A stretch of 64,000 bases of DNA, taken from the NCBI GenBank assembly GCA_023247795.1, contig JAHFFT010000004.1, forward strand, positions 9,739-73,738. Reading direction: 5' to 3'. The translations under genes were made by a program, and so were the position numbers. This document shows, piece after piece, positions 1 through 64,000 of this stretch. The notes under the pieces were generated by a model. The model saw only the letters and a list, made by a program, of their open reading frames with translations. It did not search any database and was not told where the DNA came from. The stretch is from Candidatus Omnitrophota bacterium (GTDB taxonomy: Bacteria > Omnitrophota > Gorgyraeia > Zapsychrales > JANLHA01). Within the stretch, counting starts at the first letter, position 1. Every line of letters starts with the position of its first letter.

Positions 1-1465
1 CCGCTCCTTTGGCAAATCGTTTGAACTGATACAGCTCGATCAATTCTTCGGAAACCCGCTCCTGCTCTCGGCACTTCGAACAAATTTTACGGACCAGCCG
101 CTGGCCCACAACGCCGATCAAAGAAGAAACGAGCAAAAACGGCCGCACTCCCATGTTCATCAAACGGATCAAAGAACCGGCGGCGGTCGAGGTATGCAGC
201 GTGCTAAGGACCAGATGTCCGGTCAAAGCCGCCTTGACCGCGATGTCCAGGGTCTCGGCATCGCGGATTTCGCCGATCATGATCACATCGGGGTCCTGCC
301 GCAAAACCGCGCGCAAAGTGTTGGCAAAGGTGAGATTCATGCTCGGACGGACATTGACCTGATTGACCCCTTTGATTTCATATTCAATCGGATCCTCAAC
401 CGTCACAATATTCCTCGTCGGAGTGTTGATGGATCGCAATAACGAATACATTGTCGTCGTCTTTCCACTTCCGGTGGGACCGCACGACAGGACCAATCCA
501 TGAGGACAGGCAACGCATTCCTTCAAATGTCGCAAGGCGTCATTTTCTAGACCAAGTTCATCGATGTCCAAGATATCGGCCGTGCGGTCAAGGATGCGCA
601 GAGCGGCCTTCTCACCAAACGCCGTCGGCAAAACGCTGACCCGGATATCAACCTGTCCATCATTCTCCATTTGGAAACTGAATCGGCCTTCCTGCGGCAG
701 ACGACGTTCGGCGATATCAAGATGAGCCAGGACTTTAAGCCGAGAGGTTATCGGCAAATGCAGTTCTTTTGAAAATTGATTGGCCTCCCGCAGTAGGCCA
801 TCCACCCGATAACGGACCCGCAAGACCCGCTGCATTGGTTCAATAAAAACATCGCTCGCCTTCATGCTGATCGCCTGCTGCAAAATTGTGTCGGTGAATT
901 TGATCATTGGCGCGTCGGGCGTCACGTCATCAATAAAAGTCCTTCCGGAAAAAGCACTCGGATCTTTCACCAACTCGAGAACTTCGCTTCCCTGCAGATC
1001 GTGAATGATGTCCTGAAGAATCTCGACGGAACTCGAGGAAAAATAGCGTTCGATCATTTCTTCGATCTGGGTGCGGCGGGCAATGATCGGTGTGATGTGC
1101 AAATTGGTGAGGTTCTCCACATGATCAATCGCGAAAATATTTAAGGGATCGGCCATGGCCAACGTTAGATTGTCCCCCATTTTTGAAATCGGAAGGATCT
1201 GATATTTGCTGGCGATGTCTTTGGGTAGGATATTGACCACATCGGGGTCGATTTTGATGCGTGAGATATCAATCGGTGGGACCCCTAAACCTTCACTGAG
1301 CAGGACCGTGAGCTGTTCTTCACTGATCAATTCAAGTTGGATCAAAACTTTACCAAGATCCTCGCCGGTCCTTTTCTGCCGCGCTAATGCGCGCTCAAGG
1401 TCTTGCGGCTTGATGACGCAATCACGGATGAGAATCTGCTGCAAACGTTCCTTCAATGAAAGCAT
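1..1465 (-). CDS. GspE/PilB-family type II secretion / type IV pilus assembly ATPase. N-terminus is at 1465; C-terminus runs off the window start.
   Basis: The minus-strand reverse complement translates from ATG at 1465..1463 as MLSLKERLQQILIRDCVIKPQDLERALARQ.... It has an N-terminal GspE_N/MshEN domain, then a Walker A motif GPTGSGKTTT and the conserved ATPase core (DPIEYE..., IMIGEIRD, CxxC). There is no stop before position 1. Confidence 0.85.
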   Translation of the reverse strand, partial: MLSLKERLQQILIRDCVIKPQDLERALARQKRTGEDLGKVLIQLELISEEQLTVLLSEGLGVPPIDISRIKIDPDVVNILPKDIASKYQILPISKMGDNLTLAMADPLNIFAIDHVENLTNLHITPIIARRTQIEEMIERYFSSSSVEILQDIIHDLQGSEVLELVKDPSAFSGRTFIDDVTPDAPMIKFTDTILQQAISMKASDVFIEPMQRVLRVRYRVDGLLREANQFSKELHLPITSRLKVLAHLDIAERRLPQEGRFSFQMENDGQVDIRVSVLPTAFGEKAALRILDRTADILDIDELGLENDALRHLKECVACPHGLVLSCGPTGSGKTTTMYSLLRSINTPTRNIVTVEDPIEYEIKGVNQVNVRPSMNLTFANTLRAVLRQDPDVIMIGEIRDAETLDIAVKAALTGHLVLSTLHTSTAAGSLIRLMNMGVRPFLLVSSLIGVVGQRLVRKICSKCREQERVSEELIELYQFKRFAKGA

Positions 1466-1552
1466 AATTCTCTCTCGTAGGGTCTATCTTCCATCGCCGG
1501 GAACCGTGTCCCAAGGTCCGGCTTCGGGCAAACCGGCGCTGTAAAAAATTCG

Positions 1553-2005
1553 CTACGAAAATCTGTGAAAATAACGGTCGATCGCATCTTTGATATCACC
1601 GGTTGTGCTCACAAACGTTTGTACCGAACATCCCGTAATCGATTCGACGTCATCAATGGCATTGCGATTGAGCGGATTGGACATGGCTAAGGTGAGACTT
1701 TTTCCGATTTTATCGATCGGAATCAACTGAAATTTCCGGCAGACGTCTTCGGGAACAGCGCGGACAACGTCTTCGTCGATTTCATAATTGGCCAAAGGAA
1801 GGTACGGAAATCCATATTGAGCGGTTAAAGCCTGTGCGATGTCCTCCTCGGTCGCGAATTTCAACTCAACGAGGATTTCTCCAAATAACCCGCCCTTTTC
1901 TTTCTGACGAGTCACGGCCATCGCGACCTGCTCCTGGTCAAGGACCCCCTTTTCAACCAAAAGCTCGCCGAGATGTTTATTTGTGATGCGTTTATATGTT
2001 TTCAT
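1553..2005 (-). CDS. Stand-alone GspE_N / MshEN domain protein (150 aa), a putative c-di-GMP-binding adaptor.
   Basis: The sequence HLGELLVEKGVLDQEQVAMAVTRQ...LFGEILVELKFATEEDIAQALTAQ matches the tandem MshEN motif RLGxxLLxxGxLxxxxLxxALxxQ. There is no ATPase domain. The gene lies immediately upstream, in the direction of transcription, of the PilB-like gene. Confidence 0.7.
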   Translation of the reverse strand: MKTYKRITNKHLGELLVEKGVLDQEQVAMAVTRQKEKGGLFGEILVELKFATEEDIAQALTAQYGFPYLPLANYEIDEDVVRAVPEDVCRKFQLIPIDKIGKSLTLAMSNPLNRNAIDDVESITGCSVQTFVSTTGDIKDAIDRYFHRFS

Positions 2006-2189
2006 TGCCGCAAAACGATCTTTTTAAAAAGGCTGCCTACCAACAACCCTCTGGGTGCATTTTACGTTTTAGATTTTACTATACAAAGAATGGCTTAACA
2101 ATCTAAATTGGCAAGGAATGAGAACGAGTAAGGCCGCTCAGGTTTTTAAGTCGAAGTCGTCTCCCTTTCGCGGACGGCTCTTTTCCCCT

Positions 2190-3929
2190 TCACCAAGATC
2201 CGCCGCCCCCGCCCCCGAATCCTCCCCCGCTAAAACCCCCGCCGACCGAAAATCCACCCCCGGAGGAGACGGTTTGCGGGGAAGAGTAAAAGCTGGACCC
2301 CATATGATCTAACGAACGATTGAGATCATGAACGAAATGATCAAAGATAAAAACCCCGGTATAATTTCCGGCAAACCACTGCGGCGACTGCGTATAGAGT
2401 CCGTCGAATTTGGTCGCCCATTTCGTGCTCATGCCCAAACAGATGGCATAAGGCAGCATCCGCTCGAAAACATTCTGCTGATCCGCCCTTTGGATCTTGT
2501 CCTTTTCAGTCCGCAGTAAAAATTCTTTGAACCCTAAAATCTTTGATAATATTTCCGTCCCCTCAACCGTCCGCTTCGGCATAATCACTCCAAACAGCAA
2601 AATGATCAAACTCGATAGCAGCAATGATCCCATCAACCAAGAATCATAAGCGCTGGAGAAGACACCCAAAAAAAATACAACACCGGCGATAGCGGTATAA
2701 AAGATGACAATGGCGGTCGGATGGTTCTCCAAATATTTTTTCGGCCGGAGTTCGTCTTTGATCCTTCCCTCGATCACGTCCACTTTTTCATAAAACCTAT
2801 TTTCCAGCTCGTACAATTTCACTTCGGAAGAAACAGGCTTGCCGCCAAAGATCGAACGGAGAATGATCCTTTCATACGGTTTTATCAACGCGTCGGCTTC
2901 AAAAGCCTTTAGCAAAATAAAGCTATAGTCTTTGCCGACAAAATTTTTGTCCTGTTGAACGATTTTCAAATAGCCGCGGATCGCTAAATCAATGATCGTG
3001 GCCGAGATATCACGTTGATCCAGCTTATAATCAATGAGCGTTCCCACTTCCGCAGGCTTGAGGTTGTCGGGCGCTTGGTATTCAACAACAATGCTCTTAT
3101 TCAAATGCGGATCTTTCCCAAAATGTCGCCAAAGATTGTACATCACGAAAAAGGACACGACAGGAATGAGCAAAGACCATGGCCCAATCGGCGGTTTAAC
3201 ATCATACGGATTATAAGAATGGTCTTCATTCGCTACCGATGATTGATCGAAATCGGAAACGGCCGGTGGTGTTAAAATCCCTTTCGGCACACCAACGACA
3301 ACTGTAAAACCTTCATAGGGCAGATAATTGTCGCCCGCGAACTCGATCAGTTGATCGTTGACGGCTTCACTTCTGGCATTGCTCGTTCTTGAACCTCGTC
3401 GACCGGTATAGGTGGCAATTTTGAGCGACTCCTTCGCTACGGGGACAGGTAAAAACAAAGAAACGCGGACCTGTTTGATGTTCACGTCCCACTGGTTACC
3501 GACCGCGTTCCAAAAAAGTTGATCCTGCTCAGGCAAAAAAAGGATGGCTCCCGTAACACGATAAGAAATGATGTAGGTCTGTCGGCCGGAAACGGTCCGA
3601 TAGGCGCTCCCGATCCTTAGCCGATGAACATAACCGTTATCTTCTTCCGTATAATCCCATGCCCTTCCGTTTTCATCCTGGATGGTGAAGTCGGTAAATC
3701 GCACGTTATAGGAATGGCCGTTTTCATTTTTAAAATCAATTGGAATATCGCGATAAATCCCATGCTTTGACTCGTAACCAAAATCAGCGTCGATTTTTTC
3801 GGTCACCAGAAAATGGCTGTCTTTCTCAAGCCTGATTTCAACACGATAATCCGCAATCTCCCACGCGTAGGCAGGGCTGAACATCGCGCAAAGAAAAATC
3901 GCCGAAAGAATCAACTGTCTCTGAAACAT
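2190..3929 (-). CDS. DUF2207-family membrane protein (579 aa).
   Basis: It has an N-terminal signal peptide, central TM helices, and a Gly-rich C-terminal tail GGGFSVGGGFSGGGFGGGGGGSW typical of DUF2207. It is adjacent to LemA, which is the conserved pairing. Confidence 0.75.
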   Translation of the reverse strand: MFQRQLILSAIFLCAMFSPAYAWEIADYRVEIRLEKDSHFLVTEKIDADFGYESKHGIYRDIPIDFKNENGHSYNVRFTDFTIQDENGRAWDYTEEDNGYVHRLRIGSAYRTVSGRQTYIISYRVTGAILFLPEQDQLFWNAVGNQWDVNIKQVRVSLFLPVPVAKESLKIATYTGRRGSRTSNARSEAVNDQLIEFAGDNYLPYEGFTVVVGVPKGILTPPAVSDFDQSSVANEDHSYNPYDVKPPIGPWSLLIPVVSFFVMYNLWRHFGKDPHLNKSIVVEYQAPDNLKPAEVGTLIDYKLDQRDISATIIDLAIRGYLKIVQQDKNFVGKDYSFILLKAFEADALIKPYERIILRSIFGGKPVSSEVKLYELENRFYEKVDVIEGRIKDELRPKKYLENHPTAIVIFYTAIAGVVFFLGVFSSAYDSWLMGSLLLSSLIILLFGVIMPKRTVEGTEILSKILGFKEFLLRTEKDKIQRADQQNVFERMLPYAICLGMSTKWATKFDGLYTQSPQWFAGNYTGVFIFDHFVHDLNRSLDHMGSSFYSSPQTVSSGGGFSVGGGFSGGGFGGGGGGSW

Positions 3930-3947
3930 GCGTCTCCTTCCCGATCC

Positions 3948-4511
3948 TCAAGAATTGAATTTGACCTCTGGCACTTTTCGTTCGACTGCCAGGGCGTCCA
4001 ATTGGAAAAATTCTTTGTTTCGAAAATGAAAGGCATTGGCAATGAGCGACGATGGAAACATTTGAATCATGGTATTGAAATCACGGACCACGGCGTTATA
4101 ATAACGACGGGCGGACTGAATGGTTTCCTCAATGTCGATCAAACTGGTTTGCAATCGCATGAAATTTTCATTGGCCTTCAAGTCTGGATATTTTTCAACA
4201 ACGGCAAATAATGACTTTAACGTGTTCGTCAAAAAATTTTCGGCTTGGCCTTTTTCCGCGACTCCCGATGAGCCCATCGCTTTCGCGCGCGCCTCAATGA
4301 CCGCCTGCAGTGTTGTCCGTTCATGTTTGGCATACCCTTCCACCGTGGCCACCAGATTCGGGATCAGATCATAACGTCGTTTGATTTGAATGTCCACATC
4401 CGACCAAGCATTGTCACCCCTCACCTTCAACTGAACCAATCCATTGTAAATGCTGACACCCCACATCACAAAAATCACAACAGCACACAAAATCAAAATG
4501 CCTGTCATCAT
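3948..4511 (-). CDS. lemA: LemA family protein.
   Basis: 187 aa with an N-terminal TM anchor followed by a LemA-like fold (…RRYDLIPNLV…RRYYNAVVRDFN…). Confidence 0.8.
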   Translation of the reverse strand: MMTGILILCAVVIFVMWGVSIYNGLVQLKVRGDNAWSDVDIQIKRRYDLIPNLVATVEGYAKHERTTLQAVIEARAKAMGSSGVAEKGQAENFLTNTLKSLFAVVEKYPDLKANENFMRLQTSLIDIEETIQSARRYYNAVVRDFNTMIQMFPSSLIANAFHFRNKEFFQLDALAVERKVPEVKFNS

Positions 4512-4604
4512 CGCTTTTCTCCTATTCTAGGTTCACGTATTGTCAAAAGTTTTTGCTCTAAGACTGCTTATCTTTAGTATTTACAAACATATCCATCAAT
4601 CATG

Positions 4605-4662
4605 CTTCCCTCCCCCTTGCCCCGCCTGTGGCGGGGCTGGTGGGGAGGGCTAGGGAGGGGGG
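4605..4662. repeat. C/G-rich nested palindrome. CCCCGCC-TGT-GGCGGGG is nested inside CCCTCCCC…GGGGAGGG. It ends in a G-rich block GGTGGGGAGGGCTAGGGAGGGGGG.
   Basis: Read directly from the sequence. The G-rich block is the inverted counterpart of 4802-4827. Confidence 0.6.
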
Positions 4663-4668
4663 AAATGC

Positions 4669-4812
4669 TCAATAATCTTTTAAAACTCCATCTATATTGC
4701 CTAACACTTCATTATTCCAAAATCTCACGTCTTTATATCCACGTTCTTTAAGCCATTCATCCCTCGATGCTTTAGCTTTCCCCATCAACCCTTTACCCAA
4801 TCGCCCCCTCCC
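4669..4812 (-). pseudogene. Remnant of a DUF559 (Vsr-like endonuclease) gene. Only the C-terminal ~45 codons survive.
   Basis: The minus-strand translation …GKAKASRDEWLKERGYKDVRFWNNEVLGNIDGVLKDY* matches the conserved DUF559 C-terminus (…RDAYLKSQGFxVLRFWNxEVLxNxEGVLExI). The upstream catalytic half is missing. The frame is closed by TAG at 4813-4815. Confidence 0.55.
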
Positions 4813-4837
4813 CTAACCCCTCCCACCAAGGGAGGGG
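4802..4837. repeat. C-rich inverted repeat. Its reverse complement GGTGGGAGGGGTTAGGGGAGGGGGCG is the partner of 4637-4662. It also contains the local hairpin CCCCTCCC-ACCAA-GGGAGGGG.
   Basis: Read directly. Together with 4637-4662 it brackets the DUF559 remnant as roughly 26-bp terminal inverted repeats. Confidence 0.55.
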
Positions 4838-4913
4838 AATAATACTTCCAAAATCTTCATATCATCCTCCCTCGCCATGTGTATTTTTCATAAAACTTTT
4901 GACACTATCTAGG

Positions 4914-4931
4914 TTCAACCCCCGGGGTTGG
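4914..4931. repeat. Palindrome TTCAACCCCCGGGGTTGG immediately 3' of the rodA stop codon.
   Basis: Perfect dyad. The same motif recurs at 41686 and three times at 49521-49567. Here it would encode TNPRG* directly after the rodA stop. Confidence 0.7.
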
Positions 4932-4932
4932 T

Positions 4933-6039
4933 TTAAAAAATCGTCCGTCGTTTGCTCAGGTTTAATAAAAAACCGATCATCAGGACAAAAATGAGAAACG
5001 AGGTCCGACCGTAACTCACTAAAGGCAACGTGATTCCAACCACCGGACATAACCCTAAAACCATTCCAATGTTGATCGCCACCTGCAGGGTCAAAATACC
5101 AACGATCCCGATCGTCACCTGGGTGCCGAATTTGTCTTTGACCTGCTCGGCAATGATGAAGCCGCAGGTGATGAGCATAGCATAACACGCCAAGAGAAAA
5201 ATCGTTCCCATCAACCCCCATTCCTCTCCAATCACCGAAAAAATGAAGTCGGTATGGCGCTCCGGCAAAAAATTGAGTTGGTTCTGCGTTCCCGCCAGCC
5301 ACCCCTTACCGAACAACAACCCTGAACCTATGGCAATCTTGGATTGGATGATCGTATATCCCGCCCCCAAGGGATCGATATTGGGATTCAAAAAAACCAA
5401 AAGCCGGTCCCGCTGATACGACTTCAAAATATGCCAAGCAAAAGGAACAAGGCACAAACAAACTCCCAGAAAAAAAAGGTAATGACGATAGTGAAGGCCG
5501 CTGACAAAAAGCATAATGAGAAAAATCCCAAACATCAAAATGGCGGTCCCCAAATCCGGTTGTTTGAAGATGAGCAGCATCGGCAGCAAAGTGATCAAGA
5601 GCGGAAAAAATAAATCCCTCCATAAACGCTGCGTCAAGGTTAAAAAACTGAAAGAGATCTTTGAAATGTTCTCGCTGAAATACCGGCCCAGAGCAAAAAT
5701 CAATCCCAACTTGGCCAATTCCGACGGCTGAAAACTTAAGGGACCTAAATTGATCCATCGCTGCGCTCCCAAGGCGTGACGGCCGACGACCATGACCAAC
5801 AACAGCAAAAAGACGCATCCGCCGTAAAAAAAATAGGAAAGGTCAAAAAATTTTCGATAATCAATCTGACTCAACAACTGGATGAAAACAAGGCCGACGA
5901 TCGCAAAGACCAATTGACTCGTAAATACGGTGTCAGAAACCCGTGGGTTATGATAAGAGGCGCTATAAACCGCCAAAAGCCCCATACCAATGATCAAAAT
6001 GGTCGTGATCCAGATGAAAAAAGCCAAATGCCGGCGCAT
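4933..6039 (-). CDS. rodA: Rod shape-determining protein RodA (SEDS family).
   Basis: 368 aa with ten TM segments, and it lies downstream of PBP2 with an ATGA stop/start overlap. Confidence 0.85.
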   Translation of the reverse strand: MRRHLAFFIWITTILIIGMGLLAVYSASYHNPRVSDTVFTSQLVFAIVGLVFIQLLSQIDYRKFFDLSYFFYGGCVFLLLLVMVVGRHALGAQRWINLGPLSFQPSELAKLGLIFALGRYFSENISKISFSFLTLTQRLWRDLFFPLLITLLPMLLIFKQPDLGTAILMFGIFLIMLFVSGLHYRHYLFFLGVCLCLVPFAWHILKSYQRDRLLVFLNPNIDPLGAGYTIIQSKIAIGSGLLFGKGWLAGTQNQLNFLPERHTDFIFSVIGEEWGLMGTIFLLACYAMLITCGFIIAEQVKDKFGTQVTIGIVGILTLQVAINIGMVLGLCPVVGITLPLVSYGRTSFLIFVLMIGFLLNLSKRRTIF

Positions 6040-7754
6040 CAGATGATCTCCTCTTTACGCATCTCCTGAAGCAAATACCGCGACAACATCGCCGCGTGAT
6101 AACTGGAACCACCGTATTCCAAAAAAACACAAAACGCGATTTTTTGTTTGCCGCTCAAATCATATCCGACAAACCAGGCGTGATGTTTCCGCTGCGAATT
6201 GCTTTGCGCGGTCCCGGTCTTGCCAAAAACCTCAAAACCATCCATATTGAGTATCCCGGCGGTCCCTTCGGGATCCTGCACCACCGATCTTAAACCACTG
6301 TGGACAAGATCAAAATATTTTTTGTCGATCCTGATGGATTTGATGCTGGATAAACGAACGACCTCTTGCTGACCAATTTTTTTGATCAAATGGGGCTGCA
6401 CAACTTCTCCCGACCGAGCAATGGTTGCCATCATGCGCAGCAACTGAATCGGTGTCACCAATAAATCCCCCTGCCCAATCGAAAAATTCAGGGTGTCACC
6501 GGTGTACCAGCCTCCTTGATTTTTCGACTGCCGCAAAGCCTTGCTGGGAACCAGGCCGGCGGCCTCAAACGGCAGATCGATCTTCGTCCGTTCTCCAAAT
6601 CCAAATAAACGGGCATATTTGTTGATGATGTCCGCGTCCAACTTTCTTCCTAACGTGTAGAAATAAACATTGCAGGAATGGGCAATGGCCTGCACCAGAT
6701 TTTCCACGCCATGAACATGAGCGCAAAGGAATTTCTGTTCTCCCAGCAGATAGTAACCGGGACATTGCGTTGTTGTTTGGCTGGAAATCGTGCCCGAGTC
6801 CAATCCGGCCATGGCCATCACGGCTTTAAAAACCGAGCCCGGCGGATACTGGCCCTTAACCGCGCGATCCAACATCGGTGCCGACGAGTCCGTCAAGATG
6901 CCTGGCGCCTGACTCCGCAGCTTCTGATCGCTAAAAACATTGGGGTTATAACTTGGCGAATTGACCAATCCCAAAATATCGCCGGTATCAAGATCCATGA
7001 CAATGATCGACCCCCGCTGCTCTCCTAAAATTTTTGCCGCGATCCGCTGAATATCGCCGTCGATGGTCAATTCCAGGTCTTCTCCCTTCTGCGATTCACG
7101 GACCCCTAATAAACGCACTTGTTGGCCGTGGTTATTGACTTCGATTTGCTGGCCGCCGGCCTGCCCCTGCAAATAGCGGTCATAATACGCCTCGACCCCA
7201 TCGTATCCGACCAAACTTTCCGGATTATAACCATACTCTTTAAGCTGATCTACCTTGGAGTTATCGATTTTACCGACGTAACCAAGCACGTGCGCGCCAG
7301 CCTGCTCGAATGGATAAAAACGACGAAAGGATTCTTGAATATACAGGCCGGGGAAACGGAATCGATTTTCCTCCAACAGCATCGCCACTTTTTTATCGAC
7401 GTCGTAAACGATCACAACCGGCGCGAACGCGGCGACTTTTCGCTGAAAAAAACGCTGAAGCAAATCACGTTTTTTTTCGTTGAGGGTCTCGGCCAAAAAG
7501 GCGAATAATTCCTCACTCTCCCGGATGTCTTGCGGGACCACCGCGACATCGTACGATAAACGATTATCAACTAAAGTGTCGCCATTACGGTCGCGGATCA
7601 CCCCGCGCTGCGCTTCCAAAGGAACGACCCGGATGTGATTATTAGCACTGAGATTATGAAAATAGGCTCCCCTAATGACCTGGACATAGAACAGATCAAG
7701 CGCGATCGAAATCAACAAAAATAAAGCGATTACGCGAACAATCTTGATACGCAT
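6039..7754 (-). CDS. mrdA: Penicillin-binding protein 2 (elongasome transpeptidase).
   Basis: N-terminal TM anchor, transpeptidase motifs SVFK, SCN and KTGTA, and position in the mreBCD-mrdA-rodA cluster. Confidence 0.9.
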   Translation of the reverse strand: MRIKIVRVIALFLLISIALDLFYVQVIRGAYFHNLSANNHIRVVPLEAQRGVIRDRNGDTLVDNRLSYDVAVVPQDIRESEELFAFLAETLNEKKRDLLQRFFQRKVAAFAPVVIVYDVDKKVAMLLEENRFRFPGLYIQESFRRFYPFEQAGAHVLGYVGKIDNSKVDQLKEYGYNPESLVGYDGVEAYYDRYLQGQAGGQQIEVNNHGQQVRLLGVRESQKGEDLELTIDGDIQRIAAKILGEQRGSIIVMDLDTGDILGLVNSPSYNPNVFSDQKLRSQAPGILTDSSAPMLDRAVKGQYPPGSVFKAVMAMAGLDSGTISSQTTTQCPGYYLLGEQKFLCAHVHGVENLVQAIAHSCNVYFYTLGRKLDADIINKYARLFGFGERTKIDLPFEAAGLVPSKALRQSKNQGGWYTGDTLNFSIGQGDLLVTPIQLLRMMATIARSGEVVQPHLIKKIGQQEVVRLSSIKSIRIDKKYFDLVHSGLRSVVQDPEGTAGILNMDGFEVFGKTGTAQSNSQRKHHAWFVGYDLSGKQKIAFCVFLEYGGSSYHAAMLSRYLLQEMRKEEII

Positions 7755-8215
7755 TGTCTCAATTTTTCCAAAACATAGAGGGTTACCAAACTGGTGGCAA
7801 GCATTTCCGGAATGAACACATTAAAAAAGACCTCACGAAAGTCCATGGAGAAAAACATCTCATACAAAAAATACTGGATCGTGATGTAAATCACATAAAC
7901 CAGACATACCATAAGCAGGCGCGAGGCCCGCGAGCCCGGCTGGTAAATGTACATCTTAACAATCGACGTCAAATAAGCGCTGACCATATAAGAAAAGATA
8001 TGCATGCCAAAGACTTCGACCGCAAAACTGTCTTTCAATAATCCGCCTAAGAACGCGACAAGGAGGCTGGTGCGCACGCCCCGAAAAAGATTAAAAAAGA
8101 CAATCAAGATAATCATCAAATCCGGTTTGAACCAGCGGCCAAGCCCGTTGGAAAGCGCGGACTCAATGATGAAACACAGGGTGACTAAAATGGCAATGAC
8201 GAAAAAGCGACGCAT
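7730..8215 (-). CDS. mreD: Rod shape-determining protein MreD.
   Basis: 161-aa polytopic membrane protein between mreC and mrdA. Confidence 0.7.
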   Translation of the reverse strand: MRRFFVIAILVTLCFIIESALSNGLGRWFKPDLMIILIVFFNLFRGVRTSLLVAFLGGLLKDSFAVEVFGMHIFSYMVSAYLTSIVKMYIYQPGSRASRLLMVCLVYVIYITIQYFLYEMFFSMDFREVFFNVFIPEMLATSLVTLYVLEKLRQCVSRLFA

Positions 8216-8221
8216 CCGTTT

Positions 8222-9013
8222 TCAATCCCGCTTTTGGATGACCAAGACTTCCTCAATTTGTGATATGGCCGCCGCTGGTTTGATCACGCATTCCATGACT
8301 GGACGATTGTCCAAAACTTTGACCTCAACCACTTCACCCATCAACAACCCTTCTGGAAAGGCCGAACTCAACTTCGAAGAAATAACAAAATCCCCGACCT
8401 GGACGTCGGCTTTATCAGAAAGATAGCGCATCCGGCACATCCCGTCCTGCAATGTCCCGGAAACCAACCCAACTTCACGCGAACGCTGGATCAAGGCAAT
8501 GGCGCTGAACCCTGGATCCGTCAACAAAATGACTTTACTCTTGTTATCACTGACCTCGGCAATTTTACCAATGACCCCTGAGGCATTGACCACCGGCATC
8601 CCCAACTCCACCCCGTCTTGCGTTCCCTTATCGATCACCATTGTCGCGTTCCAATTGGAAGGGTCCCGACCGACGACATTGGCCGTGACTGAAGAAAAAA
8701 TGAGTTTGCGTTTGAGGTCCAACAATTTCCCCAAGCGGCTGTTTTCACGGATCACTTCCGCCATGCCGATGAGCCGCGCTTTCAGCATCCGATTCTCTTT
8801 CCGCAAAAGCACATACTCATCAAACGTTTGATGGTAATAGAAAATCTTTTTCAATTCCCGCAACGGAAGAGTTAACAACTGTGTGGGCTTTGTTACCATG
8901 GAAATAACATTGTATTTGAGCGGAATGAATGGGGTGGAACGGATGAACAGCAAAAGGAAAGCAGCTGCAAAGATCAGGAAGTAAGCTGAAATTTTTGTCT
9001 TATTACCAAACAC
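8222..9013 (-). CDS. mreC: Rod shape-determining protein MreC.
   Basis: N-terminal TM segment, coiled-coil region and C-terminal beta domain; it follows mreB. Confidence 0.85.
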   Translation of the reverse strand: MFGNKTKISAYFLIFAAAFLLLFIRSTPFIPLKYNVISMVTKPTQLLTLPLRELKKIFYYHQTFDEYVLLRKENRMLKARLIGMAEVIRENSRLGKLLDLKRKLIFSSVTANVVGRDPSNWNATMVIDKGTQDGVELGMPVVNASGVIGKIAEVSDNKSKVILLTDPGFSAIALIQRSREVGLVSGTLQDGMCRMRYLSDKADVQVGDFVISSKLSSAFPEGLLMGEVVEVKVLDNRPVMECVIKPAAAISQIEEVLVIQKRD

Positions 9014-9123
9014 GGTTAGAAGGGGTGAAGTGTTTCAATCCTTTGCTAAGCCCATGCGCTCATCAAAGGATTCCGCCTTGAGGGTTCCCTGCGGAAAAAT
9101 TTTTTTAGCAAAGACTGCTGGGA

Positions 9124-10194
9124 TTAAAAATCCAATTTTGTCGGAACCACGATTCTCCGTCGGAGACGGGCCGGCATATTTAAGGTGTGCCCTGTTCCCA
9201 ACACAACAGCGGTGAGAGGATCATCAGCGATGTGAACAGGAAGCCCGGTTTCTTCGGCAATGCGCTTATCGATCCCGCGCAAAAGCGCCCCGCCTCCGGC
9301 CATAACAATGCCACGATCAATCAGATCCGAAGACAATTCCGGAGGTGTATTTTCCAGGGTCATTTTCGAGGCGTCAACAATAGCCTGGATCGGTTCCGCC
9401 AAGGCCTCGCGGATTTCCTCGGAAGTAACGGTAATCGTCTTCGGTAACCCAGCGATCAAATCCCTGCCCCGGACATCCATGGTCAATTCATCGTCGAGCG
9501 GATAAGCTGAACCAATGCGGATTTTGATTTCCTCGGCGGTTCGTTCGCCAATCATCAAGTTGTAAGTTTTCTTCAAATGTTCAATGATCGCCATGTCCAT
9601 TTCATCACCGGCGATGCGGATCGATTTCGCGTAAACCAGGCCCCCTAAAGAAATCACTGCCAATTCTGTTGTCCCGCCTCCGATATCGATGATCATGTTC
9701 CCAGCCGCTTCTTCCACTGGAAGCCCCACCCCGACCGCCGCGGCCTTGGGTTCTTCAATCAATTCAACCGACCGAGCACTGGCCCGTTCCGCTGAATCCC
9801 TCACCGCCCGCTTTTCAACTTCAGTAATGCCAGAAGGAATGGCTATGACGATGGCAGGTCTGACCAAAACTCTACGGCGATGGACCTTTTTGATGAAATA
9901 TTTCAACATCGCCTCCGTGATTTCAAAATCAGAAATAACGCCGTCCTTCATCGGACGAATGGCTATGATGTTGCCAGGTGTTCGGCCTAACATCTTTTTC
10001 GCTTCATCTCCAACCGCGACAACACGATTGGTGTCTTTTTCAATGGCGACAACCGAAGGTTCACACAAAACAACCCCTTCCCCTTTGACATAAATGAGGG
10101 TGTTGGCCGTGCCCAAATCAATTCCCATATCATTAGAGAACAGACCGAGGATATAGTTGAAGGCCTTGCGGAAATATTTGAGGAGCTTTGGCAT
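9124..10194 (-). CDS. mreB: Actin-like rod shape protein MreB.
   Basis: …[18 protein letters not shown]…DIGGGTTE… is the actin-fold phosphate motif. The track ORF starts at 10230; ATG at 10194 (MPKLLKYF…) is the more likely start. Confidence 0.9.
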
Positions 10195-10321
10195 TGTATG
10201 GTTAAAAAGTGGGACACTCTGAAACAACACTTAAATCTTTACTGCACAAGCACATTGATCCTGCCACAGAACGTACTCAATTTTTCGTCGATGTGTTTAG
10301 CGCGACTAAGTAATAGCAAAC

Positions 10322-10350
10322 ATACTATATGAAAACAAATTCACTGTCAA
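10322..10350 (-). promoter_or_regulatory. Candidate sigma70-type promoter upstream of mreB: TTGACA-17-TAGTAT on the minus strand.
   Basis: Revcomp TGTCAA at 10345-10350 and ATACTA at 10322-10327, about 130 nt upstream of the mreB start. Identified by eye only. Confidence 0.3.
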
Positions 10351-10366
10351 TCAAATTCAATCAATC

Positions 10367-11665
10367 TTATGGGCTTTTTTTGCAGGAAGCGCCCAATTTT
10401 TTGATGTCCTGAACAAATTTCGGATAAGATTTTGCCACACATCCAATATCTCTAACCGTCACACCGAGTTTCATGCCTAAGACGGAAAAGGCCATGGCCA
10501 GACGATGATCGTGATGAGGGTCCAACGTGACCTGCAAACTTTTTCTTGAGCCGACATCCCATGGTCGGATCAAAAGTTCATCTCCTTTTTCCTTGATGTC
10601 AGCACCAATCTTTAAAAGTTCTCGCCGAAGATCACTGATCCGGTCCGATTCTTTGACCCGGGCATGGCCGATCCCATAGAGACGGGTCGGACCCTTCGCG
10701 AATAAACCCAAGATGGCCATGATCGGCACCAAATCCGGACAGGCACGCAAAGAAAATTCTCCCCCATTTAAAGCCTGGGGCCCTTTGATCCGCAAAGAAT
10801 GGTTGGTCTTTCGATAACGCACACCCATTTGGGTTACCAGCGACAAAATTTGACCGTCGGCCTGCGGATATCGGTCGGCAAAATGACCCAAGAGCTCAAC
10901 ATCCGAATCAAGCAGAGTTGCCGCCGCCAGATGATAGGCCGCCAACCCATAATCCGATGGAACATGAAAATCTTTCAACCCTTTAAAGGACTGCCCTCCT
11001 TTGATCCGAAACTCTCGCTCGCTGCGTCGGTCAATAACGACCCCCGCGTCTTCTAAAATCCGCAACGTCATCGTTAAATAATCCGTTGAAACAACCTTGG
11101 CCCCGCTGATGCGGATGACCGAATTCCCGTCGAGCTGCGGCAAGGTGATCAACAATGCAGAAATGAACTGCGAACTGATATCCCCAGCGATCGTGTAAAG
11201 CCCCGAAGTCAATTCCCCGCCGACAAAATCAATCGGGATCCCCTCGTCTGGCCCGTCTCCCTTGATGCTCAGTCCGCGCTGACGCAGGGTTTGCAGCAAA
11301 TGATGGTTAGGCCGTCCGGCTAAAGTTCCTCGGCCTTCAATCCGCAATTTCTTAGTAAAAAGAGAAACCAATGGCAAAACAAACCGCAGGACGGTCCCAG
11401 ATTCTCCGACGTCAAGCGAACGGAGCTGGACCTTTTTTTGAGCAGCCTTAATCGAACACGTATTTTTCAAATCGCGTTTGACCAAACAGCCCAATTGCCG
11501 TGCCGCGTTTCTGGCGACCACGGCATCATCGCAATCCGAGGCCGCCCGGATGACAGATTCACCACCGCAAGCCGCCACAATGAAAGCGCGGATCGAGTAA
11601 GATTTGGAGGCCGGCAAATGAATTTTGCCTCGAAAATATTTGATGGGATTGATTTGCAGCTTCAC
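10367..11665 (-). CDS. aroA: 3-phosphoshikimate 1-carboxyvinyltransferase (EPSP synthase).
   Basis: 432 aa with the LPASKSYSIRA motif (canonical LPGSKSxSNR) and a two-domain EPSPS architecture. Confidence 0.9.
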   Translation of the reverse strand: MKLQINPIKYFRGKIHLPASKSYSIRAFIVAACGGESVIRAASDCDDAVVARNAARQLGCLVKRDLKNTCSIKAAQKKVQLRSLDVGESGTVLRFVLPLVSLFTKKLRIEGRGTLAGRPNHHLLQTLRQRGLSIKGDGPDEGIPIDFVGGELTSGLYTIAGDISSQFISALLITLPQLDGNSVIRISGAKVVSTDYLTMTLRILEDAGVVIDRRSEREFRIKGGQSFKGLKDFHVPSDYGLAAYHLAAATLLDSDVELLGHFADRYPQADGQILSLVTQMGVRYRKTNHSLRIKGPQALNGGEFSLRACPDLVPIMAILGLFAKGPTRLYGIGHARVKESDRISDLRRELLKIGADIKEKGDELLIRPWDVGSRKSLQVTLDPHHDHRLAMAFSVLGMKLGVTVRDIGCVAKSYPKFVQDIKKLGASCKKSP

Positions 11666-12570
11666 TAATTCGCTACCGACTTCATAACGACTTGATCAGC
11701 TTTTTGAATTTTATCACTGCTAAATGGCGGGATGAAATCTGCGGCTGCCATCTCTGGCAGGACTCGGGAAACTTGAACATCGCCTAAGTATTGATTGTTG
11801 CGGTAAATCCCCAAAACCGATCCTTTTTGGATCCCGTCCTGTTCTCCTAAATTGACAATGACAAAATCGGTTTCTTGATCGACGCTGATGACCCGTCCTT
11901 GCGCAGCGCCGCGATTCGAAACCACGATTTTATCCAAATCGATATTTTTTCCAAGCTGATCGTTTTGCGGGGTTACGGCTTCGGATTTCTGATCGATATC
12001 AATGACCTGAGGCATGGGTGCTGGATCTGCGGCCCCAGCGTCGCCGGGTGTAGGTGCCGCCGCCTCCGGCGCGGGCTGCGGAGCCGCACTGCTATTGCTC
12101 TGGGCTTCCTGCAACTGCTTTTCCAAGGCGCGGCTTTGTTCCGTGACTTCTTTGAGTTGCGTTTCTAATGCCTCGATCTTCTTTTGCGCCTCATCCAACT
12201 GTGACTGTGTCTGTTGACGATATTCTTCTCTTGACTGCTTTTCCTTTTCTAAAGAATCCTTGATTTCTCTATTCTCCTTTTTCATCTCTTCACGCAACCC
12301 CTGTTCCAATTCCAAATCTTCCATCAGCCCTTCAACTTTATCATTGGCTTCCTTATTTTTCTCTTCTAAAAGGAAGACCTGCTTTTTCGTATCGGTCAAC
12401 TCTTTCTGCAATTTGGCTTCAACCTGCTTGAGTTGTTCCAAATTCTCCTCAGCGGTACGGCGCAGTTGGATTTCTTGAATAAAAAAGAAAACGGAAATCG
12501 CGGTGATCGAAAGCAATAGCACCGAGATCACGCTGAGGAATATCGTTAAGGTCTTGCCGGATTTATTCAT
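11665..12570 (-). CDS. Hypothetical membrane-anchored coiled-coil protein with a Pro/Ala-rich linker and a small C-terminal beta-rich domain.
   Basis: N-terminal TM helix, about 130 aa of heptad-like E/K/Q-rich sequence, then APQPAPEAAAPTPGDAGAADPAPMP, then a C-terminal GRVISVDQETDFVIVNLGEQDGIQKGSVLGIYR segment (PRC/SH3-like pattern). No family assignment is possible by eye. Confidence 0.5.
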   Translation of the reverse strand: MNKSGKTLTIFLSVISVLLLSITAISVFFFIQEIQLRRTAEENLEQLKQVEAKLQKELTDTKKQVFLLEEKNKEANDKVEGLMEDLELEQGLREEMKKENREIKDSLEKEKQSREEYRQQTQSQLDEAQKKIEALETQLKEVTEQSRALEKQLQEAQSNSSAAPQPAPEAAAPTPGDAGAADPAPMPQVIDIDQKSEAVTPQNDQLGKNIDLDKIVVSNRGAAQGRVISVDQETDFVIVNLGEQDGIQKGSVLGIYRNNQYLGDVQVSRVLPEMAAADFIPPFSSDKIQKADQVVMKSVAN

Positions 12571-12717
12571 CCCGTTACCCCTATCTGCTTGATTTTCATT
12601 AAGTTTTAAACGTAATGGAATATCATTTTTATTATAGAAAATTCCTTTGCAAAGTAAAGCCTAATTTAGAAATTTTGTTGATCCAAATTACCTAATTGAC
12701 GGACGCCCCAAAATCTG

Positions 12718-13617
12718 CTAAACATCGCTAAATTCTATTGGCAAGACCGAATAAAACTCCAAAAAATTCTTCGTCTGCGGATGTTGAAACCCTATCCCCC
12801 GGGCGTGCAGGGCCAGGCGAGGAAAGCTTATCTTCTTCCCATATTTAGCGTCTCCCAAAATCGGATGACCAAGATACGCCATGTGGACACGGAGTTGATG
12901 GGTGCGCCCGGTTTCTGGAAACAACGCGACCAGAGAACATTTTTGCGGATAACGTTCAATCACCCGATAGGTGGTTTTCGCCGGCTTGGCTAGCTCGTCG
13001 GTGGAAATCTCTTTTTTGTCCCAATGGACCTTATGCCGGCCTAAGGCAGCATCGATCACCCCTTCATCATATTCCGGATGGCCTTGAACCAGGGCCGCAT
13101 AGCTTTTCTTAATCCGATGTTTTTCAAACTGCCTGGCCAGACGGACATGGGTCTGATCATCTTTCGCCACGATCATCAGCCCCGAGGTCTCACGATCCAG
13201 TCGATGCACAATTCCTGGACGATCTTCCTCGTTCACACTCGACAAATGAGGACAATGATAAAGCAAGGCATTGACCAGCGTCCCAGAACGGTTGTTATGT
13301 GTCGGATGAACCAGCAGTCCCGCTGGTTTATCAATCACCAACAAATGATCATCTTCATAAAAAATGTTGAGTGGGATCTTCTCGGGACGGATGGTCCGGT
13401 CAGGGGCTACGGCCTCGGTGAACTCTACGACGATGTGATCGTCCTTTTGGACCTTATAATGCGGTTTACGGATTTGGTCGTTGACCTTAACCAAACCCTC
13501 TTCAATCAATTGTTTGATGATACTGCGCGAAGGTGTCCCCGGGAGCTGTTGAGAGAGATAGCTGTCCATCCGGACCAGATGAAACGCTTCCTCGACGTCA
13601 AATGTGAGTTCTGCCAT
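12718..13617 (-). CDS. rluD: RluA-family 23S rRNA pseudouridine synthase (RluD-like).
   Basis: N-terminal S4 domain plus the catalytic motif HRLDRETSGLM. ATG at 13617 (MAELTF…) is preferred over the track start at 13671, which would overlap lspA. Confidence 0.85.
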   Translation of the reverse strand: MAELTFDVEEAFHLVRMDSYLSQQLPGTPSRSIIKQLIEEGLVKVNDQIRKPHYKVQKDDHIVVEFTEAVAPDRTIRPEKIPLNIFYEDDHLLVIDKPAGLLVHPTHNNRSGTLVNALLYHCPHLSSVNEEDRPGIVHRLDRETSGLMIVAKDDQTHVRLARQFEKHRIKKSYAALVQGHPEYDEGVIDAALGRHKVHWDKKEISTDELAKPAKTTYRVIERYPQKCSLVALFPETGRTHQLRVHMAYLGHPILGDAKYGKKISFPRLALHARGIGFQHPQTKNFLEFYSVLPIEFSDV

Positions 13618-13643
13618 AGAATTAAGGTGATAGGCAATCTTGG

Positions 13644-14132
13644 TTAGTTTTTCTTTGAAACAGGAATGCATTTGAGGGCGATGACAAACGCCCCGATCGT
13701 GATCGCGCTGTCAGCGATGTTAAAGACCGGCCACACGCGCAAATCGATAAAATCAATGACATAGCCATAGTAGATGCGATCAATGAGATTGCCGATCGCG
13801 CCGCCCAAAATCAACGAAAAGGCAAGGATGTAAAGCCGGCTCAATTTCTCGTCGTTGTGCTTATAGTAAATCACGTTATAAACCAACAGCACAATGGCAA
13901 TGACCGGGATGATGATGAAGACCGCACCCTGGTTTTTGAACAAGCCAAAGGCGATTCCGGTATTATGCACCAAGGTCATATGAAGACAGTCACGGACAAC
14001 GGGTATCGATTCTCCGGGGAAAAGGGTGTTCGAAAAAAAAATCTTTGTGAGGCGGTCAAAAAAAACAACGAGCGCAACCGTGCTTAAAGAAAGCACAATG
14101 TCAAAATAGGAACGGTTTCGGTAACTCGTCAT
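13644..14132 (-). CDS. lspA: Lipoprotein signal peptidase II.
   Basis: 162 aa, four TM segments, with conserved NxGxAFG and …NIADSAITIG… motifs. It sits next to ileS, the classic pairing. Confidence 0.85.
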   Translation of the reverse strand: MTSYRNRSYFDIVLSLSTVALVVFFDRLTKIFFSNTLFPGESIPVVRDCLHMTLVHNTGIAFGLFKNQGAVFIIIPVIAIVLLVYNVIYYKHNDEKLSRLYILAFSLILGGAIGNLIDRIYYGYVIDFIDLRVWPVFNIADSAITIGAFVIALKCIPVSKKN

Positions 14133-14178
14133 TCATCGCACCTGCGGGGGAAAGGGGGCTGTCGGGATCGAAAAAATT

Positions 14179-14586
14179 TTACAAATGGCTGCTTTTCGAT
14201 TTTTCCTTTTCCAGCTCTTCTTGGGCGGCGACGGTATATTCCGCGTAGGGGATGGCCTTCAAGCGGGCGGCCGGGATCGGTTTATGACTCTTCAAACAAA
14301 GTCCATACGACCCGTCATCAATCCGTTTTAAGGCGCTGTCAATCTTGGTCAACAATTCCCGTTCATTGGAAGCCAATCCGAGATTGAATTCCCGATCATA
14401 CATATCGGTCGCGGCATCGGCCATGTGCATCCCATGCCCGGAAGATTCTCCCGTCGACGGTTTTGAATCCACGGAATTGACTTCGTCCATATTATGGATG
14501 TCGTGAAGAAGAGCCTCTTTCATTTGCGTCAGTCTCTTCTTGAAATAATCCAATTGTGCTTTATTCATCTTTTTTTTGATTGCCAT
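14179..14586 (-). CDS. DksA/TraR-family protein with a degenerate (Cys-poor) zinc finger.
   Basis: Coiled-coil N-terminus plus a C-terminal DksA-like tail, but with a single Cys (YGLC…YTVA) where Cys4 would normally be. Confidence 0.7.
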
Positions 14587-17383
14587 GCTTCAACATCTCC
14601 TTTACAATTTGCGCACTGCGCGAGGATAAAGTTGGATAATCCGGATCATCTCCTACGTCGGTTGAGTATTTCCAAGAAAGCGCACATTTTTTCCCATCGG
14701 CCTTATGGACTTGGATCTCTAAATTCGGCCATTTGGGGTCAACCGCGGCATCGATTTTATCGATTTTTTGCACTGGCGCCTGAGAGACCACAAAATAATC
14801 GGCCAGCCGCCCTTCAAACTGATTCAAATATTTAAAAAGCTGTTCCGACGCGGTTTTAAAAATGACTTTGGCATCAAGCGAACTGCCAATCAAACCTCCG
14901 CGCCTTTGCTCTTCCAAAGCCTTCATCACAAACGGTCTTAATTCAATGAGCTGCTTAAACTTCTCGTCAATTTCCGGATTGCACCAATCGTCCGTGACAC
15001 CCAAAAATTCTAAGGCGTGGACACTCTGATGCTGCCGCATTCCGGCGTCTTTCGGCATCATTTGAAAAATTTCTTCCGCGGTGAAACATAAAATCGGCGC
15101 TAAAACCCGCACCAAATGATTCAAGATATGAAAAAGAACCGTCTGCGCCGACTTTCTTTTCTGCGATTTAGCAGGAGAAATATAAAGGCGATCCTTTAAG
15201 ATGTCAAGATAAAAATTGGAAAGGTCGTCGTTGCAAAACTGATAAATACTGCGAAAAATCCTCACGAAATCATACTGTTTATACCCCTGTTCACATTCTG
15301 CCTTTATCCGATAGGAGAGTCGATCCAAGGCCCATTGGTCGAGTTCTTCAAGCTGTTTGTAGGGAAGCTGCTCTCGATCAGCGTCAAAGTCATAAAGATT
15401 CCCTAAAAGATACCGAGCGGTATTGCGGATTTTGCGATAGGCATCGGTCAGTCTCGCCATCACCTCGTCAGAAATGCGAATATCTTCTTGATACGAACTG
15501 GACGCCACCCAAAGCCGCAAAATATCAGCCCCGCTTTTTTCAATCAAATCCAATGGCAAGATGACGTTGCCTAAGGATTTCGACATCTTCCGGCCCTGGC
15601 CATCCACCACAAAGCCGTGAGTCAGAACCCCTTTGAACGGTGCGCGGCCTTCTAAGGCGACGGCTGGGATCAGCGATGATTGAAACCATCCGCGATGCTG
15701 ATCACTGCCTTCCAAATAAAGATCAACCGGGATTTTCAAACCCATCTTGGCCTTCACCACGGCCTGATGGCTGACCCCGGAATCAAACCACACGTCGAGG
15801 ATATCAAACGTTTTTTCCCATTCGTCCGCTTTATAATTTTTTGGCAACAACTCTTCCAAAGGCTTTTGAAACCAAGCATCCGTCCCTTCCTTTTTAACGA
15901 TCTCAGCGAAATGATTGATCACGTCCGAATCCAAGACCAACTCTTCTTTGCTTCCCTTCCGTTTCAGCGCTGGAATGGGAACGCCCCAATAACGTTGGCG
16001 GGACAAACACCAGTCAGGCCGACCTAAAACCATGGATAAAATCCTTTCCTTAGCGCTAGCAGGGATCCATTCCACTTCACGTTCAATCACTTCTTTGAGA
16101 CGAGCGCGCAGATTCTCATGATCAATTTTCAAAAACCATTGCTTGGTCGCACGGAAAATGATCGGTTTTTTCGAACGCCAGGAATGCGGATAAGAATGTC
16201 GGATGTCTTCCTTGGCCAACAAATCTCCCTGTTGGAAAAGATCATCGACGATGATCGGATTCGCTTTAAAGACATGCATTCCGGTATATTTCCCAGCACC
16301 TTCGGTATAAACCCCGCGTTCGTCGACGAGCATCACCACATCCAAAAGATATTCCTTACCTGTAGCGAAATCTTCCTGACCATGCCCGGGGGCGGTATGC
16401 ACCAAACCGGTCCCATCTTCTCTGGTCACATAATCAACCGTTACGACCAGACATCTTTCTCGAAACATAAGCGGATGGCTATAACGAAATTGGACCAATT
16501 CCCGGCCGGAAAGCGTCTGCAAAATTTTAAAATCTTCAATACCAGCCTTTTTTAAAACCTTTGCAGCCAACGATTCCTCAATCACTAGGATCTCTTTCCC
16601 GATGTCAATCAAAGCGTAACGAAAATCCTTATGGACCGCGACCGCCACATTCCCGACGAGAGTCCAAGGGGTCGTTGTCCAAATGACCAATGCCAACGGT
16701 TTCTTGGGAATGGAAATCTTGCAATCATCTTGATTCTGCACCCAAAATTTAGCATACACGGTCGTCGAGGTGATCTCGTCATATTCCACTTCTGCTTCAG
16801 CCAACGCGGTCTCGTGCTCAACACACCAATTGACTGGCTTGTAATCAAGTTCGATGTAACCCTTGCTTCGCAAGGCCGAAAGCGATTTCAGGATCCAATA
16901 TTCGTATTCATGATCCAGTGTCAAATACGGATCGTCCCATTGACCAAAAATTCCCAGCCGTTTGAACTGTTCTTTTTGGATACCCACATATTTCATCGCA
17001 TAGTCATGGCAGCCCCGACGGAATTGGACTGGATCGATCTCATTTTTTCGCAGCTTCAGTTCTTTTAACAGCTGATGTTCGATCGGAAGCCCATGACAAT
17101 CCCAGCCCGGGACGTAGTGCGCATCGTACCCCTGCATGGCCCGCGATTTCACGATGATATCTTTAAGGATTTTGTTCAGGGCATGGCCCATATGGATGTC
17201 GCCGTTGGCATACGGCGGCCCGTCGTGGAGAATAAACTTTGGCTTGCCGTTCGCATTCTGACGGATCTTTTGATACAGGCCGGTCTTTTCCCAATGCGTA
17301 AGCCACTCTGGCTCTCTTTGCGCCAGATTTGCTTTCATGGAAAATTCGGTTTGGGGAAGGTTTAAAAACTTACGATAGTCCAT
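14561..17383 (-). CDS. ileS: Isoleucine--tRNA ligase.
   Basis: 940 aa with HIGH-class motif [16 protein letters not shown], and an editing-domain insertion. Confidence 0.95.
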
Positions 17384-17399
17384 AACCTTTATTCACTCT

Positions 17400-18260
17400 T
17401 CATTTCAAATATTTTCCAATCAAAACTTCCAATGCCTTCTTTTTCTCTTCAGGAATAGCCTCGGGGGCAGTGATAATCGCATTTTTTAAAGCGCTGTGCG
17501 CCTCAAAATGCTTGATCCCCGCGGCCTTAGGAATGGCTTTTTCTAAAATGCGTTTGGCGTTCACAATATTTTTTTGCAGATTGGCGATGATCATCTCGAC
17601 GGTAACCGTATCATGCCCTTCGTGCCAGCAATCATAATCCGTCACTGCCGCCAATGTCACATAAGCGATTTCCGCTTCGCGAGCCAATTTGGCCTCGGTC
17701 CCATTGGTCATGCCGATGACCGACATCCCCCAACTGCGATAAAGGTTTGATTCTGCTTTGGTCGAAAATTGCGGACCTTCCATCGTGACATACGTGCCAC
17801 CATCGTGCGCGGTCAAGCGACACTCTTGGGCGGATGACAACAAAACCTTACGTAGTTCCGACGAGAAAGGATCGGCAAAAGCCACATGGGCGACAATGCC
17901 GCCGGTAAAAAAACTACTCTCCCGCTGGCCGCGCGTCCGGTCGAGCAATTGATCTGGAACCACAAAATCCATCGGCTTCAACTCTTCTTTCAGACTGCCG
18001 CAGGCGGAAATCGAAATGATCGCATCGACCCCTAATTTCTTCATGCCGAAAATGTTGGCCCGATAATTGATTTCGCTCGGCGAAAACCGATGACCTTTTC
18101 CATGGCGGGGAAGAAAAACCACCTCAACCCCTTGATACGTCCCTAAAAGATAATGACTCGAAGGTTCACCGAAAGGTGTTGATAAATATCGGTCTTCCAG
18201 ATTCTTGATCCCATCCAAATCATACAATCCGCTTCCACCAATCACGCCGATCTTTGCCAT
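17400..18260 (-). CDS. mtnP: S-methyl-5'-thioadenosine phosphorylase.
   Basis: 286 aa with a PNP/MTAP fold (MAKIGVIGGSGLYD…, …VIGMTNGTEAKLAREAEI…). Confidence 0.85.
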   Translation of the reverse strand: MAKIGVIGGSGLYDLDGIKNLEDRYLSTPFGEPSSHYLLGTYQGVEVVFLPRHGKGHRFSPSEINYRANIFGMKKLGVDAIISISACGSLKEELKPMDFVVPDQLLDRTRGQRESSFFTGGIVAHVAFADPFSSELRKVLLSSAQECRLTAHDGGTYVTMEGPQFSTKAESNLYRSWGMSVIGMTNGTEAKLAREAEIAYVTLAAVTDYDCWHEGHDTVTVEMIIANLQKNIVNAKRILEKAIPKAAGIKHFEAHSALKNAIITAPEAIPEEKKKALEVLIGKYLK

Positions 18261-18272
18261 AGGTTTCTCCTA

Positions 18273-19058
18273 TTAACTTTTCGATAATGTCTTGGCCCGT
18301 CTTTTTGCCGCGACCAGCGCCAATTGAAAAATATGATCAATTTTTTTGCTCAGGAAAATCTTCATTGCTGCCCCAGTGGTGCCACCCTTTGAGGTGACTT
18401 TTTTACGCAGCTCTGACGGGTCTTCCTTGAGCAGTTGCCATTGCTTTAAACTTCCAAACAGCGTTTTCCGAATCAACGGGTCAGCCAAATCTTGTTTCAG
18501 ACCTAAGACCTTAGCACTCTTTTGCAGACACTCGATAAAAAGAAAAACATACGCCGGGCCGCTGCCTGATAATGCGGTCACCGCGTCCATATCTCTTTCA
18601 TCGACCACAACAACTTCTCCAACTCGACCTAGAATTTCAGACGCAATCGCGATATCCTTTGTTGTTGCATTGGGTCCACGACAAATCGCTGTTATTCCCT
18701 CACCGATCTGTGCCGGCATGTTAGGCATCGTTCGAATGATGCTCGCATCCTTGGCCAATCGTTTCGCGAAAAATCTCGTCGTGAGACCGGCCGCGATGGA
18801 AATGAAAAGCTTTCCCTTAATATCTTTGATCTCTTTCAACACATCTTCCATGGCCTGCGGTTTGACCGCGAGGATGATGATCTCATTTTCGTGTACCAAG
18901 GCCTGCAAATCCTGTGCCTTCACGTTAAATTTTTGAGCCAAAGCGGTTCGACGTCGAGGATCAGTTTCGCACACACCAACCCGATAACGCTTATGCAGCG
19001 CCTGGATCAACGCGGTTCCCATGTTCCCGCCACCGATGATGCCGATAGTTTTTTTCAT
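18273..19058 (-). CDS. proC: Pyrroline-5-carboxylate reductase.
   Basis: Rossmann motif IGIIGGGNMG plus the P5CR C-terminal dimerisation domain. ATG at 19058 is preferred over the track start. Confidence 0.85.
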   Translation of the reverse strand: MKKTIGIIGGGNMGTALIQALHKRYRVGVCETDPRRRTALAQKFNVKAQDLQALVHENEIIILAVKPQAMEDVLKEIKDIKGKLFISIAAGLTTRFFAKRLAKDASIIRTMPNMPAQIGEGITAICRGPNATTKDIAIASEILGRVGEVVVVDERDMDAVTALSGSGPAYVFLFIECLQKSAKVLGLKQDLADPLIRKTLFGSLKQWQLLKEDPSELRKKVTSKGGTTGAAMKIFLSKKIDHIFQLALVAAKRRAKTLSKS

Positions 19059-19065
19059 AGTCTCT

Positions 19066-19749
19066 TTACTCCCCAAATATCGCCCGACCGATCCTCAACA
19101 TATTCGATCCCTCTTCCAACGCGATCTTATAATCCTGCGTCATTCCCATCGAAAGATATTTCATATCCAGACGTGGATGCCCTTGCCAGCGCCGCTTACC
19201 GTCTTCAAAAATTTTGCGCAAATCGGAAAAACTCTGACGGACTACTTTTTCATCATCAACAAGCGGTGCCATGGCCATACAGCCCTGCAGACGTAGATGT
19301 GACAAGGCAAGAATCTGTTCGATTAAAATCGCGGCGTCGTCTGGAGATGCACCAAACTTTTGTGATTCTCCTGAAGTGTTGACCTGTAAAAAGATATCAA
19401 CAGTCTTCGCTGATTTTTCTGCCTGCTGCTGGATGGCCTCGGCCAAGCGCAACGAATCAACCGACTGGATGCAATCAAAAAACGTCAACGCGAGTTTCAC
19501 TTTATTAGTCTGCAAATGGCCGATCAAATGTTTGGTCACCGATGAGGTGAGGACTGGGAACTTCTTTTGCCCTTCCTGAACCTTATTTTCACCGATATGT
19601 TTCAGCCCAGCGTCGATAGCAGCCTGAATTTTATCCGTACCCGTAAACTTTGTAACGCCAACGATCGCGATTTCTTTGGGATCCCGTTTGAGCTTTTGGC
19701 AAATTCCAGCGATTTCTCCTCGAATCTGCTCAATACGATCCTTAATCAT
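19066..19749 (-). CDS. yggS: YggS/PLPHP-family pyridoxal-phosphate homeostasis protein.
   Basis: 227 aa with an alanine-racemase-N-like TIM barrel and the PLP-lysine context VGVTKF. The yggS-proC pairing is conserved. Confidence 0.85.
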   Translation of the reverse strand: MIKDRIEQIRGEIAGICQKLKRDPKEIAIVGVTKFTGTDKIQAAIDAGLKHIGENKVQEGQKKFPVLTSSVTKHLIGHLQTNKVKLALTFFDCIQSVDSLRLAEAIQQQAEKSAKTVDIFLQVNTSGESQKFGASPDDAAILIEQILALSHLRLQGCMAMAPLVDDEKVVRQSFSDLRKIFEDGKRRWQGHPRLDMKYLSMGMTQDYKIALEEGSNMLRIGRAIFGE

Positions 19750-19885
19750 TGCAATAAACTAACATAAAAGATTTCAACCGTCAATCAATGCCGTTTCTCT
19801 CTCTGGGGAGTGTCTTGGGAAGGAACAAACGACGAAGGCCTCCTAGGGTTTGTATTAAAAAGCGTATGGCAAATATCTGATATTC

Positions 19886-19981
19886 TCTCCCTTCTTCAAG
19901 GTCGCAAATTGCGTCCTTGTGAAAATTTAGGGGCAAATATCGACGACCACCCAAATTTGAGGTCGCAAATTGCGACCTCAA
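19886..19981. promoter_or_regulatory. Two copies of an operator-like palindrome GGTCGCAAATTGCGACC about 70 bp apart. The first is imperfect (CAAGGTCGCAAATTGCGTCCTTG); the second is perfect (TGAGGTCGCAAATTGCGACCTCA).
   Basis: Read directly. They lie between the yggS start and the 3' end of the Cys-rich repeat gene. Each could act as a stem-loop or as a dimer binding site. Confidence 0.4.
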
Positions 19982-20078
19982 GTTATCATATTCATTTCGC
20001 ATCAGCCGGAATATAAAGTCTGGTGGGAATCTTTTAAAAAAAGCAGGATCCGTCCCTAATTATTTCAAGAATCGGGAT

Positions 20079-20435
20079 TCAGTTACAAATTTGCTCCCAA
20101 TGCCCATCAACACATCTACCAATTTGACAGCCAATTCTAGGAATTGGTTTAATTCCACAGGACAAGGTTGGAGAGCTATCGCAAATTTGCTCCCAATAGC
20201 CATCAACACATCTACCAATTCGACAACCAATTTTAGGAATTGGTTTAATTCCACAGGACAAGGTTGGAGAGCTATCGCAAATTTGCTCCCAATAGCCATC
20301 AACACATCTGCCAACCCGACAGCCTATATTGGGAATTGGCTTTATACCGCAATTTAAGTTAGCGTTAGCATAAAATGGTGTTCCCATTACTACAATCAAA
20401 CATATAATTATTTTAACAATCAATTTACGGTTCAT
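20079..20435 (-). CDS. Secreted cysteine-rich tandem-repeat protein (118 aa). A signal peptide is followed by three 32-aa repeats with consensus CGIKPIPxIGCxxGRCVDG(Y/H)WEQIC(DSSPTLS).
   Basis: RBS AAGGAG sits 6 nt upstream of ATG at 20435. The signal peptide is MNRKLIVKIIICLIVVMGTPFYANA. Each repeat has 4 Cys (12 in total). The repeats are about 95% identical at the DNA level. Confidence 0.7.
   Translation of the reverse strand: MNRKLIVKIIICLIVVMGTPFYANANLNCGIKPIPNIGCRVGRCVDGYWEQICDSSPTLSCGIKPIPKIGCRIGRCVDGYWEQICDSSPTLSCGIKPIPRIGCQIGRCVDGHWEQICN
20086..20370. repeat. Tandem direct repeat, 3 copies of 96 bp (the third diverges at its 3' end), coding.
   Basis: The CAAATTTGCTCCCAAT… unit begins at 20086, 20182 and 20278. 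There are about 5 mismatches between copies 1 and 2. Confidence 0.9.
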
Positions 20436-20808
20436 TTTTCTCCTTTCGAAATACAGCTTCACGTAATTTCTGAATTTTAACTTCATAACTGCTGTCCTTT
20501 TTTACCTGTAAGTCAAAAAGGCGAAGCAGTTGGTCAATGCCTTTTTTTGCGTCTTCTGCCATGTCCTTATTTTGATTATTGATGTTGGCGACCGAATTAT
20601 CAAAATTAACTTTTTCTCTTTCTTGAAGACGTGGGAAGTATTCCCGCCTTGCTCCCCAATTAGTCACGAATAATGACACTAGAGACAATATGATAAAGAT
20701 TGCAAAGGTTGTAATTGTGTTAAACGGCGAGTTAAATAAAACGGTTCTACCTTTCAAATCACCCCATGTTGTAAATTTCTCTAATTCAAGAACTGACCAT
20801 TGAATCAT
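20425..20808 (-). CDS. Small single-pass membrane protein (about 127 aa), translationally coupled to the Cys-rich repeat gene.
   Basis: One TM helix (TITTFAIFIILSLVSLFVTNW) and a charged C-terminal tail. Its stop TAA (20425-27) overlaps the downstream ATG (20435) by 11 nt. The track start at 20832 is a TTG; ATG at 20808 is preferred. Confidence 0.5.
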   Translation of the reverse strand: MIQWSVLELEKFTTWGDLKGRTVLFNSPFNTITTFAIFIILSLVSLFVTNWGARREYFPRLQEREKVNFDNSVANINNQNKDMAEDAKKGIDQLLRLFDLQVKKDSSYEVKIQKLREAVFRKEKNEP

Positions 20809-20877
20809 GAAACATAACACCACAAGCGACAATCCAATCCAACCATTATATTTTTGGATTATTTTGTCTTTTACACT

Positions 20878-20895
20878 TTAGGGACGGACCCTACT
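20878..20895. repeat. REP-like motif TTTAGGGACGGACCCTAC.
   Basis: Member of the GGG(A/T)C-N-G(A/T)CCC family that recurs in intergenic sites. Confidence 0.5.
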
Positions 20896-20935
20896 TTTCG
20901 TTCAAATTTTTTTTGGAAAATGGCGTCAAAATAAA

Positions 20936-21406
20936 TTATAAGGCATCCATCTCAATTTCCAACGGTTCAATAATAGTCAAAATTTTGTCTTTGAACTTAA
21001 GATGCCCCCACGAATAATACCAGACAAACGGATCTGACCTCCATCTCCTATAGGTCCAAATTTCTTCATTAAACTTCTTTTTATTAATATTCGTTGGTTT
21101 TCCCGCTAAAGCGATTACCTGGTCTTCATTCATCCCTTTTAATAAAGTTAATTCTCGCATAGCCTCAGCTTGAAGAGAGGGTGTTTCTGGATAAGTATCT
21201 AGGTAGCTTTTAACACGATTCTTCAATTTACTCACATCAAGATATCGCTTTGAACCTTTGTAATAAGGGTTGTCTATCCATTCTTTCTCATTAAATAATT
21301 GCTTGCTTTCATATTGTCTGACATGTAATTCGGAATAAAGAGGAAAATTCCTTAAATAATTGCATCCTGAAAAAAAAATTATTACGATAATTAAAAAAAC
21401 CTTCAA
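20936..21406 (-). CDS. Lipoprotein with lipobox FFSGC.
   Basis: TTG at 21406 is preceded by AGGAGA at 6 nt and gives MKVFLIIVIIFFSGC…, a textbook lipoprotein signal. The track ATG at 21457 would add 17 aa encoded by a REP-like motif (21436-21452). Confidence 0.55.
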   Translation of the reverse strand: MKVFLIIVIIFFSGCNYLRNFPLYSELHVRQYESKQLFNEKEWIDNPYYKGSKRYLDVSKLKNRVKSYLDTYPETPSLQAEAMRELTLLKGMNEDQVIALAGKPTNINKKKFNEEIWTYRRWRSDPFVWYYSWGHLKFKDKILTIIEPLEIEMDAL

Positions 21407-21435
21407 AATTTCTCTCCTTGTTTCGTTGGAATAAC

Positions 21436-21452
21436 TAGGGGCGGACCCTAAT
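21436..21452. repeat. REP-like motif TAGGGGCGGACCCTAAT.
   Basis: Same family as 20878 and 21515. Confidence 0.5.
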
Positions 21453-21514
21453 TTCATTTTTCTTGGGGACTTTTATTAACAATTATTATAACATCATCAA
21501 CACCTCTGTCAAAA

Positions 21515-21532
21515 GTAGGGTCCGTCCCCTAT
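21515..21532. repeat. REP-like motif GTAGGGTCCGTCCCCTAT.
   Basis: Same family, in the intergenic region between the RsmB-like gene and the lipoprotein. Confidence 0.5.
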
Positions 21533-21541
21533 TTAAATAAG

Positions 21542-22480
21542 TTACGATTCTGCTGTCAGTTTGGCAATGAAAAAGCCTTCCATCACGCGATTCGGTAAAA
21601 CGCGTAGGGACAAACTCACCTGCGGATCAAAATCCCGTTTGCCCCAAGCCTTTATTGCAGGATATTGATCAATCTGGGGCACTTCGATGGGTACAACCCG
21701 CAAACGCCGCTCTGTCTTCCTTAATACCCAATCCAAAACCCCTTCATTTTCTTCCGGCGCAAACGTGCAGGTCGAATAAACAAGCGTTCCCTGTGGTTTC
21801 AAAAGCCGGGTCGCATTCAGCAAAAGCCCTCGCTGCTTCTGCACCATCTCTTTGATTTTACGCGGACTCCAATATTGATAGGATTCTGGCTCGCCTGCAA
21901 AAAAACGTCCCTCACTGCTGCAAGGGGCATCAACAAGAATCCGGTCAAACTGCTGTTGCGACCGATAGCGTCGGGCATCTAAAAACCGCGTGTGAACATT
22001 TTGAACATCAAGCAATTTCAAAACCGATTTCAATTTAAAAATCCGACCACGGATCGCTTCACAAGCCGTGATCTCTCCCTGGTTCTGCATCCGTGCGGCC
22101 AGGTGCGAGGTCTTGCTCCCCGGAGCAGCGCAAAGATCAAGCACCGCTTCTCCTGGTCGAGGATCAAGCAAGTGGACCACCAGCATACTTGACAATCCTT
22201 GCCGGTAAAAAACCCCCTGTTCACACCAGGAGTCCCAATCCTCGTCCTGTTCCGGACGTTGATTCAAGATCAGTGCTTCAGCGCACCAAGGGACACGCTG
22301 AAAAGCAATTCCCTTTTGCTTAAATAAGGAAAGGGCCTGCTCTTCTGAAATTTTTAAAGAATTGATCCTGATCGAGAAGCAGCGCGGCTGAACCAAAGAA
22401 TCTAAAACTGGGGAAGAAAATTCTGTTGGGATGATCGATTGCAGTCGTTGTAAAAATTCCGGCGGGAAGGATAAACTCAT
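21542..22480 (-). CDS. RsmB/NOP2/Sun-family rRNA (cytosine-C5) methyltransferase.
   Basis: SAM motif DLCAAPGSKT and the catalytic Cys motifs DAPCS and YSTCT. Confidence 0.8.
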   Translation of the reverse strand: MSLSFPPEFLQRLQSIIPTEFSSPVLDSLVQPRCFSIRINSLKISEEQALSLFKQKGIAFQRVPWCAEALILNQRPEQDEDWDSWCEQGVFYRQGLSSMLVVHLLDPRPGEAVLDLCAAPGSKTSHLAARMQNQGEITACEAIRGRIFKLKSVLKLLDVQNVHTRFLDARRYRSQQQFDRILVDAPCSSEGRFFAGEPESYQYWSPRKIKEMVQKQRGLLLNATRLLKPQGTLVYSTCTFAPEENEGVLDWVLRKTERRLRVVPIEVPQIDQYPAIKAWGKRDFDPQVSLSLRVLPNRVMEGFFIAKLTAES

Positions 22481-22998
22481 TTTTTCTTCATCGCGTCAAA
22501 ACGAATGCTTTTAATAGCCGTGTCAAATGCCGAACGATACTCTGAGAATGACTGCGATGCCGAGCAATAAACGTTATAAACCAAATCCCGCTCTTCGACC
22601 TCAATCAAATATTGCAAGGTTGTGATGTCCCCATGTTTGTAAATGAGCCATTCCGCGTGTCGGCCAGCAATCATGATCCGCCCCTGTTCTTGAATGGGCT
22701 GGTTCGTCCGCAGAATACGTCTGCGTTCCGACATGATGTTTGTGTCCCGGCCAGCCGTTGTCAAGCCAACAGAGATTTCCGCGCCATAAAAATCCCGCGC
22801 CCCGCCGCTAGGACTAGCATAAATGTCATAGTTGAGGGAATAGCTTTTACTCTTCGCCCAAAAATCCGGCAATTGGATCGAATACCACATGACTTCATTA
22901 TGGACACGATTCTTTTGCCAACCGCATCCTGAAAAAAATCCTGTGAGAATAAGACAGCTGGAAATGATTGATAAAACAAATGTCCGACGGTGAGGCAC
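22477..22998 (-). CDS. Lipoprotein of unknown function.
   Basis: Signal peptide with lipobox LTGFFSGC, the same FFSGC as the lipoprotein at 20936. Confidence 0.6.
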   Translation of the reverse strand: MPHRRTFVLSIISSCLILTGFFSGCGWQKNRVHNEVMWYSIQLPDFWAKSKSYSLNYDIYASPSGGARDFYGAEISVGLTTAGRDTNIMSERRRILRTNQPIQEQGRIMIAGRHAEWLIYKHGDITTLQYLIEVEERDLVYNVYCSASQSFSEYRSAFDTAIKSIRFDAMKKK

Positions 22999-23618
22999 TA
23001 AAAAAGCATCTCCTGATTGACTTGTTCAATCTTAAAATTTGGTTTCACAATCCCAAATTTTTTATACAATTCTTTAAAACTCTCGACCCGAGTTTCAAAC
23101 GCGGTATCCAAAAGCGAATTGAAGACCGCGGCCGTGGTTTGCACGTCGGCCAAGGCCCGATGCGAATCTGTGACCAAAACGCCCAGACCTCGGGCTAACG
23201 AAGGAAGGCTGTAACTGCGAAGGTGCGGGATCAATTCCTTGGCCATCTTCAAGGTATCGATGGCGGGGGTTTCTTCCCGCAACTTTCGTCCCAAAAGAGA
23301 AAGTTCATAGCAAAGAAAATCCAAATCAAATTTGATATTGTGCCCGACCAGGCAAGCCCCATTGATAAAATCGGTCATCCGCGTCAAAGCCTCTTCTCTC
23401 GACGGCGCGTCTTTGACCATGTCTACGCTAATGCCATGAAGACGTTGGGCCTCTTCTGGGATATCACGCTGTGGGTTGACCAGTGATTCAAAATGCTCGA
23501 CGATCTTTTGATTTTTGAACCGGATCGCCGCGATCTCTACGATGCGGTCTCCCCCCTCAGGGGTCAACCCCGTCGTCTCCACGTCGAAAATGACATATTC
23601 CGCTTGCTTGATATTCAA
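22998..23618 (-). CDS. DnaQ-like 3'-5' exonuclease (DEDDh).
   Basis: Exo I motif FDVETTGL, Exo II motif HNIKFDLDFL, Exo III motif HRALADV. Confidence 0.8.
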   Translation of the reverse strand: MNIKQAEYVIFDVETTGLTPEGGDRIVEIAAIRFKNQKIVEHFESLVNPQRDIPEEAQRLHGISVDMVKDAPSREEALTRMTDFINGACLVGHNIKFDLDFLCYELSLLGRKLREETPAIDTLKMAKELIPHLRSYSLPSLARGLGVLVTDSHRALADVQTTAAVFNSLLDTAFETRVESFKELYKKFGIVKPNFKIEQVNQEMLF

Positions 23619-23687
23619 TCGACGTCCTTTCCTTATTTAAAAAATTTTTCATTCGCATCTTGATCAGATGCTTTCCTTGTAAAACAC

Positions 23688-23790
23688 GATTAACGCCTTT
23701 GTGTCATTGCGAGGAGCTTTTTTGCGACGAAGCAATCTTAATCGAAAAGGGTTGCTTCGCTCCACTTCGTTGCGCTCGCAATGACAATCA
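23688..23790. repeat. Long imperfect inverted repeat: GTCATTGCGAGGAGC…GCGACGAAGCAATC against GGTTGCTTCGCTCC…CGCTCGCAATGAC. A smaller GCATCTTGATCAGATGC dyad lies at 23665-23681.
   Basis: Read directly. The outer 10-bp arms are perfect (TCATTGCGAG/CTCGCAATGA). It is intergenic between the DoxX stop and the exonuclease start. Confidence 0.5.
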
Positions 23791-23794
23791 TATG

Positions 23795-24208
23795 TTATTT
23801 CTTAATCAAACAACTGACGTTCAACTGGTCATGACTGCTGAAATACAAACCCACGCAAGCCATGAAGACATAAAAATAATTCTCCGCCGTGGTCGGGCCA
23901 TTTTTGGCCACCAACATTCCAAAGGCGAGCGAAACCAAAACCAGAGCGGACACGACCCAAGCCATCTTGAGGCGGATCCCCAAAAGCAGCCAAATCGCCA
24001 GTAGTGCCTCGACGTAGGCAATGGTATGAGCATGCAGCATGACCAAAGGCATCGGCAAAAATGAACCTTGAAACATCGCTTGATAAGCCATGACAACCTT
24101 ATCCAGCCCGCCGATAAACTTAGCTATGGCTGCCGTTCCCCAAAGCAACACAAAGGACAATCGCAGAATCAACGAGATCCAAGCCCCTTCATTCAAATTT
24201 TTGCACAT
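23795..24208 (-). CDS. DoxX-family membrane protein.
   Basis: Four TM helices in a DoxX-like pattern. ATG at 24208 is preferred. Confidence 0.65.
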   Translation of the reverse strand: MCKNLNEGAWISLILRLSFVLLWGTAAIAKFIGGLDKVVMAYQAMFQGSFLPMPLVMLHAHTIAYVEALLAIWLLLGIRLKMAWVVSALVLVSLAFGMLVAKNGPTTAENYFYVFMACVGLYFSSHDQLNVSCLIKK

Positions 24209-24228
24209 GCCTTCCTCCTCTGTTTTCA

Positions 24229-24939
24229 TCAACGCGATAACGTTGACATCAATTCTGTTGTTTTTTGTCGGTCATGCAGATAAATTTCCGGTCGCTCTTC
24301 TGCCTCCGCGAAACTCTTTTGCAAATATTGCTGAAGACGCTCTTTTTGCAATTCGTTCTTCACATCCCAGATCGGGTTCAGACTTTGATCGTTGATAACG
24401 ACGATCAAAGGCGGATTGACATAATGGGCCGCGTTGACGATCCGTTTGATAAAAAGATCAATTTCCTGCGGATCTTTGTCAAAAATATAGACATTGGGCT
24501 GAAAGGTGATTTTGCCCCATTGCTCGTCGAGAGTTTTGCGTAGCAGCCCATAACAGGAACAGTATTTGATAAGAACTTCCTGGCCGGTCTGCAGCTTGCG
24601 CGAATGATTGATGATCAGCTGGGTCAAATCCTGAAAATTGAACCGATTGATTTCATTATGCACATCAAATCCCAACAAACGGAACCGATAGACCCCATGC
24701 ACTTGCGGTGAGGCGTCCTTGACACTGCGCCCTAGCAGATCTTCACAAGCCTCCCACACGCTTTCATCGTCTTTGCGGATCACTGTCAATCCGAGCAGTG
24801 TGGCGTCGCGCTCTTCGCGACTCACCTGATAATGCTGGATTTTATCGTCGATGAATTCTTTCAGACGCACCGAGGAAAATTTCGGCAGAATCCCAAAGGT
24901 TGGTGAGCTATGAATGTCGGTATCAAATAAATTGAGCAT
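24229..24939 (-). CDS. Hypothetical protein (236 aa) directly downstream of addB.
   Basis: No motif recognised by eye. ATG at 24939 lies 10 nt after the addB stop. It is co-oriented and likely co-transcribed with addAB. Confidence 0.45.
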   Translation of the reverse strand: MLNLFDTDIHSSPTFGILPKFSSVRLKEFIDDKIQHYQVSREERDATLLGLTVIRKDDESVWEACEDLLGRSVKDASPQVHGVYRFRLLGFDVHNEINRFNFQDLTQLIINHSRKLQTGQEVLIKYCSCYGLLRKTLDEQWGKITFQPNVYIFDKDPQEIDLFIKRIVNAAHYVNPPLIVVINDQSLNPIWDVKNELQKERLQQYLQKSFAEAEERPEIYLHDRQKTTELMSTLSR

Positions 24940-24949
24940 GGATGATTTT

Positions 24950-27748
24950 TCAGCCGTCCTGAGCAAACGGCACTTGCGGATCAAGGATCTCATTCATGAT
25001 GAAATCCAAAGCGCATAGGTAATATTGATAAACTTTTTCTCTTTGTTCAAGCATTTTCGGATCTAAAAATGTTTTTACCTCCAAAGTGCACAAATTATAA
25101 AGCGCTGCGTTGACGGAGGCCTCTGGATATTGCTGCTGCAAATAATGGAAATACAACGGCAATTGGAAAGAACGGATCTGGTCCCGGATCCATTCTCGGG
25201 TGAATCCACAGCGAGAATCGATCGCGCCGGCCCGCGGCATCTGGTCCCGAGAACCGGTTTTATAATCAAGGATCAAGATTGTACCGTCGGGCATTTGATC
25301 AATCCGGTCAATGACATATTTGAATTTGATATGGCCTGCTGACAACTCGATTTTTTCCTCACAGCGATGCTCCAGAAACAGGATTTTATCGACGCGCCGT
25401 TCAGGACTGGATTGCTCATGGTCCATAAAGCGCTGCAGCCGCTCTTCCATGACCGCCTTTAACAGAAAACTGTCTGATTTCATGCTCCGGCCAAAGGTCT
25501 CGACGAATTTATGCTCAAAACTTTTCATCAAGCGCTGACGGAAAACCTCATCGATGAGTGGCTGTTTGTTCAAGAACGGCAGAAAACTCTGCTCCAAAAT
25601 CTCATGGATGAACGTGCCCACGTGTCTGGCCTCGGGCTCATCAAGGGAATCGTCCTGCTCCTCAATCCCCAAAACATAGCGCTCATAAAATTCCCAAGGA
25701 TCGTTCAGATAAGTGTTGAGACTGGAGGCAGAGTAAGACATCCTTTTTAAAAAATCGATCATCGCCGGCGTTTTTCGCATTTCCTTTTTTTGCGGCCGGC
25801 TTATGACTTCATAACCCACCGTTGCTATTTCGACCGCGTCGAGACGGTTCTGGAATTTCTGTTCTTCCCAAATCAATTCCTCAATAAAACGACTACGCTC
25901 TTTCTCTTTATTTTTCTGGTAGATCAAGTGCACATGCTTTGCCGAGGAAATGAGACGCATGAATTGATAGCGCTGGATCTCTTCTTCCAATTCAACGCGG
26001 TTGAGATCCAAACTAATCATCACGTCACGCGGGATGAGGGGCTGATAAAGTGTGAGATTCGGCAGCCGCCCTTCGTTCATGTCTAAGACAATCACATTCT
26101 CAAAATTGAGCGAACGGGTCTCAAACAACCCCAAAATCTGCAGTCCTTTCAGCGGGGAGCCTTGAAACGGGACTCGTTCACTTTCCAATTTGGTTTGAAA
26201 GACCTGAAAAATCTGTTCTGACGAGAATGGTTCATTGCGAAAGCTGGCCTGTTTCAATTCCTCAATCACATCATAGACCCGGGCGGCAATATTGAGATTG
26301 AGCGGGAAATGCTGGAGATAACTCTGTCCGACGAGGGTATCTAAAAAATTTTCTAAGCGGCTGGTGAAATCACCAAAATTCTTAATCTCGCCCCAGGCCA
26401 GAAATAAAAGTTCATGCAATTCTGCCAAAAGTTTTTCCAGATGTTCACGGTTGCTTAAGATCTGCAGACGGTCGAGCATTTCCGAGGCCGAAAGATACAG
26501 ATCATCCAGACGGAGCATATCCTCAAGATCCAAAAACAGACTACCGGAGAGCGACGACCGTTCACTACCAGTCAAAATCTCCTCGATCTTATGGACCACG
26601 ATCCGCGTTGCCGCCGCGTCACCGGTGAGTTTCAGATTCTTGATAAACGGATGTCTTAAAACCTGCAAATAATCCCGGGAATAAAATTTGCCGTTCCTTT
26701 TTGACAATTGCGCTTTGAAGATGAGTGTAAAGAGCGAGTATAGACTACTGCGCTGCAAGGGATACCCCATGGAAATATTGAAATCTTTCACCACATGACT
26801 GATCTCAGAAACCAAAGGTGTCACCAAATCCGGGGTCGGCAAAACAATGACGGTCTCCTCTGGATTCTTAATCTTTTTGAGGATCTCTCGTGCGATCCCG
26901 ACCTGCGAATGGCTGTCAAAACCTTCATAGATCTTCAGCTGAAAACCCGGCCGCTGTGGCTCATCCCCCTCGAGGATGGGGCAGGAAAAATTCTTTGCCA
27001 TCCGATCAAAGATCTGCCATTTGCGCTGATCACCTTGGAAAAACAGAACCGCCTTCTTCTGCGCTCTTAACTTCTTGATCACTTCTTCTTCACAGCGATT
27101 GAAATAAAAAAAGTTGCAGATCAGAATTTGATCAAATTCTTTGAATTCTTCCGTAAAATCACAATCTCGGCTGATCTGGGAGGCACGCAAATATTGCAGA
27201 CCACGCGAGAATTGCTTTCGCTTGAACATCTCCTGATGATACGCCTGGCGCAGAATGACAATATGCGAAAGCAGCTCATTTAAGTCCGCCGGCACTTCGT
27301 AACCGATCTGTGCGACTGATTCCACTGTCTTTAATTTTTGATCATCGATATTTTCTAGGTCGAGACTCTCGATGAAAGCCAAAATTTCTTTGGCCCAGGG
27401 TAAAAATTGGGCAAAGCGTTGACGCCCGGCAATCACCTTCGGGGTCAATTTTATCGCGAGTTGATACAACAGATAACAACTCTCCAAATCCGAAGGCACA
27501 CCGAACTTTTCCCTTTTGCGTACGATGGTGGCCATGAACTCATTGATGGAAAAAAACGTGGGCGGATAAAAACTCTTTTTCAGTCGAGTAGCAAGTTTCC
27601 GTTTTAAAAAAAGGTTTGGCCGACGGCCACCAAAGACAATGGCCAATCGATTCAACTCTCGATCCGTTGAGAGATAATGCTCATCGAGATACTCCATCAA
27701 TTGATCGAGAAAAGATTCACAAAATGAAAAGGTATGGACGTCATTCAT
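24950..27748 (-). CDS. addB: AddB-like helicase-nuclease subunit: degenerate N-terminal Walker A and a C-terminal RecB-family PD-(D/E)XK nuclease.
   Basis: About 930 aa. The C-terminus reads …YVIDRIDQMPDGTILILDYKTGS… (nuclease motif). The N-terminal VFGGRRPNLFLKR is a degenerate P-loop. ATG at 27748 overlaps the addA stop (ATGAATGA). Confidence 0.75.
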   Translation of the reverse strand: MNDVHTFSFCESFLDQLMEYLDEHYLSTDRELNRLAIVFGGRRPNLFLKRKLATRLKKSFYPPTFFSINEFMATIVRKREKFGVPSDLESCYLLYQLAIKLTPKVIAGRQRFAQFLPWAKEILAFIESLDLENIDDQKLKTVESVAQIGYEVPADLNELLSHIVILRQAYHQEMFKRKQFSRGLQYLRASQISRDCDFTEEFKEFDQILICNFFYFNRCEEEVIKKLRAQKKAVLFFQGDQRKWQIFDRMAKNFSCPILEGDEPQRPGFQLKIYEGFDSHSQVGIAREILKKIKNPEETVIVLPTPDLVTPLVSEISHVVKDFNISMGYPLQRSSLYSLFTLIFKAQLSKRNGKFYSRDYLQVLRHPFIKNLKLTGDAAATRIVVHKIEEILTGSERSSLSGSLFLDLEDMLRLDDLYLSASEMLDRLQILSNREHLEKLLAELHELLFLAWGEIKNFGDFTSRLENFLDTLVGQSYLQHFPLNLNIAARVYDVIEELKQASFRNEPFSSEQIFQVFQTKLESERVPFQGSPLKGLQILGLFETRSLNFENVIVLDMNEGRLPNLTLYQPLIPRDVMISLDLNRVELEEEIQRYQFMRLISSAKHVHLIYQKNKEKERSRFIEELIWEEQKFQNRLDAVEIATVGYEVISRPQKKEMRKTPAMIDFLKRMSYSASSLNTYLNDPWEFYERYVLGIEEQDDSLDEPEARHVGTFIHEILEQSFLPFLNKQPLIDEVFRQRLMKSFEHKFVETFGRSMKSDSFLLKAVMEERLQRFMDHEQSSPERRVDKILFLEHRCEEKIELSAGHIKFKYVIDRIDQMPDGTILILDYKTGSRDQMPRAGAIDSRCGFTREWIRDQIRSFQLPLYFHYLQQQYPEASVNAALYNLCTLEVKTFLDPKMLEQREKVYQYYLCALDFIMNEILDPQVPFAQDG

Positions 27749-30700
27749 GGACGGCCTCCACATCAAAACTGTCCAAATAAACCAGAAATCCTTTGATGGT
27801 CCTTTGCGGATAAAGCTCGGCCAAAATCTTCATGTATTCCAAAACCTGCGCTTGATTCCGTCCCTGCTGATCAAGACTCCATTTGAAATCAATGACCAAG
27901 ACGTCCTTTGCTCCGACGATGATACGGTCCGGCCTCTTGGTATGACCATAGCTGTTCACAATCTCCTGTTCGCAAAAAACCTGGCCTTCAGCCAAATCAA
28001 AAAACGGTTTTACGCGGCTGTCCTGCAAAAAATTTTTAATCCGGTCCATGACCGGGTCAATGATGTCCGTTTCTGAAAACTGCAGATCAGCCTGTGCTTT
28101 CAATTCCTGTAAGATCTCGATGAGCGGACGATCGTGCAAATTCCCAATGAACGCCAAAAGGGCATGCATGTGCTGTCCATGCAAACGCTGCCGTCGGTTC
28201 TTAAGTTCACCTGCGGAAACAAATTCATCGCGTAGAAATTCCATCCAGTCATGATATTGCGCCTGGGGAATTTTAATCAGCTCGGCCTTGGCCTCCTTGC
28301 TTTTAAAAATCGCGGTACCGGGTTGACCGTGGCGAAACCAGCTCGGCGGGATTAAAAACTTTAGAAAATTTAAATTCTGTCCAGTTCGCTGCGGGATAAA
28401 GGCATAAAGTTCTTCCTGCGGACGGGTGAGTGCTACATAAACATTGTTCAATTCGATAAAAAGGGCGTCCAAATACTGCTGACGATAGATCCGCGAAAGC
28501 CGGTCAGAAAATTTGTAATACTTTTCTTTGAGACGCAGCAGTTGGATTTGCTGACCATCGGACACCGTGACATAAGAGTATTGCTGTTCAGTCCGCGAAC
28601 CCACCTGGACCTTCATCCCCAAAAACGGCAAAATAACAACCGGGAACTCCAGACCCTTGGCCTTGTGGATCGTCAAGACTTTAACTGCGTCCCGATCTGT
28701 AATCCGGACATAAAGCTCTTCACCATCCAATCCTTCAAAATATTTGAGAAATGACGAAATATCGGCATGTTCTTGCTCCTGTTCTTTGATCAGTTCTAAA
28801 AAACGCATCAAAAAGCCCTGGTCTCCGGGAAAACGCTGCAACACCCCCAAGCGGTGATAAATGCTGACGATCATTTCATAAAGTGGATACAAACCTATGT
28901 TGCGAAAATATTCGTCAAAGTATGCTTCCCACAGTTTCGGAAACTGCTGGCGAAATTCGGTGTAGTGATAAAAGGATTCCTTTTGACGTGACCGTTCCCG
29001 AAGCTGGAAAATGAAATCGTGCCAGAACTCTTTCGTTTGTTGTGTCACACTCGCAAAGATTTCTCCGCCGATAAAGGAGATGAACGCAGCATTATCAATC
29101 GGTGAATCTAAGAATTTTAAAAAATCGATCAACTCCAAAATAATGCTATTTTCCCGAATGCTGGAGGTCCGTTCCGAGTCGACGGCAATCCCTTGCGTCA
29201 AAAGCCAATGGGTCACCTGCTCGCTTTCAGCATGGCTGCGGGTGAGGACCGCCATGTCCTGATAAACATAGCGCTGATGCAAGTCTTTGACCAATCCTAA
29301 CAATTTCTCGTGGATGACTTCATCGCGCTCATCTTTGTTCGCGATATCAATGAATTCGAACTGAACATAGCCATCCAGCTTTTCTTGATGGACCTCTTGC
29401 TGAGCGTGCTGAAAGACCTGCTCCAACCGCTTAAAATCTGTCTCATTGAATTGGATGGCAGACGCGCTTCGATTTTTGCTTTCCTCATGATTGGTCTTTT
29501 CCTGAATGAACCGCTTTAAATTTATAATTGAAAAAATCTGATTATTGAATTCCACGACAGCCTTTTGGCTCCGCCAGTTTTTCACTAAGACTTCGCGATG
29601 CAGCTGCGTTGAGGAAAACGATTCAGTGACCTCGTCGAACAGCCGGGCGTCTCCTCCGCGGAAATCATAGATCGCCTGTTTGCGATCGCCAACATAATAC
29701 AAAGAACCGGCCGCGGCCAGGGACTCCTCGATCAAAGGGTAAAGGTTCTTCCACTGCAAACGGCTGGTATCTTGAAATTCATCCCATAGGTAATGGCGAA
29801 ACCTCGTGGCCAGACGAAAATACAATTCTTCAACACTGAGCTGCCCTTGCTCAAAGAGCAGACGCGCTTTTCGGTTTAGTTCGTCGAGGAAAACAACATC
29901 CTCTTTCATGCAAATCTGCAAGAGCGATTGGTGCACCGGCTCAAAAATCCCAAGATAAGGATCAAACAATGACACCGCTTCCTCTTCGCACAGCTCGATC
30001 AAATGCTGATGGATCTGAGCCCATAACCGATCAAGTTCCGAAGGGACTTTCGCGTCTTTTCTTAGAGGGATTTCACTTCGCGCGAAATAATCGGAAACAC
30101 TGTCAATATCGAAAGACTGTTCGTGCTTCTTTAAAAATTGTTCAATGCCCTTTCGGAAACTGGCGTTGGTTTCCTCAGGAAGCTGGTCGAAAAGTTTTTT
30201 CATTGCTGACAAAATCAGACGCTTTTTTTTAATCAGGTCTTCTGGAGCAAAAGGCGATCTTTTAAAGTCGTGGGCATAAACATTCTTTAGCTGATTGAGA
30301 GAATAAAGGATGGCCAGGATATCCTTTTTCGGGAACCAGTTGCCGCGATTTTCCAAATACAGGTAATTGTGCAAAAAATGTCGGAATAACTTTTGCAATG
30401 GTTCCTGGTGTTGCGCCTGATCAATGACACTGTCCAAGGCCTGTTCCAAATAGACAATGGCATTGTTACGGATCTGAAAATGCGTTGTCAACCCCAACTT
30501 AAACGCGCAACCGAGAAGAAAGGAATTGATCAATTTGTCGATCGTCTGGACTTGAAAATAGTGATAGTGATGAATGATCGATTCCATCATCTGAAAAGCG
30601 ATCTTACTGGCCTGCACCTGACTCAAGCCGATCGAACGCAAAATGTCTTTCTCCTCGACCGGACTCAAATCCTGAAAAGCGATCCGTTTGAGCAGCTGCA

Positions 30701-30911
30701 GAATCCTGGCCTTCATCGCAAAGGCGGCTTTATTGGTGAACGTGACTGCCAGCAGCGTCTGAAAATTCCTGGGGTCGGCGACAAACGAGGGATGGAATAA
30801 CAGCTGGACATAGCGCTGGGCCAAGGCATAAGTCTTCCCCGAGCCGGCCGAGGCCTCAACCATGCGGATTTCTGGAAATTCAAAAATTTTTGCCGAAGAA
30901 GGATTCATCAA
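27741..30911 (-). CDS. addA: AddA-like UvrD/Rep superfamily-1 helicase with a C-terminal RecB-type nuclease.
   Basis: 1056 aa. Walker A is EASAGSGKTY. SF1 helicase motifs are present. The C-terminal sequence is RPDRIIVGAKDVLVIDFKWSL. Confidence 0.8.
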   Translation of the reverse strand: MMNPSSAKIFEFPEIRMVEASAGSGKTYALAQRYVQLLFHPSFVADPRNFQTLLAVTFTNKAAFAMKARILQLLKRIAFQDLSPVEEKDILRSIGLSQVQASKIAFQMMESIIHHYHYFQVQTIDKLINSFLLGCAFKLGLTTHFQIRNNAIVYLEQALDSVIDQAQHQEPLQKLFRHFLHNYLYLENRGNWFPKKDILAILYSLNQLKNVYAHDFKRSPFAPEDLIKKKRLILSAMKKLFDQLPEETNASFRKGIEQFLKKHEQSFDIDSVSDYFARSEIPLRKDAKVPSELDRLWAQIHQHLIELCEEEAVSLFDPYLGIFEPVHQSLLQICMKEDVVFLDELNRKARLLFEQGQLSVEELYFRLATRFRHYLWDEFQDTSRLQWKNLYPLIEESLAAAGSLYYVGDRKQAIYDFRGGDARLFDEVTESFSSTQLHREVLVKNWRSQKAVVEFNNQIFSIINLKRFIQEKTNHEESKNRSASAIQFNETDFKRLEQVFQHAQQEVHQEKLDGYVQFEFIDIANKDERDEVIHEKLLGLVKDLHQRYVYQDMAVLTRSHAESEQVTHWLLTQGIAVDSERTSSIRENSIILELIDFLKFLDSPIDNAAFISFIGGEIFASVTQQTKEFWHDFIFQLRERSRQKESFYHYTEFRQQFPKLWEAYFDEYFRNIGLYPLYEMIVSIYHRLGVLQRFPGDQGFLMRFLELIKEQEQEHADISSFLKYFEGLDGEELYVRITDRDAVKVLTIHKAKGLEFPVVILPFLGMKVQVGSRTEQQYSYVTVSDGQQIQLLRLKEKYYKFSDRLSRIYRQQYLDALFIELNNVYVALTRPQEELYAFIPQRTGQNLNFLKFLIPPSWFRHGQPGTAIFKSKEAKAELIKIPQAQYHDWMEFLRDEFVSAGELKNRRQRLHGQHMHALLAFIGNLHDRPLIEILQELKAQADLQFSETDIIDPVMDRIKNFLQDSRVKPFFDLAEGQVFCEQEIVNSYGHTKRPDRIIVGAKDVLVIDFKWSLDQQGRNQAQVLEYMKILAELYPQRTIKGFLVYLDSFDVEAVHE

Positions 30912-31006
30912 TCACGAAGGAAGGATTGTTCAAATCGGAAATGAGCCGAAGGTTGTCCTAGAAGGACTCCCTCAGCCTTAACAGTGCTCATCTTAATGGA
31001 TGGCCC

Positions 31007-32344
31007 CTATTTCATCAACAACAAAAGCATGTCCGCGAGTTCGGGGTCGATTTGCTGCAAATATTTAAATTCCCGTCTGGCCGAATCATGATCTTTGAGC
31101 ATCGCGTAAGCGAATCCCAAATGATAATGAGCCTGCTTATGATCGCTGTTCCGACGGAGAACTTCTTTAAAACAACGGACCGAATCCTTAAACCGCTTCA
31201 ACTTAAGATTGGCCATGCCTAACTGAAACTGCGCCTCCTGATTTGTCGGCTTCACCCTCACGGCCTTTTGCAACGCCTCCCTGGCGTCTTCCCATCGTTC
31301 CAGTTTCGCCAGATAAAGCTGACCCATATGGAAATAGATTTCATCGTCCTTGACCAATCGGCAGGCATTATTAAAGGCTTGCAGCGCATCTTCATAGCGG
31401 CCAAGATTATTGTAAATCAAACCGATTTGTTTGTAGGCATCGCTTTGTTCCGGGTTCAAATGAATCACTTTACGGAAGGAATCTTGTGCCTCTTGATCAC
31501 AGCCCAAGGCCTGATAGGCTAGACCCAACGCGTAATAAGCCTGCCAATGAACAAGATCGATTCCGATGGCATTCTTCAATTGTTCAACCGCCTTATGAAA
31601 GGCTTTGCTTTCATAAAAAATTTTTCCCAAATGATAATGAAAACTGGCCTCTTGCGGACTAACCATAATGGCCTTTTCTAAAGCAGCGACTGCGTCCTGG
31701 TGCTGGCCCAGTCGAGCGTACGCGAGTCCAAGATTGAAATAACTTTTAGAGTCAGGAAGACCGATGGGCTTAAAACGAAGCTGGGCTAAAAAAGCCCGCC
31801 AGCGGTTTCGATCAAAATCAGACCGAAATTTTTCCAATACTTCGGGGACCGTTAAAAACCCGACGTACGTCAAAAGCACGACAAAATTAAAATAAAGTCG
31901 GAAAAAATAATCTAAAAAATGTTGATCCCCCCATTTCATCGTCGCCAAAAAAATCAGAACAACAAAATGGACAATGCACATGACGATGAATGATGACCGG
32001 GCAACGGCATTCAATCTGAGAATGCCCGCGCCGCAGCTGATCGCCATGAAGATCCAAATCAAGTACGAGGTGGCGTCCTCTTTCAAATAGCCAACCATAA
32101 AATCCAAAGGGAAGACCGCGCCCATGGCGATGAAATTGCGATATTTCTGCCAGTAACTGTCATCGGGCTGAAAATGCAGAACCAAAATGAGGAGATTGAA
32201 AACAATGATGCTCCAACCGATAAGCTTGATGCTTAATAAGTTGTCTTTAGTTGCCATATGTGCGGAATGCCGACCATCGCTGTTACGGGAAAGAGATTGG
32301 AACATGAACTCGACAACACTTCGCGTGCAGCCGATCAGCGCCAA
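31007..32344 (-). CDS. Polytopic membrane protein with a C-terminal TPR-repeat domain.
   Basis: About five N-terminal TM helices followed by at least six TPR repeats (AxxxLGxAYxxLGxxxEAxxxFxKAL pattern). The start is uncertain (track 32344; alternative ATG at 32257). Confidence 0.6.
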   Translation of the reverse strand: MALIGCTRSVVEFMFQSLSRNSDGRHSAHMATKDNLLSIKLIGWSIIVFNLLILVLHFQPDDSYWQKYRNFIAMGAVFPLDFMVGYLKEDATSYLIWIFMAISCGAGILRLNAVARSSFIVMCIVHFVVLIFLATMKWGDQHFLDYFFRLYFNFVVLLTYVGFLTVPEVLEKFRSDFDRNRWRAFLAQLRFKPIGLPDSKSYFNLGLAYARLGQHQDAVAALEKAIMVSPQEASFHYHLGKIFYESKAFHKAVEQLKNAIGIDLVHWQAYYALGLAYQALGCDQEAQDSFRKVIHLNPEQSDAYKQIGLIYNNLGRYEDALQAFNNACRLVKDDEIYFHMGQLYLAKLERWEDAREALQKAVRVKPTNQEAQFQLGMANLKLKRFKDSVRCFKEVLRRNSDHKQAHYHLGFAYAMLKDHDSARREFKYLQQIDPELADMLLLLMK

Positions 32345-32395
32345 GAACTCTTCTTTTTGGTCGTCGGGTCAATTGGGACAACAATGAAAAATTTA

Positions 32396-32896
32396 TTAAA
32401 GTTCTTCTGCCTCTGCCTTCTGTTTGGCTTTTCTTCTCTTTTCAAAAACTCCCTTAATCACATCCACAAGCAGTTCGGTCGTGAAAGGCTTGGAGACATA
32501 GTCATCGACGCCGTAAGCCTCGGATAAAGCATCCGCGCCTTTCGCTTCCGGCAGATTTCCCCGGCCTTTGGTCATGGGATTGTTCGGCTGCCATTTGAAT
32601 TCGTCCTTTTTTTTGTTATAAATCATCTCCCCTTTACCGCTCACCATGACAATGGGGATGTCTTTTGTTGCCGGATTTTTTCGAAGAATGGCCGCGACCT
32701 CATCTCCTCTGCGGCCCGGCATCACAACATCCACAAGGACAATATCCGGCTTTTCCCGCTGAACCAGTGTTTCCGCTTCCAACGCGTTTGACGTTGTCAC
32801 GACCTCAAACCCTCCGGTATCTTCCAGGTTTCCTTTCACCATAAGGCAAAGGTCTGGTTCATCGTCGATCATAACAATTTTTTTCTTTTCCGGCAT
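32396..32896 (-). CDS. Single-domain response regulator (REC only) with an internal insertion.
   Basis: IVMIDDEPD…DIVLVDVVMPG…SKPF marks the acidic pocket, phospho-Asp and Lys. AGGAGGA sits upstream of ATG at 32896. There is no output domain. Confidence 0.8.
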   Translation of the reverse strand: MPEKKKIVMIDDEPDLCLMVKGNLEDTGGFEVVTTSNALEAETLVQREKPDIVLVDVVMPGRRGDEVAAILRKNPATKDIPIVMVSGKGEMIYNKKKDEFKWQPNNPMTKGRGNLPEAKGADALSEAYGVDDYVSKPFTTELLVDVIKGVFEKRRKAKQKAEAEEL

Positions 32897-32918
32897 AAAT
32901 ATCCTCCTTGAATGATTG

Positions 32919-34967
32919 TTAAATTTTCGCTCTCGTTTCATCCTCTGCCGGCTGTAACAGACTTTGATCTTCCACCGGCAAGGTGATCGTAAACGTCGTC
33001 CCTTTATCGATCTTGCTTTCAACACTGATGTGCCCATGGTGCCGCTCGACGATCAAATAGACCGTGCTCAACCCCAGGCCTGTTCCTTTGCCCGGTTCCT
33101 TGGTCGTATAAAAAGGATCAAATATCTTCGGAAGACGATTTTCCGGAATTCCCTCACCAGTGTCCTTGATTTTGATGACTACCTGCCCTTGATCTTGCGA
33201 TCCCTTTTTTGGGATATGATGACCGACCACAATTTCAATGTCACCGCCCCGCGGCATCGCGTCAATGGCATTGGCCATCAAATCAAAAATAGCCTGCTCA
33301 AGCATCAGCTGATCCCCGTAAACAATTTTTTGGGCAATGGAACAGCTTTCGTGGATCTGAACATTATTCAATTGCGCGTTGTTGCGGATCAAAGACACCG
33401 ATTCATGGATCACCTGACAAATGTCGACGGGCTTCATATCCATCTGCGAAGAACGGGAGTATTTCAAGATCGAGGTAACAACATCATTGGCCCGCTGTGA
33501 GGCGCTTTTAACGATTTTGATGTAAGGCATTTCCTCTTCTTCATTCCTTTTGATCGCCGCTTTCTCTAACCGCTCCATGCCCTGCATGATCACCGCCAAA
33601 GGATTTTTGATTTCGTGAGCGAACCCGGCGGCCAAGGTTCCGATCGTCGCCATTTTCTCGATTTGAATCATCTGCTGCTGCGTTTCCTTCAATTGTCGAT
33701 ACGCCCTTTCCCGCTCCTGAACCATGGCCTTGAGAGCATTCGCGTTGGTTAACAAATTTTTATTTAACGTCCTCAATTCATCTTCAAATCCTTTACGTTT
33801 GGTGATATCGCTTCTGATCGAAACATATTGGAAAGGCTGTCCATTCTCATCGAGCAGAGGGACAATGGTGCTGTCAACCCAATAAAACGTCCCGTCTTTT
33901 GCCCGATTCCTGATCTCTCCCTTCCAGACTTTTCCGTTGGCAATCGTCTTCCATAAATTCCGAAAAAAATCTTTCGGATGATATCCGGAGTTGATGATCC
34001 GATGATCTTGGCCCAACAGTTCCTTGCGGCTGTATTGCGAGATCTCACAAAATTTATCATTGGCATAAATGATCTTGCCCGCCGGGTCAGTGATCGCCAC
34101 AATCGCGTGCTGGTCCAGCCCCGACTTGATGTTCTCCAGCTCCCGCAGCGATTGATCTAGTTTGGCGGCCAAGCGCTTACGTTCGCGGATGTCCCGCATG
34201 ATACCGATCGATCCCGTGATTTCACCGTCGGGATTTTTCAAAACACTGATGGAGATGTCAATATCAATCAAATTTCCGTCTTTATCATAAACCTGCGTTT
34301 CCAGATGACGGTCTTTCCCATACTGGCGGATTTGATAAGACCGGATCCGTTTCCATTCTTCGGGAGGATATAAGGAACGGACCGTCTTGTTGAGCAATTC
34401 TTTTGTTTCAAAACCCAATAAATTCACGGCCAGCTTATTGCAGGCGACGATCCGTTCCTTTTCATCGGCAAAGGTGATCGCAACGGCCGAATTATGAAAA
34501 ATCGTCCGGAATCTTTCTTCTGACTCACGGATCTTTTCGATGTTCGCCAAAAGCTGGGTTTCGCGTTTCGCAAGTAAGGCTTCCAGGCTTTCCTGGTAGC
34601 GGCGCATGATGTCCCGCAACGAGACCATACCAACGATCGCACCATTTTGGGTGACCGGCAGATGACGGATATTTTTCTGCCGCATCAATTCCAAAACTTC
34701 ACCGTAACTCTCGTCGTGTTCGACAGTGATGAGGTTTTTGGTCATGATGTCGGCCATCATGGTGTCCTTCAATCGTTCCGGTCTGGCCACATCGAGTTTA
34801 GCCAAGAGGTCCCGTTCGGTAAAAATACCGATGGGCTCATCCTGGCGATCCCTGACCAAAAGCGCGCCGATTTTCTCTCGGCGCATGAGTTTGAGCGATT
34901 CGATGAGCGGAGTATCATCAACGACCGAGATGATACTTTTTGTCATATATTCTGAGATAGGTTTCAT
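32919..34967 (-). CDS. Sensor histidine kinase: CBS pair + PAS domains + HisKA + HATPase_c.
   Basis: Two N-terminal CBS modules, the H-box FAHEIKNPL, and G1/G2 boxes (DTGEGIP, GTGLGLS). It has no TM segment, so it is a cytoplasmic sensor. Confidence 0.85.
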   Translation of the reverse strand: MKPISEYMTKSIISVVDDTPLIESLKLMRREKIGALLVRDRQDEPIGIFTERDLLAKLDVARPERLKDTMMADIMTKNLITVEHDESYGEVLELMRQKNIRHLPVTQNGAIVGMVSLRDIMRRYQESLEALLAKRETQLLANIEKIRESEERFRTIFHNSAVAITFADEKERIVACNKLAVNLLGFETKELLNKTVRSLYPPEEWKRIRSYQIRQYGKDRHLETQVYDKDGNLIDIDISISVLKNPDGEITGSIGIMRDIRERKRLAAKLDQSLRELENIKSGLDQHAIVAITDPAGKIIYANDKFCEISQYSRKELLGQDHRIINSGYHPKDFFRNLWKTIANGKVWKGEIRNRAKDGTFYWVDSTIVPLLDENGQPFQYVSIRSDITKRKGFEDELRTLNKNLLTNANALKAMVQERERAYRQLKETQQQMIQIEKMATIGTLAAGFAHEIKNPLAVIMQGMERLEKAAIKRNEEEEMPYIKIVKSASQRANDVVTSILKYSRSSQMDMKPVDICQVIHESVSLIRNNAQLNNVQIHESCSIAQKIVYGDQLMLEQAIFDLMANAIDAMPRGGDIEIVVGHHIPKKGSQDQGQVVIKIKDTGEGIPENRLPKIFDPFYTTKEPGKGTGLGLSTVYLIVERHHGHISVESKIDKGTTFTITLPVEDQSLLQPAEDETRAKI

Positions 34968-35066
34968 GATTTATACCGTGCTTGCAAGAGTAGTATATCG
35001 TATGAAAGGCGAATTCAGCAAGCGACGAAGTGAAAAATTTCGGGAGCAAAATACGGATAACTCATA

Positions 35067-35094
35067 GGGGACAGACCCTAAAGGGTCAGTCCCC
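35067..35094. repeat. REP-like hairpin GGGGACAGACCCT-AA-AGGGTCAGTCCCC overlapping the trmH stop codon.
   Basis: 13-bp arms with one mismatch. The right arm encodes the C-terminal LGD* of the TrmH-like gene. Confidence 0.6.
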
Positions 35095-35622
35095 AAGCTT
35101 CGCAAACTGCGAGCGGATCTGATACGCCACGACCCCAAAGGCAACCGCGGCATTGAGCGAATTCTTCGCACCGGCCATCGGGATTTCCACGGCACCATCG
35201 CAAAGGGAGAGGAGTTCCAGTGAGATCCCTTCAATTTCATTGCCAACAATCAGACAGATCGGAAAAAGAACTTCAAACTGATCAAAATTAAGACTTTGCT
35301 CAGTCTGCTCCAAAGCAATAATGGCGTAGCCTTGGTCTTTCAAAGACCTCACAACGGCAAGGACATCGTGGGAGTGCTCCCAGGGAACACGGTCTTCGGC
35401 TCCGAGGGCAGTTTTCGTAATCTGCGACTGGGGAGGAAAACCGGTAATCCCGCAGAGCCAGAGTTTTTCCACTCCCACTCCGTCAGCGGTCCGGAAAATG
35501 GCACCGACGTTGTGTAGGCTTCTGATATTATCCAAAACAACAATTAACGGAATGGCCTTTTCCTTTGCTCGGTGCTGCTGACGGTCAACAATTTCCTGAT
35601 GAGTTAATTTGCGCATTCTCAA
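35086..35622 (-). CDS. SpoU/TrmH-family RNA 2'-O-methyltransferase.
   Basis: 178 aa with a SPOUT knot (…LDNIRSLHNVGAIFRTAD…, …IVGNEIEGIS…). Confidence 0.75.
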   Translation of the reverse strand: MRMRKLTHQEIVDRQQHRAKEKAIPLIVVLDNIRSLHNVGAIFRTADGVGVEKLWLCGITGFPPQSQITKTALGAEDRVPWEHSHDVLAVVRSLKDQGYAIIALEQTEQSLNFDQFEVLFPICLIVGNEIEGISLELLSLCDGAVEIPMAGAKNSLNAAVAFGVVAYQIRSQFAKLGD

Positions 35623-35637
35623 AATTTCAACGGGCCT

Positions 35638-36510
35638 TCATATTCTCATAATGATCGGATTAAAAGCCTTAGCAGCGACCAGAACGCGATCACCGACATG
35701 CCAATCTTTCGCTTCATCTTCGGTCGCGACAACCTTCGTCAAATGATTTCCGATTTGGACCGTCACAATATTAAGGAAATCTTCCCTCTTGAGCTCCAGG
35801 ATATTCCCCACAAATTTGAATTTGCCGCTCAAGGCCTCTTCTCCAAAAATCGCGCTTGGTTTGCCGGAACGACTGATCTTCCCTTGTTCTAAAATAAAAA
35901 TTTGGCTGGAAATTTTAAAAATTTCACTCAAGTCATGTGTGACAAAAACAGTTGGGATCTTAAGACGCTCATAAAGAGCGAGGATTTCATCCTGCAATTT
36001 CAGTCGTAGCTCCAAATCCAAGGAGGAAAGCGGTTCGTCCAATAAAAAAATCTTTGGTTTCCTTAACAAAGCCCTGATCAACGCCACCCGCTGTTTTTGC
36101 CCGCCAGAAAGTGTGTCGGGTTTGCGATCTTTCAGTTCCGTGAGCCGCGCCATTTCTAACAACTCCTGAATCATCCCCTCTTCCTCTTTGTCTTTAAGGG
36201 CGTACCGCAAATTTTCCAGGATGGTCATGTTCGGAAAAAGATTGTAATCTTGAAAAACAAAACTGATTTGCCTTTCTTGAACAGGCCGGTTGATGCCTTT
36301 GTCGCTGTCAAACCAGACTTCATCCTCCACTTGGATGAACCCCTCTTCGGGATCGGTCAAACCCGCGATCATTCGCAGAATCGTTGTCTTGCCAGCGCCC
36401 GATGGGCCAAAAAGGGTTATCAATTCCTTATCGGCTATCTGAAAATCCACCGCAAGCCGCATTGGGCCGTGACTTGTCAGCAAACTTTTCTTGGCCCTTA
36501 CTTTTATCAT
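35638..36510 (-). CDS. modC: Molybdate/tungstate ABC transporter ATP-binding protein with a C-terminal TOBE domain.
   Basis: Walker A GPSGAGKTT, signature LSGGQKQRV, and a C-terminal TOBE/Mop domain. Confidence 0.8.
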   Translation of the reverse strand: MIKVRAKKSLLTSHGPMRLAVDFQIADKELITLFGPSGAGKTTILRMIAGLTDPEEGFIQVEDEVWFDSDKGINRPVQERQISFVFQDYNLFPNMTILENLRYALKDKEEEGMIQELLEMARLTELKDRKPDTLSGGQKQRVALIRALLRKPKIFLLDEPLSSLDLELRLKLQDEILALYERLKIPTVFVTHDLSEIFKISSQIFILEQGKISRSGKPSAIFGEEALSGKFKFVGNILELKREDFLNIVTVQIGNHLTKVVATEDEAKDWHVGDRVLVAAKAFNPIIMRI

Positions 36511-37181
36511 GACATGACCTTGAAATCTTTTTTATTGACAACATTCAAAACAAATAAAATTCCAAAGGAAATTAAAAACAAGACACCCGAATAGAAATTG
36601 GCGGTCGTATAGTTCAACGCTTCAACCTCGCCAAAAATCGCGATGGACGCCACCCGTGTTTCGCCGGGGATATTTCCGCCAATCATCAAAACCACACCGA
36701 ATTCTCCAACGGTATGGGCAAAGGCCATCACGATCCCCGTCCATAGAGCCGGTTTGATGTTCGGGAGAATGACTTTTAATAAAGTTTCCCTTTTCGACTT
36801 TCCCAACGCATAAGAAGCTTCAATTAAAGACTTCGGGAAACTCTGAAAGCCAGCTTTAATGGGATTAACCATAAACGGTAAGCTGAATAACACCGATCCA
36901 ATCACCAATCCCCAAAATGTAAAAACGACTTTGATATGAAAAAATGTTTCTAGAAAACTTCCTAAAAACGAGCGTGGGCTAAAAAAAAGGAGGATATAAA
37001 AACCTAACACCGTAGGCGGCAGCACCAGCGGCATGCTGACGAGCGGCTCGATGACATATTTCCATTTACTGCGGGTCAACGCAATCCAATAGGCAAGCGG
37101 AATCCCGATGAGCATCAGAATGACCGTCGTCACCAATGCCAATTTGAATGTCAGAATCAGTGGGTTCCAATCAAGGCTCAT
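36507..37181 (-). CDS. modB: Molybdate ABC transporter permease.
   Basis: 224 aa, five or six TM helices, with the EAA-like loop (…EASYALGKSKRETLLKVILP…). Confidence 0.8.
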   Translation of the reverse strand: MSLDWNPLILTFKLALVTTVILMLIGIPLAYWIALTRSKWKYVIEPLVSMPLVLPPTVLGFYILLFFSPRSFLGSFLETFFHIKVVFTFWGLVIGSVLFSLPFMVNPIKAGFQSFPKSLIEASYALGKSKRETLLKVILPNIKPALWTGIVMAFAHTVGEFGVVLMIGGNIPGETRVASIAIFGEVEALNYTTANFYSGVLFLISFGILFVLNVVNKKDFKVMS

Positions 37182-37585
37182 GCGGGGTTCTTCATCAATG
37201 TCACTTCATTGGTTTTAACCAGCCACTCCACTTCTTCTTTGTCTTTGAGTTTCATTTGCAGCACGGATTGCGTTGAGATGATCGACTCAATCGTGTGACT
37301 TCTATAGCGAAGCGTGACCTTGGCTAAAATCGGGCCTTTGTCTATTTTCGTGACCACGGATTTAAAGCGATTTCGGAAACTGATCATGCCAGTCAAATCT
37401 TTTGCGATCCCGACTTCAGTTTCCTTAAAAAGCAGCGTCACGGCATCTTTGATTTTGTAATTCGCGCCTCCCATCTTTCCTTCCAAAACGATGGAACTAA
37501 AAACATCTCCCTCAACATCCACATGAATGATCGAGATGTTATCTGATGATTGGATGTCCTTAATTTTTCCTTTGAGTTTGTTCAT
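37178..37585 (-). CDS. Di-TOBE (Mop) molbindin-like protein.
   Basis: Two tandem TOBE-like beta domains (MNKLKGKIKDI… and a second half). ATG at 37585 is preferred. Confidence 0.7.
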   Translation of the reverse strand: MNKLKGKIKDIQSSDNISIIHVDVEGDVFSSIVLEGKMGGANYKIKDAVTLLFKETEVGIAKDLTGMISFRNRFKSVVTKIDKGPILAKVTLRYRSHTIESIISTQSVLQMKLKDKEEVEWLVKTNEVTLMKNPA

Positions 37586-37640
37586 GCTAACCTCTACGGG
37601 TTGAATTATAAAAAATCCCACTGACCCCTATTATTCACGC

Positions 37641-38402
37641 TTATTGTGGCAAAACATAACCGTATTTTTTAAAAATTTCTCCGGCCGCATTGGAATAAAG
37701 AAAATCAAAAAATTTTTTGGCGTCTTCCAAATTTCCTTTCCGCGCCTGTTTGAGGATGACAACACCCTGCGCGATCGGTTCATAAGCGGCCTTTTCGATT
37801 TCGATCCATTGCCCCTGATCCTTCATGTTGGGGGCCAGCACAATCGATTTGGCTGTCACGCCAACATCAGCGGCTTTGGACATGATGAATTGATTCGTCT
37901 GCGCGACGCTTTCACCGTAAACAAATTTTTTGTTGACCTTCGAATAAAGATTGTAATATTTGATCGCGTTAACGGCTTGACGCCCATAGGGCGCGGTCTT
38001 AGGAGAGGCAATGGCTATTTTCCCGACGGTGGGATCACCGAGGACCTTGATCCCTTTTGACAGATCCACGCCATTCATCGTCCAAAGCACCAAAGTTCCA
38101 TAAGCGTAAATCTTCGGGGCATTGTACGTGAGACCTTCCTTCTCTAACGTCTGCGGATAATCCATGTCCGCGGACAGAAAAATATCAAATGGCGCGCCGT
38201 TTTCGATCTGTGCCGTAAATTTGCCTGATGATCCAATGATCTGCTTTACGGCAATCCCTGTTTCTTTCTGAAATTCCGCTTTCAGTTCTTCAAACGTGTA
38301 TTGAACATTGGCGGCCACGGCAACGGTCAGATCCCCGGCAAAGGCATACACCGAGGAGCATAAAATAAAAAAAACCGATAACGCAAATGATTTGATTTTC
38401 AT
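37641..38402 (-). CDS. modA: Molybdate-binding periplasmic protein.
   Basis: Signal peptide plus a ModA-like SBP fold (…AANVQYTFEEL…SSG… pattern). Confidence 0.8.
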   Translation of the reverse strand: MKIKSFALSVFFILCSSVYAFAGDLTVAVAANVQYTFEELKAEFQKETGIAVKQIIGSSGKFTAQIENGAPFDIFLSADMDYPQTLEKEGLTYNAPKIYAYGTLVLWTMNGVDLSKGIKVLGDPTVGKIAIASPKTAPYGRQAVNAIKYYNLYSKVNKKFVYGESVAQTNQFIMSKAADVGVTAKSIVLAPNMKDQGQWIEIEKAAYEPIAQGVVILKQARKGNLEDAKKFFDFLYSNAAGEIFKKYGYVLPQ

Positions 38403-38419
38403 GATGATCCTCTGTTATT

Positions 38420-39736
38420 TTAAAATTTAAAAGCCATTTGTGAATAAAACCAATCAACGTCATCATGCGCGCCACTGTCTTTCACATATTCACCGGAAAA
38501 GAAATGCGCGTAACCGGATTCCCATTTGATATTTTTATTAAGATCGTAATACACGCGTAAAGAGAGCTCAGAACCGACAAAATACCCTCTATCGCCACTG
38601 GTTTTTGAACGCACGGCTGTTCCTGATGAGTTATACCAAGAATCAAATTTGCTATTAAGCCAGAAAAAATCGACTTGCGGCGTGAACTTGAATTTCTCTG
38701 TTGGCGAGAATGTCATGCTCACTTCCGGATTCCGCATATTTTGCCAGCGAAAAAAATCTAAAAGCCCATAAAGTTCATGGGTGGATTGATACAATGGTAT
38801 GAAAGTATTATTGACGCTGTCATTGGGATCTTTATCACCGGAGGCCTCATCATAAGCCGCCATCATCTTAGGTTTCCATTGAACAGCTTCCCAACTTTTT
38901 ATCACATCCGCATGAAACGCGTAAGCCTTAATCTCTTTCTTCATAACGGTTGCCGATCCGGTGTGACCGAATTGATACGGCACTTCAATATCCAGGACGG
39001 CACCTTCCGCGATATTGGTTTGCAGCCTCGCTCCGGCGGTATACCGCTGGATGTCATTTCTTCCCTTAATATCTTTCATCTCCAAAAAATAAGTCTCGAC
39101 CAGCGGGGCCATCTTGTGCTTTTGATATCCGCTGTAAATCCCAGTTAAAAATTCTTCCGACCGAGAATTATTGAATTTATCATCATCGTATTTGACATCC
39201 TGACCATAAATCAAATCCGCCCACAAACCAACGTTTTGATAATGAAGCACTCCTCCATCAAAGGCGCGGATGCGATTAGCCCAAACAGGCGCGGCGATCA
39301 ATCTCCCCTTGCCGTATTTCAATTCCTGACGACCGACCTTAATATCAAAATCAGAGCCTAAAATATTGTGCAGGTTCGCGTAAGCTTGATGCAAATCAAA
39401 ATCGTCGACTTGATTGGCGGCCGCTTTAATCTGATAGCCACCCGTTTGGGTATCCAATCCTTCTAAAAAAATATCTGCCTTGGGTTTGAGGTATTCATCC
39501 ATTAAACTCGCTAAGCCGCCCAAACGAAAACGGTGATAGAACTGACTGCCATTGTCTTTGCGGCTTTGATTGAAATCAAAATCTTTTTTATACTCATAAC
39601 GAAATCGCTCTTCACCGGTCATTTTAAAATTCCATCGCGAGAATTCCGGTTTATCATCGGCACAAATTAACGATAGCCTGGTCCAGATCAGTAACATGAA
39701 AATTATTAAAATTTTAAAATTTTTCAAAAATTTCAT
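38420..39736 (-). CDS. Alginate-export (AlgE-like) family outer-membrane beta-barrel porin.
   Basis: Signal peptide MKFLKNFKILIIFMLLIW…, an aromatic-rich beta-strand pattern, and a C-terminal …YSQMAFKF (OMP terminal Phe). ATG at 39736 is preferred over the track start at 39859. Confidence 0.6.
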   Translation of the reverse strand: MKFLKNFKILIIFMLLIWTRLSLICADDKPEFSRWNFKMTGEERFRYEYKKDFDFNQSRKDNGSQFYHRFRLGGLASLMDEYLKPKADIFLEGLDTQTGGYQIKAAANQVDDFDLHQAYANLHNILGSDFDIKVGRQELKYGKGRLIAAPVWANRIRAFDGGVLHYQNVGLWADLIYGQDVKYDDDKFNNSRSEEFLTGIYSGYQKHKMAPLVETYFLEMKDIKGRNDIQRYTAGARLQTNIAEGAVLDIEVPYQFGHTGSATVMKKEIKAYAFHADVIKSWEAVQWKPKMMAAYDEASGDKDPNDSVNNTFIPLYQSTHELYGLLDFFRWQNMRNPEVSMTFSPTEKFKFTPQVDFFWLNSKFDSWYNSSGTAVRSKTSGDRGYFVGSELSLRVYYDLNKNIKWESGYAHFFSGEYVKDSGAHDDVDWFYSQMAFKF

Positions 39737-39749
39737 CTCATCTATCCTT

Positions 39750-40322
39750 TCATTTTTTCGAACGTATTCCGATTGACCAAATGTCCAATACCCCCTCCAG
39801 AGCATCGGCGAAAGAAATCCGCTCCTTCTCCAAAAATTCCGGATTAAGAACCTGATCAATCGCCCCCATATACATCCTTACAGCCAAGGCTGAATTGATC
39901 TTGCGAAACTTTCTCTTTTTGATCCCCTCTTCGATCAAGGCTTTAATTTCGAAAATCTTCTCGTTGCGAAAATTGAGAAAGCGCGTCCACAAATCCGGCA
40001 ATTCGGATTTGATGTCTCCTAAAAAACGCTCAAACCAGGGAGCTAACCGCTGTTGTAGAAAAAAAATATTTTTGGAAATGACTTCAACCGGGTCTTTGTG
40101 ACTTTCCTCTATTAAGGAAAGTTCGTGGTTAATCTCTTTCTCTAACCGGCCGAAAATGGCTTCGGCCATTTCGATTTTACTGGTGAAATGTTTATAGATG
40201 GTGTTCTTGCTCATGACCAAATCCTGAGCGATCTCATCCATCGTCACCTTGCGATAACCGAACTTTAACATCCGGCCCATCGCGGCATCCAGAATCCGTT
40301 CGCGGGTTAAATCTTTCGACAT
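39750..40322 (-). CDS. TetR-family transcriptional regulator.
   Basis: N-terminal HTH RERILDAAMGRMLKFGYRKVTMDEIAQDLVMSKNTIYKHF. ATG at 40322. Confidence 0.8.
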   Translation of the reverse strand: MSKDLTRERILDAAMGRMLKFGYRKVTMDEIAQDLVMSKNTIYKHFTSKIEMAEAIFGRLEKEINHELSLIEESHKDPVEVISKNIFFLQQRLAPWFERFLGDIKSELPDLWTRFLNFRNEKIFEIKALIEEGIKKRKFRKINSALAVRMYMGAIDQVLNPEFLEKERISFADALEGVLDIWSIGIRSKK

Positions 40323-40340
40323 CGCCGCCCCCTTCATAAT

Positions 40341-40375
40341 TAACGTAAAATACTAATTGCGTATTTTTAGTATCC
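40341..40375. promoter_or_regulatory. Candidate TetR operator: overlapping dyads AAAATAC-TAATTGCG-GTATTTT and TACTAA…TTAGTA.
   Basis: Palindromes 20-50 nt upstream of the tetR start. Identified by eye only. Confidence 0.35.
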
Positions 40376-40438
40376 TATATGTTGCGGCGACACTTGTCCA
40401 TAAAATATTGCTGATAGAAATTTGTATGGAGGAACAAT

Positions 40439-40479
40439 AAAAAAATTGCCGGCCACCCCGCCTAAGCGGGACAACCGGC
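40439..40479 (-). terminator. Rho-independent terminator for gap: GC-rich hairpin GCCGGCCACCCCGC-CTAA-GCGGGACAACCGGC followed on the minus strand by a U7 tract.
   Basis: The hairpin lies about 45 nt 3' of the gap stop. The plus-strand A7 run at 40439-40445 is read as a T-tract on the coding strand. Confidence 0.55.
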
Positions 40480-40523
40480 TATTTTATTAAAATGCTAACC
40501 GAGATGTCCTTATTGCTGAAACC

Positions 40524-41627
<1,104 letters not shown>

Positions 41628-41685
41628 TTATTTTCTCTGCGCCGGGGCAACAGGGGACCACACCCCGGGAGTCCAACTCCCCATG

Positions 41686-41703
41686 TTCAACCCCGGGGGT
41701 TGG
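41686..41703. repeat. Palindrome TTCAACCCCGGGGGTTGG overlapping the fmt stop. It encodes the fmt C-terminal residues NPRG*.
   Basis: Same motif as 4914-4931. Confidence 0.7.
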
Positions 41704-42631
41704 TTAATACAGTACCCACGGATATTTTATGGCCGGCAATGAATGTCCTGATCTCCATTGGTTTTGCCGATTCCAGATGGACCTTTTTGATCAACAAGGC
41801 GCCGCGGCCGGCTTGGACAATCACCCCGCCCTCATTGACCTCAATGACCTCGCCGGCTTGTTTGCTCGTCGCTAGGCCTTTGCTCGTTTCCGTCTCTAAA
41901 ATCTTAAGCTGCCGGCCTTCCCAATACGTATAAGCCGAAGGCCACGGGACAAGGCCGCGGACCAGGTTATGGATCTGTGCGGCCGGTAACCGCCAATCAA
42001 TCAATCCCAGCTCTTTGGTTAACTTTGGGGCTAAGCTGACCTGACGATCATCTTGCTTCTTTCGTCGAACCTGCCCTTTTTCAAAAGCAGTTACCGCATC
42101 AAGCAGGATGTCTGCTCCCAATACAGCTAATTTTGTTCTCAACGTGACCGCGTTATCATTTTCTTGGATCGCGATACTCGACTGCGAAACAATATCCCCG
42201 GCATCCATCTGCTCGTTCATTTGGATCACCGTGACACCGGTTTCCTTTTCACCTTTTAGGATCGCCCAATTGATCGGTGCTGCCCCGCGATATTTTGGCA
42301 GTAAAGACGCGTGAACATTGATCGCTCCCAACCGCGGTATGCCCAAAATCCGGCCCGGCAAAATTTGGCCGTAAGCAATCACGATGAAAAGATCAGCTTG
42401 ATAAGACTGCAATTGTTTGGCCCATTTTGGTTCGCTGAAATCCGGCGGCTGCAAACAATCCATCCCCTGCTCTTGGGCCAAAACCTTAATCACGGACGCT
42501 GTTACTTTCAACCCACGGCCCTTGGGCCGATCCGGCTGAGTGACTGCGGCCACGATTTTCTGCCCTGAATCGATCAACTTTTTCAGACTGACCGCTGCAA
42601 AATCATCACTGCCGAAAAAAATGATTTTCAT
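41687..42631 (-). CDS. fmt: Methionyl-tRNA formyltransferase.
   Basis: N-terminal formyltransferase fold (…NVHASLLPKYRGAAPI…) plus a C-terminal tRNA-binding domain. Confidence 0.9.
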   Translation of the reverse strand: MKIIFFGSDDFAAVSLKKLIDSGQKIVAAVTQPDRPKGRGLKVTASVIKVLAQEQGMDCLQPPDFSEPKWAKQLQSYQADLFIVIAYGQILPGRILGIPRLGAINVHASLLPKYRGAAPINWAILKGEKETGVTVIQMNEQMDAGDIVSQSSIAIQENDNAVTLRTKLAVLGADILLDAVTAFEKGQVRRKKQDDRQVSLAPKLTKELGLIDWRLPAAQIHNLVRGLVPWPSAYTYWEGRQLKILETETSKGLATSKQAGEVIEVNEGGVIVQAGRGALLIKKVHLESAKPMEIRTFIAGHKISVGTVLTNPRG

Positions 42632-42656
42632 GTTCTCCTATCCATTCTCATCTAGT

Positions 42657-42688
42657 GTGGGGACAGTCCCTAAAGGGACGGTCCCCAC
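42657..42688. repeat. REP-like hairpin GTGGGGACAGTCCCT-AA-AGGGACGGTCCCCAC.
   Basis: 15-bp arms with one mismatch. Intergenic between the priA stop and the fmt start. Confidence 0.6.
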
Positions 42689-42695
42689 ACCACAT

Positions 42696-44461
42696 TTACG
42701 GATCCACGTTGATCGTAACGATAACACCTTTCTTATTTTTAAACCCACGAATAACCGGCCGGATCCGCTTGATCAACTTCTCCACGAACACGGTCTTTAA
42801 CATTATAGAAAACCGATACTGTTTACGCAACTTGAAGGAACCCACCGCTTGTGGATCAAAGATCTGTTCCTGCTTGGTCAAACATGAAGTTAACGCCGCG
42901 TATAGCTGATTGGCTAAATCAGCAACAACATCTTCTTTTTTTCCTCGAAGCTGGATAGAAATGAAATGTTGATATGGCGGAAATCCTAAGTTCCGACGGT
43001 GTTTCAATTCTTGTTGATAAAATCCCGCAAAATCCGCCTTCCCCACCGACGCCAACGTATATTCCTGGGGCTGATAAGTCTGGATCACCAACTTTTTCTG
43101 CGCCACCTGACGAAAATGCATGAGCAGACTGAAGACCCGATGCGCCGAATGGAAATCAAAACGATTGAGCTCTGAATCAATCGCCAACACGGCCAGCAGA
43201 CGCGGATGAATACGCCGCAAATGTTTCACAACCGCTTGTGTTGCCACAATCACATTGGCCTCTTCAGGAAACCGGGCAGATTCCTGATCAAACCTTGCCA
43301 CTCGCGCGTAAGGAAAAAATTTCTTCAAGTCGGCTTCGACCTTGACCACACTGGCCTGCCAATTCTGCAAACGCCGCTCCTGGTCAGAACCCGCAGCCGG
43401 TGGATAAAAATATTTGATTTGATCGTTACGGGTTTCTTCCCGCGGCCCCTTACGGTTAAAAAAAACCACCACCTTACCGTCGTTGGCCAACGCTTCTTCA
43501 ATGTGATTGATCATCGGGTAAGACAAATACGTTCCTTTTCGCGGTTTATAATTCGCCAGGTCAACGATCGTGGTATCAGCCCATTGCTTATTCAAAAAAA
43601 TCTCGACGCTAATTTTTTTCTTTTTAATTATCCCCCACAATTCAGGAGAAGGGCAGGGACTGACAAACACCACATCACATCCCTCGAATTTCTGACGCAT
43701 AAAAACCACGTCCCGGGTCTGATAGCGTGGAGATTGCTCCTGCTTGTAGGCACTGTTGTCTTCTTCATCCATAACAATCAACCCCAATTGATCGACAGGA
43801 GCAAAAACCGCGGAACGCGTCCCCACCACGACCCTTGATGTTCCGTTTTTGATGCTCGTCCACTGCACCAACTCTTCGCTGGGTTTCAACTTTCTATCAA
43901 TCACCGCGGCGATTACGGCGCACGCGCCTTCAATCATGGATTTGACACTTTCAATCAAATTCACTTCCGGGACCAAGACAATGACGCCCCGGCCTTGCGC
44001 CAAAGCATCTTTGATTTTTTTAAAACAACTGGCCAGCGCCCATCACCCTGCTGATCATGGCACAAAATGGTTTCTCCTTGCTGTTGGGGAACCGGATCAT
44101 CCCGACGAGCAGCAAAGTTTGAGACCGTTTTGCGTCGAAGGACCGCGGGCAGACTGCTTTCAATCGCCTCGCCCCAGGAGCAACCGTAATAATCACTGAA
44201 TGTTTTTGCCAAGGTGAGTTGTGTTGCAGATAGCGCCGGATCAAGTTCGTCGAGAAGTGCCAATACCGGCTTTAAATTTTTGATGGGACTTTGTTTCCGC
44301 AAACCGATCACGTAACCGATCGTTTTACGGAACGCAAACGAAACATAAACCCGCTGCCCTTCTTTGACTTTGTCTCGAAACGCTTCCGGCAAAAAATAAT
44401 CAAACGGCCCTTCGACCGGCAATCCAAGTACAACTTGGGCGATGCGATTGTTCATTTTCAA
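42696..44461 (-). pseudogene. priA: Primosomal protein N' (PriA) split into two ORFs by a -1 frameshift in a 7-nt homopolymer. It also has an atypical Walker A.
   Basis: The N-terminal ORF (44461→43961) ends …ETILCHDQQGDGRWPVVLKK|SKMLW…. Adding one T/A to the T7 run at 44016-44022 gives …VVLKKIKDALAQGRGVIVLVPEVNLIE…, continuous with the 42696..44003 ORF (helicase motif II MDEED, C-terminal Zn/CTD region). GDGRW replaces the canonical GSGKT. Confidence 0.75.
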
Positions 44462-44478
44462 ATGCGGGTTGAATTTGG

Positions 44479-45570
44479 TTAAGATGCTGTGACGAATGCT
44501 GCGATATCTCTGGCCGCATGCGGTTTAGCAAGAACAGCGATTTTTTCTTTAACGGCGGATAATTCGGATTGAGAGACCTGGTAGCGTCGCAGCACTTCTG
44601 CCATCTTATCTATCGGGACATCGCTCAGACCGACGCCATATTCTTTCAAAATTTGAACGTTGTGCTGTTCCTGGCCGGGAATGGCGCTAAAAAATATCAA
44701 GGGCAGTCCGCAGACCAGACCTTCGGAAATGGATAAACCACCCGGCTTGGTGATCATCGCGTCAGCGGCTTTCATCAGTTCGTCCATATTGTCGACCAAA
44801 CCCTGCACTTTGACAAGCTCTCTTTTCCAGCGGCCGAGCCGACGGTAAAGATTTTTGTTGTGTCCGCAGACCACGATGATCTGAAACCCGTCCAAGGCTT
44901 CAATCACCTCATCAATCGGGCCGATGCCGAAGGAACCCGTCGCTACCAGCACGGTAAAAACATCGGGCTGCAATCCCAGACGGCGGCGTAAGGCCGAAAC
45001 ATCGACCGATTCCGCGAAGCGATGGTCGGTCGGAATGCCGGTGACTTTGATCTGACCAGCCGCGACCCCCAGTAGCTGCAATTTTGTCTTTGTCCGGTCG
45101 CAAGCCACCGCGTAGAAATCGATCCCCTTTGACACCCAGATGCTGTGGACATCAAAATCGGTAATGACCGCTATGACTTGCGAATGGATTTTGTCGCTCC
45201 GTTTCAAATAAGAAGCCACTTCGTTGGGAAAAAAGTGGGCTGAATAAATTTGATCAAACTGCTCTTTGATCAAAAACTTGTGCAAACCAAAACCCATGAC
45301 GGAATTTTGCGTCCGTCGAAGGAACCTGACAACCGGCCCAAACCATTTTTGATCCAACAGTTCAAACACCACTTTCCAAATCCAAGGGAAATGAGAAATC
45401 ATCACCGTGTAGGAACCGCTGTAAAACGGTTTATACCCTTTGCAGGTATGGTCAAGCGCATCGACGATCCGGACATCATGGGACCCTTGTTTTTTGAGTT
45501 CGGCAAAAATGGCCTCAGCGGCTCGACGATGGCCGGCACCAGCGGTTGCGTGAATCACCAATATTTTCAT
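44479..45570 (-). CDS. MGDG-synthase-like / UgtP-type diacylglycerol glycosyltransferase (GT28).
   Basis: N-terminal MGDG_synth domain (…HATAGAGHRRAAEAI…) plus a C-terminal GT28_C domain. Confidence 0.75.
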   Translation of the reverse strand: MKILVIHATAGAGHRRAAEAIFAELKKQGSHDVRIVDALDHTCKGYKPFYSGSYTVMISHFPWIWKVVFELLDQKWFGPVVRFLRRTQNSVMGFGLHKFLIKEQFDQIYSAHFFPNEVASYLKRSDKIHSQVIAVITDFDVHSIWVSKGIDFYAVACDRTKTKLQLLGVAAGQIKVTGIPTDHRFAESVDVSALRRRLGLQPDVFTVLVATGSFGIGPIDEVIEALDGFQIIVVCGHNKNLYRRLGRWKRELVKVQGLVDNMDELMKAADAMITKPGGLSISEGLVCGLPLIFFSAIPGQEQHNVQILKEYGVGLSDVPIDKMAEVLRRYQVSQSELSAVKEKIAVLAKPHAARDIAAFVTAS

Positions 45571-46199
45571 TTTCGCTTCGCAAACTTTACGGGTTTTCTT
45601 GCGGTAAGAAGCGGACGGGACGTTTTTTTGCGAGGCGCCGGTTTACCGTTGCCATCGAGGATAACTTTGACGGCCTCCAAAAGGTCTTTGGTGATGGTGT
45701 CCGGATGGACTTTCCATTTTCGCATATACCGACGATCTTCGCGTCCAGAGAGAACAAAGATCGTCTTGCAACCGGCATTATGTCCGGCAAGGATGTCGGT
45801 CTCGGTATCACCGACAAAATAAGTTTTTCCAGCCGACCGTAAATTTTTATTCATCGACCGCAGGGCCTCACGAATAAAACCAATGCCTGGCTTACGGTAA
45901 TCGCAGTGTTGTCCGCCGCGGGCAATGGCATAATAAACCCGGTCGATCTTGCCGCCGGCCCTCTCCACTTCACGGAACATCTTGATCGTAATCTGGCTGA
46001 GTTTGTTCTGGCTGTAAACACCCTTCTCGATGCCAGCCTGATTGGAAATCACGACGATCTTGTAACCAGCCTGGGTCAAACGCTGGATGGCCTCGAGCGA
46101 GCCAGGGATGAAATGAAAATCCTTAGCACGGGTAACGTAATTGCCGTTTCCCGGGAATTTATTGATGACACCATCGCGATCTAGGAAGACTAATTTCAT
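45567..46199 (-). CDS. gmhB: HAD-IIIA phosphatase (D,D-heptose-1,7-bisphosphate phosphatase GmhB-like) with a basic C-terminal tail.
   Basis: The MKLVFLDRDGVIN motif and …GDTETD…. Confidence 0.75.
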   Translation of the reverse strand: MKLVFLDRDGVINKFPGNGNYVTRAKDFHFIPGSLEAIQRLTQAGYKIVVISNQAGIEKGVYSQNKLSQITIKMFREVERAGGKIDRVYYAIARGGQHCDYRKPGIGFIREALRSMNKNLRSAGKTYFVGDTETDILAGHNAGCKTIFVLSGREDRRYMRKWKVHPDTITKDLLEAVKVILDGNGKPAPRKKTSRPLLTARKPVKFAKRK

Positions 46200-46333
46200 T
46201 GCCTTTCTCTAAAATCAAACGCTGTCAAGCTTTTTTTATGGACGTGGGGTCAGCGAGGAATTGCGCTCAAACCCGTATAAGTATAATTGAAAAACAATGG
46301 CGGGATCAATGGAAATAGGAAGTTTTTTCAAAT

Positions 46334-46366
46334 CTGGGGGACAGCCCCTGAAGGGGCCGTTCCCAG
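46334..46366. repeat. REP-like hairpin CTGGGGGACAGCCCCT-GA-AGGGGCCGTTCCCAG.
   Basis: Imperfect member of the GGGGAC-N-GTCCCC family; intergenic. Confidence 0.5.
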
Positions 46367-46383
46367 TCTTTCGATCTTACTTT

Positions 46384-47487
46384 TTACACCAACTCGGCCA
46401 GCGTTTGACAAACATAATCCACTTGTTCCTGGCTCATGTGCGGGAACATCGGCAATGATAAAACCTCTTCACAAAGCTGTTCGGCAAACGGCAAATCGCC
46501 TTTTTTGTATCCAGCGTCGATGTAAGCCTCTTGCAGATGCAGCGCGATTGGGTAATGGATGAGAACGTCGATCCCGCGCTTTTTCATTTCTTCCATGATC
46601 TTGTCGCGTTTCTTAAGCCGCACGGCAAAGGTCTGGAAGACATGGCTGCGATCAGATTTGATTTTCGGCAGGCCCACCTTACCTTGCAGTTTTCCTAATC
46701 CTTTGAAGTACCGCTCAGCGACTTTATTGCGTAGGCAGTTCCATTCATCCAGATATTTCAACTTCTCGGCGAGGACCACGGCTTGCACGGTATCCAAACG
46801 CGAATTATATCCCTTGATCGAATGTTCATACCGGTTCTTCCGGCCATAATCGCGCAGCATGGTCACTTTTTCAAAAATCTTCTGATCATTGGTCACGACC
46901 ATTCCCCCGTCGCCAAATCCGCCCAGGCTCTTCGTCGGATAAAAACTAAAGCAACCGACCTGCCCCAACGACCCGGCCTTTTTCCCTTGATACGTGGCCC
47001 CATGCGCCTGACAGGCATCTTCGATGACCGCAATGTTTCGTTTCGCGGCCAGCGCGTTGATTTCCTTCATATTCGCGGCTTGACCATAAATATGGACGGG
47101 GATGATCGCTTTCGTCTTACTGGTAATGGCTTTCTTTACACCGTCAGGATCCAGATTATACGTTTCCGGTTCACTGTCCACAAACACCGGCTTAGCTCCG
47201 GTATAAGAAACACAAAGCGCTGTGGCGATGAACGTAAACGTCGGCAAAATCACTTCGTCGCCGGGCTTGATGTCTAAAGCCGACACCGCCAGATATAGCG
47301 CGTCAGTTCCGGAGTTAACGCCCACTCCATGCTTACAACCGCAATAGCGGGCAAAATCCTTTTCAAAATCCTGGGCCTCTTCTCCAAGAATAAAATTGCC
47401 CTTTTCAAAAACGGCATTGAGACCTTTATGCATTTCGGTCTTGATGGTCTCGTATTGGGGACGAAAGTCAATGAACGGAACTTTCAT
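46384..47487 (-). CDS. DegT/DnrJ/EryC1/StrS-family PLP-dependent sugar aminotransferase.
   Basis: 367 aa with an AAT fold-I (…GVNSGTDALYLA…, …YPTKSLG… Lys region). Confidence 0.85.
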   Translation of the reverse strand: MKVPFIDFRPQYETIKTEMHKGLNAVFEKGNFILGEEAQDFEKDFARYCGCKHGVGVNSGTDALYLAVSALDIKPGDEVILPTFTFIATALCVSYTGAKPVFVDSEPETYNLDPDGVKKAITSKTKAIIPVHIYGQAANMKEINALAAKRNIAVIEDACQAHGATYQGKKAGSLGQVGCFSFYPTKSLGGFGDGGMVVTNDQKIFEKVTMLRDYGRKNRYEHSIKGYNSRLDTVQAVVLAEKLKYLDEWNCLRNKVAERYFKGLGKLQGKVGLPKIKSDRSHVFQTFAVRLKKRDKIMEEMKKRGIDVLIHYPIALHLQEAYIDAGYKKGDLPFAEQLCEEVLSLPMFPHMSQEQVDYVCQTLAELV

Positions 47488-47518
47488 GAAAAACCAACCT
47501 TTCTTTAATAGTTACATG

Positions 47519-47586
47519 TCTCCAGTCTCAAGTGACAAGTAACTTGTGACATGGAACTTAAGACTTGTCACTTGAAACTGGAGACT
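47519..47586. repeat. Inverted repeat with 21-bp arms (CTCCAGTCTCAAGTGACAAGT / ACTTGTCACTTGAAACTGGAG, one mismatch) containing three ACTTGT(C/G)AC-type half-sites.
   Basis: It spans the GT9 stop codon and the GT9-to-aminotransferase intergenic spacer. Confidence 0.55.
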
Positions 47587-48646
47587 GCAATATTTGCTCC
47601 ACTTTTTCCAAAACATCTTTCACTTCGATGTTCTTTAAACAACTGATGTGATCACAGCTCGCCCGACGAAAATGACGGTAACACGGCCGGCAGGCAATAT
47701 TGCTGGTAACCACCGCGTGTCCTTCCGGCGGATACGGACCGTACACCTGCTCGGGAACGGGTCCGAAGATCGAAACGGTTTTGGTGCCGACAGCGGCCGC
47801 CATATGCAGCGGCCCGCCGTCATTGGTGATGACCAAATCACAGCGCTCTAAAATGGCCGCAGTCTGCAGCAAAGAATTTTCCGCGCAAACCGCGGCCGGC
47901 CGATGGGCCATTCTATCAGAAACCCCTTGCAGCAGTTTTTTTTCCTTCTCACTGCCCATCAAAAAAATCCGGGCATGGTATTTTTCAATCAATTGATCAA
48001 CGAGCTGAGAAAATTTCTCCGGTGCCCAGCGTTTATACAAAGCATCATGACCCCAACTCGCCCCGCCCGCCGGGAAAACAGCCATCGCCAGCTCCCCGCG
48101 CCCAACACCATGTTTGATCAAAAAACTTTCCGCCCAATCCTGGTCCTGTTTCGCCAAAGGCAATTTCATCTGCCTGGTTTGGATCGGAACGGCGAGTTCC
48201 CGCAAAAGATCAAGATAGCAATCGACGACGTGCTTTTTCTCGTAGCCAAAGAACGAAATTTTCTTTGTCAAAAAACGGCCGCGATTACGAAAATCAAATC
48301 CCACTCGCCGCGGGATGCCTGCCCCAAAAGACAAAAAACCCATAAAGCCATTGAGCGAAAGATCCATCACCAAATCGTAATGTTCCCTTTTGATGTCCTG
48401 AACCAAATTAAAAATCTTTTGCAAATACTGGAACTTTGATTTTTGTTGTATGGACTGCCATTCGTCGCGTTCATAAACATGAACCTTATGTAAAGATGGA
48501 TGTCGCTCGAGGAATTGGGCCGCGCGGCGATTCGCCAAATAACCGATTTGGATTTTTGGCGAATGCGCTTTCAAATTCTCAATCAACGGGGTCGTAAAGA
48601 GAACATCGCCGATACCATAAATATTGATGATAAGAACTTTTTCCAT
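47558..48646 (-). CDS. Glycosyltransferase family 9 (heptosyltransferase-like).
   Basis: N-terminal …INIYGIGDVLFTTPLI… and a C-terminal GT-B half, as in RfaC/RfaF. Confidence 0.8.
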   Translation of the reverse strand: MEKVLIINIYGIGDVLFTTPLIENLKAHSPKIQIGYLANRRAAQFLERHPSLHKVHVYERDEWQSIQQKSKFQYLQKIFNLVQDIKREHYDLVMDLSLNGFMGFLSFGAGIPRRVGFDFRNRGRFLTKKISFFGYEKKHVVDCYLDLLRELAVPIQTRQMKLPLAKQDQDWAESFLIKHGVGRGELAMAVFPAGGASWGHDALYKRWAPEKFSQLVDQLIEKYHARIFLMGSEKEKKLLQGVSDRMAHRPAAVCAENSLLQTAAILERCDLVITNDGGPLHMAAAVGTKTVSIFGPVPEQVYGPYPPEGHAVVTSNIACRPCYRHFRRASCDHISCLKNIEVKDVLEKVEQILQSPVSSDKS

Positions 48647-48656
48647 CCCAACCTTT

Positions 48657-49499
48657 TCATTGAACCGCTGTTTTACCGCGCTTAGAAGTTTTATAGCGAA
48701 CCCTTAACCACTTGAATGGATGATACCAAAATTTGCCATTGATCAGCCGCCAATCGGCCTGACTGAGCTCGTGCTGGGCAACGCGTTCTTCCATGACCTT
48801 GGGATGCGTTCCCAAATACGCCGGGAATCGATTGAGATCGCCGTAAGAATATTTTTCTATTCGCTCTTCCGAGCGGAGTGTGGCAAAACCGATATTTTCG
48901 GCATTGACCCGACGCTGCGTCATGATCTCTTCTGGATGCACCCAGCCGTAATGATACAAAAGACAACTCGTGGCCCGATGTCGCAACCGCTGTTGGTCTT
49001 TGCGTCGGAACCCCGCGGCGTCACCGCAAGACTCCACTTGCCCGCTATTTTTAACAATCCGTTCGCTCTTTTGAAACCATCCGTAATCGATCCGATAACG
49101 GTAATAACTTCCATAAAAATGCAGCCAACGCAGCCGTAAGGCATCCACTTGATCGTCGTGAAGATATTTGCGCATGCAGTTTAAAAGCGGCCGATGGTCT
49201 TTTTCGTGAATGACTTCATCCGACTGCAGATAAAACGCCCAATCGCCAGAGCATTCGGCCAAGGCCCGATTGGTTTCATCGGCCAAGACCGTTGCCCCAA
49301 AATTCATGTCCCAAACGGATTGGATGATCCGGATTTTGGGGTCACGCAAGGTCTTGAGCAATGCCATCGTCCCATCTTCTGAATCCCCGACGTTGATGAT
49401 GAATTCGTCACAGATCGGTAGAATCGACTGGATTGATTCTAAAATGGGGTAATTGTATTTGATCACATTGCGGGCAATGGTGAATCCGCTGATTTTCAT
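48657..49499 (-). CDS. Glycosyltransferase family 2-like protein.
   Basis: MKISGFTIARN… with DxD-type …VGDSEDGT…. The track start at 49538 is a TTG inside a palindrome; ATG at 49499 is preferred. Confidence 0.65.
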   Translation of the reverse strand: MKISGFTIARNVIKYNYPILESIQSILPICDEFIINVGDSEDGTMALLKTLRDPKIRIIQSVWDMNFGATVLADETNRALAECSGDWAFYLQSDEVIHEKDHRPLLNCMRKYLHDDQVDALRLRWLHFYGSYYRYRIDYGWFQKSERIVKNSGQVESCGDAAGFRRKDQQRLRHRATSCLLYHYGWVHPEEIMTQRRVNAENIGFATLRSEERIEKYSYGDLNRFPAYLGTHPKVMEERVAQHELSQADWRLINGKFWYHPFKWLRVRYKTSKRGKTAVQ

Positions 49500-49520
49500 A
49501 TCATGAAATGTGCTTTTCCA

Positions 49521-49567
49521 CGCACCCCCGGGGTTCAACTCCCGGGGTTAAACCCCGGGGGTGTGCG
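49521..49567. repeat. Triple copy of the CCCGGGG palindrome: CGCACCCCCGGGGTTCAACTCCCGGGGTTAAACCCCGGGGGTGTGCG.
   Basis: It overlaps the GT4 stop (encoding …TPGV*) and is the same motif family as 4914 and 41686. Confidence 0.7.
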
Positions 49568-50681
49568 TTGAGGATTTGAATAAATCTTGATAAACACCCA
49601 ACGTCTCTATCGCGGTCTTCGTGAACGAAAAATCCTGAGCGCGTTTGAGCGCTTTTTTCTGCAAGCCGACTTTCAGCTCCCTATTCTCGATAACATTCGT
49701 TATCGCCTGGGCGATTTTATCCGGATCATAAGGATCGACTGTTAAAGCCCCGTCGGCGGCGATTTCCGGACAGGAGGAAACATTCGATGTCACCACCGCG
49801 GCCCCGCAGCAAAACGCCTCAATGATTGGAAACCCAAATCCCTCATAAAACGACGGAAAAACAAAACACTCGGCCAAATTGTAACAGCGGCGCAAATCGT
49901 CGTCCGAGACGAACCCCGGAAAAATCACACTGTCCTGCAAATATAAATTTTTAACCGCCTCGTCCATCCCTTCCAACATCCAACCCTTCATGCCGGCCAC
50001 GACAAGCTTACCTTTGAATTTTCCATCTTCTTTCAAAATCGAAAAAGCCAACAAAAGATTTTTTAAGTTCTTGCGCGGTTCTATCGTCCCGACAAACAAA
50101 AGGAAAGGCGGTTCAATGCCTTTTTTCTTTAAGCTCGTCCTTCCCTTTTCAAGCGCTTCGCCCTCAAGAGGGAAAAAAGTGGTTTTATCAACCCCTTGGT
50201 ACACCATCTTGACCCGCTGTTGATCAACCGGAAAAAAATGGTTAAGGTCCTTCAACGTGCTTTGCGAACAGCAAATGATCTGATCGGCGCGCTCAACCAC
50301 CGCCTGCATCTGTTTTTCCGTCGTGTCAATGGTCTGCTGAGTGTGTCCCTGTGGATAGGTCCGATAAACCAAGTCGTGCACGGTAACAACAACCTTGGCC
50401 TTGTTGATATGGATCATGTCTGGTGATGGGGAATGGTAAATGTCAACCGTTTGCAACGTTTGGTCAATGCCTTGACCGAGCCAATCGATCTTCACCAAAA
50501 AATTTTTAGCGTCAAAATGCGGGACATGACGTTTGAAATCGAAATATTTCTTCTGAGCGTAAAGCCAATATTCATTTTGCTGATCCAATTCACTCAAAGA
50601 CTTGACCAAATTATACGCGTACCGGCCGATCCCGGCGTAATTCAACTTTAAAAATGAACGGCAATTGATCGCGATGCGCAT
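49548..50681 (-). CDS. Glycosyltransferase family 4 (GT-B, Glycos_transf_1).
   Basis: …FVGTIEPRKN… and …FPSFYEGFGFPIIEA… (EX7E motif). Confidence 0.85.
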   Translation of the reverse strand: MRIAINCRSFLKLNYAGIGRYAYNLVKSLSELDQQNEYWLYAQKKYFDFKRHVPHFDAKNFLVKIDWLGQGIDQTLQTVDIYHSPSPDMIHINKAKVVVTVHDLVYRTYPQGHTQQTIDTTEKQMQAVVERADQIICCSQSTLKDLNHFFPVDQQRVKMVYQGVDKTTFFPLEGEALEKGRTSLKKKGIEPPFLLFVGTIEPRKNLKNLLLAFSILKEDGKFKGKLVVAGMKGWMLEGMDEAVKNLYLQDSVIFPGFVSDDDLRRCYNLAECFVFPSFYEGFGFPIIEAFCCGAAVVTSNVSSCPEIAADGALTVDPYDPDKIAQAITNVIENRELKVGLQKKALKRAQDFSFTKTAIETLGVYQDLFKSSTHTPGV

Positions 50682-50688
50682 GAACCGG

Positions 50689-51852
50689 CTATTTCCGTTT
50701 CTTTAAAAAATTCCGCACGGTTTCGACGACGTAATCCATTTGGTCCAATTCGAGGTCCTGATGGATGCCGATATGAAAACCATGATCGCCGCAATATTCC
50801 GCCTCGGGGAAATCACCGATTTTATGTCCTAAAAATCGATAACCGGGACACTGGGTCGGCATGGAATAAAAAAGATTGCGCGAGTCAATCCCCGCGCCGT
50901 CAAGATCGGCAACCAGATCGTCTTTCGTAAATGGTTGGCCTTCCCTCAAAATGATCGAAAACGCGTGCGGCCCGATCTTTTCCCCTTTCTCTTCTTTAAT
51001 GAAAATGAACTGCTCTTCAAACCGCGCAAACTTTTCAATCAGATAGAGCAGGTTCCGACGACGTTTCTTTAAGGTCTCCTGAAAAATTCTGATGTTCCCA
51101 ATGCCGACCGCGGCCTCAAGTTCATTCATCTTTGCTGAAAAACCAATCCGCTGAAAATCAAATTTACCAACGATGCCATGATTGCGAAGTGAGCGCAGGA
51201 TTCCGGCCATCTTCTCATCATTGGTGATCACAATACCGCCTTCGATCGTGGTAACGATATGCGCCGCGTACAAACTGAAGGCCGCCATCTGCCCAAAGGT
51301 CCCCAACAACTGACCGTTAAGTTCGGCACCATGGGCCTCGGCCGTATCTTCAATCACAAACAACTTATGCCTTTTCGCGATGGCCATGATTTCTTTCATC
51401 GCTGCCGGCTTGCCCATCAAATGCACCGGCATGATGGCCTTGGTTTTCTTGGTGATCACTGCCTCGATTTTATTGACGTCGATATTAAGGGTCTCTCTTT
51501 TGACGTCCACAAAGACCGGCTGGAACCCAGCTTGAAAAACCGCGTTGCCAGTCGCGACAAACGATAACGCCGGGACAATCACCTCATCTTCGCGCTTCGC
51601 GCCATAATCATACAAAACCGCCAGACTCAACGCGTCCGCGTCGGTGCCGCTGCTGACCGCGACCGCGTCCTTCACCCCAAACAACTGAGCAAAACGCTCT
51701 TCAAATTCCCGCACGTATTTCCCGCGTGTCACCATTTTTATGTCAAGGGCTTCATCGATCAATCGACGGGACTCATCGGTGATCGAAACGGTGCCGAAAG
51801 GATTTTTATACTTCACTTTTTTTTCCAAATTCTCGTGGGGCTGCGGCTTCAA
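50689..51852 (-). CDS. Second DegT/DnrJ/EryC1/StrS-family sugar aminotransferase.
   Basis: 387 aa with fold-I PLP motifs (…AVSSGTDADALSLA…). Confidence 0.85.
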   Translation of the reverse strand: MKPQPHENLEKKVKYKNPFGTVSITDESRRLIDEALDIKMVTRGKYVREFEERFAQLFGVKDAVAVSSGTDADALSLAVLYDYGAKREDEVIVPALSFVATGNAVFQAGFQPVFVDVKRETLNIDVNKIEAVITKKTKAIMPVHLMGKPAAMKEIMAIAKRHKLFVIEDTAEAHGAELNGQLLGTFGQMAAFSLYAAHIVTTIEGGIVITNDEKMAGILRSLRNHGIVGKFDFQRIGFSAKMNELEAAVGIGNIRIFQETLKKRRRNLLYLIEKFARFEEQFIFIKEEKGEKIGPHAFSIILREGQPFTKDDLVADLDGAGIDSRNLFYSMPTQCPGYRFLGHKIGDFPEAEYCGDHGFHIGIHQDLELDQMDYVVETVRNFLKKRK

Positions 51853-52574
51853 AGCAGATGTCCTTTTCCTAAAATTTTTTGGGCTTGTTCGTATCGTTCC
51901 GGGGTCCCGATATCTAGAAGTCTTTCTTTGATCACATGGCCGTACAATCGCTGTCCGATCAATTTTGAAAACACGTCATATTCAAGCGAACAGGGTTTCT
52001 TGTCAGGAAAATGAGAAAAAATTTTTCTTTGGAAGCAATAAATCCCGGCGTTCATCAGCCGGCAATTTTTTTTCTGACTGGCCGCTTCTTTTTCGAGAAA
52101 GGAGCAGATTTGCCCATCTGGTTTCAACTCAATTTTTCCGACGTCCTGGCGCTCATCTTCCATCACAACCAGAGTTGCCAAAGCCCGCTTGGCTTGGTGA
52201 AACGCGAATAAGTCCTGATAAGCGAGATCACAAAAAGAATCCCCATTGAGGGCAAAAAAAGTATCGCTTTTGATCAATCTTTGAGCATTTTTAAGCGCCC
52301 CGCCGGTTCCTAACGGCTCGGTCTCTCTCGAAAACGCGATTTCTAGCCCTAAATTGTTTTTGCTATAATAGTCCTCAACTTGACTGGCCTCAAATCCGGT
52401 ACACAAAATGAACCGGCTAAAACCCTGCCCCTGTAAATATCGCAAGAGCAGGTTCAAAAAAGGCTCCGATTTGATCTGCGCCATGGTCTTTTGTTGGTTG
52501 CCGATCCGCTCACGCAGACGTTTACCCAAACCACCGCAGAGGATCAACATATCGTGGGATTTGAGATTTGACAT
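51849..52574 (-). CDS. hddC: Sugar-1-phosphate nucleotidyltransferase (HddC-like D,D-heptose-1-P guanylyltransferase candidate).
   Basis: The LILCGGLGKRL nucleotide-binding loop, and it neighbours the HddA-like kinase and GmhB-like phosphatase. Confidence 0.7.
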   Translation of the reverse strand: MSNLKSHDMLILCGGLGKRLRERIGNQQKTMAQIKSEPFLNLLLRYLQGQGFSRFILCTGFEASQVEDYYSKNNLGLEIAFSRETEPLGTGGALKNAQRLIKSDTFFALNGDSFCDLAYQDLFAFHQAKRALATLVVMEDERQDVGKIELKPDGQICSFLEKEAASQKKNCRLMNAGIYCFQRKIFSHFPDKKPCSLEYDVFSKLIGQRLYGHVIKERLLDIGTPERYEQAQKILGKGHLL

Positions 52575-52665
52575 GGTATTTCTCAAAAATGGCCTGGAAC
52601 GGCTTTACACCTATGCTATGATACCAACAAAGATTTAATAAGCAACCAAATTATTCTCGAGCATT

Positions 52666-54378
52666 ATGACCAATCGACTCGCTTCCTTTTCCCAAAAGAT
52701 GGTTCCTTTCTTTTCACAAGTTCCTTGTTTTGGGGATGTTACATTCCTGTCCTTATTGACAATCCTGCTGGTCTTCCAACCCCACTATCTTCATGGAGAG
52801 CTGGACATTTTTGAATGGGGGATTTATCTTCCCGGGATCCAGGCACTTTTAGACGGCCAAGTGCCTTATCGCGACTTTTTTCTCCTACGCGGGCCGCTTG
52901 AACTTTATATCCCTACCAGCTTGATGACCATTTTCGGAAAAAATTTCAGCATTTTATCCACCTATTTTTACGTTGGCACAGTCATCACCCTCATCATCTG
53001 CATTCTTCTCGCTAAGGAAATCTTCCGCACCCGATTTCTTTTATACCTCTTTGTTCCCATCTTAGTCACAAAAACTTTTCCAAGGGTAGTTTTTCATATT
53101 TGGGGCGGGATGCGTTATGGATGGGGATTGCTGGCCATTCTCTTTTTTCTTTACTTCCTAAAAAAACGGCGTCCACTTTGGATGATCTTAGCCGGTGGCA
53201 GCGCGGCACTGGCGGCGTTGACTAGCATTGAAATCGGATTCTGCGCGGCCATGGGTATCGTTTGCTGTCCCATCTTCTTCTTTCTTCTAAAAAAACAAAC
53301 GTTCGCGGAAAGCTTGACCGCCATTCAATCCTTCGCGATCGGATTTTGTATTCCCGTGTTGCCATGGATTTTTTACGCTTTCACCCATCACGGCCTGCTT
53401 CCTTATATTGAAACGACGCTGACCGTGGTCACGCAAATGCCCCAGGTCTTTCCGGATTATCTGCTCGACAACCATCCGCAAGGTTGGCGACAATGGTTAT
53501 CTTCGCTCATCCCGGCCGCTGCGGATTTCAAATATTTTTCTCCGGCCTGGGCCTATATTTTTACATTTTTCTATCTGGCGCTGCGTTATAAAAAAAATAG
53601 ATTAACTGACAACCAGCTCCTCGTCTTTCCCCTTTGGTTTTATGGATTGGCCCTATTCCTTTCTTCTTTACGTAAAATTGGGGCGGCCCAATTTGAGATG
53701 TCTTTGCAACCGGAAAAACTCCTGCTCTTCTTTTTGCTAGAAGAAATTTACCTTCGCCTGAACAAAAGTGCGAACTTCCCCCGAACCTTCAAAACCTATG
53801 GCGTTCTCATCTTTACTCTTACCTTGATCATAACAACGCTGTCGACGGCGGTCCTCAAACTCACCAAACGCTCTTACCCGTTTCGCTGCCTCAGCCACTG
53901 GCTCAACAATAAAAATTCCGATGATGCCATTCCCTTCCCATTCTACGTACCGCGGGACCAGGCCCAAACCCTGGGACTTCCTCGGGTTTACGGACGTATC
54001 GTCCCCGACTGGCAGGCCAAAGAATTGAATGAATTGAATGCGTTCCTTCAAAAACATACCAAAGACAAGGAAGCTGTTTTTATGTTTCCAGAACTGGGGA
54101 CCTACAGCTTTATCTTCAACCGGCCTCAGGTGGGAAGGTTCGGCAATGCCTCTTTTTCCTGGTTGAGTGAAAAATGGTTTCAAGAGCTCATGCAAGACTT
54201 AAAGACGCGAAGCCCTCGCTACGCGATTCTTGCCAAAAAACCTGCCCCGACGCTAAATGCCTACCTGAAATTAGAACGGAATCAAAAAAAATTTGGTGAG
54301 ATGAAAGGCTACATTCTCAAAAACTATCATTCCATCTTATCAACTCAAAACTGTGACGTTTTTGAAAAAAATGGGTGA
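52666..54378 (+). CDS. Large polytopic membrane protein (570 aa) with a C-terminal soluble domain. It resembles a GT39/GT83 (ArnT/PMT-like) glycosyltransferase or a glycan polymerase.
   Basis: About 12 predicted TM helices and then roughly 180 aa of soluble C-terminus. It is the only plus-strand gene and is convergent with the hddA-like gene (6-nt gap). Confidence 0.55.
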   Translation: MTNRLASFSQKMVPFFSQVPCFGDVTFLSLLTILLVFQPHYLHGELDIFEWGIYLPGIQALLDGQVPYRDFFLLRGPLELYIPTSLMTIFGKNFSILSTYFYVGTVITLIICILLAKEIFRTRFLLYLFVPILVTKTFPRVVFHIWGGMRYGWGLLAILFFLYFLKKRRPLWMILAGGSAALAALTSIEIGFCAAMGIVCCPIFFFLLKKQTFAESLTAIQSFAIGFCIPVLPWIFYAFTHHGLLPYIETTLTVVTQMPQVFPDYLLDNHPQGWRQWLSSLIPAAADFKYFSPAWAYIFTFFYLALRYKKNRLTDNQLLVFPLWFYGLALFLSSLRKIGAAQFEMSLQPEKLLLFFLLEEIYLRLNKSANFPRTFKTYGVLIFTLTLIITTLSTAVLKLTKRSYPFRCLSHWLNNKNSDDAIPFPFYVPRDQAQTLGLPRVYGRIVPDWQAKELNELNAFLQKHTKDKEAVFMFPELGTYSFIFNRPQVGRFGNASFSWLSEKWFQELMQDLKTRSPRYAILAKKPAPTLNAYLKLERNQKKFGEMKGYILKNYHSILSTQNCDVFEKNG

Positions 54379-54384
54379 GAGGTT

Positions 54385-55383
54385 TTAGGACACGCGGCCG
54401 GTATTGGGCTGGTAAAAAATGATCTGGCTTCCCAGGGTTTCAAATTTGAAGGGGACTTCTAGGAATTTTCTTAACTTCAGGCGAACATTCTGCTGTCTTT
54501 CCGGCGCAACAAAAAGAAGAACAAACCCGCCGCCACCGGCCCCAAGCAATTTTCCACCGATGGCCCCGGCCTTGCGGGCGGTATTGTAAATCTCATCAAT
54601 GTGCGGTGTGGTTATTTTCTCGGACAACGTCCGCTTCAACTGCCAAGATTCATGCAACAATTTTCCAAACGCTCTCATATCTTTGTTTTGTAAAATCTTA
54701 AGCGCCTCTTGCGTCAGGTCATAGATGGATTTCAATTCTTTTTGCTTATTCGCGATATTTTTAACCTGATGGGCGGCGATCTGTGAGGCGGTCCGGGAGA
54801 AACCGCTAAAAAACATCATGAGATGATTTTGCAAATCCTGCAGGGTCTGCTTATTCGCGGTCACTTTACGGACCCGCAAATGATGCTGCCCCCCGAATTC
54901 GATGTAATTGAACCCACCGTAAGCGGCCAAGGTCTGGTCCTGACACCCAACATTTTCTTTGCACATCTCCTGTTCGATCGTAATGGCCTCCCTTGCCAAC
55001 TGTTCATCCGTCGGCATAACCCCTTTCAAGGCATAAAGGCTGTTTAATAACCCAACGGTGAATGATGAACTTGATCCCAATCCGGTGCGGGCCGGTAGGT
55101 CTCCGTCGTGATGGATTTCGATCCCCTGCTCAATTTTCAAAAATTTCAAAACTTCCCTTACCGCGGGATGCTTGATCTTTGAATGCCGCTGGACATGTTC
55201 GGTCTTCGAATAAATGATCCGCGACTTGTGTTCAAAAAATGGCGGCAAATATCGGCAGGTGATGTAGCAGTATTTATCAATGGTGGTGGCCAAGACCGCA
55301 CCTTTGTGTTTTTCAAACCAACCGGGATAATCGGTGCCTCCGCCGAAAAACGAAACCCGAAAGGGTGTGCGGCTAATGATCAT
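54385..55383 (-). CDS. hddA: GHMP kinase (D-glycero-alpha-D-manno-heptose-7-phosphate kinase HddA-like).
   Basis: N-terminal RTPFRVSFFGGGTDYP and the GHMP motif PARTGLGSSSS. Confidence 0.8.
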   Translation of the reverse strand: MIISRTPFRVSFFGGGTDYPGWFEKHKGAVLATTIDKYCYITCRYLPPFFEHKSRIIYSKTEHVQRHSKIKHPAVREVLKFLKIEQGIEIHHDGDLPARTGLGSSSSFTVGLLNSLYALKGVMPTDEQLAREAITIEQEMCKENVGCQDQTLAAYGGFNYIEFGGQHHLRVRKVTANKQTLQDLQNHLMMFFSGFSRTASQIAAHQVKNIANKQKELKSIYDLTQEALKILQNKDMRAFGKLLHESWQLKRTLSEKITTPHIDEIYNTARKAGAIGGKLLGAGGGGFVLLFVAPERQQNVRLKLRKFLEVPFKFETLGSQIIFYQPNTGRVS

Positions 55384-56894
55384 CGTAGGATTTCCTTTTC
55401 TTCCAAAAGTTTACGTCTCAATTTGATTTTAGTGGATTTACCTGTTTCATCAACCGCAATCTGTCCGAATTTTTTCTTTAACAAATTAAGGAAAGCGGGA
55501 TTGGTATGATATTTTAACCAAGCCTCATCGCGAAAACGCAAGACTTCCGCGGCCGTGAGGTATTTGGTCGGCAAGGGCTGCGTCTCATAAGAATGCTGAG
55601 AATATCCCGCGTAGGTTTCCGGAAGTTTCCATCCTTGCTGTCTGGCAATGCCATACAGGGGACTTCCCGGATACGCCATCGCGCTATAAAAATTGGCCAT
55701 CTCGGTGTTCATCTCCATGGCCAGGTCGAGCGTCATTTGCATGCTGTCCCTATCGTCCTCGGGCAATCCGAAAATATAATTGGCCGCGACATTGATACCG
55801 GCATCGCGGATTTTCTTGACGACCGCGCGGATGTCCACATCGTCAAAGCGGCCCTTGGTGACATCTTTGCGGACTTTGGTATTGCCGCTCTCGATCCCTA
55901 AGGCCAGATAATTGACCCCAGCTTTTTTCAGGATCGCTAAATAATTTTCTTTGACGGTATCGACGCGGGAATAACACCAGATGTTAAAATCAAACCCGCG
56001 TTCAATGATCAACTCACATAATTTCATGAAATGATTGGGGTTCAAAACAAACAGCTCGTCGGCGATCTTGATATTTTTAATCCCCAGTTTCGCGAATATC
56101 TCAAAATCGCGAATGATGAATTCCGGTTCCCAGTAACGAAAGACCGCGCTGCCGTCGGCATATTCATTTTCCTGACGGTTGATGATGTTGATCATGCAAA
56201 AGGAACATTTCATCGGGCAGCCGAGGCTCGTATAAAGTGCGGCAAAGGGCGCTCGCTCACAACCATTGGGCATGGCGTGCCAAAGCGCGGTGCGGTAATT
56301 TTTCATCGGCAACTTATCCCAGATGACACCGGAAAGTTCGGAAGACAAATCCTGCTTGGCAACAATCAGCGAAGGAGGATTGAGAATGATCTGACCGTTG
56401 TCTCGATGACCCAAACCCGGCACCTGATCAAGTTTATCATTCAGGTTGGTCAGTAAAAGAAAAGAAATGGTATAAACCCCTTCATTCTGGCAGACCAGGT
56501 CGATAAAGGGATGATTCTCCATCACCTCGCGAGGGAGCGCCGCCACATGTCCACCGACAAAAAGAATTTTTATTCCCGGAGATCCTTGTTTGACCTTTTC
56601 AGCAAGGTTCACCGCGCCCGCCATGTTTTGCGAACTGGCCGACGGCTGCTGGCCGTAGACGACGAAACAAGCCACCCGCGGATTTGCTTCCTTGACTTTC
56701 TGGGCGGCGGCAACATCGTCCAGATGCAAGGCTTCACAATCCAAGATGTCCGCGCCAAATCCCCGCTTCAAACAATGGGCGGTCAGCATCCCAGCCCAAA
56801 TCGGCGGCTCAACCGCGGAAAAATCTTCGCTCAAATCCTGATAAATTTTTTTTGCGGCATTGGGATGGATGAAGAGGATATCACATTTTTTCAT
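55380..56894 (-). CDS. Cobalamin-binding (class B) radical SAM enzyme.
   Basis: N-terminal B12-binding Rossmann domain plus the CPMKCSFC motif (Cx3Cx2C) and a TIM-barrel core. Confidence 0.85.
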   Translation of the reverse strand: MKKCDILFIHPNAAKKIYQDLSEDFSAVEPPIWAGMLTAHCLKRGFGADILDCEALHLDDVAAAQKVKEANPRVACFVVYGQQPSASSQNMAGAVNLAEKVKQGSPGIKILFVGGHVAALPREVMENHPFIDLVCQNEGVYTISFLLLTNLNDKLDQVPGLGHRDNGQIILNPPSLIVAKQDLSSELSGVIWDKLPMKNYRTALWHAMPNGCERAPFAALYTSLGCPMKCSFCMINIINRQENEYADGSAVFRYWEPEFIIRDFEIFAKLGIKNIKIADELFVLNPNHFMKLCELIIERGFDFNIWCYSRVDTVKENYLAILKKAGVNYLALGIESGNTKVRKDVTKGRFDDVDIRAVVKKIRDAGINVAANYIFGLPEDDRDSMQMTLDLAMEMNTEMANFYSAMAYPGSPLYGIARQQGWKLPETYAGYSQHSYETQPLPTKYLTAAEVLRFRDEAWLKYHTNPAFLNLLKKKFGQIAVDETGKSTKIKLRRKLLEEKEILR

Positions 56895-56966
56895 TGGCGA
56901 TGGTGGGCATCAATCTTTCCGCAAGGATTATAGATGATGATCTCTGCCTACGGCAATCTTAATATC

Positions 56967-59900
56967 TTAAAAATTCAATTGGGCCCTCAAGGACACATCG
57001 AGCGAACGCTCGTCATGCCCATTTCCAAGCAAGGTATCAATAGCTAAAAGCTTATCCGCCTGTCCGCCGATCTGAAACTGACAACTGTTTTTAAAATAAG
57101 TGCTTTGGGTGATATCATTCAAAAAAATAGCGCTGGTCAAACGGACTTTCTTGTTCAAGTTAGCTCCAACTGAGACATATTTCTCAACGGTCTCTCGGAT
57201 GCCAGCATTGTCCCAGCTAGACAATCCGGTAGAAATATCGAATCGATGTGCCCCAACCTGGCGCTCAATGCTTGTTCCGATGATATCGGTCAAGTTGTCT
57301 AAATTCTGCTCCCAGAAAAATCGTGATTGAAAACCCAAAAATTTGCTTTCTGAAAAATATTTTAAAAATTGAAAATCCCCGAACTCTTTTCCTTCCATCT
57401 CAAGACCCAATTTGAAATTTTTCAATAGCGTGACGCTAGGGCGCAAGGCGATAAGTTCATTGATGTCCTTGCCTATCTCGAGCTGGACATCCTGACCGAA
57501 AGGATCGAGATGAATGCCAGAACGGACATCGGTCGCGTAATTTATGGGCTTATAAAAATCCAATGGGCCCTTCAGCCCATCAATCCCTTGGAATTCAACT
57601 TCAAATTCATGATTCACCAACCCTAAGGGGACATAGGGCATCAAATCCACGTCGGTATACCAAAATTCGCCCGGAGATTTGACCGATCCCCCAAGAATGA
57701 TCCCGGGGATCACAACGCTATTATCCTCCTCTTTAAAACTGCCTTCATAACCAATTTCCGTTTTCCGAAAGGGAACAAAATCCTTTTCCGCGGCCGTTAG
57801 GTTAAGGTCTTGCCCCAATGTGTTTTTTTTACGAACATCGTAACTCAAAAGCGATGGATTGAATTGATTGACAGAAAAAGGGGACTGATAACCGTCCCGC
57901 ACGCTCAATAACATGTCGTCATAAAATCGGTAGGCGTAGGCCAATCCTTTGATTTGCACATCAAAACTGCTGGAATCAAAAAGACGGTCTTTGAAATACG
58001 CGTAATACCGATCCGCGGGCGATGTCATATTGAGCGCGGTACGGGAATATTTATCCAAGACCGGGACATTGACGTCAATGATTCCGCTGTCATAACCCAA
58101 AAAGAGATTTTCCGCCCCCAAAATTCGCCGGGAAGAAGATTCATTAAACTGGACCTGAGATGGGGCCCATAAATGATCAACGCCTGAGAAGCTGTTCGAG
58201 GCTGTACTAGGTTCAAGGATGGACATCCCCATATCGTACAACAGCACCCGTTCTTTCTGCTGCAACGCGTCTTCTAAGTTCCGATCCAACATCCCCTCAA
58301 GAAACAGATAAAGCTGCTGCGAATCATCGGCGTTGATGATACGAATAAGGTCTTCATCGGTCAGACTGAATTCACCAACATCCCAAGCCAATGACAATAG
58401 AAGATTGTTCCATTTGGGATCGCTGAATTTGAGTCGTCCTTTGGCCAGTTCGCGAGGATTAAAATCAATCTCTTCCAAAACAGAACGGATCGCGTCGTCC
58501 CGCGCGGCGATCGTAAAATCAAATTCGCCATTCTTGATCTGATCAACATCTTCTTGAACAATCTGCTTGATATCGTCGAGCGGGGCCGTATGGACCTTCA
58601 TGATATAGCTCTGATCGGTGTTCAAGCTCAAGACATTCGCGAGTTGATCAAAACGCAGATTCGTATGATCGAGATTCAACGCAAAGAAATCGTTCTTATA
58701 ATTCGCGATGTTAATGGGCATCGTGTTATTTCGGGGAGCGTCCATCTGCAAATGCAGCCGGTTGTCATTGGAATCAAATTTGACATATCCATCGCGGGAG
58801 ATATCAAGCACCAGACGATAACCATTCATCTCAGCATGAAAAGCCCGCTCTTGGCTGTCGAATGCCAGGTGATTCTCATCCGCCGTGCCCCAATGAAAAT
58901 CAAAATCCAAATCAGCGCCAAACTCTCTTTCGAGAACATCAAGGGCCCCGTTCAGATCCCCGTGGATGAAATCATTGATTTCAGAATTATCCAATAAAAT
59001 CTTTTCTCCATCGGATTTGGTCAACAACAATTCTCTTTGCGTTTCTCCATTGACCGACTGCTCATGATAAGAAAACTCTTTTTCGTTCATCTTGCCATAG
59101 ACCTTAAACAACCCTTTACCTTTCTCAAAGAAGAGCGATCCGTTCAATTCCTCGCCGAACAAGGTCAGATATCCCTGCAGCATTTCTTTATCGTGTTGGA
59201 TCTTTTCAAATTGGAATTGCTGATTATCCCATATAGTCCCGGCTCCTTTAAGAACGTCACCGTATTTTTCCAAAGAAAATTGCGCGATGTCCTTATCCAG
59301 CAAACTCGTCTGCAATACAAAACTTTTTTTGTTGGCAATAGGATCAAAATCCTTCTTTAAAGTAAGAAGTCCTTTGCCCAAATCTAATAAATGTCCTGAG
59401 TCAATGCCTGAAGATAAAGCTTCCCCTTGGCTGGGCAGCGCGGGATGCCCCTCGCTGTCTGACGTCCACGGCTCATCGATCTTCAGCATTCCTTTGGATG
59501 GAATAATTCCAGCCGAAACTTCTTCCATCCCCGTTCGAAAAAAGGAGGCGTCGAGATATTGGGACAAACTTTGAAGATGGTCTGCCCAGCCTCCTATCCC
59601 TTGATCCATCATTGTGTCGAAAGACTCTTTGATTGAAGTTTGATCCGGCAAGACAATGGATAGGTTCACCGACGGCCGAGCGTCATCAATCATCGACAGG
59701 AACTGCTGGCTCTCGAAACCTTTGAATAAACTTTTGGGATTGAAAGAAATGGCGTCGAGCTTTCGAGTTGCCTTATTGTAACGATAGGCCAATACCTGAT
59801 CATTCTGATAACGCCCATAATAAATCTTGTCGTCGCTAAAAATATTGATCTGCCTTTGCTCACGCCCGCGGCTGTAAATCCCTGTCAAGAACGGAGCGTC

Positions 59901-61595
59901 CTCGCGAGTCAAAAACAACGCGGATAGACCGCTGCGCAGAGAAATGGCATCGAGCTTGCCATGCGGGGTTGCTAAAGCAATGCTGCGGCCATTGTCATTC
60001 TTAATAAAATTGATAAAATCCTTCCTCCCGGTTTCTCTATTGGCATAGCTTGCCCCGTACCGACTGGATTGAGCAAATGCTGAAATGCCTTCCGACGAAG
60101 AATTGATGGAAACGGTCCCCTCGTGGTCTTTATATGCGAGGTTTAGATTTTTATAAGCTTGCTCGCCGCGGTCATACTGGCTCAAATAAAAATGATTTTC
60201 ATCCAAACTCGCGTATAGATATTTAGCATAAGTCCCCAAGCTCAAATGGCTTTGCCCGCCGGAATTCCCGCCGGTCAGGTATTGATATTGTCCACTCTTC
60301 CGGTCGTGATGTGCCAGATACACGTTCCCCTTCTGATAGGCTCCATAGAGTGTGTCCTTCAAGAATGAAGAACTGGCGGTCATCCGACCCTGGTTCTGAT
60401 AAAAATTGAAAAATTTAAAACTTTTATAATCTTTGTCCGTCACATAACCCAATAAAGAATTTTGATCCTGCCGCAAATAAAATCGCTCGTTCTCCCCGTC
60501 AGCACTGATCTGTGTCCGCGCACCATCATGACGAACGTCGACATCCATAAACACATCATTGATTTTCTGAAGACCCGCATCAACTTTTAACAAAGGATTT
60601 TGCAAGGCCCCTTCGGCTAACGTTGGTATCTCAATCGTTTGCTCCCATTGTTTGTTGTCATAATAATATTTTGGCAACTCTTCGATTTTGTCCGTTATCT
60701 TGTCCCTGTAAAATTCGAGCGACCCCAAATCTTCATAGAGAATTGATTTTGGCAAAAGGGACGTATGAGATCCAACACTCCAATGATCCAATATATCTCG
60801 CGCTTTGTGCCCATCGTCAAAAACATTTTTTTTATAGTGGTTTAAAATATCCTCCTTTTCTCCAATATCAACATCCCCGAGATATGATCTGATTTTCTTT
60901 TCCTGCGAGGTCACAGTCTCTGACAAAAGACCCAATTCTTCTACATCATATTTCCGTAAAAGAGCTCGACGGAAGCCGGGTCGTGAAATATGACCGAACT
61001 TCCTATCGAGTATTGAAAAGCGCGATTTCGCCGAAGAGACCAGAGATTTTACGTCCAGCGGAGTTTCAACGAGGTCCTTCTTACCAGTGACTTGACTGAG
61101 GAAGCGCGGGGTTTTTTGGTAAAAACGAGTGAGATCGATCTTGCCAAGAATAGTATTTTCATCTGTCGACATGGAAAAAAAATCTTTCCCTTGCTCTACC
61201 ATATGCTTAACATTTACGGATGGATCTTTCTGTTCAGCCTGAACGCTTTCCTGATCTTCGGAAGTTTCCACTCTAGCTTTTTCATGAAGCACGGTCTGCA
61301 GGATCCAATAATCGGTCTTTTCCAAAATAAAATCAACCTTAGGTTGGTTCTTTTTCGATGTGGCCTGACCAGAAATCTCCCCATTCGATGTGGTGGCCTG
61401 CCAATATAAATCCCGATCCTGAGACCAAACATTGAGATCGTAATGATGGCCGGCAGAGGCTGGTAAACCGTGAACGGTGATGGAGAGATTGTCAGTGTTG
61501 CCAGAGGCATACGCCGAATGGGCTTGCGGCGCGCATAATAGCAAACCGAAAATATACCAGAAAAAAAAATTTCGTAAAAAAAGCATCCCATTCAT
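56967..61595 (-). CDS. Giant secreted protein (1542 aa) of unknown function with an OMP-like C-terminus.
   Basis: Signal peptide MNGMLFLRNFFFWYIFGLLLCAPQAHSAYA. Aromatic-rich beta-type composition throughout. The C-terminus is …SLDVSLRAQLNF (terminal Phe, alternating hydrophobic residues). There are no recognisable enzymatic motifs. Confidence 0.6.
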   Translation of the reverse strand: MNGMLFLRNFFFWYIFGLLLCAPQAHSAYASGNTDNLSITVHGLPASAGHHYDLNVWSQDRDLYWQATTSNGEISGQATSKKNQPKVDFILEKTDYWILQTVLHEKARVETSEDQESVQAEQKDPSVNVKHMVEQGKDFFSMSTDENTILGKIDLTRFYQKTPRFLSQVTGKKDLVETPLDVKSLVSSAKSRFSILDRKFGHISRPGFRRALLRKYDVEELGLLSETVTSQEKKIRSYLGDVDIGEKEDILNHYKKNVFDDGHKARDILDHWSVGSHTSLLPKSILYEDLGSLEFYRDKITDKIEELPKYYYDNKQWEQTIEIPTLAEGALQNPLLKVDAGLQKINDVFMDVDVRHDGARTQISADGENERFYLRQDQNSLLGYVTDKDYKSFKFFNFYQNQGRMTASSSFLKDTLYGAYQKGNVYLAHHDRKSGQYQYLTGGNSGGQSHLSLGTYAKYLYASLDENHFYLSQYDRGEQAYKNLNLAYKDHEGTVSINSSSEGISAFAQSSRYGASYANRETGRKDFINFIKNDNGRSIALATPHGKLDAISLRSGLSALFLTREDAPFLTGIYSRGREQRQINIFSDDKIYYGRYQNDQVLAYRYNKATRKLDAISFNPKSLFKGFESQQFLSMIDDARPSVNLSIVLPDQTSIKESFDTMMDQGIGGWADHLQSLSQYLDASFFRTGMEEVSAGIIPSKGMLKIDEPWTSDSEGHPALPSQGEALSSGIDSGHLLDLGKGLLTLKKDFDPIANKKSFVLQTSLLDKDIAQFSLEKYGDVLKGAGTIWDNQQFQFEKIQHDKEMLQGYLTLFGEELNGSLFFEKGKGLFKVYGKMNEKEFSYHEQSVNGETQRELLLTKSDGEKILLDNSEINDFIHGDLNGALDVLEREFGADLDFDFHWGTADENHLAFDSQERAFHAEMNGYRLVLDISRDGYVKFDSNDNRLHLQMDAPRNNTMPINIANYKNDFFALNLDHTNLRFDQLANVLSLNTDQSYIMKVHTAPLDDIKQIVQEDVDQIKNGEFDFTIAARDDAIRSVLEEIDFNPRELAKGRLKFSDPKWNNLLLSLAWDVGEFSLTDEDLIRIINADDSQQLYLFLEGMLDRNLEDALQQKERVLLYDMGMSILEPSTASNSFSGVDHLWAPSQVQFNESSSRRILGAENLFLGYDSGIIDVNVPVLDKYSRTALNMTSPADRYYAYFKDRLFDSSSFDVQIKGLAYAYRFYDDMLLSVRDGYQSPFSVNQFNPSLLSYDVRKKNTLGQDLNLTAAEKDFVPFRKTEIGYEGSFKEEDNSVVIPGIILGGSVKSPGEFWYTDVDLMPYVPLGLVNHEFEVEFQGIDGLKGPLDFYKPINYATDVRSGIHLDPFGQDVQLEIGKDINELIALRPSVTLLKNFKLGLEMEGKEFGDFQFLKYFSESKFLGFQSRFFWEQNLDNLTDIIGTSIERQVGAHRFDISTGLSSWDNAGIRETVEKYVSVGANLNKKVRLTSAIFLNDITQSTYFKNSCQFQIGGQADKLLAIDTLLGNGHDERSLDVSLRAQLNF

Positions 61596-61800
61596 TGGTC
61601 ATTTTCCCAATTCTTGGACAAGTGATTAGGATTACCCCTTTTGATAAAAACGATGAAAATTGATGAGAGAAAAAGGAGGAATCAAATTAGAAACATGAAG
61701 TAAGTATATAGTGCTGAGGAGGGAATTGCAAGAAAATTACATTACGAACATAACTATTTATAAATAAATAACTTACAAGCTTTTAAACATGTTATCAACA

Positions 61801-61812
61801 GGGGACTGTCCC
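61801..61812. repeat. REP-like palindrome GGGGACTGTCCC abutting the epimerase stop codon.
   Basis: GGGAC-T-GTCCC is a perfect dyad; the stop TAG (61812-14) shares its last nucleotide. Confidence 0.5.
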
Positions 61813-62762
61813 TAAATATTTGTCAATGCCGTGTGCAAGGAGCGCTCTCGACCAAGGACGGTAAAGGCCTTGATCAATTCCTCAATTCCTGCGGCTAAGG
61901 AAACTCGCGGTTTGAAACCGGCCTTTTCAATCTTTGCGTTGCTGACAATGTAATCGCGTTGGTCCGGGTCTTTGCCGGTCTTGGACTCACGGATCTCTAA
62001 ATCAGGGACAAATTTTTTGATCTGCTGACATAACTCAAGCTTGCTTAAGTTGGCGTCGCTCAACCCCACATTGTAAGCCTGATCTTTCATCTTTTTAAAA
62101 TTCTTCAACCCCAAAAGGAAGGCAGCGGAAATGTCCCGCACATGGATGTAATTGCGCATGAAATGCGCCTCAAACAATTCAATTCGTTTTTCAAACAGCG
62201 CCCGATAGGTAAAATCATTGACCAACAAATCCAAACGCATGCGCGGACTGACACCAAAGACCGTTGCCAATCTTAAGGTGATGCTCCCGCCCGCCTGCAA
62301 AAGCAACTCTTCCGCCTGCACCTTAAGCCGGCCGTAAAGTGAGACCGGTCGTAAGGGGGTGTCCTCAGTACAAAATTTCCCCTTTTCTCCGACTCCATAA
62401 CCACTGTTGGTCGTCGGATAAATGATGATTTGCTGCTTTGATCGTAGCTTGAGGATCAATTGCACAGCATCAATAATAACGCTTTTAGCTTTTTGGGGGT
62501 CTTTATCGCACAATGGGGCCCCGGTCAGACAGGCCAGAGGAAAAATAGCGTCGACATTTCTAAGCAAAGGGGCTAAAACTTTTGCATCACCAGCATCACC
62601 GCGAATGATGCGTAGACGCTGATCATGACAGCAATCCAAAAGCGAATTTTGCTGATACATGAAATTATCAAGCACCGTGACCTCATGCCCCGCTTGCAAT
62701 AACGTTGGTGTTAGGACCGCACCTATGTATCCAGCCCCACCGGTGATTAAGATTTTCATCAT
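61812..62762 (-). CDS. NAD-dependent epimerase/dehydratase (extended SDR).
   Basis: ILITGGAGYIG Rossmann motif and the YxxxK catalytic dyad. Confidence 0.8.
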   Translation of the reverse strand: MMKILITGGAGYIGAVLTPTLLQAGHEVTVLDNFMYQQNSLLDCCHDQRLRIIRGDAGDAKVLAPLLRNVDAIFPLACLTGAPLCDKDPQKAKSVIIDAVQLILKLRSKQQIIIYPTTNSGYGVGEKGKFCTEDTPLRPVSLYGRLKVQAEELLLQAGGSITLRLATVFGVSPRMRLDLLVNDFTYRALFEKRIELFEAHFMRNYIHVRDISAAFLLGLKNFKKMKDQAYNVGLSDANLSKLELCQQIKKFVPDLEIRESKTGKDPDQRDYIVSNAKIEKAGFKPRVSLAAGIEELIKAFTVLGRERSLHTALTNI

Positions 62763-62879
62763 TGAACTCACAGTCAGAATTATTACCAGGGCCCCAGAAA
62801 CCCTGCGACCCAGAAACTCATGATAACTCTCCTAAAACTGGGACTCTGGGCAACTGGCGCGCTGGGGAACTTTCCCTGT

Positions 62880-63800
62880 TCACTTTTTTAACCATTCATA
62901 TGTTCTTTCAATGCCCTCGGGCAAAGACACCTTTGACCGCCAACCCAAGCCATGAATCTTACGGCTATCCAATAATTTTTGATAAACTCCATCCGATTTG
63001 GTCGGATCAAATTCCAGGTGTCCACGAAAACCGGTAACCCGCGCAATGGTTTGCGCCAATTCCAGAATAGAGACATCAGCCCCGTATCCTACGTTCATGA
63101 TATCCTGCCCGTCATACCGCTCCATTAAAAATAAGCACGCCTCCACAAAATCCTCGCTGAACAGGAATTCTCGTCGTGGACGGCCGCTGCCCCAGACCGT
63201 TACCGCATCCTTATCTCCTTTAACCGCCTCTGAAAACTTCTGCAACAAAGCACCCAAGACATGCGCCTTTTGCGGATCCGTGTCACTACCTGGCCCATAA
63301 ACCGTGGCGGGAATCATCACGATCGCGTTAAAACCATACTGCTGACGATACGCCTGACACTGTTTGATGCCAGCCAATTTTGCCAAAGCATACGGCTCGC
63401 TAGTCTCTTCCAAGGGACCTGTCAGCAAAGATTCTTCCTTGATGGGTTGAGCAGCGTCCTTTGGATAAACACAGGAACTCCCTATGTACAAAAGCTTCTT
63501 GGTTCCATGCCGACGTGCGGCCTCCATGACATTCGCCTGGCTCATCACATTGCAATAGAAAAATTCTCCCGCGTGCTCTTGATTAGCTTGGATGCCTCCC
63601 GAACGGACCGAACCTAAAAATACATACTCCGGCTTTTCTCTTTGAAAAAAATGATCGACCTGTTGTTGGTTCAAGACATCGAGTGGTCTTTCTGAGGAGG
63701 AAAATACTTTTGTGAAACCCCTGCTGCGCAACCCTTCCACCAAAGACCGTTCAAGAACATCTCCATGACCGACAACTAAAATCTTTGATGAATGCTCCAT
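62880..63800 (-). CDS. fcl: GDP-L-fucose synthase (GDP-4-keto-6-deoxymannose 3,5-epimerase/4-reductase).
   Basis: KILVVGHGDV (degenerate GxxGxxG Rossmann, as in Fcl), …SSCVYP…, YALAK. ATG at 63800 is preferred. Confidence 0.8.
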   Translation of the reverse strand: MEHSSKILVVGHGDVLERSLVEGLRSRGFTKVFSSSERPLDVLNQQQVDHFFQREKPEYVFLGSVRSGGIQANQEHAGEFFYCNVMSQANVMEAARRHGTKKLLYIGSSCVYPKDAAQPIKEESLLTGPLEETSEPYALAKLAGIKQCQAYRQQYGFNAIVMIPATVYGPGSDTDPQKAHVLGALLQKFSEAVKGDKDAVTVWGSGRPRREFLFSEDFVEACLFLMERYDGQDIMNVGYGADVSILELAQTIARVTGFRGHLEFDPTKSDGVYQKLLDSRKIHGLGWRSKVSLPEGIERTYEWLKK

Positions 63801-63816
63801 CGATGCCGTGCCCATT

Positions 63817-63999
63817 TCATTTTTCGTTATAAAAATTCCCATGCTCAATCAGCAAGGTTGATTTGCTGTCCTCACGCTCGATGGCATGTTGATAAGCGGG
63901 AAAAATGGCCTCCGGCTCTTCCAATTCAATGACCTCGATCCAGGAAAACATCTTACGAAACCCCTCGGCGTAATTGCCAACGTGCTGATGACCAGGATG
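63817..63999 (-). CDS. 3' end (last 60 codons) of an unidentified upstream gene in the same operon.
   Basis: The minus-strand frame reads …HPGHQHVGNYAEGFRKMFSWIEVIELEEPEAIFPAYQHAIEREDSKSTLLIEHGNFYNEK* and is open to the window edge. It is not recognisably Gmd. Confidence 0.4.
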   Translation of the reverse strand, partial: HPGHQHVGNYAEGFRKMFSWIEVIELEEPEAIFPAYQHAIEREDSKSTLLIEHGNFYNEK

Positions 64000-64000
64000 A

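Follow-up and report, generated by a model that had tools for sequence, protein, structure and literature searches.

LysM, SPOR and OmpA-like C-terminal domains occur as short repeated or terminal modules, joined by flexible linkers, in lipoproteins of the cell envelope, and also as proteins made of modules alone; multivalency lends such modules avidity. Ivy, PliC/MliC and ecotin are small, exported, stand-alone proteins of diderm bacteria that have no operon partners and come in free and lipid-anchored versions, and the inhibitory element of Ivy is a short Cys-closed loop, CKPHDC. The Bowman-Birk/SFTI-1 loop is likewise closed by Cys, carries a basic residue with I-P two positions later (CTKSIPPxC), and is found in multi-headed tandem organisation; it is defined by nine residues from Cys to Cys, Ser or Ala after P1, and a cis-Pro at P3′. 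In inhibitor families generally, the contact residues are usually hypervariable, and Pro after P1 is unfavourable in canonical serine-protease inhibitors. Two-disulfide β-hairpins, for their part, are a known scaffold of antimicrobial peptides.

Here, we compare with these systems a locus in a 64,000-nucleotide stretch of Omnitrophota DNA (the window, analysed as a whole). The original prediction was of a cassette in which a secreted four-Cys repeat protein is translationally coupled to a small membrane protein. The repeat protein stood up to analysis; the cassette fared poorly.

The repeat gene and its predicted two-disulfide module

The repeat gene (20079..20435, minus strand; ATG at 20435, stop at 20079) encodes an exported protein of 118 aa. 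By ORF and translation this reads MNRKLIVKIIICLIVVMGTPFYANA up to the cleavage site, then NLN and three modules of the form CGIKPIPxIGCxxGRCVDG(Y/H)WEQIC with DSSPTLS linkers between them. Each 25-residue mini-domain has the spacing C-x9-C-x4-C-x8-C within a 32-aa period, in agreement with the original prediction of a signal peptide followed by four-Cys tandem modules. Residues 1-25 are the signal peptide, which parses by eye into n-, h- and c-regions (MNRK, LIVKIIICLIVVMG and TPFYANA, the last followed by N) with an AxA-type site and no lipobox, as in a protein exported by Sec and cleaved by signal peptidase I. Cleavage likely falls after ANA; the leaders of homologs end in AQA, ASA and YAD, followed by Q, Q and G, respectively. 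The mature protein has ~93 aa, 12 Cys and a mass of about 10 kDa. The strong ribosome-binding site that had been claimed is present: AAGGAG, read from the sequence at 20440..20445 on the minus strand, lies 4 nt 5′ of the ATG within the final codons of the upstream ORF. The exact 118-aa product has no entry in the protein collection searched, likely because the gene was called as a 135-aa ORF from an upstream ATG. Compared with its orthologs at two related loci, L038 and L016, the gene has a dN/dS of 0.11-0.14.

Module 1 (residues 29-53, CGIKPIPNIGCRVGRCVDGYWEQIC) is encoded at 20277..20351, module 2 (residues 61-85) at 20181..20255, and module 3 (residues 93-117, CGIKPIPRIGCQIGRCVDGHWEQIC, then one residue and the stop) at 20085..20159, all on the minus strand. 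Tandem Repeats Finder reports a period of 96, 2.7 copies, 92% matches and a score of 432. The ~95% identity first attributed to the 96-bp repeats holds for the best pair of 96-nt units; in coding register, modules 1 and 2 agree at 85/96 nt and modules 2 and 3 at 71/81 nt. Module 2 is a chimera: its 5′ 56 nt resemble module 3 with 3 differences, and its 3′ part with the linker (52 nt) is identical to module 1. An apparent two-module allele, P0004/P0202, consists of module 1, linker and module 3. These patterns support a probable origin of module 2 by recent unequal recombination, consistent with the recent duplication or concerted evolution that had been proposed, and the three-module form in this genome may have arisen, or be kept up, through unequal recombination among modules.

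A different history applies to other genomes. Within-gene module pairs from 11 of them have dN of 0.04-0.19 and saturated dS; at L018, for example, modules 1 and 3 share 100% amino-acid identity and 71% nucleotide identity. Because synonymous sites are saturated while amino-acid identity stays at 72-100%, the modules in these genomes are old paralogs. Every module is under purifying selection.

Among 345 distinct modules, 301 retain all four Cys (CCCC) and 36 have the pattern CxCx; each of the remaining patterns is seen 5 times or fewer, for the most part in cut alignments. Loss of Cys2 and Cys4 as a pair, with C1 and C3 retained, implies by covariation that the predicted disulfides are C1-C3 and C2-C4. 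W21 is invariant, and position 4 of the Cys-closed loop is basic (K in 283 modules, R in 33) with prolines on either side, the Pro directly after it being present in 341. The AF2 model of the repeat protein (pLDDT 83.4) gives each module a loop and a β-hairpin. Modules recur with a period of 32 in 158 of 218 pairs, and in 153 of 191 proteins no more than 4 aa separate the end of the last module from the C-terminus.

Distribution, fusions and proposed role

The module family is bacterial, rare and undescribed. The repeat protein has 88 homologs at E<=0.01, none of them named, and a set of 1.84 billion proteins yields just 118 cluster representatives of the family at E<=1e-3. As predicted, no known family accounts for it: scans of the three islet proteins against Pfam, NCBIfam, PADLOC and PHROGs gave nothing above threshold, PDB chain profile searches with the whole repeat protein, a single module and the membrane protein found no match, and neither did tblastn against plasmids and phages. 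A literature search by motif strings and keywords returned no relevant report of the module. Foldseek likewise matched no known domain family, its only neighbours being non-significant (CD40/TNFR at E=0.37, and Jagged/Serrate EGF strings). The family is scattered over diderm phyla: Omnitrophota, Gammaproteobacteria (including the cultured Thalassotalea euphylliae), Thermodesulfobacteriota, Myxococcales (Myxococcota), Bdellovibrionia (Bdellovibrionota), Nitrospirota and Gemmatimonadota, with 1 to 5 modules per protein.

The commonest form is free-standing, with only a signal peptide and modules. In more than 20 proteins, modules instead lie C-terminal to outer-membrane lipoprotein domains (BamE-like, RcsF, DUF4156 and Sel1). 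The BamE fusions include P0145 (E=9e-6), P0171 (E=1.4e-5) and the weak P0058; others involve DUF4156 (P0110), RcsF (P0192), Sel1 (P0125) and Ank (P0098), and P0117 has sub-threshold TPR/Sel1 matches only. Lipoboxes are frequent in the fusion proteins, as are long linkers rich in Q and N. A number of the long "fusions" may be extensions introduced by gene calling; those with a lipobox and those with a Pfam match are not. BLAST across 25 loci found no recurrent neighbour of the repeat gene, and Pfam, applied to 143 proteins encoded nearby at 21 loci, found no family in more than 3.

The reading we prefer, and to which we would give an even chance, is that the repeat protein is an unprocessed, multivalent binding protein located in the envelope that needs no dedicated partner gene. 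Exported by Sec, the ~10 kDa protein would be kept in the diderm cell envelope as a string of three independently folding mini-domains. In each, an N-terminal loop (C-G-x-K-P-x-P-x-x-G-C) would be pinned by the two disulfides, C1-C3 and C2-C4, on a β-hairpin (C-R-I-G-R-C-V-D-G-x-W-E-Q-I-C). Left uncleaved, the modules would form a multivalent binding unit, with the invariant loop and the invariant Trp as putative contact surface and avidity provided by two or three copies; the ligand may be a conserved envelope component, for instance peptidoglycan or an outer-membrane protein. The lipoprotein fusions are the one line of evidence that points to retention in the envelope over release into the medium, and the free-standing form would suit a soluble inhibitor or a secreted effector no less than a binding protein.

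It is conceivable, if unlikely, that the protein is instead a multi-headed enzyme inhibitor, whose disulfide-closed G-x-K/R-P-x-P loops would be rigid, resemble reactive sites and block a protease or a lysozyme-type enzyme, either resident in the envelope or attacking it; the tandem arrangement would supply the several heads, and the fusions to lipoproteins would be its anchored counterparts. The conserved basic residue between prolines in a Cys-closed loop invites this reading, as do the small lone gene, its placement in accessory islands and a patchy distribution that suggests horizontal transfer, a profile that recalls ecotin, Ivy and PliC/MliC. In addition, 2 of 21 loci have a gene for a Trypsin_2 protease no more than 2.6 kb away, directly downstream at L005, but two loci with a common protease family make weak evidence. 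Conservation of the loop is also among the highest in the module, contrary to what is usual for inhibitor contacts, and Pro stands right after the putative P1 Lys. Neither by sequence nor by fold did any inhibitor family match, and BamE, RcsF and Sel1 are atypical partners for an inhibitor to be carried by. A broader and equally doubtful proposal is that the module founds a new class of bacterial envelope mini-domain with a specific biochemical activity. Most attractive here would be multi-headed inhibition of proteases or muramidases of foreign origin, the alternative being a plug or adaptor of outer-membrane β-barrels; in either case the domain would have spread horizontally among environmental diderm bacteria and been appended to BamE/RcsF-type lipoproteins.

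Less probable by some distance is a polyprotein precursor whose linkers are cut after export to release two or three ~3.5 kDa disulfide-stapled β-hairpins with an antimicrobial or signalling role. Such a precursor would have a leader and then Cys-framed cores repeated at a constant 7-aa spacing, with copy number ranging from 1 to 5, and the original prediction pointed to multi-core precursors from the leader and the repeated cores. The linker, which is 7 aa long in 142 of 162 cases, argues otherwise, however: its sequence, D-S/R-N/S-P-x-L-S, is conserved, neither a dibasic site nor any other cleavage motif can be recognised in it, and in the model it forms a short, structured turn. The net charge of the modules is close to zero, no gene for a protease, a transporter or immunity is a recurrent neighbour, and the same modules serve as permanent C-terminal domains of larger lipoproteins.

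The upstream membrane ORF and its islet

The ORF upstream of the repeat gene had been taken for a 127-aa single-pass membrane protein, but it is a partial gene. As listed, it starts at TTG 20832 or ATG 20808 and stops at 20427-20425. Its homologs are 193-196 aa long with three predicted helices, and the window ORF is without their first 49 residues; the 5′-truncated gene (20425..20877, minus strand) matches residues ~50-194 of these ~194-aa proteins. The reading frame extends upstream as SVKDKIIQKYNGWIG, equivalent to homolog residues 50-64, until a TAA within a repeat motif (20878-20880) interrupts it. At its other end, the ORF continues 5-6 codons past the stop of its homologs into the repeat gene, and the two overlap by 11 nt (ATGAACCGTAA; upstream stop 20427-20425 against ATG 20435), just as had been claimed. 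The overlap probably came about through loss of ~22 nt containing the membrane gene's stop codon and the spacer. No recognisable Shine-Dalgarno sequence precedes either candidate start of the truncated ORF. The AF2 model of the membrane protein reached a pLDDT of only 64 and was left out of the fold search.

These features bear on the proposal that the membrane and repeat proteins are translationally coupled as a two-component system, whether anchor and ligand or toxin and immunity, which we regard as improbable. The genes are adjacent and in the same orientation at three related loci (the window, L016 and L038), yet the pair is intact only at L038, and the membrane gene is truncated at the other two, at different points (residue ~50 in the window, ~149 at L016). 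Nor is the overlap conserved beyond the window lineage: at L038 the intact membrane gene precedes the repeat gene by an 18-nt spacer without overlap, and at L016 there remain 44 codons of the membrane gene, a stop and a spacer of ~30 nt. Intact membrane genes occur without a repeat gene at two distinct loci, L013/L014 (one region, present in two assemblies) and L015, and about 20 loci in other phyla have the repeat gene without the membrane gene, so that the co-occurrence on which the cassette would depend is not seen. Compared with intact copies, the remnant has a dN/dS of 0.10 and its frame is still open; the truncation is therefore recent or the remnant is still constrained, and some residual function may persist. 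The best reading is that the membrane ORF is the relic of an ancestral neighbour in this clade and not a functional partner.

The surroundings support the view that the repeat gene lies within a strain-variable, low-GC islet, in keeping with the accessory-looking islet first described. GC is 0.33-0.40 over 20200-21600 vs about 0.47 in the flanks. The REP-like hairpins noted at 20878, 21436 and 21515 are present, and a fourth copy of the motif, at 20039-20059, can be added. Copy 1 of this 21-nt motif (AAAAGCAGGATCCGTCCCTAA, 20039..20059) is just downstream of the repeat gene, and copy 2 (TTAGGGACGGACCCTACTTTT, 20878..20898) holds the TAA that ends homology to full-length membrane genes; the two form an inverted pair with 90% complementarity, and the homology between L038 and the window (20871..20066) covers the exact stretch between them. 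Copies 3 and 4 (21431..21533) are an inverted pair 57 nt apart with a fold z-score of -4.0. Between them, at 21512..21485 on the minus strand, is a perfect sigma-70 promoter (TTGACA-16-TATAAT with an upstream TG) that points toward the three islet genes. The double palindrome placed at 19886-19981 resolves into two 19-nt palindromes, AGGTCGCAAATTGCG(A/T)CCT, at 19899-19917 and 19960-19978 between the repeat gene and yggS; these are its only exact matches in the window, with one further match at 17760 that has 3 mismatches. An integron cassette has an attC site with R″/R′ cores (RYYYAAC / GTTRRRY) and a nearby intI gene; inspection of the inverted motif pairs by eye showed no GTTRRRY core, and 18000-23500 contains no integrase ORF. 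Scanning the window for Rfam families and tRNAs gave no match. A metagenome scan does not show the islet motif to be a widespread element, since its 120+ matches, mostly single, are close to chance expectation for this degenerate 18-mer; tight inverted pairs were found on three contigs only.

The third islet gene encodes a lipoprotein (20936..21406, minus strand). The ORF as listed reaches 21457; its likely start is TTG 21406, with AAGGAG at 21419-21414, from which the product reads MKVFLIIVIIFFSGC with the lipobox FFSGC. It has a single homolog, at 40% identity, and matches Pfam BamE below threshold (E=0.007; 16.5 bits against a cut-off of 23.2) and the fusion protein P0058 in BLASTP at E=0.009. 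A Rosetta-stone link from a BamE-like lipoprotein to the modules is thus suggestive only.

We regard a metal-binding Cys4 array, like a multi-core RiPP precursor, as very improbable: repeated Cys-rich cores follow a leader, each module has four invariant Cys, and a radical-SAM gene ends 1023 nt upstream of the repeat gene at one locus, L005, but the leader is an ordinary Sec signal peptide, the pairwise loss of C2 and C4 in 36 modules indicates two disulfides and not a four-ligand site, and the spacing is unlike a CxxC knuckle. In the window, as originally observed, no radical-SAM, LanM or protease gene adjoins the repeat gene, and because no neighbouring gene family, and so no modifying enzyme, protease or transporter, recurs in 21-25 loci, we read a RiPP or dedicated-partner system as excluded.

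Comparison with known systems

What emerges is a compact, strongly constrained two-disulfide domain of 25 aa, absent from database descriptions, that recurs from Omnitrophota to Gammaproteobacteria, either free-standing or at the C-terminus of outer-membrane lipoproteins. The module alone does not open a long-standing question. PDB, Foldseek and family-library searches gave no solved or annotated relative from which function could be transferred. The domain lends itself well to solving its structure and finding its ligand, and could serve as a stable scaffold. The locus also illustrates that a tidy overlapping gene pair can arise by gene decay and need not be a functional cassette.

Of the known systems, cyclotide and defensin polyproteins and multi-core RiPP precursors share with the window protein a leader and repeated Cys-framed cores. 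They differ in that no processing or modifying genes lie near the repeat gene, in that its linker is conserved and apparently structured, and in that modules of this type are also built permanently into larger proteins. EGF-like and TNF-receptor cysteine-rich modules are, like those of the window protein, tandem mini-domains of ~25-40 aa with a disulfide-pinned β-hairpin. Pfam EGF_STAB1-2 matches the window protein at 20.1 bits, short of the cut-off of 27, and is sub-threshold in 21 of 32 family members, the best E value, 0.00087, being the window protein's own. An EGF-like domain, however, has six Cys (C1-C3, C2-C4, C5-C6), whereas the modules have four (301/345) or two (36/345).

The Bowman-Birk/SFTI-1 loop CTKSIPPxC resembles the module's CGIKPIPxxGC, and the multi-headed tandem layout is also alike. 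The two differ in other respects: seven residues separate the Cys in the former and nine in the latter (11 residues from Cys to Cys), Pro follows the Lys, the Cys framework is different, and PDB chain profile searches with the whole protein and the module found no inhibitor at E<=10. Ivy, PliC/MliC and ecotin are single larger domains, as opposed to the tandem mini-domains here, with no detected homology or shared fold. LysM, SPOR and OmpA-like modules do not depend on disulfides and have no sequence or fold relation to the window module, but the lipoprotein architectures in which they occur match the architectures seen here.

Constraint and probable disulfide pairing in a repeated four-cysteine module

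On the minus strand, the repeat gene specifies a 118-aa protein between an ATG at 20435 and a stop at 20079-20081. A Sec signal peptide of standard type occupies residues 1-25 (MNRKLIVKIIICLIVVMGTPFYANA); its cleavage site is AxA-type, and it lacks a lipobox. Three modules, CGIKPIPxIGCxxGRCVDG(Y/H)WEQIC, follow with the linker DSSPTLS, their cysteines spaced C-x9-C-x4-C-x8-C; Tandem Repeats Finder gives them a score of 432, at 2.7 copies of period 96 with 92% matches. AAGGAG precedes the ATG at 4 nt. The original prediction was largely right as a sequence observation—a cysteine-repeat gene with a signal peptide, hairpin motifs, two palindromes and an 11-nt overlap with an upstream ORF on the same, minus, strand—and the overlap is real because that ORF's TAA occupies 20427-20425.

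Among 345 distinct modules recovered by a module HMM, C1, C3 (344/345), W21 (345/345), P5, G2, G10 and G19 are essentially invariant, with a basic residue (K or R) at position 4 in 316. All four cysteines are kept in 301 modules, 36 lose C4 jointly with C2, which becomes Y, H or F, and any further cysteine pattern occurs in at most five. This joint loss indicates probable C1-C3 and C2-C4 disulfides. An AlphaFold2 model of the protein (alignment of 32 sequences; mean pLDDT 83.4) predicts a loop then a beta-hairpin in each module and a short turn in every linker.

Within-gene module pairs from 11 other genomes share 64-83% nucleotide identity and, the divergent locus L005 excepted, 72-100% amino-acid identity, with dS saturated and dN at 0.04-0.19; for instance, modules 1 and 3 at locus L018 encode the same peptide from DNA that is 71% identical. 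Saturated dS with such amino-acid identity argues that similarity is kept by peptide-level selection, and not by recent duplication only. For repeat-gene orthologs, dN/dS is 0.11-0.14 between the window and the related loci L038 and L016. The modules are old and under strong constraint, and in the window genome also recently reshuffled. Module 2 there is chimeric: the first 56 nt differ from module 3 at 3 positions, and the last 52 nt, linker included, match module 1 exactly. Unequal crossover in a two-module gene would be expected to give this product. Other samples have yielded an allele composed of module 1, linker and module 3 (P0004/P0202), whose contig shows the window's three-gene layout; a deletion, or collapse during assembly, could also have produced it.

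The reading we favor, at about an even chance, is that the protein is exported via Sec and stays uncleaved, its disulfide-stabilized mini-domains in tandem acting in the envelope as a multivalent binding unit. Its architecture, the selection on it, the cysteine pairing, the location given by fusion partners and the lack of partner genes are shown; we infer the binding activity and a conserved ligand. The main alternative, a multi-headed inhibitor acting through the K-P-x-P loop, is possible at distinctly lower probability.

Fusions to envelope lipoprotein domains

Across 191 module-bearing proteins, 49 carry one module (many being fragments), 72 two, 66 three and 4 four. In 153 the final module lies no more than 4 aa from the C-terminus, the period is 32 aa in 158 of 218 module pairs, and the linker is 7 aa in 142 of 162. 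With four modules in P0097 and five at one genomic locus of an uncultured gammaproteobacterium (L033 3360-3950, 196 aa), module number is not fixed at two or three.

Long N-terminal parts occur in approximately 40 of these proteins, and several are clearly genuine fusions. P0145 and P0171 carry a BamE domain that passes the Pfam cut-off; the BamE match is weak in P0058, and in P0178 the resemblance is by eye only. Other partners are DUF4156 (P0110), RcsF (P0192), Sel1 (P0125) and ankyrin repeats (P0098); in P0117 the TPR, MIT and Sel1 matches are all sub-threshold, while P0101 and P0103 are cysteine-rich repeat proteins, Sel1-like by eye, with no Pfam match. In many long fusions the modules are preceded by a lipobox and a lengthy linker rich in Q/N. 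Because such partner domains are typical of inner-leaflet outer-membrane lipoproteins, the module is placed in the periplasm/outer-membrane compartment of diderms. These fusions also indicate that it works as a permanent domain and not as a released peptide, making a polyprotein cleaved into peptides improbable.

A truncated membrane gene and inconstant neighbors

The upstream ORF (20425..20877, minus strand) is a remnant. Its homologs are 193-196 aa, with three predicted helices and approximately 49 extra N-terminal residues; the window frame runs upstream of its listed start as SVKDKIIQKYNGWIG, matching homolog residues 50-64, and is cut by a TAA within a motif copy at 20878-20898. No Shine-Dalgarno precedes either candidate start, TTG 20832 or ATG 20808, and AAGGAG lies ahead of both flanking genes. 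Homologs end ...VFKN*, ...VFKE* or ...VFAKDI*; the remnant reads through as ...VFRKEKNEP* into the repeat gene, approximately 22 nt with the stop codon and spacer having been lost relative to L038 and L016. At L038, an intact 196-aa membrane gene (5001-5591) precedes a 117-aa, three-module repeat gene by 18 nt, on an island additionally carrying a phage-type integrase and a RAMA-domain gene. L016 (Omnitrophota), 90% identical in nucleotides to L038 from L038 position 5450 on, retains only the last 44 codons of the membrane gene, then a stop and about 30 nt before the repeat gene. The window retains residues ~50-194. The proposed co-translated two-gene cassette consequently fails: the upstream ORF is truncated and lacks a Shine-Dalgarno, and the overlap is absent from L038 and L016.

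Full-length membrane genes without a repeat gene adjoin AbiEii, HEPN_AbiU2 and Mrr-type genes at L013/L014 (one region in two assemblies; L013 622-1206) and L015 (8001-8585), and every repeat-gene locus outside the window/L038/L016 clade lacks the membrane gene. This comparison implies that the adjacency was inherited within one clade and that in two of the clade's three members the membrane gene decayed independently. Given that degradation, and the intact genes with no repeat gene beside them, a genuine partnership of the two proteins is very improbable. The remnant's frame stays open, and its dN/dS against intact copies is 0.10; either truncation was recent or a residual role may persist. 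The full-length, ~194-aa three-helix family numbers only eight cluster representatives and matched no Pfam, PADLOC or PHROG family. It sits in defense/mobile islands (AbiEii, HEPN_AbiU2, Mrr_cat, RAMA, phage integrase).

All-against-all BLAST of 238 neighboring ORFs from 25 non-redundant repeat-gene loci found no neighbor family in more than three loci, and among 143 neighbors from 21 loci no Pfam family had more than three members (Trypsin_2 was found twice). We therefore take RiPP-type or dedicated export/immunity systems as ruled out, and the suggested multi-core precursor falls on this absence together with the permanence of modules in fusions. A RiPP or metal site is scarcely credible: the former meets no recurrent neighbor across 21-25 loci, and paired loss of C2 and C4 is unlike a single four-cysteine metal site.

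A repeat-bounded islet and an undescribed family

The low-GC islet (GC 0.33-0.40 versus ~0.47 outside) holds four copies of a 21-nt motif (AAAAGTAGGGTCCGTCCC-TAA; 20039-20059, 20878-20898, 21431-21453, 21511-21533) found nowhere in the 64 kb outside it. The motif is half of a palindrome, AAAAGTAGGG-N5-CCCTACTTTT. The predicted hairpin motifs and both palindromes are present, the copy at 20039-20059 being a further one. Homology to L038 (75% over 806 nt, 20871..20066) stops within ~7 nt of the inverted copies 20878-20898 and 20039-20059; MITE ends, recombination sites or another element are candidates. Three unrelated contigs from metagenomes, of which two are high-GC, carry the motif as tight inverted pairs (GGGGACGGACCCTACTTTTT...AAAAAGTAGGGTCCGTCCCC; L041 221-278, L049 578-628, L090 2355-2400); the other ~115 metagenome matches are single, at about chance expectation.

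The copies at 21431-21453 and 21511-21533 flank a perfect sigma-70 consensus promoter on both sides (21512..21485, minus strand; TTGACA, 16 nt, TATAAT, upstream TG; 12/12), which faces a lipoprotein gene, the membrane remnant and the repeat gene. The lipoprotein gene (20936-21457, minus strand; likely true start TTG 21406, MKVFLIIVIIFFSGC) is 40% identical to its one homolog in 5.8 billion clusters, and its BamE-like motif falls below threshold; with the BamE-module fusions P0145, P0171 and P0058 (P0178 by eye), this is a weak Rosetta-stone hint. A strain with yggS at least 90% identical (same 90% cluster) has an ORF6N gene in place of the islet gene, which, with the bounding repeats, points to a strain-variable accessory insertion of three genes. 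Between the repeat-gene end and the yggS start, a 19-nt palindrome, AGGTCGCAAATTGCGACCT, occurs twice, 61 nt apart (19899-19917, 19960-19978), with no other close match in the window (one with 3 mismatches at 17760); the pair could be a terminator/stabilizer hairpin or an operator pair. Just beyond the islet, a second small lipoprotein-like ORF (22477-22998, minus strand, 173 aa, ...LTGFFSGC) has the same FFSGC lipobox as the islet lipoprotein.

A word-indexed search returned 88 relatives of the repeat protein, none named, and a profile search run exhaustively over 1.84 billion cluster representatives returned only 118 matches at E<=1e-3. Scanning one genome per species gave 22 loci, the closest in Omnitrophota (77% identity), with others in Steroidobacteraceae, Woeseiaceae, a Coxiella-like MAG, Burkholderiales, the cultured Thalassotalea euphylliae KCTC 42743, Thermodesulfobacteriota, Myxococcales, Bdellovibrionia and Nitrospirota; a Gemmatimonadota record is also on file. 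The plasmid and phage collections gave no match to the family, and the literature search found nothing on it. Pfam, NCBIfam, PADLOC and PHROGs hold no match above threshold, and the prediction of an undescribed secreted cysteine-repeat family holds: the family is real and rare. The module represents a new domain family whose general type is familiar.

Follow-up and report, generated by a model that had tools for sequence, protein, structure and literature searches.

A TetR-headed molybdate uptake operon with a candidate outer-membrane channel in an uncultured Omnitrophota bacterium

Passage of molybdate and tungstate across the outer membrane is usually credited to general porins. OprP and OprO of Pseudomonas are phosphate-specific porins which work with PstSCAB in the Pho regulon. 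The pore of AlgE is arginine-rich and adapted to anions. A free tandem molbindin within a mod cluster is already known from Azotobacter vinelandii (ModG). Classical TetR regulators are released from DNA by their ligand, and members of the family with metabolic or protein effectors include XdhR of Streptomyces and AmtR, which works with GlnK. [quoted passage not shown] Full-text literature searches found no paper on a dedicated molybdate/tungstate channel or on a TetR-type mod regulator.

The locus described here was found in a 64-kb window (the whole stretch of DNA analysed) from an uncultured Candidatus Omnitrophota bacterium (GCA_023247795.1, contig JAHFFT010000004.1, positions 9,739-73,738). 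Its minus strand carries, within 35638-40400, a promoter, an operator, tetR, an AlgE-fold outer-membrane barrel (the porin), modA, a Mop-like di-TOBE gene, modB and modC. The identities of the genes, their coupling, the conservation of the operator and the molybdenum/tungsten context of the porin and TetR clades can be read from the sequences themselves. Taken together they suggest that a single transcription unit probably encodes the whole cell-entry route for molybdate, and probably tungstate: TetR-controlled, with its own porin, ModABC and a molbindin.

Operon boundaries and the transport genes

A sequence-only reading of this DNA had proposed the order tetR, outer-membrane barrel, modA, TOBE, modB, modC. 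All six genes are present on the minus strand in that order, and a second, independent prediction of the contig's genes gave six identical products (190, 438, 253, 135, 224 and 290 aa from tetR to modC). The junctions had been described as tight or overlapping, which agrees with spacings of 13, 17, 55, -4 and -4 nt, except that with the porin starting at 39736 there is no overlap with tetR. The TOBE gene start was likewise corrected, to 37585. The porin neighbourhood on the contig consists of gap, tetR, modA, TOBE, modB, modC and spoU. The upstream gap (GAPDH) ORF ends at 40524 and has an intrinsic terminator (40448..40479, minus strand; a 14-pair GC-rich stem, then a T run), which marks the upstream boundary of the mod transcription unit. 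On the other side, a SpoU/TrmH-family methyltransferase gene (35086..35616, minus strand; PF00588) lies 21 nt downstream of modC with no terminator predicted in between and may be co-transcribed with it. In the related loci modC is not followed by a homologue of this methyltransferase, and the gene is not a conserved part of the molybdenum system.

The product of modA (37641..38402, minus strand) is a predicted periplasmic molybdate-binding protein, whose 253 aa include a signal peptide. It scored 186.2 bits against TIGR01256 (equivalog cut-off 62.5), while WtpA models remained far under their cut-off and TupA models gave no match. In the PDB its closest relatives are two ModA structures, 7t4z and 1atg. 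All four oxyanion-coordinating positions are kept: N32, S59, Y139 and V166 align to the ligands Asn33, Thr60, Tyr141 and Ile168 of P. aeruginosa ModA. By sequence, then, ModA is a molybdate-type binding protein and not a sulfate, TupA or WtpA type, a distinction which the sequence-only reading had left undecided.

The next gene (37178..37585, minus strand; 135 aa) encodes a Mop/ModG-like cytoplasmic molbindin in which the second TOBE/Mop domain is clear and the first TOBE half is degenerate. The second domain matched PF03459 with 34.5 bits (threshold 22.3; residues 81-142 of the longer ORF) and TIGR00638 with 53.8 bits (cut-off 55), and keeps the SxRN and VK motifs; structure matches were Mop (1fr3) and ModG (1h9j). 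The earlier di-TOBE label is solid for this half, but the first half matched weakly (E 0.041). The permease gene modB (36507..37181, minus strand; 224 aa; TIGR02141 227.8 bits, cut-off 182.6) overlaps the molbindin stop by 4 nt with its start, and the ATPase gene modC (35638..36510, minus strand; 290 aa) overlaps the modB stop in the same way, also by 4 nt. The best NCBIfam match of ModC is TIGR02142 modC, with 216.2 bits falling under the cut-off of 285.05 because the C-terminal regulatory domain, an extension of about 60 aa, is short. A TOBE domain had been assigned to this extension as well. On the C-terminal 62 aa, TOBE scored under its threshold (E 0.039; 14.6 bits, cut-off 22.3).

The outer-membrane barrel and its gene context

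The barrel gene (38420..39736, minus strand) has a corrected start at 39736 (MKFLKNF...) and encodes a protein of 438 aa that carries a signal peptide and ends in Phe. This protein is a member of the Alginate_exp family and a candidate molybdate/tungstate channel. PF13372 was matched with 193.1 bits over profile positions 5-388 of 395 (gathering score 25.2), and PF07396 (OprO/OprP) gave no match to this protein. The AlphaFold2 model (pLDDT 79.8) is an AlgE-like 18-strand monomeric barrel whose top 17 fold matches in the PDB are all AlgE (E ~1e-14, TM 0.65-0.68). Both the family score and the top structural match would suit an alginate-like polysaccharide exporter, as the family name implies, with an incidental position in the mod operon. 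This is highly improbable: identity to AlgE is about 10%, no PDB entry was matched at the sequence level, no alginate genes lie near the porin, and neither polysaccharide synthesis nor AlgK/AlgX-type genes were found among the called genes of the contig or the inspected neighbours of related loci. In these respects the porin is unlike the alginate exporters, grouping with which would have counted against the sequence-only reading, and its consistent neighbours are molybdenum and tungsten genes. The mature protein contains 51 K+R against 58 D+E residues and lacks a net positive charge. Several arginines are invariant across the porin clade, and, as judged from strand parity only, these may face the lumen.

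Relatives of the porin (identity at least 39%) were collected from 49 genome loci, 46 of them evaluable, in Omnitrophota, Elusimicrobia, Kiritimatiellae and Lentisphaerae, and form one clade in a neighbour-joining tree. A molybdenum/tungsten uptake component adjoins the porin in 34 of the 46 loci (19 ModA-type, 11 TupA with the TTTS signature, 1 WtpA and 3 with MOT1 only), Moco or molybdoenzyme genes alone adjoin it in 4 more, and no molybdenum genes were found near it in 8, with the caveat that many loci come from closely related metagenome-assembled genomes and the counts overstate independent events. Co-occurrence with modA, which had been named as a point to check, extends to tupA, wtpA and MOT1-type transporters in several phyla. 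In one locus (L027) the porin is found inside a Moco-riboswitch-headed cluster composed of mobB, mobA, modE-N, fdhD, porin and tupABC.

The same survey bears on whether the barrel is selective. It could be a general or broad oxyanion pore for sulfate, phosphate and molybdate, placed beside anion importers for convenience. In L022 a paralogue with 53% identity lies after a sulfate transporter of the cysTWA type, so the porin may admit a wider range of oxyanions. The eight loci without molybdenum genes point the same way, as does the presence in L098, L115, L117 and L118 of an OprO/OprP-family porin (PF07396), a family known for phosphate, in the same slot between tetR and modA/MOT1. However, one of four types of molybdenum/tungsten uptake system, or Moco genes, adjoin the porin in 38 of the 46 evaluable loci across several phyla, about 1% of random genes are estimated to be placed in this way, and no association with pst or another anion system was seen in the same locus set. 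A broad pore is therefore unlikely. On this gene context the porin is most likely a molybdate/tungstate entry channel, in line with the dedicated oxyanion channel suggested earlier.

TetR, its operator and the possible signal

The regulator gene tetR (39750..40322, minus strand; 190 aa) has its most likely start not at 40337 but at the second ATG (40322), where there is a ribosome-binding site, GAAGGGGG. The product has an N-terminal helix-turn-helix (PF00440, 43.9 bits, cut-off 24) and an all-helical C-terminal domain, and its AlphaFold2 model contains 10 helices. The protein falls outside every NCBIfam equivalog family, all scores being far under cut-off. Homologues share 53-95% identity, and those whose source is named are all from Omnitrophota.

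A consensus scan placed a sigma-70-like promoter at 40372..40400 on the minus strand, with TGGACA as the -35 box (40395-40400), a 17-nt spacer and TAGGAT as the -10 box (40372-40377). The -35 box falls just beyond the segment covered by the sequence-only reading (35638-40375). Orthologous loci have TTGACA-17-TAnAAT in the same placement relative to the operator. The paired dyads which had been noted upstream of tetR are both there, as two overlapping perfect 7-nt dyads (AAAATAC/GTATTTT, 40347-40367, and ATACTAA/TTAGTAT, 40350-40373). The second has a 10-nt spacer and forms the 24-nt candidate TetR operator ATACTAAAAATACGCAATTAGTAT (40350..40373, minus strand), which covers the final two bases of the -10 box together with the probable start of transcription.

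The window holds a single match to ATACT-N14-AGTAT, a pattern seen in 0 of 100 shuffles. Among the tetR-carrying operons of the porin set the operator is kept 5' of tetR in 16 of 16, and in 15 genome loci it is conserved beside the -10 box while the flanking sequence diverges. A position weight matrix built without L026, L078 and L079-L082 gave 40.6 bits for the window operator, the sole site there, and 30-45 bits for the operators of the loci left out. No further sites of at least 30 bits were present in about 1 Mb of loci; the operator is found once per locus, always at the head of these operons. An exact-pattern, DNA-only scan of 241 million metagenome records returned 35 stretches, 25 of which are TetR-headed molybdenum operons. 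In 24 of the 35 a TetR-clade gene begins 37-105 nt downstream of the operator, and 1 further stretch has the operator, a B12-binding radical-SAM gene, and then tetR and XDH.

Another promoter-like sequence, TTCACA-16-TAAAAT, lies just 5' of modA (38417-38444), and would fit a tetR that is an unrelated neighbour controlling itself or genes elsewhere, with the porin-modABC genes under their own promoter. This arrangement is very unlikely given the 13-nt tetR-porin gap without a terminator, the tetR-porin or tetR-mod order retained in more than 35 loci, and the single operator heading each of these operons. TetR homologues also head porin-less tetR-modA-TOBE-modBC operons, and operons of tetR, an XDH-family enzyme, MobA, XdhC, MoeA and MoaA. 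With the conserved operator, these arrangements support the earlier idea of a non-canonical regulator, and TetR is most likely the repressor of a molybdenum regulon.

Neither of the usual controls was detected. No Rfam family reached threshold in 30000-46000, so a Moco riboswitch is absent; the RF01055 covariance model gave no match at E <=1 in that interval. About 27 nt of leader separate the operator from the tetR ATG, and the earlier observation that no riboswitch leader exists here was correct. A ModE-N query in tblastn found nothing in the 64-kb window. ModE-N genes are present in the sister loci L017, L027, L033, L044 and L047, and in L017 a ModE-N-type helix-turn-helix gene occupies the slot held elsewhere by tetR.

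The signal read by TetR is, as a best guess, molybdenum or Moco status, because the make-up of the TetR regulon (uptake, Moco synthesis, molybdoenzyme) mirrors that of the Moco riboswitch. The serious alternative is an organic ligand connected with the XDH-family molybdoenzyme of the same regulon. Such a ligand, for example a CoA thioester or heterocycle on which this enzyme acts, would release TetR and co-induce uptake, Moco synthesis and the enzyme on demand, without molybdenum sensing. The same operator architecture is found before the uptake operons and the tetR-XDH-MobA-XdhC-MoeA-MoaA operons, and in L026 the porin and XDH genes apparently form one operon. The XDH-family enzyme best matches 4-hydroxybenzoyl-CoA reductase alpha (737 bits, under cut-off). 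The nearest sequence and fold relatives of TetR are acyl-CoA/CoA-thioester-binding TetRs, although these matches are weak (structural TM ~0.6). Aromatic and hydrophobic residues predominate in its ligand domain, which lacks conserved Cys/His; together with such relatives, the domain speaks more for an organic effector than for an oxyanion. Release by ligand would also have the wrong sign for molybdate feedback. On the other hand, many TetR-headed operons, including the one in the window, hold uptake genes only, no XDH genes are present within the 64 kb, and the regulon make-up equals that of the Moco riboswitch. The organic ligand is thus a possible but less than probable signal, and molybdenum or Moco status is retained as the working guess.

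Proposed pathway and comparison with known systems

In the proposed pathway the sigma-70-type promoter would drive tetR, porin, modA, molbindin, modB and modC, and TetR most likely binds the palindromic operator over the -10 box and transcription start, keeping its own operon repressed until it is released by an effector. The monomeric barrel with the AlgE fold would pass the oxyanion across the outer membrane, ModA would capture it in the periplasm and ModB2C2 would pump it inward. In the cytoplasm the Mop/ModG-like protein would bind it as a buffer or store, and possibly as a signal. That the porin conducts or prefers molybdate/tungstate, and that TetR binds the operator and represses, we infer from these arrangements.

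Related genomes suggest that the porin and TetR are unrecognised, recurring parts of molybdenum/tungsten acquisition. A broader view is put forward tentatively, and it is somewhat more likely to fail than to hold in full: outer-membrane crossing would be a dedicated, regulated molybdenum/tungsten step in Omnitrophota and neighbouring phyla, two anion-porin families without relation to each other, AlgE-like and OprP-like, would have been independently recruited into ModABC, TupABC, WtpABC and MOT1 operons as selective channels, and an Omnitrophota TetR would have taken over from ModE and the Moco riboswitch as master regulator, sensing molybdate/Moco directly or via the Mop-like protein. If the narrower inference on the porin and TetR is right, an outer-membrane component would be added to the textbook ModABC, TupABC and WtpABC pathways, a new controller of a molybdenum regulon would bring an operator motif usable for regulon prediction, and anion-selective barrels would be open to direct electrophysiology. 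PF13372 matches serve as alginate/exopolysaccharide markers in soil and cyanobacterial metagenome studies (PMC7154075, PMC7989815, PMC4594306). Among these matches there would be a large clade that has nothing to do with polysaccharide export, and caution in such use would be needed. The system also has a bearing on how trace metals are acquired in anoxic groundwater and sediment poor in molybdenum, the kind of habitat which several of the source samples name.

Compared with the ModABC/ModE/ModG systems of Escherichia coli and A. vinelandii, ModA, ModB and ModC are orthologous in type and ModA retains the tetrahedral oxyanion pocket. The free Mop/TOBE molbindin in the cluster, putatively tandem but with a weak first half, resembles A. 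vinelandii ModG. The window differs in lacking ModE and a ModE-type operator, in having a TetR-family protein at the head of the operon, in including an outer-membrane channel gene and in the short C-terminal extension of ModC. The regulon of the Moco riboswitch (RF01055) has the same mix of targets, and the riboswitch-headed L027 cluster holds a porin of this clade, but the control element in the window appears to be a TetR protein at a DNA operator. With TetR-family members such as the acyl-CoA sensors FadR, FasR and KstR2, the window TetR, whose weak best matches are of the acyl-CoA type, shares the N-terminal helix-turn-helix and helical ligand domain, and, as in other TetR-family regulators, the palindromic candidate operator overlaps its own promoter. 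It is distinguished from these regulators by falling in no NCBIfam equivalog, by named homologues confined to Omnitrophota and by its cargo of molybdenum uptake and use genes.

The porin shares with P. aeruginosa AlgE (3rbh, 4afk) the PF13372 family and the 18-strand monomeric fold, and its clade has several invariant arginines, while AlgE has an arginine-rich pore. However, its identity to AlgE is about 10%, it lies outside any alginate gene cluster, and its gene context suggests that a small oxyanion is imported rather than a polymer exported. The logic is that of OprP/OprO with PstSCAB, in which an anion-specific channel and a high-affinity ABC importer of that anion are regulated together, and PF07396 members do fill the porin slot of four TetR-headed molybdenum operons. 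In the window, by contrast, the porin is of another family, its substrate is probably molybdate/tungstate, and channel and importer are encoded in one operon.

Gene content and product identities

Six co-directional genes lie on the minus strand at 35638-40400 of the window. In order of transcription these are tetR (39750-40322; TetR-family regulator, PF00440, 43.9 bits), an outer-membrane barrel of the Alginate_exp family, here called the porin (38420-39736; PF13372, 193 bits), modA (37641-38402; TIGR01256, 186 bits against a cut-off of 62.5), a molbindin (37178-37585; TOBE/Mop protein of 135 aa by Pfam/NCBIfam), modB (36507-37181; TIGR02141, 228 bits against a cut-off of 182.6), and modC (35638-36510; ABC ATPase). 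With gene starts picked by Shine-Dalgarno-like motifs, the intergenic gaps from tetR through modC are 13, 17, 55, -4, and -4 nt. A public contig whose porin is identical yielded these six products again in an independent gene call. The gene set, gene order, and upstream dyads described in the sequence-only reading were thus confirmed by Pfam/NCBIfam, by this gene call, and by a dyad scan. Upstream of the operon, the gap (GAPDH) gene ends in a strong terminator (40448-40479, minus strand), downstream of which lies a promoter-like TGGACA-17-TAGGAT (40372-40400, minus strand). The named sources of porin and TetR homologues are Candidatus Omnitrophota.

Three further features of the locus were recorded. 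A sigma-70-like match, TTCACA-16-TAAAAT (10/12), lies inside the porin 3' end just upstream of modA (38417-38444, minus strand) and could be an internal promoter for TetR-independent modABC expression. A SpoU/TrmH-family RNA methyltransferase gene (35086-35616, minus strand) starts 21 nt past modC with no terminator predicted between them; its position is not conserved among related loci. In the public protein P0011 (618 aa, six contigs) the gene call fuses TetR and porin in one reading frame: the tetR stop is absent and the porin signal peptide continues in frame. The likely cause is an error of gene calling or a variant sequence; a genuine fusion is improbable.

The best solved relatives of the window ModA are bacterial ModA proteins, 7t4z (P. 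aeruginosa) and 1atg (A. vinelandii). In the P. aeruginosa structure molybdate, tungstate, and chromate are coordinated via Asn33, Thr60, Tyr141, and Ile168 (PMC9171197), with which N32, S59, Y139, and V166 of the window protein align. The WtpA models score far under their cut-off on this protein, and the NCBIfam search gave no TupA model match. Because of these relatives, the aligned ligand residues, and the failure of the WtpA and TupA models, the protein is, judged by sequence, a classical tetrahedral-site ModA, and by analogy it should take molybdate and tungstate alike. The binding pocket therefore carries molybdate-type residues and not those of another anion such as sulfate.

The molbindin had been read as a di-TOBE protein, which holds for its second half: Mop (1fr3, 1gug) and each of the two A. 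vinelandii ModG repeats (1h9j) align with residues 68-132. In the first half the TOBE match is weak (E 0.041). ModC is the best match for the ATPase, at 216 bits where the cut-off is 285. The TOBE domain assigned to it is similarly weak, its C-terminal 62 residues being faintly TOBE-like (E 0.039). ModG is itself a free tandem molbindin within a mod cluster, so this arrangement has a precedent.

The porin and its gene neighbourhoods

The porin carries a signal peptide, ends in a C-terminal Phe, and has a mature length of 412 aa; its AlphaFold2 model is an 18-strand barrel (pLDDT 79.8). The best PDB matches to the model are all AlgE (E about 1e-14, TM 0.65-0.68, 10-11% identity). A sequence search of the PDB found neither AlgE nor any other true relative, only a spurious match (E 0.04), so the link to AlgE required the predicted structure. 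Strand parity would place the conserved R44, R46, R69, R231, and R376 in the lumen. An argument for selectivity from this pore lining was dropped: the approach is too crude, conserved acidic residues would face the lumen as well, and the net charge of the porin is not positive.

Public annotation of these porins reads "alginate export family protein" only, and PF13372 serves as an exopolysaccharide-production marker in metagenome studies (PMC7154075, PMC7989815, PMC4594306). Gene context speaks against both the alginate-exporter reading and incidental-neighbour readings, which were rejected on that basis.

A profile scan with one genome per species yielded 77 porin loci, whose neighbours were annotated by tblastn or blastp and confirmed in representatives with Pfam and NCBIfam. 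At 49 of the 77 the porin shares at least 39% identity with that of the window, and 46 of these have enough flank to judge. ModA-ModB(C) adjoins the porin at 19 of the 46, and a TupA-type binding protein with the TTTS signature of that type (PMC4139814) plus TupBC at 11. WtpA is found at one locus (TIGR03730, 283 bits against 242.75) and a MOT1-family molybdate transporter (PF16983) alone at three. Another four have only Moco or molybdoenzyme genes (MoaB/MogA, MoeA, MoaA, MobA, FdhD, xanthine-dehydrogenase (XDH) family), and eight have no such genes. Since a molybdenum or tungsten transporter lies within a few kb of a random gene in about 1% of cases by our own estimate, the association is far beyond chance, with the caveat that many of the genomes are related.

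These loci come from hosts labelled Omnitrophota, Elusimicrobia, Kiritimatiellae, and Lentisphaerae. A neighbour-joining tree groups the porins of at least 39% identity in one clade, apart from Verrucomicrobia, Acidobacteria, and Bdellovibrionota homologues (at most 34% identity). The latter mostly lack molybdenum or tungsten neighbours; the exceptions, loci L054 and L062, have modA-modB. The pairing of porin and modA in the sequence-only reading recurs within a single clade, in which TupA, WtpA, and MOT1 also accompany the porin. Some neighbourhoods are extensive. In locus L027 a true Moco riboswitch (57 bits) stands at the head of a cluster of mobB, mobA, modE-N, fdhD, porin, and tupABC, and L017 contains formate dehydrogenase, mobB, modE-N, porin, modABC, moeA, moaA, moaC, and moaB.

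The same slot can be filled by a different protein. Loci L115, L117, and L118 read tetR-X-modA-TOBE-modB-modC and L098 reads tetR-X-MOT1, where X encodes a protein of 474-492 aa belonging to the OprO/OprP phosphate porins (PF07396, 98.9 bits). One position in otherwise equivalent operons is thus shared by two unrelated families of anion channels. No other finding argues as strongly that an anion channel in the outer membrane forms a functional module of these uptake systems rather than a chance neighbour.

Related loci also show other arrangements. In L022 (Omnitrophota) an OprP-family porin lies upstream, and an AlgE-like porin 53% identical to that of the window downstream, of a cysTWA-type sulfate ABC transporter (features at 2096-3442, 4561-7302, and 8001-9197); because these porins flank such a transporter, some members of the AlgE-like clade may serve sulfate. 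In L026 a half-size chromate-transporter-family protein (PF02417; 9339-9866) comes right after tetR-porin, in the slot held elsewhere by modABC, and is followed by XDH-family molybdoenzyme genes. This protein might serve as an alternative carrier for molybdate in the inner membrane. In L078 (9238-10590) tetR and a radical-SAM gene are followed by a NikR-type regulator (RHH + NikR_C) and a Phenol_MetA_deg-family outer-membrane channel, another pairing of regulator and outer-membrane channel.

The putative operator and TetR regulon

The dyads reported upstream of tetR, AAAATAC/GTATTTT and ATACTAA/TTAGTAT at 40347-40373, are real: they are unique within the window and were matched in 0 of 100 shuffles. 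Regions 5' of tetR were aligned from 15 genome loci with a TetR of 49-81% identity to that of the window. They share a 24-nt core, ATACTAAAAATACnnAATTAGTAT, directly after and overlapping a TAnAAT -10 box, which a TTGACA -35 box precedes by 17 nt; outside these elements the sequence is unconserved. A weight matrix built from these sites found a single site in the window (40.6 bits), one 5' of tetR in L026, which is outside the training set, and sites of 30-45 bits 5' of tetR in L078-L082. No further site of at least 30 bits was found in about 1 Mb of loci, and none of at least 18 bits before porins without tetR or before modA in L012-L015, where an insert separates porin and modA.

In the decisive, DNA-only control, the exact pattern ATACTNAAAATACNNAATYAGTAT was searched against 241 million metagenome records, giving 35 stretches. 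In 24 of them a gene of the TetR clade (relatives of the window TetR) begins 37-105 nt downstream in the motif orientation, and in one more it is a B12-binding radical-SAM gene that comes after the motif, with tetR and XDH next. Ten stretches have unrelated contexts, e.g. copZ-copA or another kind of TetR beside an RND efflux pump. In L086 and L092, from a low-GC (36%) organism, the 24-nt pattern lies at about -130 to 0 relative to an MFP-RND efflux operon, between that operon and a TetR-like gene of a different, unrelated kind; convergence or distant relationship may explain this operator.

TetR would be expected to bind at the operator. Because the operator covers the -10 box and transcription start, bound TetR would block RNA polymerase and repress the operon. 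Comparative genomics supports the overall reading of a TetR-headed molybdate/tungstate operon with its own porin; as to mechanism, channel selectivity, TetR binding, and the effector are what we infer.

No Moco riboswitch or other relevant RNA was detected at 30000-46000 in an Rfam E-value scan, in agreement with the proposed lack of a riboswitch leader, and gathering-score scans of 27 related loci found the Moco riboswitch in L027 only. A sub-threshold FMN riboswitch match within a PAS histidine-kinase ORF (33908-34048, minus strand; 21 bits where the gathering score is 66, E 0.36) is almost certainly chance. By tblastn, no ModE-type or other molybdenum gene was found elsewhere in the 64-kb window. 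A ModE-N-type helix-turn-helix gene occupies the position equivalent to tetR in L017 and in Tup-type loci.

The cargo of TetR-headed operons is modular, comprising AlgE-like or OprP-like porins, ModABC or MOT1, a Mop-like protein, a B12-binding radical-SAM protein, and an XDH-family enzyme, the last accompanied by MobA, XdhC, MoeA, and MoaA. The Moco riboswitch regulon has the same composition, with transporters, genes for Moco synthesis, and enzymes that use Moco (PMC2408646). This match favours a molybdenum or Moco signal for TetR, a reading with roughly even chances. The molbindin, earlier suggested as the sensor or store, is absent from several TetR operons (L002, L012-L015, L081) and is therefore not an obligatory same-operon partner. 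A serious though less likely rival is induction by an organic compound, which would turn on molybdenum supply, Moco synthesis, and the enzyme jointly. It draws on the aromatic/hydrophobic TetR ligand domain, in which the alignment has few conserved polar residues; on the nearest TetR relatives by sequence and fold, which are weakly matching binders of acyl-CoA or CoA thioesters and not decisive; and on the co-regulated enzyme, which resembles 4-hydroxybenzoyl-CoA reductase or xanthine dehydrogenase under family cut-offs.

The radical-SAM protein (488 aa; PF02310 + PF04055) recurs within TetR-headed molybdenum operons, at L012:9302-10768, L078:7637-9103, and L081:5460-6926, and in L013-L015, L087, L090, L091, L094, L103, L110, and L111. 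In L081 and L082 its gene has its own strong operator copy (45 bits). L012-L015 also have a conserved hairpin, CCCGTTAGAG...CTAACGGGG, between operator and tetR start, about 30-90 nt upstream of tetR (e.g. L012:7345-7395); the window has no such hairpin. Of these loci, L015 belongs to the complete genome of Velamenicoccus archaeovorus LiM (CP019384).

Comparison with known uptake systems

No prior description of a porin for molybdate or tungstate, of the alginate-export family with molybdate, or of TetR with modABC was found in the full-text literature, a scope that leaves out many subscription papers; an earlier description is possible. The importer itself, ModABC plus a ModG-like molbindin, is of the ordinary kind. 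The two unusual features are the operon-encoded channel and the TetR control. Unlike the usual ModABC systems, this operon encodes an outer-membrane anion channel, from an "alginate export family" clade that consistently accompanies ModABC, TupABC, WtpA, and MOT1 transporters. Where ModE or the Moco riboswitch would be in control, a TetR-family regulator with a defined operator stands in their place. The closest functional analogue of such an operon-encoded anion channel is OprP/OprO with PstSCAB.

Follow-up and report, generated by a model that had tools for sequence, protein, structure and literature searches.

The gene for primosomal protein N', priA, lies on the minus strand at 42696..44455 of the stretch of Candidatus Omnitrophota DNA analysed here (64,000 nucleotides; the window), and it departs from expectation in two ways: its reading frame is split at a homopolymer, and GDGRW stands where a canonical PriA has the Walker A motif GSGKT. 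The locus raises the question of whether this gene is broken, read in an unusual manner, or an otherwise working priA in a pseudohelicase form. We consider it probable that an orthologous Omnitrophota priA became a pseudohelicase across a whole clade, with the split reflecting either an error or a non-fixed allele of seven A residues.

Identity and setting of the split gene

Two ORFs on the minus strand make up the gene. The N-terminal ORF (43961..44461; 166 aa when counted from a TTG; the ATG at 44455 gives 164 aa, and this shorter form is P0123 as called on a 92,223-bp NCBI contig) holds the 3' DNA-binding domain (3'BD), a linker, and a degenerate motif I, and runs on for 19 out-of-frame codons past the A-run to a stop. 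The C-terminal ORF (42696..44003; 435 aa), within which lies P0122 (413 aa) of that NCBI contig, encodes the remainder of RecA-like lobe 1 together with lobe 2 and the PriA C-terminal domain. The two ORFs overlap in different frames around a run of seven A on the gene strand, in phase A_AAA_AAA, and this is the homopolymer frameshift that the earlier note had described; the corresponding plus-strand T7 is at 44015..44021, one base away from the 44016-44022 given there. One additional A joins the frame to the 435-aa ORF, as that note had proposed, giving ...VVLKKIKDALAQGRG... and a 586-aa PriA product that is identical throughout to P0121, a single ORF in the ENA assembly ERZ27297570. The gene measures 1760 nt in the window and 1761 nt when intact.

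The repaired product has the domains and the predicted fold of PriA. Its 3'BD (residues 7-103, 44147..44437, minus strand, pLDDT about 90) matches Pfam PF17764 (PriA_3primeBD) over profile positions 1-96 of 96 (E 1.7e-21) as well as the isolated 3'BD structure 2d7e, and its C-terminal domain (residues 494-586, 42699..42977, minus strand) matches PF18074 (PriA_C) over positions 1-95 of 95 (E 1.8e-11). The protein scores 274.9 bits against TIGR00595 priA, for which the cutoff is 230.35; scores against the NCBIfam full-length PriA equivalog models fall far under their cutoffs, e.g. 318 vs 813 bits. A phmmer search of PDB chains returned PriA structures at E 2.6e-43. In an AF2 model with a pLDDT of 86.4 and a pTM of 0.86, the PriA fold is still predicted, with its two RecA-like SF2 lobes: the best Foldseek match in the PDB is PriA 8fak_H (TMq 0.83, E 2e-42), the winged-helix-deleted E. 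coli PriA 6dcr also matches (TMq 0.81), and the next match that is not PriA, Mfd, reaches a TMq of only 0.42.

The setting of the gene agrees with this identity. The order gmhB, MGDG-synthase-like glycosyltransferase, priA, fmt is common to the window and to loci L001 and L003-L006, and the order glycosyltransferase, priA, fmt is also present in L015, an Omnitrophota MAG with a canonical PriA (GVTGSGKT, DEEH, QVAGRAGR, and four CxxC). L015 and the canonical references came from a profile search of genome contigs with the family alignment, in which the 80 loci kept were mostly canonical PriAs of other phyla, Acidobacteriota being the phylum most frequent among them, and included at least five Omnitrophota-type loci; the window's own genome was not among them. 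Adjacency of priA and fmt was likewise found at Dormibacteria, Spirochaetia, and Firmicutes loci. Altogether, gene order and sequence indicate that the window's priA is the orthologue at the ancestral glycosyltransferase–priA–fmt locus. The view that it is the clade's sole copy is based on this synteny and on the 64-kb window, which holds one PriA-like gene.

The break in the reading frame

ERZ27297570 is an independent assembly of the same population, and in its 7381-bp contig, where priA occupies 4425-6185, the proteins encoded by fmt and the glycosyltransferase gene are identical to those of the window. A8 in that priA is deduced from the length of the gene together with the identity of its product; A6-G-A would fit too. 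The gene is also intact in a 96%-identical relative (P0001, locus L001), in which the site reads AAATAAAA (8 positions), and all 120 homologues listed, P0001 included, are single ORFs. Against a 94%-identical relative, dN/dS is 0.105 overall, with 0.083 upstream and 0.116 downstream of the break, and the window's priA carries this one lesion only. Because another assembly of the same population carries an intact allele for the identical protein, we read the frameshift as an assembly or sequencing error, or as a slippage allele that is not fixed and is probably recent or minor. Among the three readings offered in the earlier note, a sequencing error is therefore favored, with a non-fixed allele beside it, while the pseudogene and the slippage-dependent gene are disfavored by the intact allele, the intact relative, and the low dN/dS. 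An old pseudogene is ruled out by the dN/dS values on the two sides of the break, the single lesion, and the intact allele.

A related reading is that A7 is real in this strain: priA would have become a pseudogene very recently, or be a knock-out segregating in the population, and would have been caught before further decay. The window record itself reads A7, and homopolymers are hot spots of slippage. Moreover, if the record derives from Illumina reads and metaSPAdes, as in the presumed source project of L001 (PMC8862662, a link that is itself inferred), sequencing indels would be rare and homopolymer errors uncommon, making a real variant plausible. Logan contigs of SRR14366766 that are 100% identical to the window (L083, 44148-48965, and L002, 40571-43382) break across 43383-44147, an interval that includes the site; the tract length is thus not countable from them, and the break itself is a weak and non-specific sign in favor of a variant. 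We nevertheless regard this reading as unlikely given the intact allele with an identical protein in the same population, the dN/dS downstream of the break without secondary lesions, the single ORFs in all listed homologues, and the severely deleterious effect of priA loss in model bacteria (PMC5778457). A scan of JGI metagenomes for the site, with A7 or A8 allowed, gave no matches.

No other split genes were found in the 64-kb window, despite 71 A/T runs of at least seven. A search for homopolymer frameshifts across the window gave 14 candidate junctions; the junction pairs examined proved to be neighbouring genes in their own right (TetR next to an alginate-export porin, a response regulator next to a histidine kinase, DksA, and others), and the pair at 20079/20425 likewise represents two genes, the second of which has an internal ATG start, an RBS, and a signal peptide.

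Could the split be functional? Two separately working polypeptides were rejected: the break falls inside helix alpha-1 of lobe 1, and the only start codons of the downstream piece are a TTG and a late ATG, with no RBS evident by eye. E. coli PriA tolerates a split at residue 154/157, which is between domains (PMC5778457). It is also very improbable, in our judgment, that the break is bridged in expression by -1 ribosomal frameshifting on A_AAA_AAA with a hairpin or by transcriptional slippage on the A-run. The site does resemble the -1 sites of dnaX and IS elements (A_AAA_AAG or A_AAA_AAA plus a hairpin): the heptamer has the phase required, slippage by -1 would give exactly ...KKIKDAL..., and behind a 5-nt spacer, 6 nt past the 3' end of the A-run, the transcript is predicted to form an 11-bp hairpin (GAUGCUUUGGC-GCAAG-GCCGGGGCGUC; 43983..44009, minus strand) within a 90-nt fold of -30.4 kcal/mol (z -2.55). 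Unlike those sites, however, the window's frameshift is not conserved, the same-population allele, the 96% relative, and the 120 listed homologues all being contiguous, and no Shine-Dalgarno-like stimulator is present 6-17 nt upstream of the A-run. The same hairpin stem occurs in L001, where the ORF is intact, and it thus provides no evidence for programmed frameshifting; an Rfam scan of the window at gathering thresholds also gave no match. Conserved programmed frameshifting is ruled out by the contiguous relatives and same-population allele. If bridging were nonetheless true, a replication-restart gene would make two products, as dnaX does: the 3'-end-binding module on its own (164 aa) and the full-length PriA as an ATPase-dead scaffold. 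With an error or a non-fixed allele as the preferred reading, the importance of the frameshift itself is only that of a caution on single-base homopolymer differences in MAGs.

Helicase motifs and the cysteine-rich region across the clade

The second anomaly does not depend on the break. The phmmer alignment sets QGDGRWPVVL of the query against TGSGKTEVYL in the K. pneumoniae PriA structure 4nl4, which makes GDGRW the homologue of Walker A, as the earlier note had assumed; the longer segment HDQQGDGRWP (44030..44059, minus strand) also aligns on GVTGSGKT of five canonical PriAs. R140 thereby takes the position of the catalytic Lys and W141 that of the Thr in motif I. Among the 121 closest homologues, those of which that are named being Omnitrophota, none has GxxxxGK[ST] at the motif I site, and HD-x5-RW is conserved in its place across the clade (H in 98, D in 106, R in 83, and W in 115 of the 121). 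The degenerate motif is thus shared by relatives, a point that the earlier note had marked for checking along with the possibility of a P-loop elsewhere; no conserved P-loop was found elsewhere in the protein or the family, and the six sporadic matches in the 121 proteins are at differing positions.

Motif II, by contrast with motif I, was said to be retained, and in the window protein DEED (Walker B; 43758..43769, minus strand) is indeed in register with the DEEH of canonical PriA. Across the clade its first Asp is kept in about 50% of members, and the family consensus is iYeEEN. Comparison with five canonical PriAs showed that the Q-motif segment is absent, as are motifs V and VI: ATQAV (43230..43244, minus strand) remains where the canonical motif V reads GTQMxAKG, and FRQVAQKK (43092..43115, minus strand) is what is left of the canonical motif VI, QVAGRAGRGxxPG, with a five-residue deletion and the arginine finger lost (family consensus rLRQlA). 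The split frame, the tract, and the residues at motifs I and II are deterministic sequence facts, and chance is therefore not at issue. With GDGRW in the place of Walker A, the protein is predicted from its sequence neither to bind nor to hydrolyse ATP, in line with the earlier note's expectation that it would be unable to hydrolyse ATP normally.

The remainder of the protein presents a different picture. The lobe-1 motif GTRSAVFAP (43797..43823, minus strand), kept in canonical and pseudo forms, is identical in canonical PriAs, and within the family each of its columns is 79-100% conserved; conservation is strong across the non-catalytic motifs and highest in the 3'BD and the C-terminal domain. 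Conserved replacement residues, conserved non-catalytic motifs, and a dN/dS of about one-tenth together indicate a gene that is functional and not decaying.

Two aspects extend beyond what had been noted before. The loss of motifs is a property of the whole Omnitrophota clade and not of this gene alone, and the erosion has also taken in the Q-motif region along with motifs V and VI, reaching the cysteine-rich region (CRR) in this lineage; there is moreover a precedent in Deinococcus-Thermus (PMC4504706).

The CRR deserves separate treatment. In the window protein its remnant (residues 337-373, 43338..43448, minus strand) is devoid of cysteines, disorder is predicted there, with a pLDDT below 50 for residues 337-367 of the AF2 model, and a vestige, IKYFY, aligns with LSYLY of the CRR. 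In canonical PriA, this region has four CxxC motifs that bind two Zn. The window protein has none, four CxxC are present in 115 of the 121 homologues, and the CRR is absent from P0001, P0011, P0059, and P0102 as well as from the window protein. Loss of the zinc-binding CRR has recurred within the clade. E. coli CRR mutants lose the interaction with PriB and primosome assembly (PMC5778457), suggesting that a PriA without the CRR may work differently, or poorly.

Comparison with other PriA proteins and a model for restart

Compared with the canonical PriAs of E. coli and K. pneumoniae (4nl4, 6dgd, 8fak; TIGR00595), the window protein has the same 3'BD, lobes, C-terminal domain, and fold (TMq 0.79-0.83), and it shares the GTRSAVFAP and YKQ motifs and the position beside fmt. 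It is shorter (586 vs about 730 aa), has no winged-helix domain, and lacks the P-loop, the Q-motif segment, motif V, motif VI, and, in this lineage, the CRR.

The closest analogy is with Deinococcus-Thermus. D. radiodurans PriA has no ATPase or helicase activity and still binds forks and DnaB (Lopper et al. 2015, PMC4504706). In both groups a PriA orthologue has degenerate Walker A and B motifs across the lineage and the catalytic Lys replaced by Arg, the latter in 83 of the 121 clade members here. By this analogy, fork binding without ATPase activity would be expected of the Omnitrophota protein. The Omnitrophota form has gone further, in that the P-loop has lost its glycine scaffold, a near-invariant Trp stands in place of the Thr, the Q-motif region has disappeared along with motifs V and VI, and the CRR has been lost repeatedly. 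Because a canonical PriA occupies the syntenic locus in the Omnitrophota MAG L015, the pseudohelicase appears to have arisen independently of Deinococcus-Thermus, a separation that rests on the names of the relatives and the synteny of L015.

A second precedent is the E. coli allele priA300 (K230R), which has the same Lys-to-Arg change in the P-loop, is near wild type in vivo, and shows that restart proceeds without the ATPase or helicase activity of PriA (PMC5778457). That allele has one engineered change in a helicase that is otherwise complete and works with PriB and DnaT, whereas in Omnitrophota the catalytic apparatus was eroded naturally. The earlier note held a non-canonical PriA to be unusual for replication restart; together, the Deinococcus pseudohelicase and priA300 imply that an ATPase-dead PriA is unusual, as stated, but not incompatible with restart.

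These precedents also bear on the alternative that the clade's protein is a neofunctionalised fork- or DNA-binding protein and that restart is carried out by another route. Such a change could account for the loss of all ATPase motifs, and of the CRR in several lineages, for the rise of a new conserved HD...RW motif, and for the equivalog scores far below cutoff. We judge it improbable, as the ancestral priA locus beside fmt is still occupied, the modules that bind forks and partners (3'BD and C-terminal domain) are the best conserved, the Deinococcus protein kept fork and DnaB binding, and ATPase-dead E. coli PriA supports restart.

Our results thus favor a model in which the clade-wide pseudohelicase retains the 3'BD and the PriA C-terminal domain, with both RecA-like lobes kept as scaffolding, while the Q-motif segment, the P-loop (GxGKT to HD-x5-RW), motif V, and the arginine finger of motif VI have eroded; the window's lineage additionally lacks the zinc-binding CRR. 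Abandoned forks would be recognised through the 3'BD and the surfaces of the lobes, and reloading of the replicative helicase would be nucleated through protein contacts, with neither ATP hydrolysis nor duplex unwinding. In this model, an A8 tract reads A7 in the window record, a matter separate from the pseudohelicase.

A PriA pseudohelicase appears not to have been described in Omnitrophota: our literature search found no paper joining Omnitrophota or Omnitrophica with PriA or 'primosomal', and a search for other PriAs with a degenerate Walker A found nothing relevant. The automatic label 'replication restart helicase' for these proteins is probably wrong. The clade, which is large and diverse, offers a natural experiment on the long-standing question of what the helicase activity and the CRR of PriA are needed for, and it bears on how PriA reloads DnaB in bacteria without PriB and DnaT.

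A split priA gene and its intact counterparts

The priA gene of the window is read as two overlapping minus-strand ORFs in different frames, one N-terminal (166 aa; 43961-44461, with its ATG at 44455) and one C-terminal (435 aa; 42696-44003), that meet at a run of seven A residues (T7 on the plus strand). As an earlier note had proposed, one added A rejoins them into an unbroken 586-aa protein reading ...GDGRWPVVLKKIKDALAQGRG... across the junction; the run itself occupies 44015-44021, one base off the 44016-44022 originally assigned to it. The repaired protein is already public, an exact-sequence look-up having returned the intact 586-aa PriA P0121 on a 7,381-bp contig of ENA ERZ27297570, where priA is 1761 nt long versus 1760 nt in the window and which also encodes Fmt and a glycosyltransferase upstream of priA, both protein-identical to those of the window. 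P0123 (164 aa) and P0122 (413 aa), the two halves of the split gene, are both encoded on a single NCBI contig of 92,223 bp, presumably the one from which the window derives.

In the related locus L001 (GCA_023247815.1), priA is a single 586-aa ORF with 94% DNA and 96% protein identity to the window gene, and the junction site reads TTTTAAATAAAATC there versus TTTTAAAAAAATC in the window. Between the repaired gene and that of L001, the Nei-Gojobori dN/dS is 0.105 overall (dS 0.20), 0.083 upstream of the break and 0.116 downstream. Logan contigs of SRR14366766 match both sides of the site at 100% identity and leave 43383-44147 uncovered, and a scan of JGI metagenomes for the site found nothing. 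The break is a one-nucleotide contraction of an A8 tract that is not fixed in the population, and the frameshift is probably either an artefact or a non-fixed allele, these two being weighed together; that it represents a genuine recent knock-out of priA as the dominant allele is unlikely. Because L001, in which no frameshift is needed, equally carries the 11-bp hairpin that begins 5 nt after the run, because there is no upstream SD-like element and because the best 120 homologues listed are all single ORFs, programmed frameshifting on the run is highly improbable, even with an in-phase A_AAA_AAA heptamer preceding that hairpin.

The frameshift as such is ordinary. The window holds 71 A/T runs of at least 7 nt and 14 junctions fusible by a homopolymer indel; those examined lie between neighbouring genes that are distinct, and they revealed no other split gene in the 64 kb. 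The ORF pair at 20079 to about 20430, in which the second ORF and the stop of the first share about 11 nt, is likewise not a frameshift.

Two further ORFs may be recorded here. The first, on the minus strand from 20079 to about 20430, encodes a small protein predicted to be secreted, with a signal-peptide-like start (MNRKLIVKIIICLIVVMG...) and three tandem cysteine-rich repeats of ~33 aa each (SCGIKPIPxIGCRxGRCVDGYWEQICDSSPTL); it had no Pfam match. Near the 3' end of the window lies a very long minus-strand ORF of 1542 aa (56967-61595); proteins of unusual length have been reported from Omnitrophota.

A PriA with an eroded helicase core

Several lines of evidence identify the repaired protein as PriA. 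It matches the PriA 3' DNA-binding domain (3'BD) over its full length (E 1.7e-21) and the PriA C-terminal domain (E 1.8e-11), with a weak DEAD-box match; it passes the TIGR00595 priA cutoff (274.9 bits versus 230) and scores far under the full-length equivalog cutoffs of PRK05580. In a phmmer search of PDB sequences, PriA was the sole family matched (E 2.6e-43). The AlphaFold2 model, with 41 family members as input, is confident (pLDDT 86.4, pTM 0.86) and disordered solely at residues 337-367. Among PDB structures it most resembles PriA 8fak_H (TMq 0.83), followed by 6dcr, an E. coli PriA with the winged helix deleted (TMq 0.81); the next family, Mfd, reaches only 0.42.

The phmmer alignment places QGDGRWPVVL opposite TGSGKTEVYL of PriA, bearing out the suggestion that GDGRW stands in place of Walker A (HDQQGDGRWP codons at 44030-44059, minus strand). 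The relatives share this state: none of the best 120 homologues listed, which are 36-46% identical apart from P0001 of L001 (96%) and, where named, are labelled Omnitrophota or Omnitrophica, has GxxxxGK[ST] at the site. In these 120 proteins plus P0121, the consensus is h-L-h-H-D-x5-R-W-P-f; of the 121 sequences, 98 have the H and 106 the D, and the Lys position is taken by R in 83 and the Thr position by W in 115. They revealed no conserved P-loop elsewhere in the protein, the alternative that had been raised.

Aligned with five canonical PriAs from other genomes, the family lacks the 'LTxxQxxA' segment upstream of motif I, motif V (GTQMxAKG replaced by ATQAV) and motif VI (QVAGRAGRGxxPG replaced by hLRQxA, with a 5-residue deletion). 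The window protein retains motif II in register, as first noted (DEED; codons at 43758-43769, minus strand), and only about half of the family has the Walker B Asp. Conservation is strong in GTRSAVFAP, YKQEQSPxY, DxELNRxDFRS and FPP, and in the 3'BD and the C-terminal domain. Retention of these non-catalytic parts alongside eroded motifs indicates that selection maintains the protein for a role other than catalysis. The loss of Walker A is real, ancient and selected.

Origin at an ancestral locus and loss of the cysteine-rich region

The order gmhB, MGDG-synthase-like glycosyltransferase, priA, fmt is common to the window, L001 and the loci L003-L006, all with the degenerate priA, the only PriA-like gene in the 64-kb window. 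The same glycosyltransferase-priA-fmt arrangement in Omnitrophota isolate nzgw325 (L015) includes a canonical priA (L015:4001-6004, JAHFGX010000001.1) with GVTGSGKT, DEEH, GTQMVAKG, QVAGRAGR and four CxxC pairs. The pseudohelicase therefore descends from the canonical gene at its ancestral locus, and the ATPase-motif loss occurred inside the phylum; it does not extend to the whole phylum, and a tree could place it in time.

Upstream of priA, an LPS-core/glycan gene run (46384-50681, minus strand; counterpart L001:1-4069) is conserved between the window's relatives and comprises a gmhB-like HAD phosphatase, a DegT-type aminotransferase, a Glyco_transf_9 heptosyltransferase and GT2 and GT4 enzymes. 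The priA-fmt spacer carries a 43-nt insertion relative to L001 (42648-42690), a near-perfect palindrome GTGTGGGGACCGTCCCTTTAGGGACTGTCCCCACAC whose core GGGGACNGTCCC, allowing at most one mismatch, has 10 copies in the window versus 0.6 expected. Further core positions are 21518, 35067-35094, 46337 and 61801-61813; those listed appear to sit between ORFs, and the palindrome resembles a small, dispersed hairpin element of the REP-like or terminator type.

The zinc-binding cysteine-rich region (CRR) keeps its four CxxC pairs in 115 of the 121 proteins. The pairs are absent from three groups: the window protein with P0001, P0011 by itself, and P0059 with P0102. Because the nearest neighbours of each group bear a CRR and the remnant linkers are unequal (35, 27 and 18 residues), the comparison suggests at least three independent losses of the CRR inside the P-loop-less Omnitrophota clade. 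In the window protein, disorder is predicted for the remnant, and IKYFY, which lines up with the CRR residues LSYLY, survives as a vestige. The E. coli CRR contacts PriB and serves to couple the ATPase with the helicase activity (PMC5778457). Given these roles, and a window lineage that we infer to lack PriB, CRR loss after ATPase loss makes sense.

A possible ATP-independent PriA

By analogy with Deinococcus radiodurans PriA, which shows neither ATPase nor helicase activity and still binds ssDNA, forks and DnaB (PMC4504706), and with E. coli priA300 (K230R), an ATPase-dead allele that is restart-active in vitro and close to wild type in vivo (PMC5778457), we propose that the protein would recognise abandoned forks via the 3'BD and inert lobe surfaces and would nucleate DnaB reloading through protein contacts, with no use of ATP, while the conserved Trp and His-Asp might stabilise the former nucleotide cleft.

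A 2017 review describes PriA helicase activity as conserved 'except in Deinococcus' (PMC5778457), and our literature search found no paper linking PriA and Omnitrophota. Deinococcus-Thermus has so far been the sole known source of PriA pseudohelicases; compared with these, the Omnitrophota form arose independently, extends across a clade, is more degenerate and lacks the CRR in some lineages. The main interest lies in a clade-level pseudohelicase rather than in the split gene.
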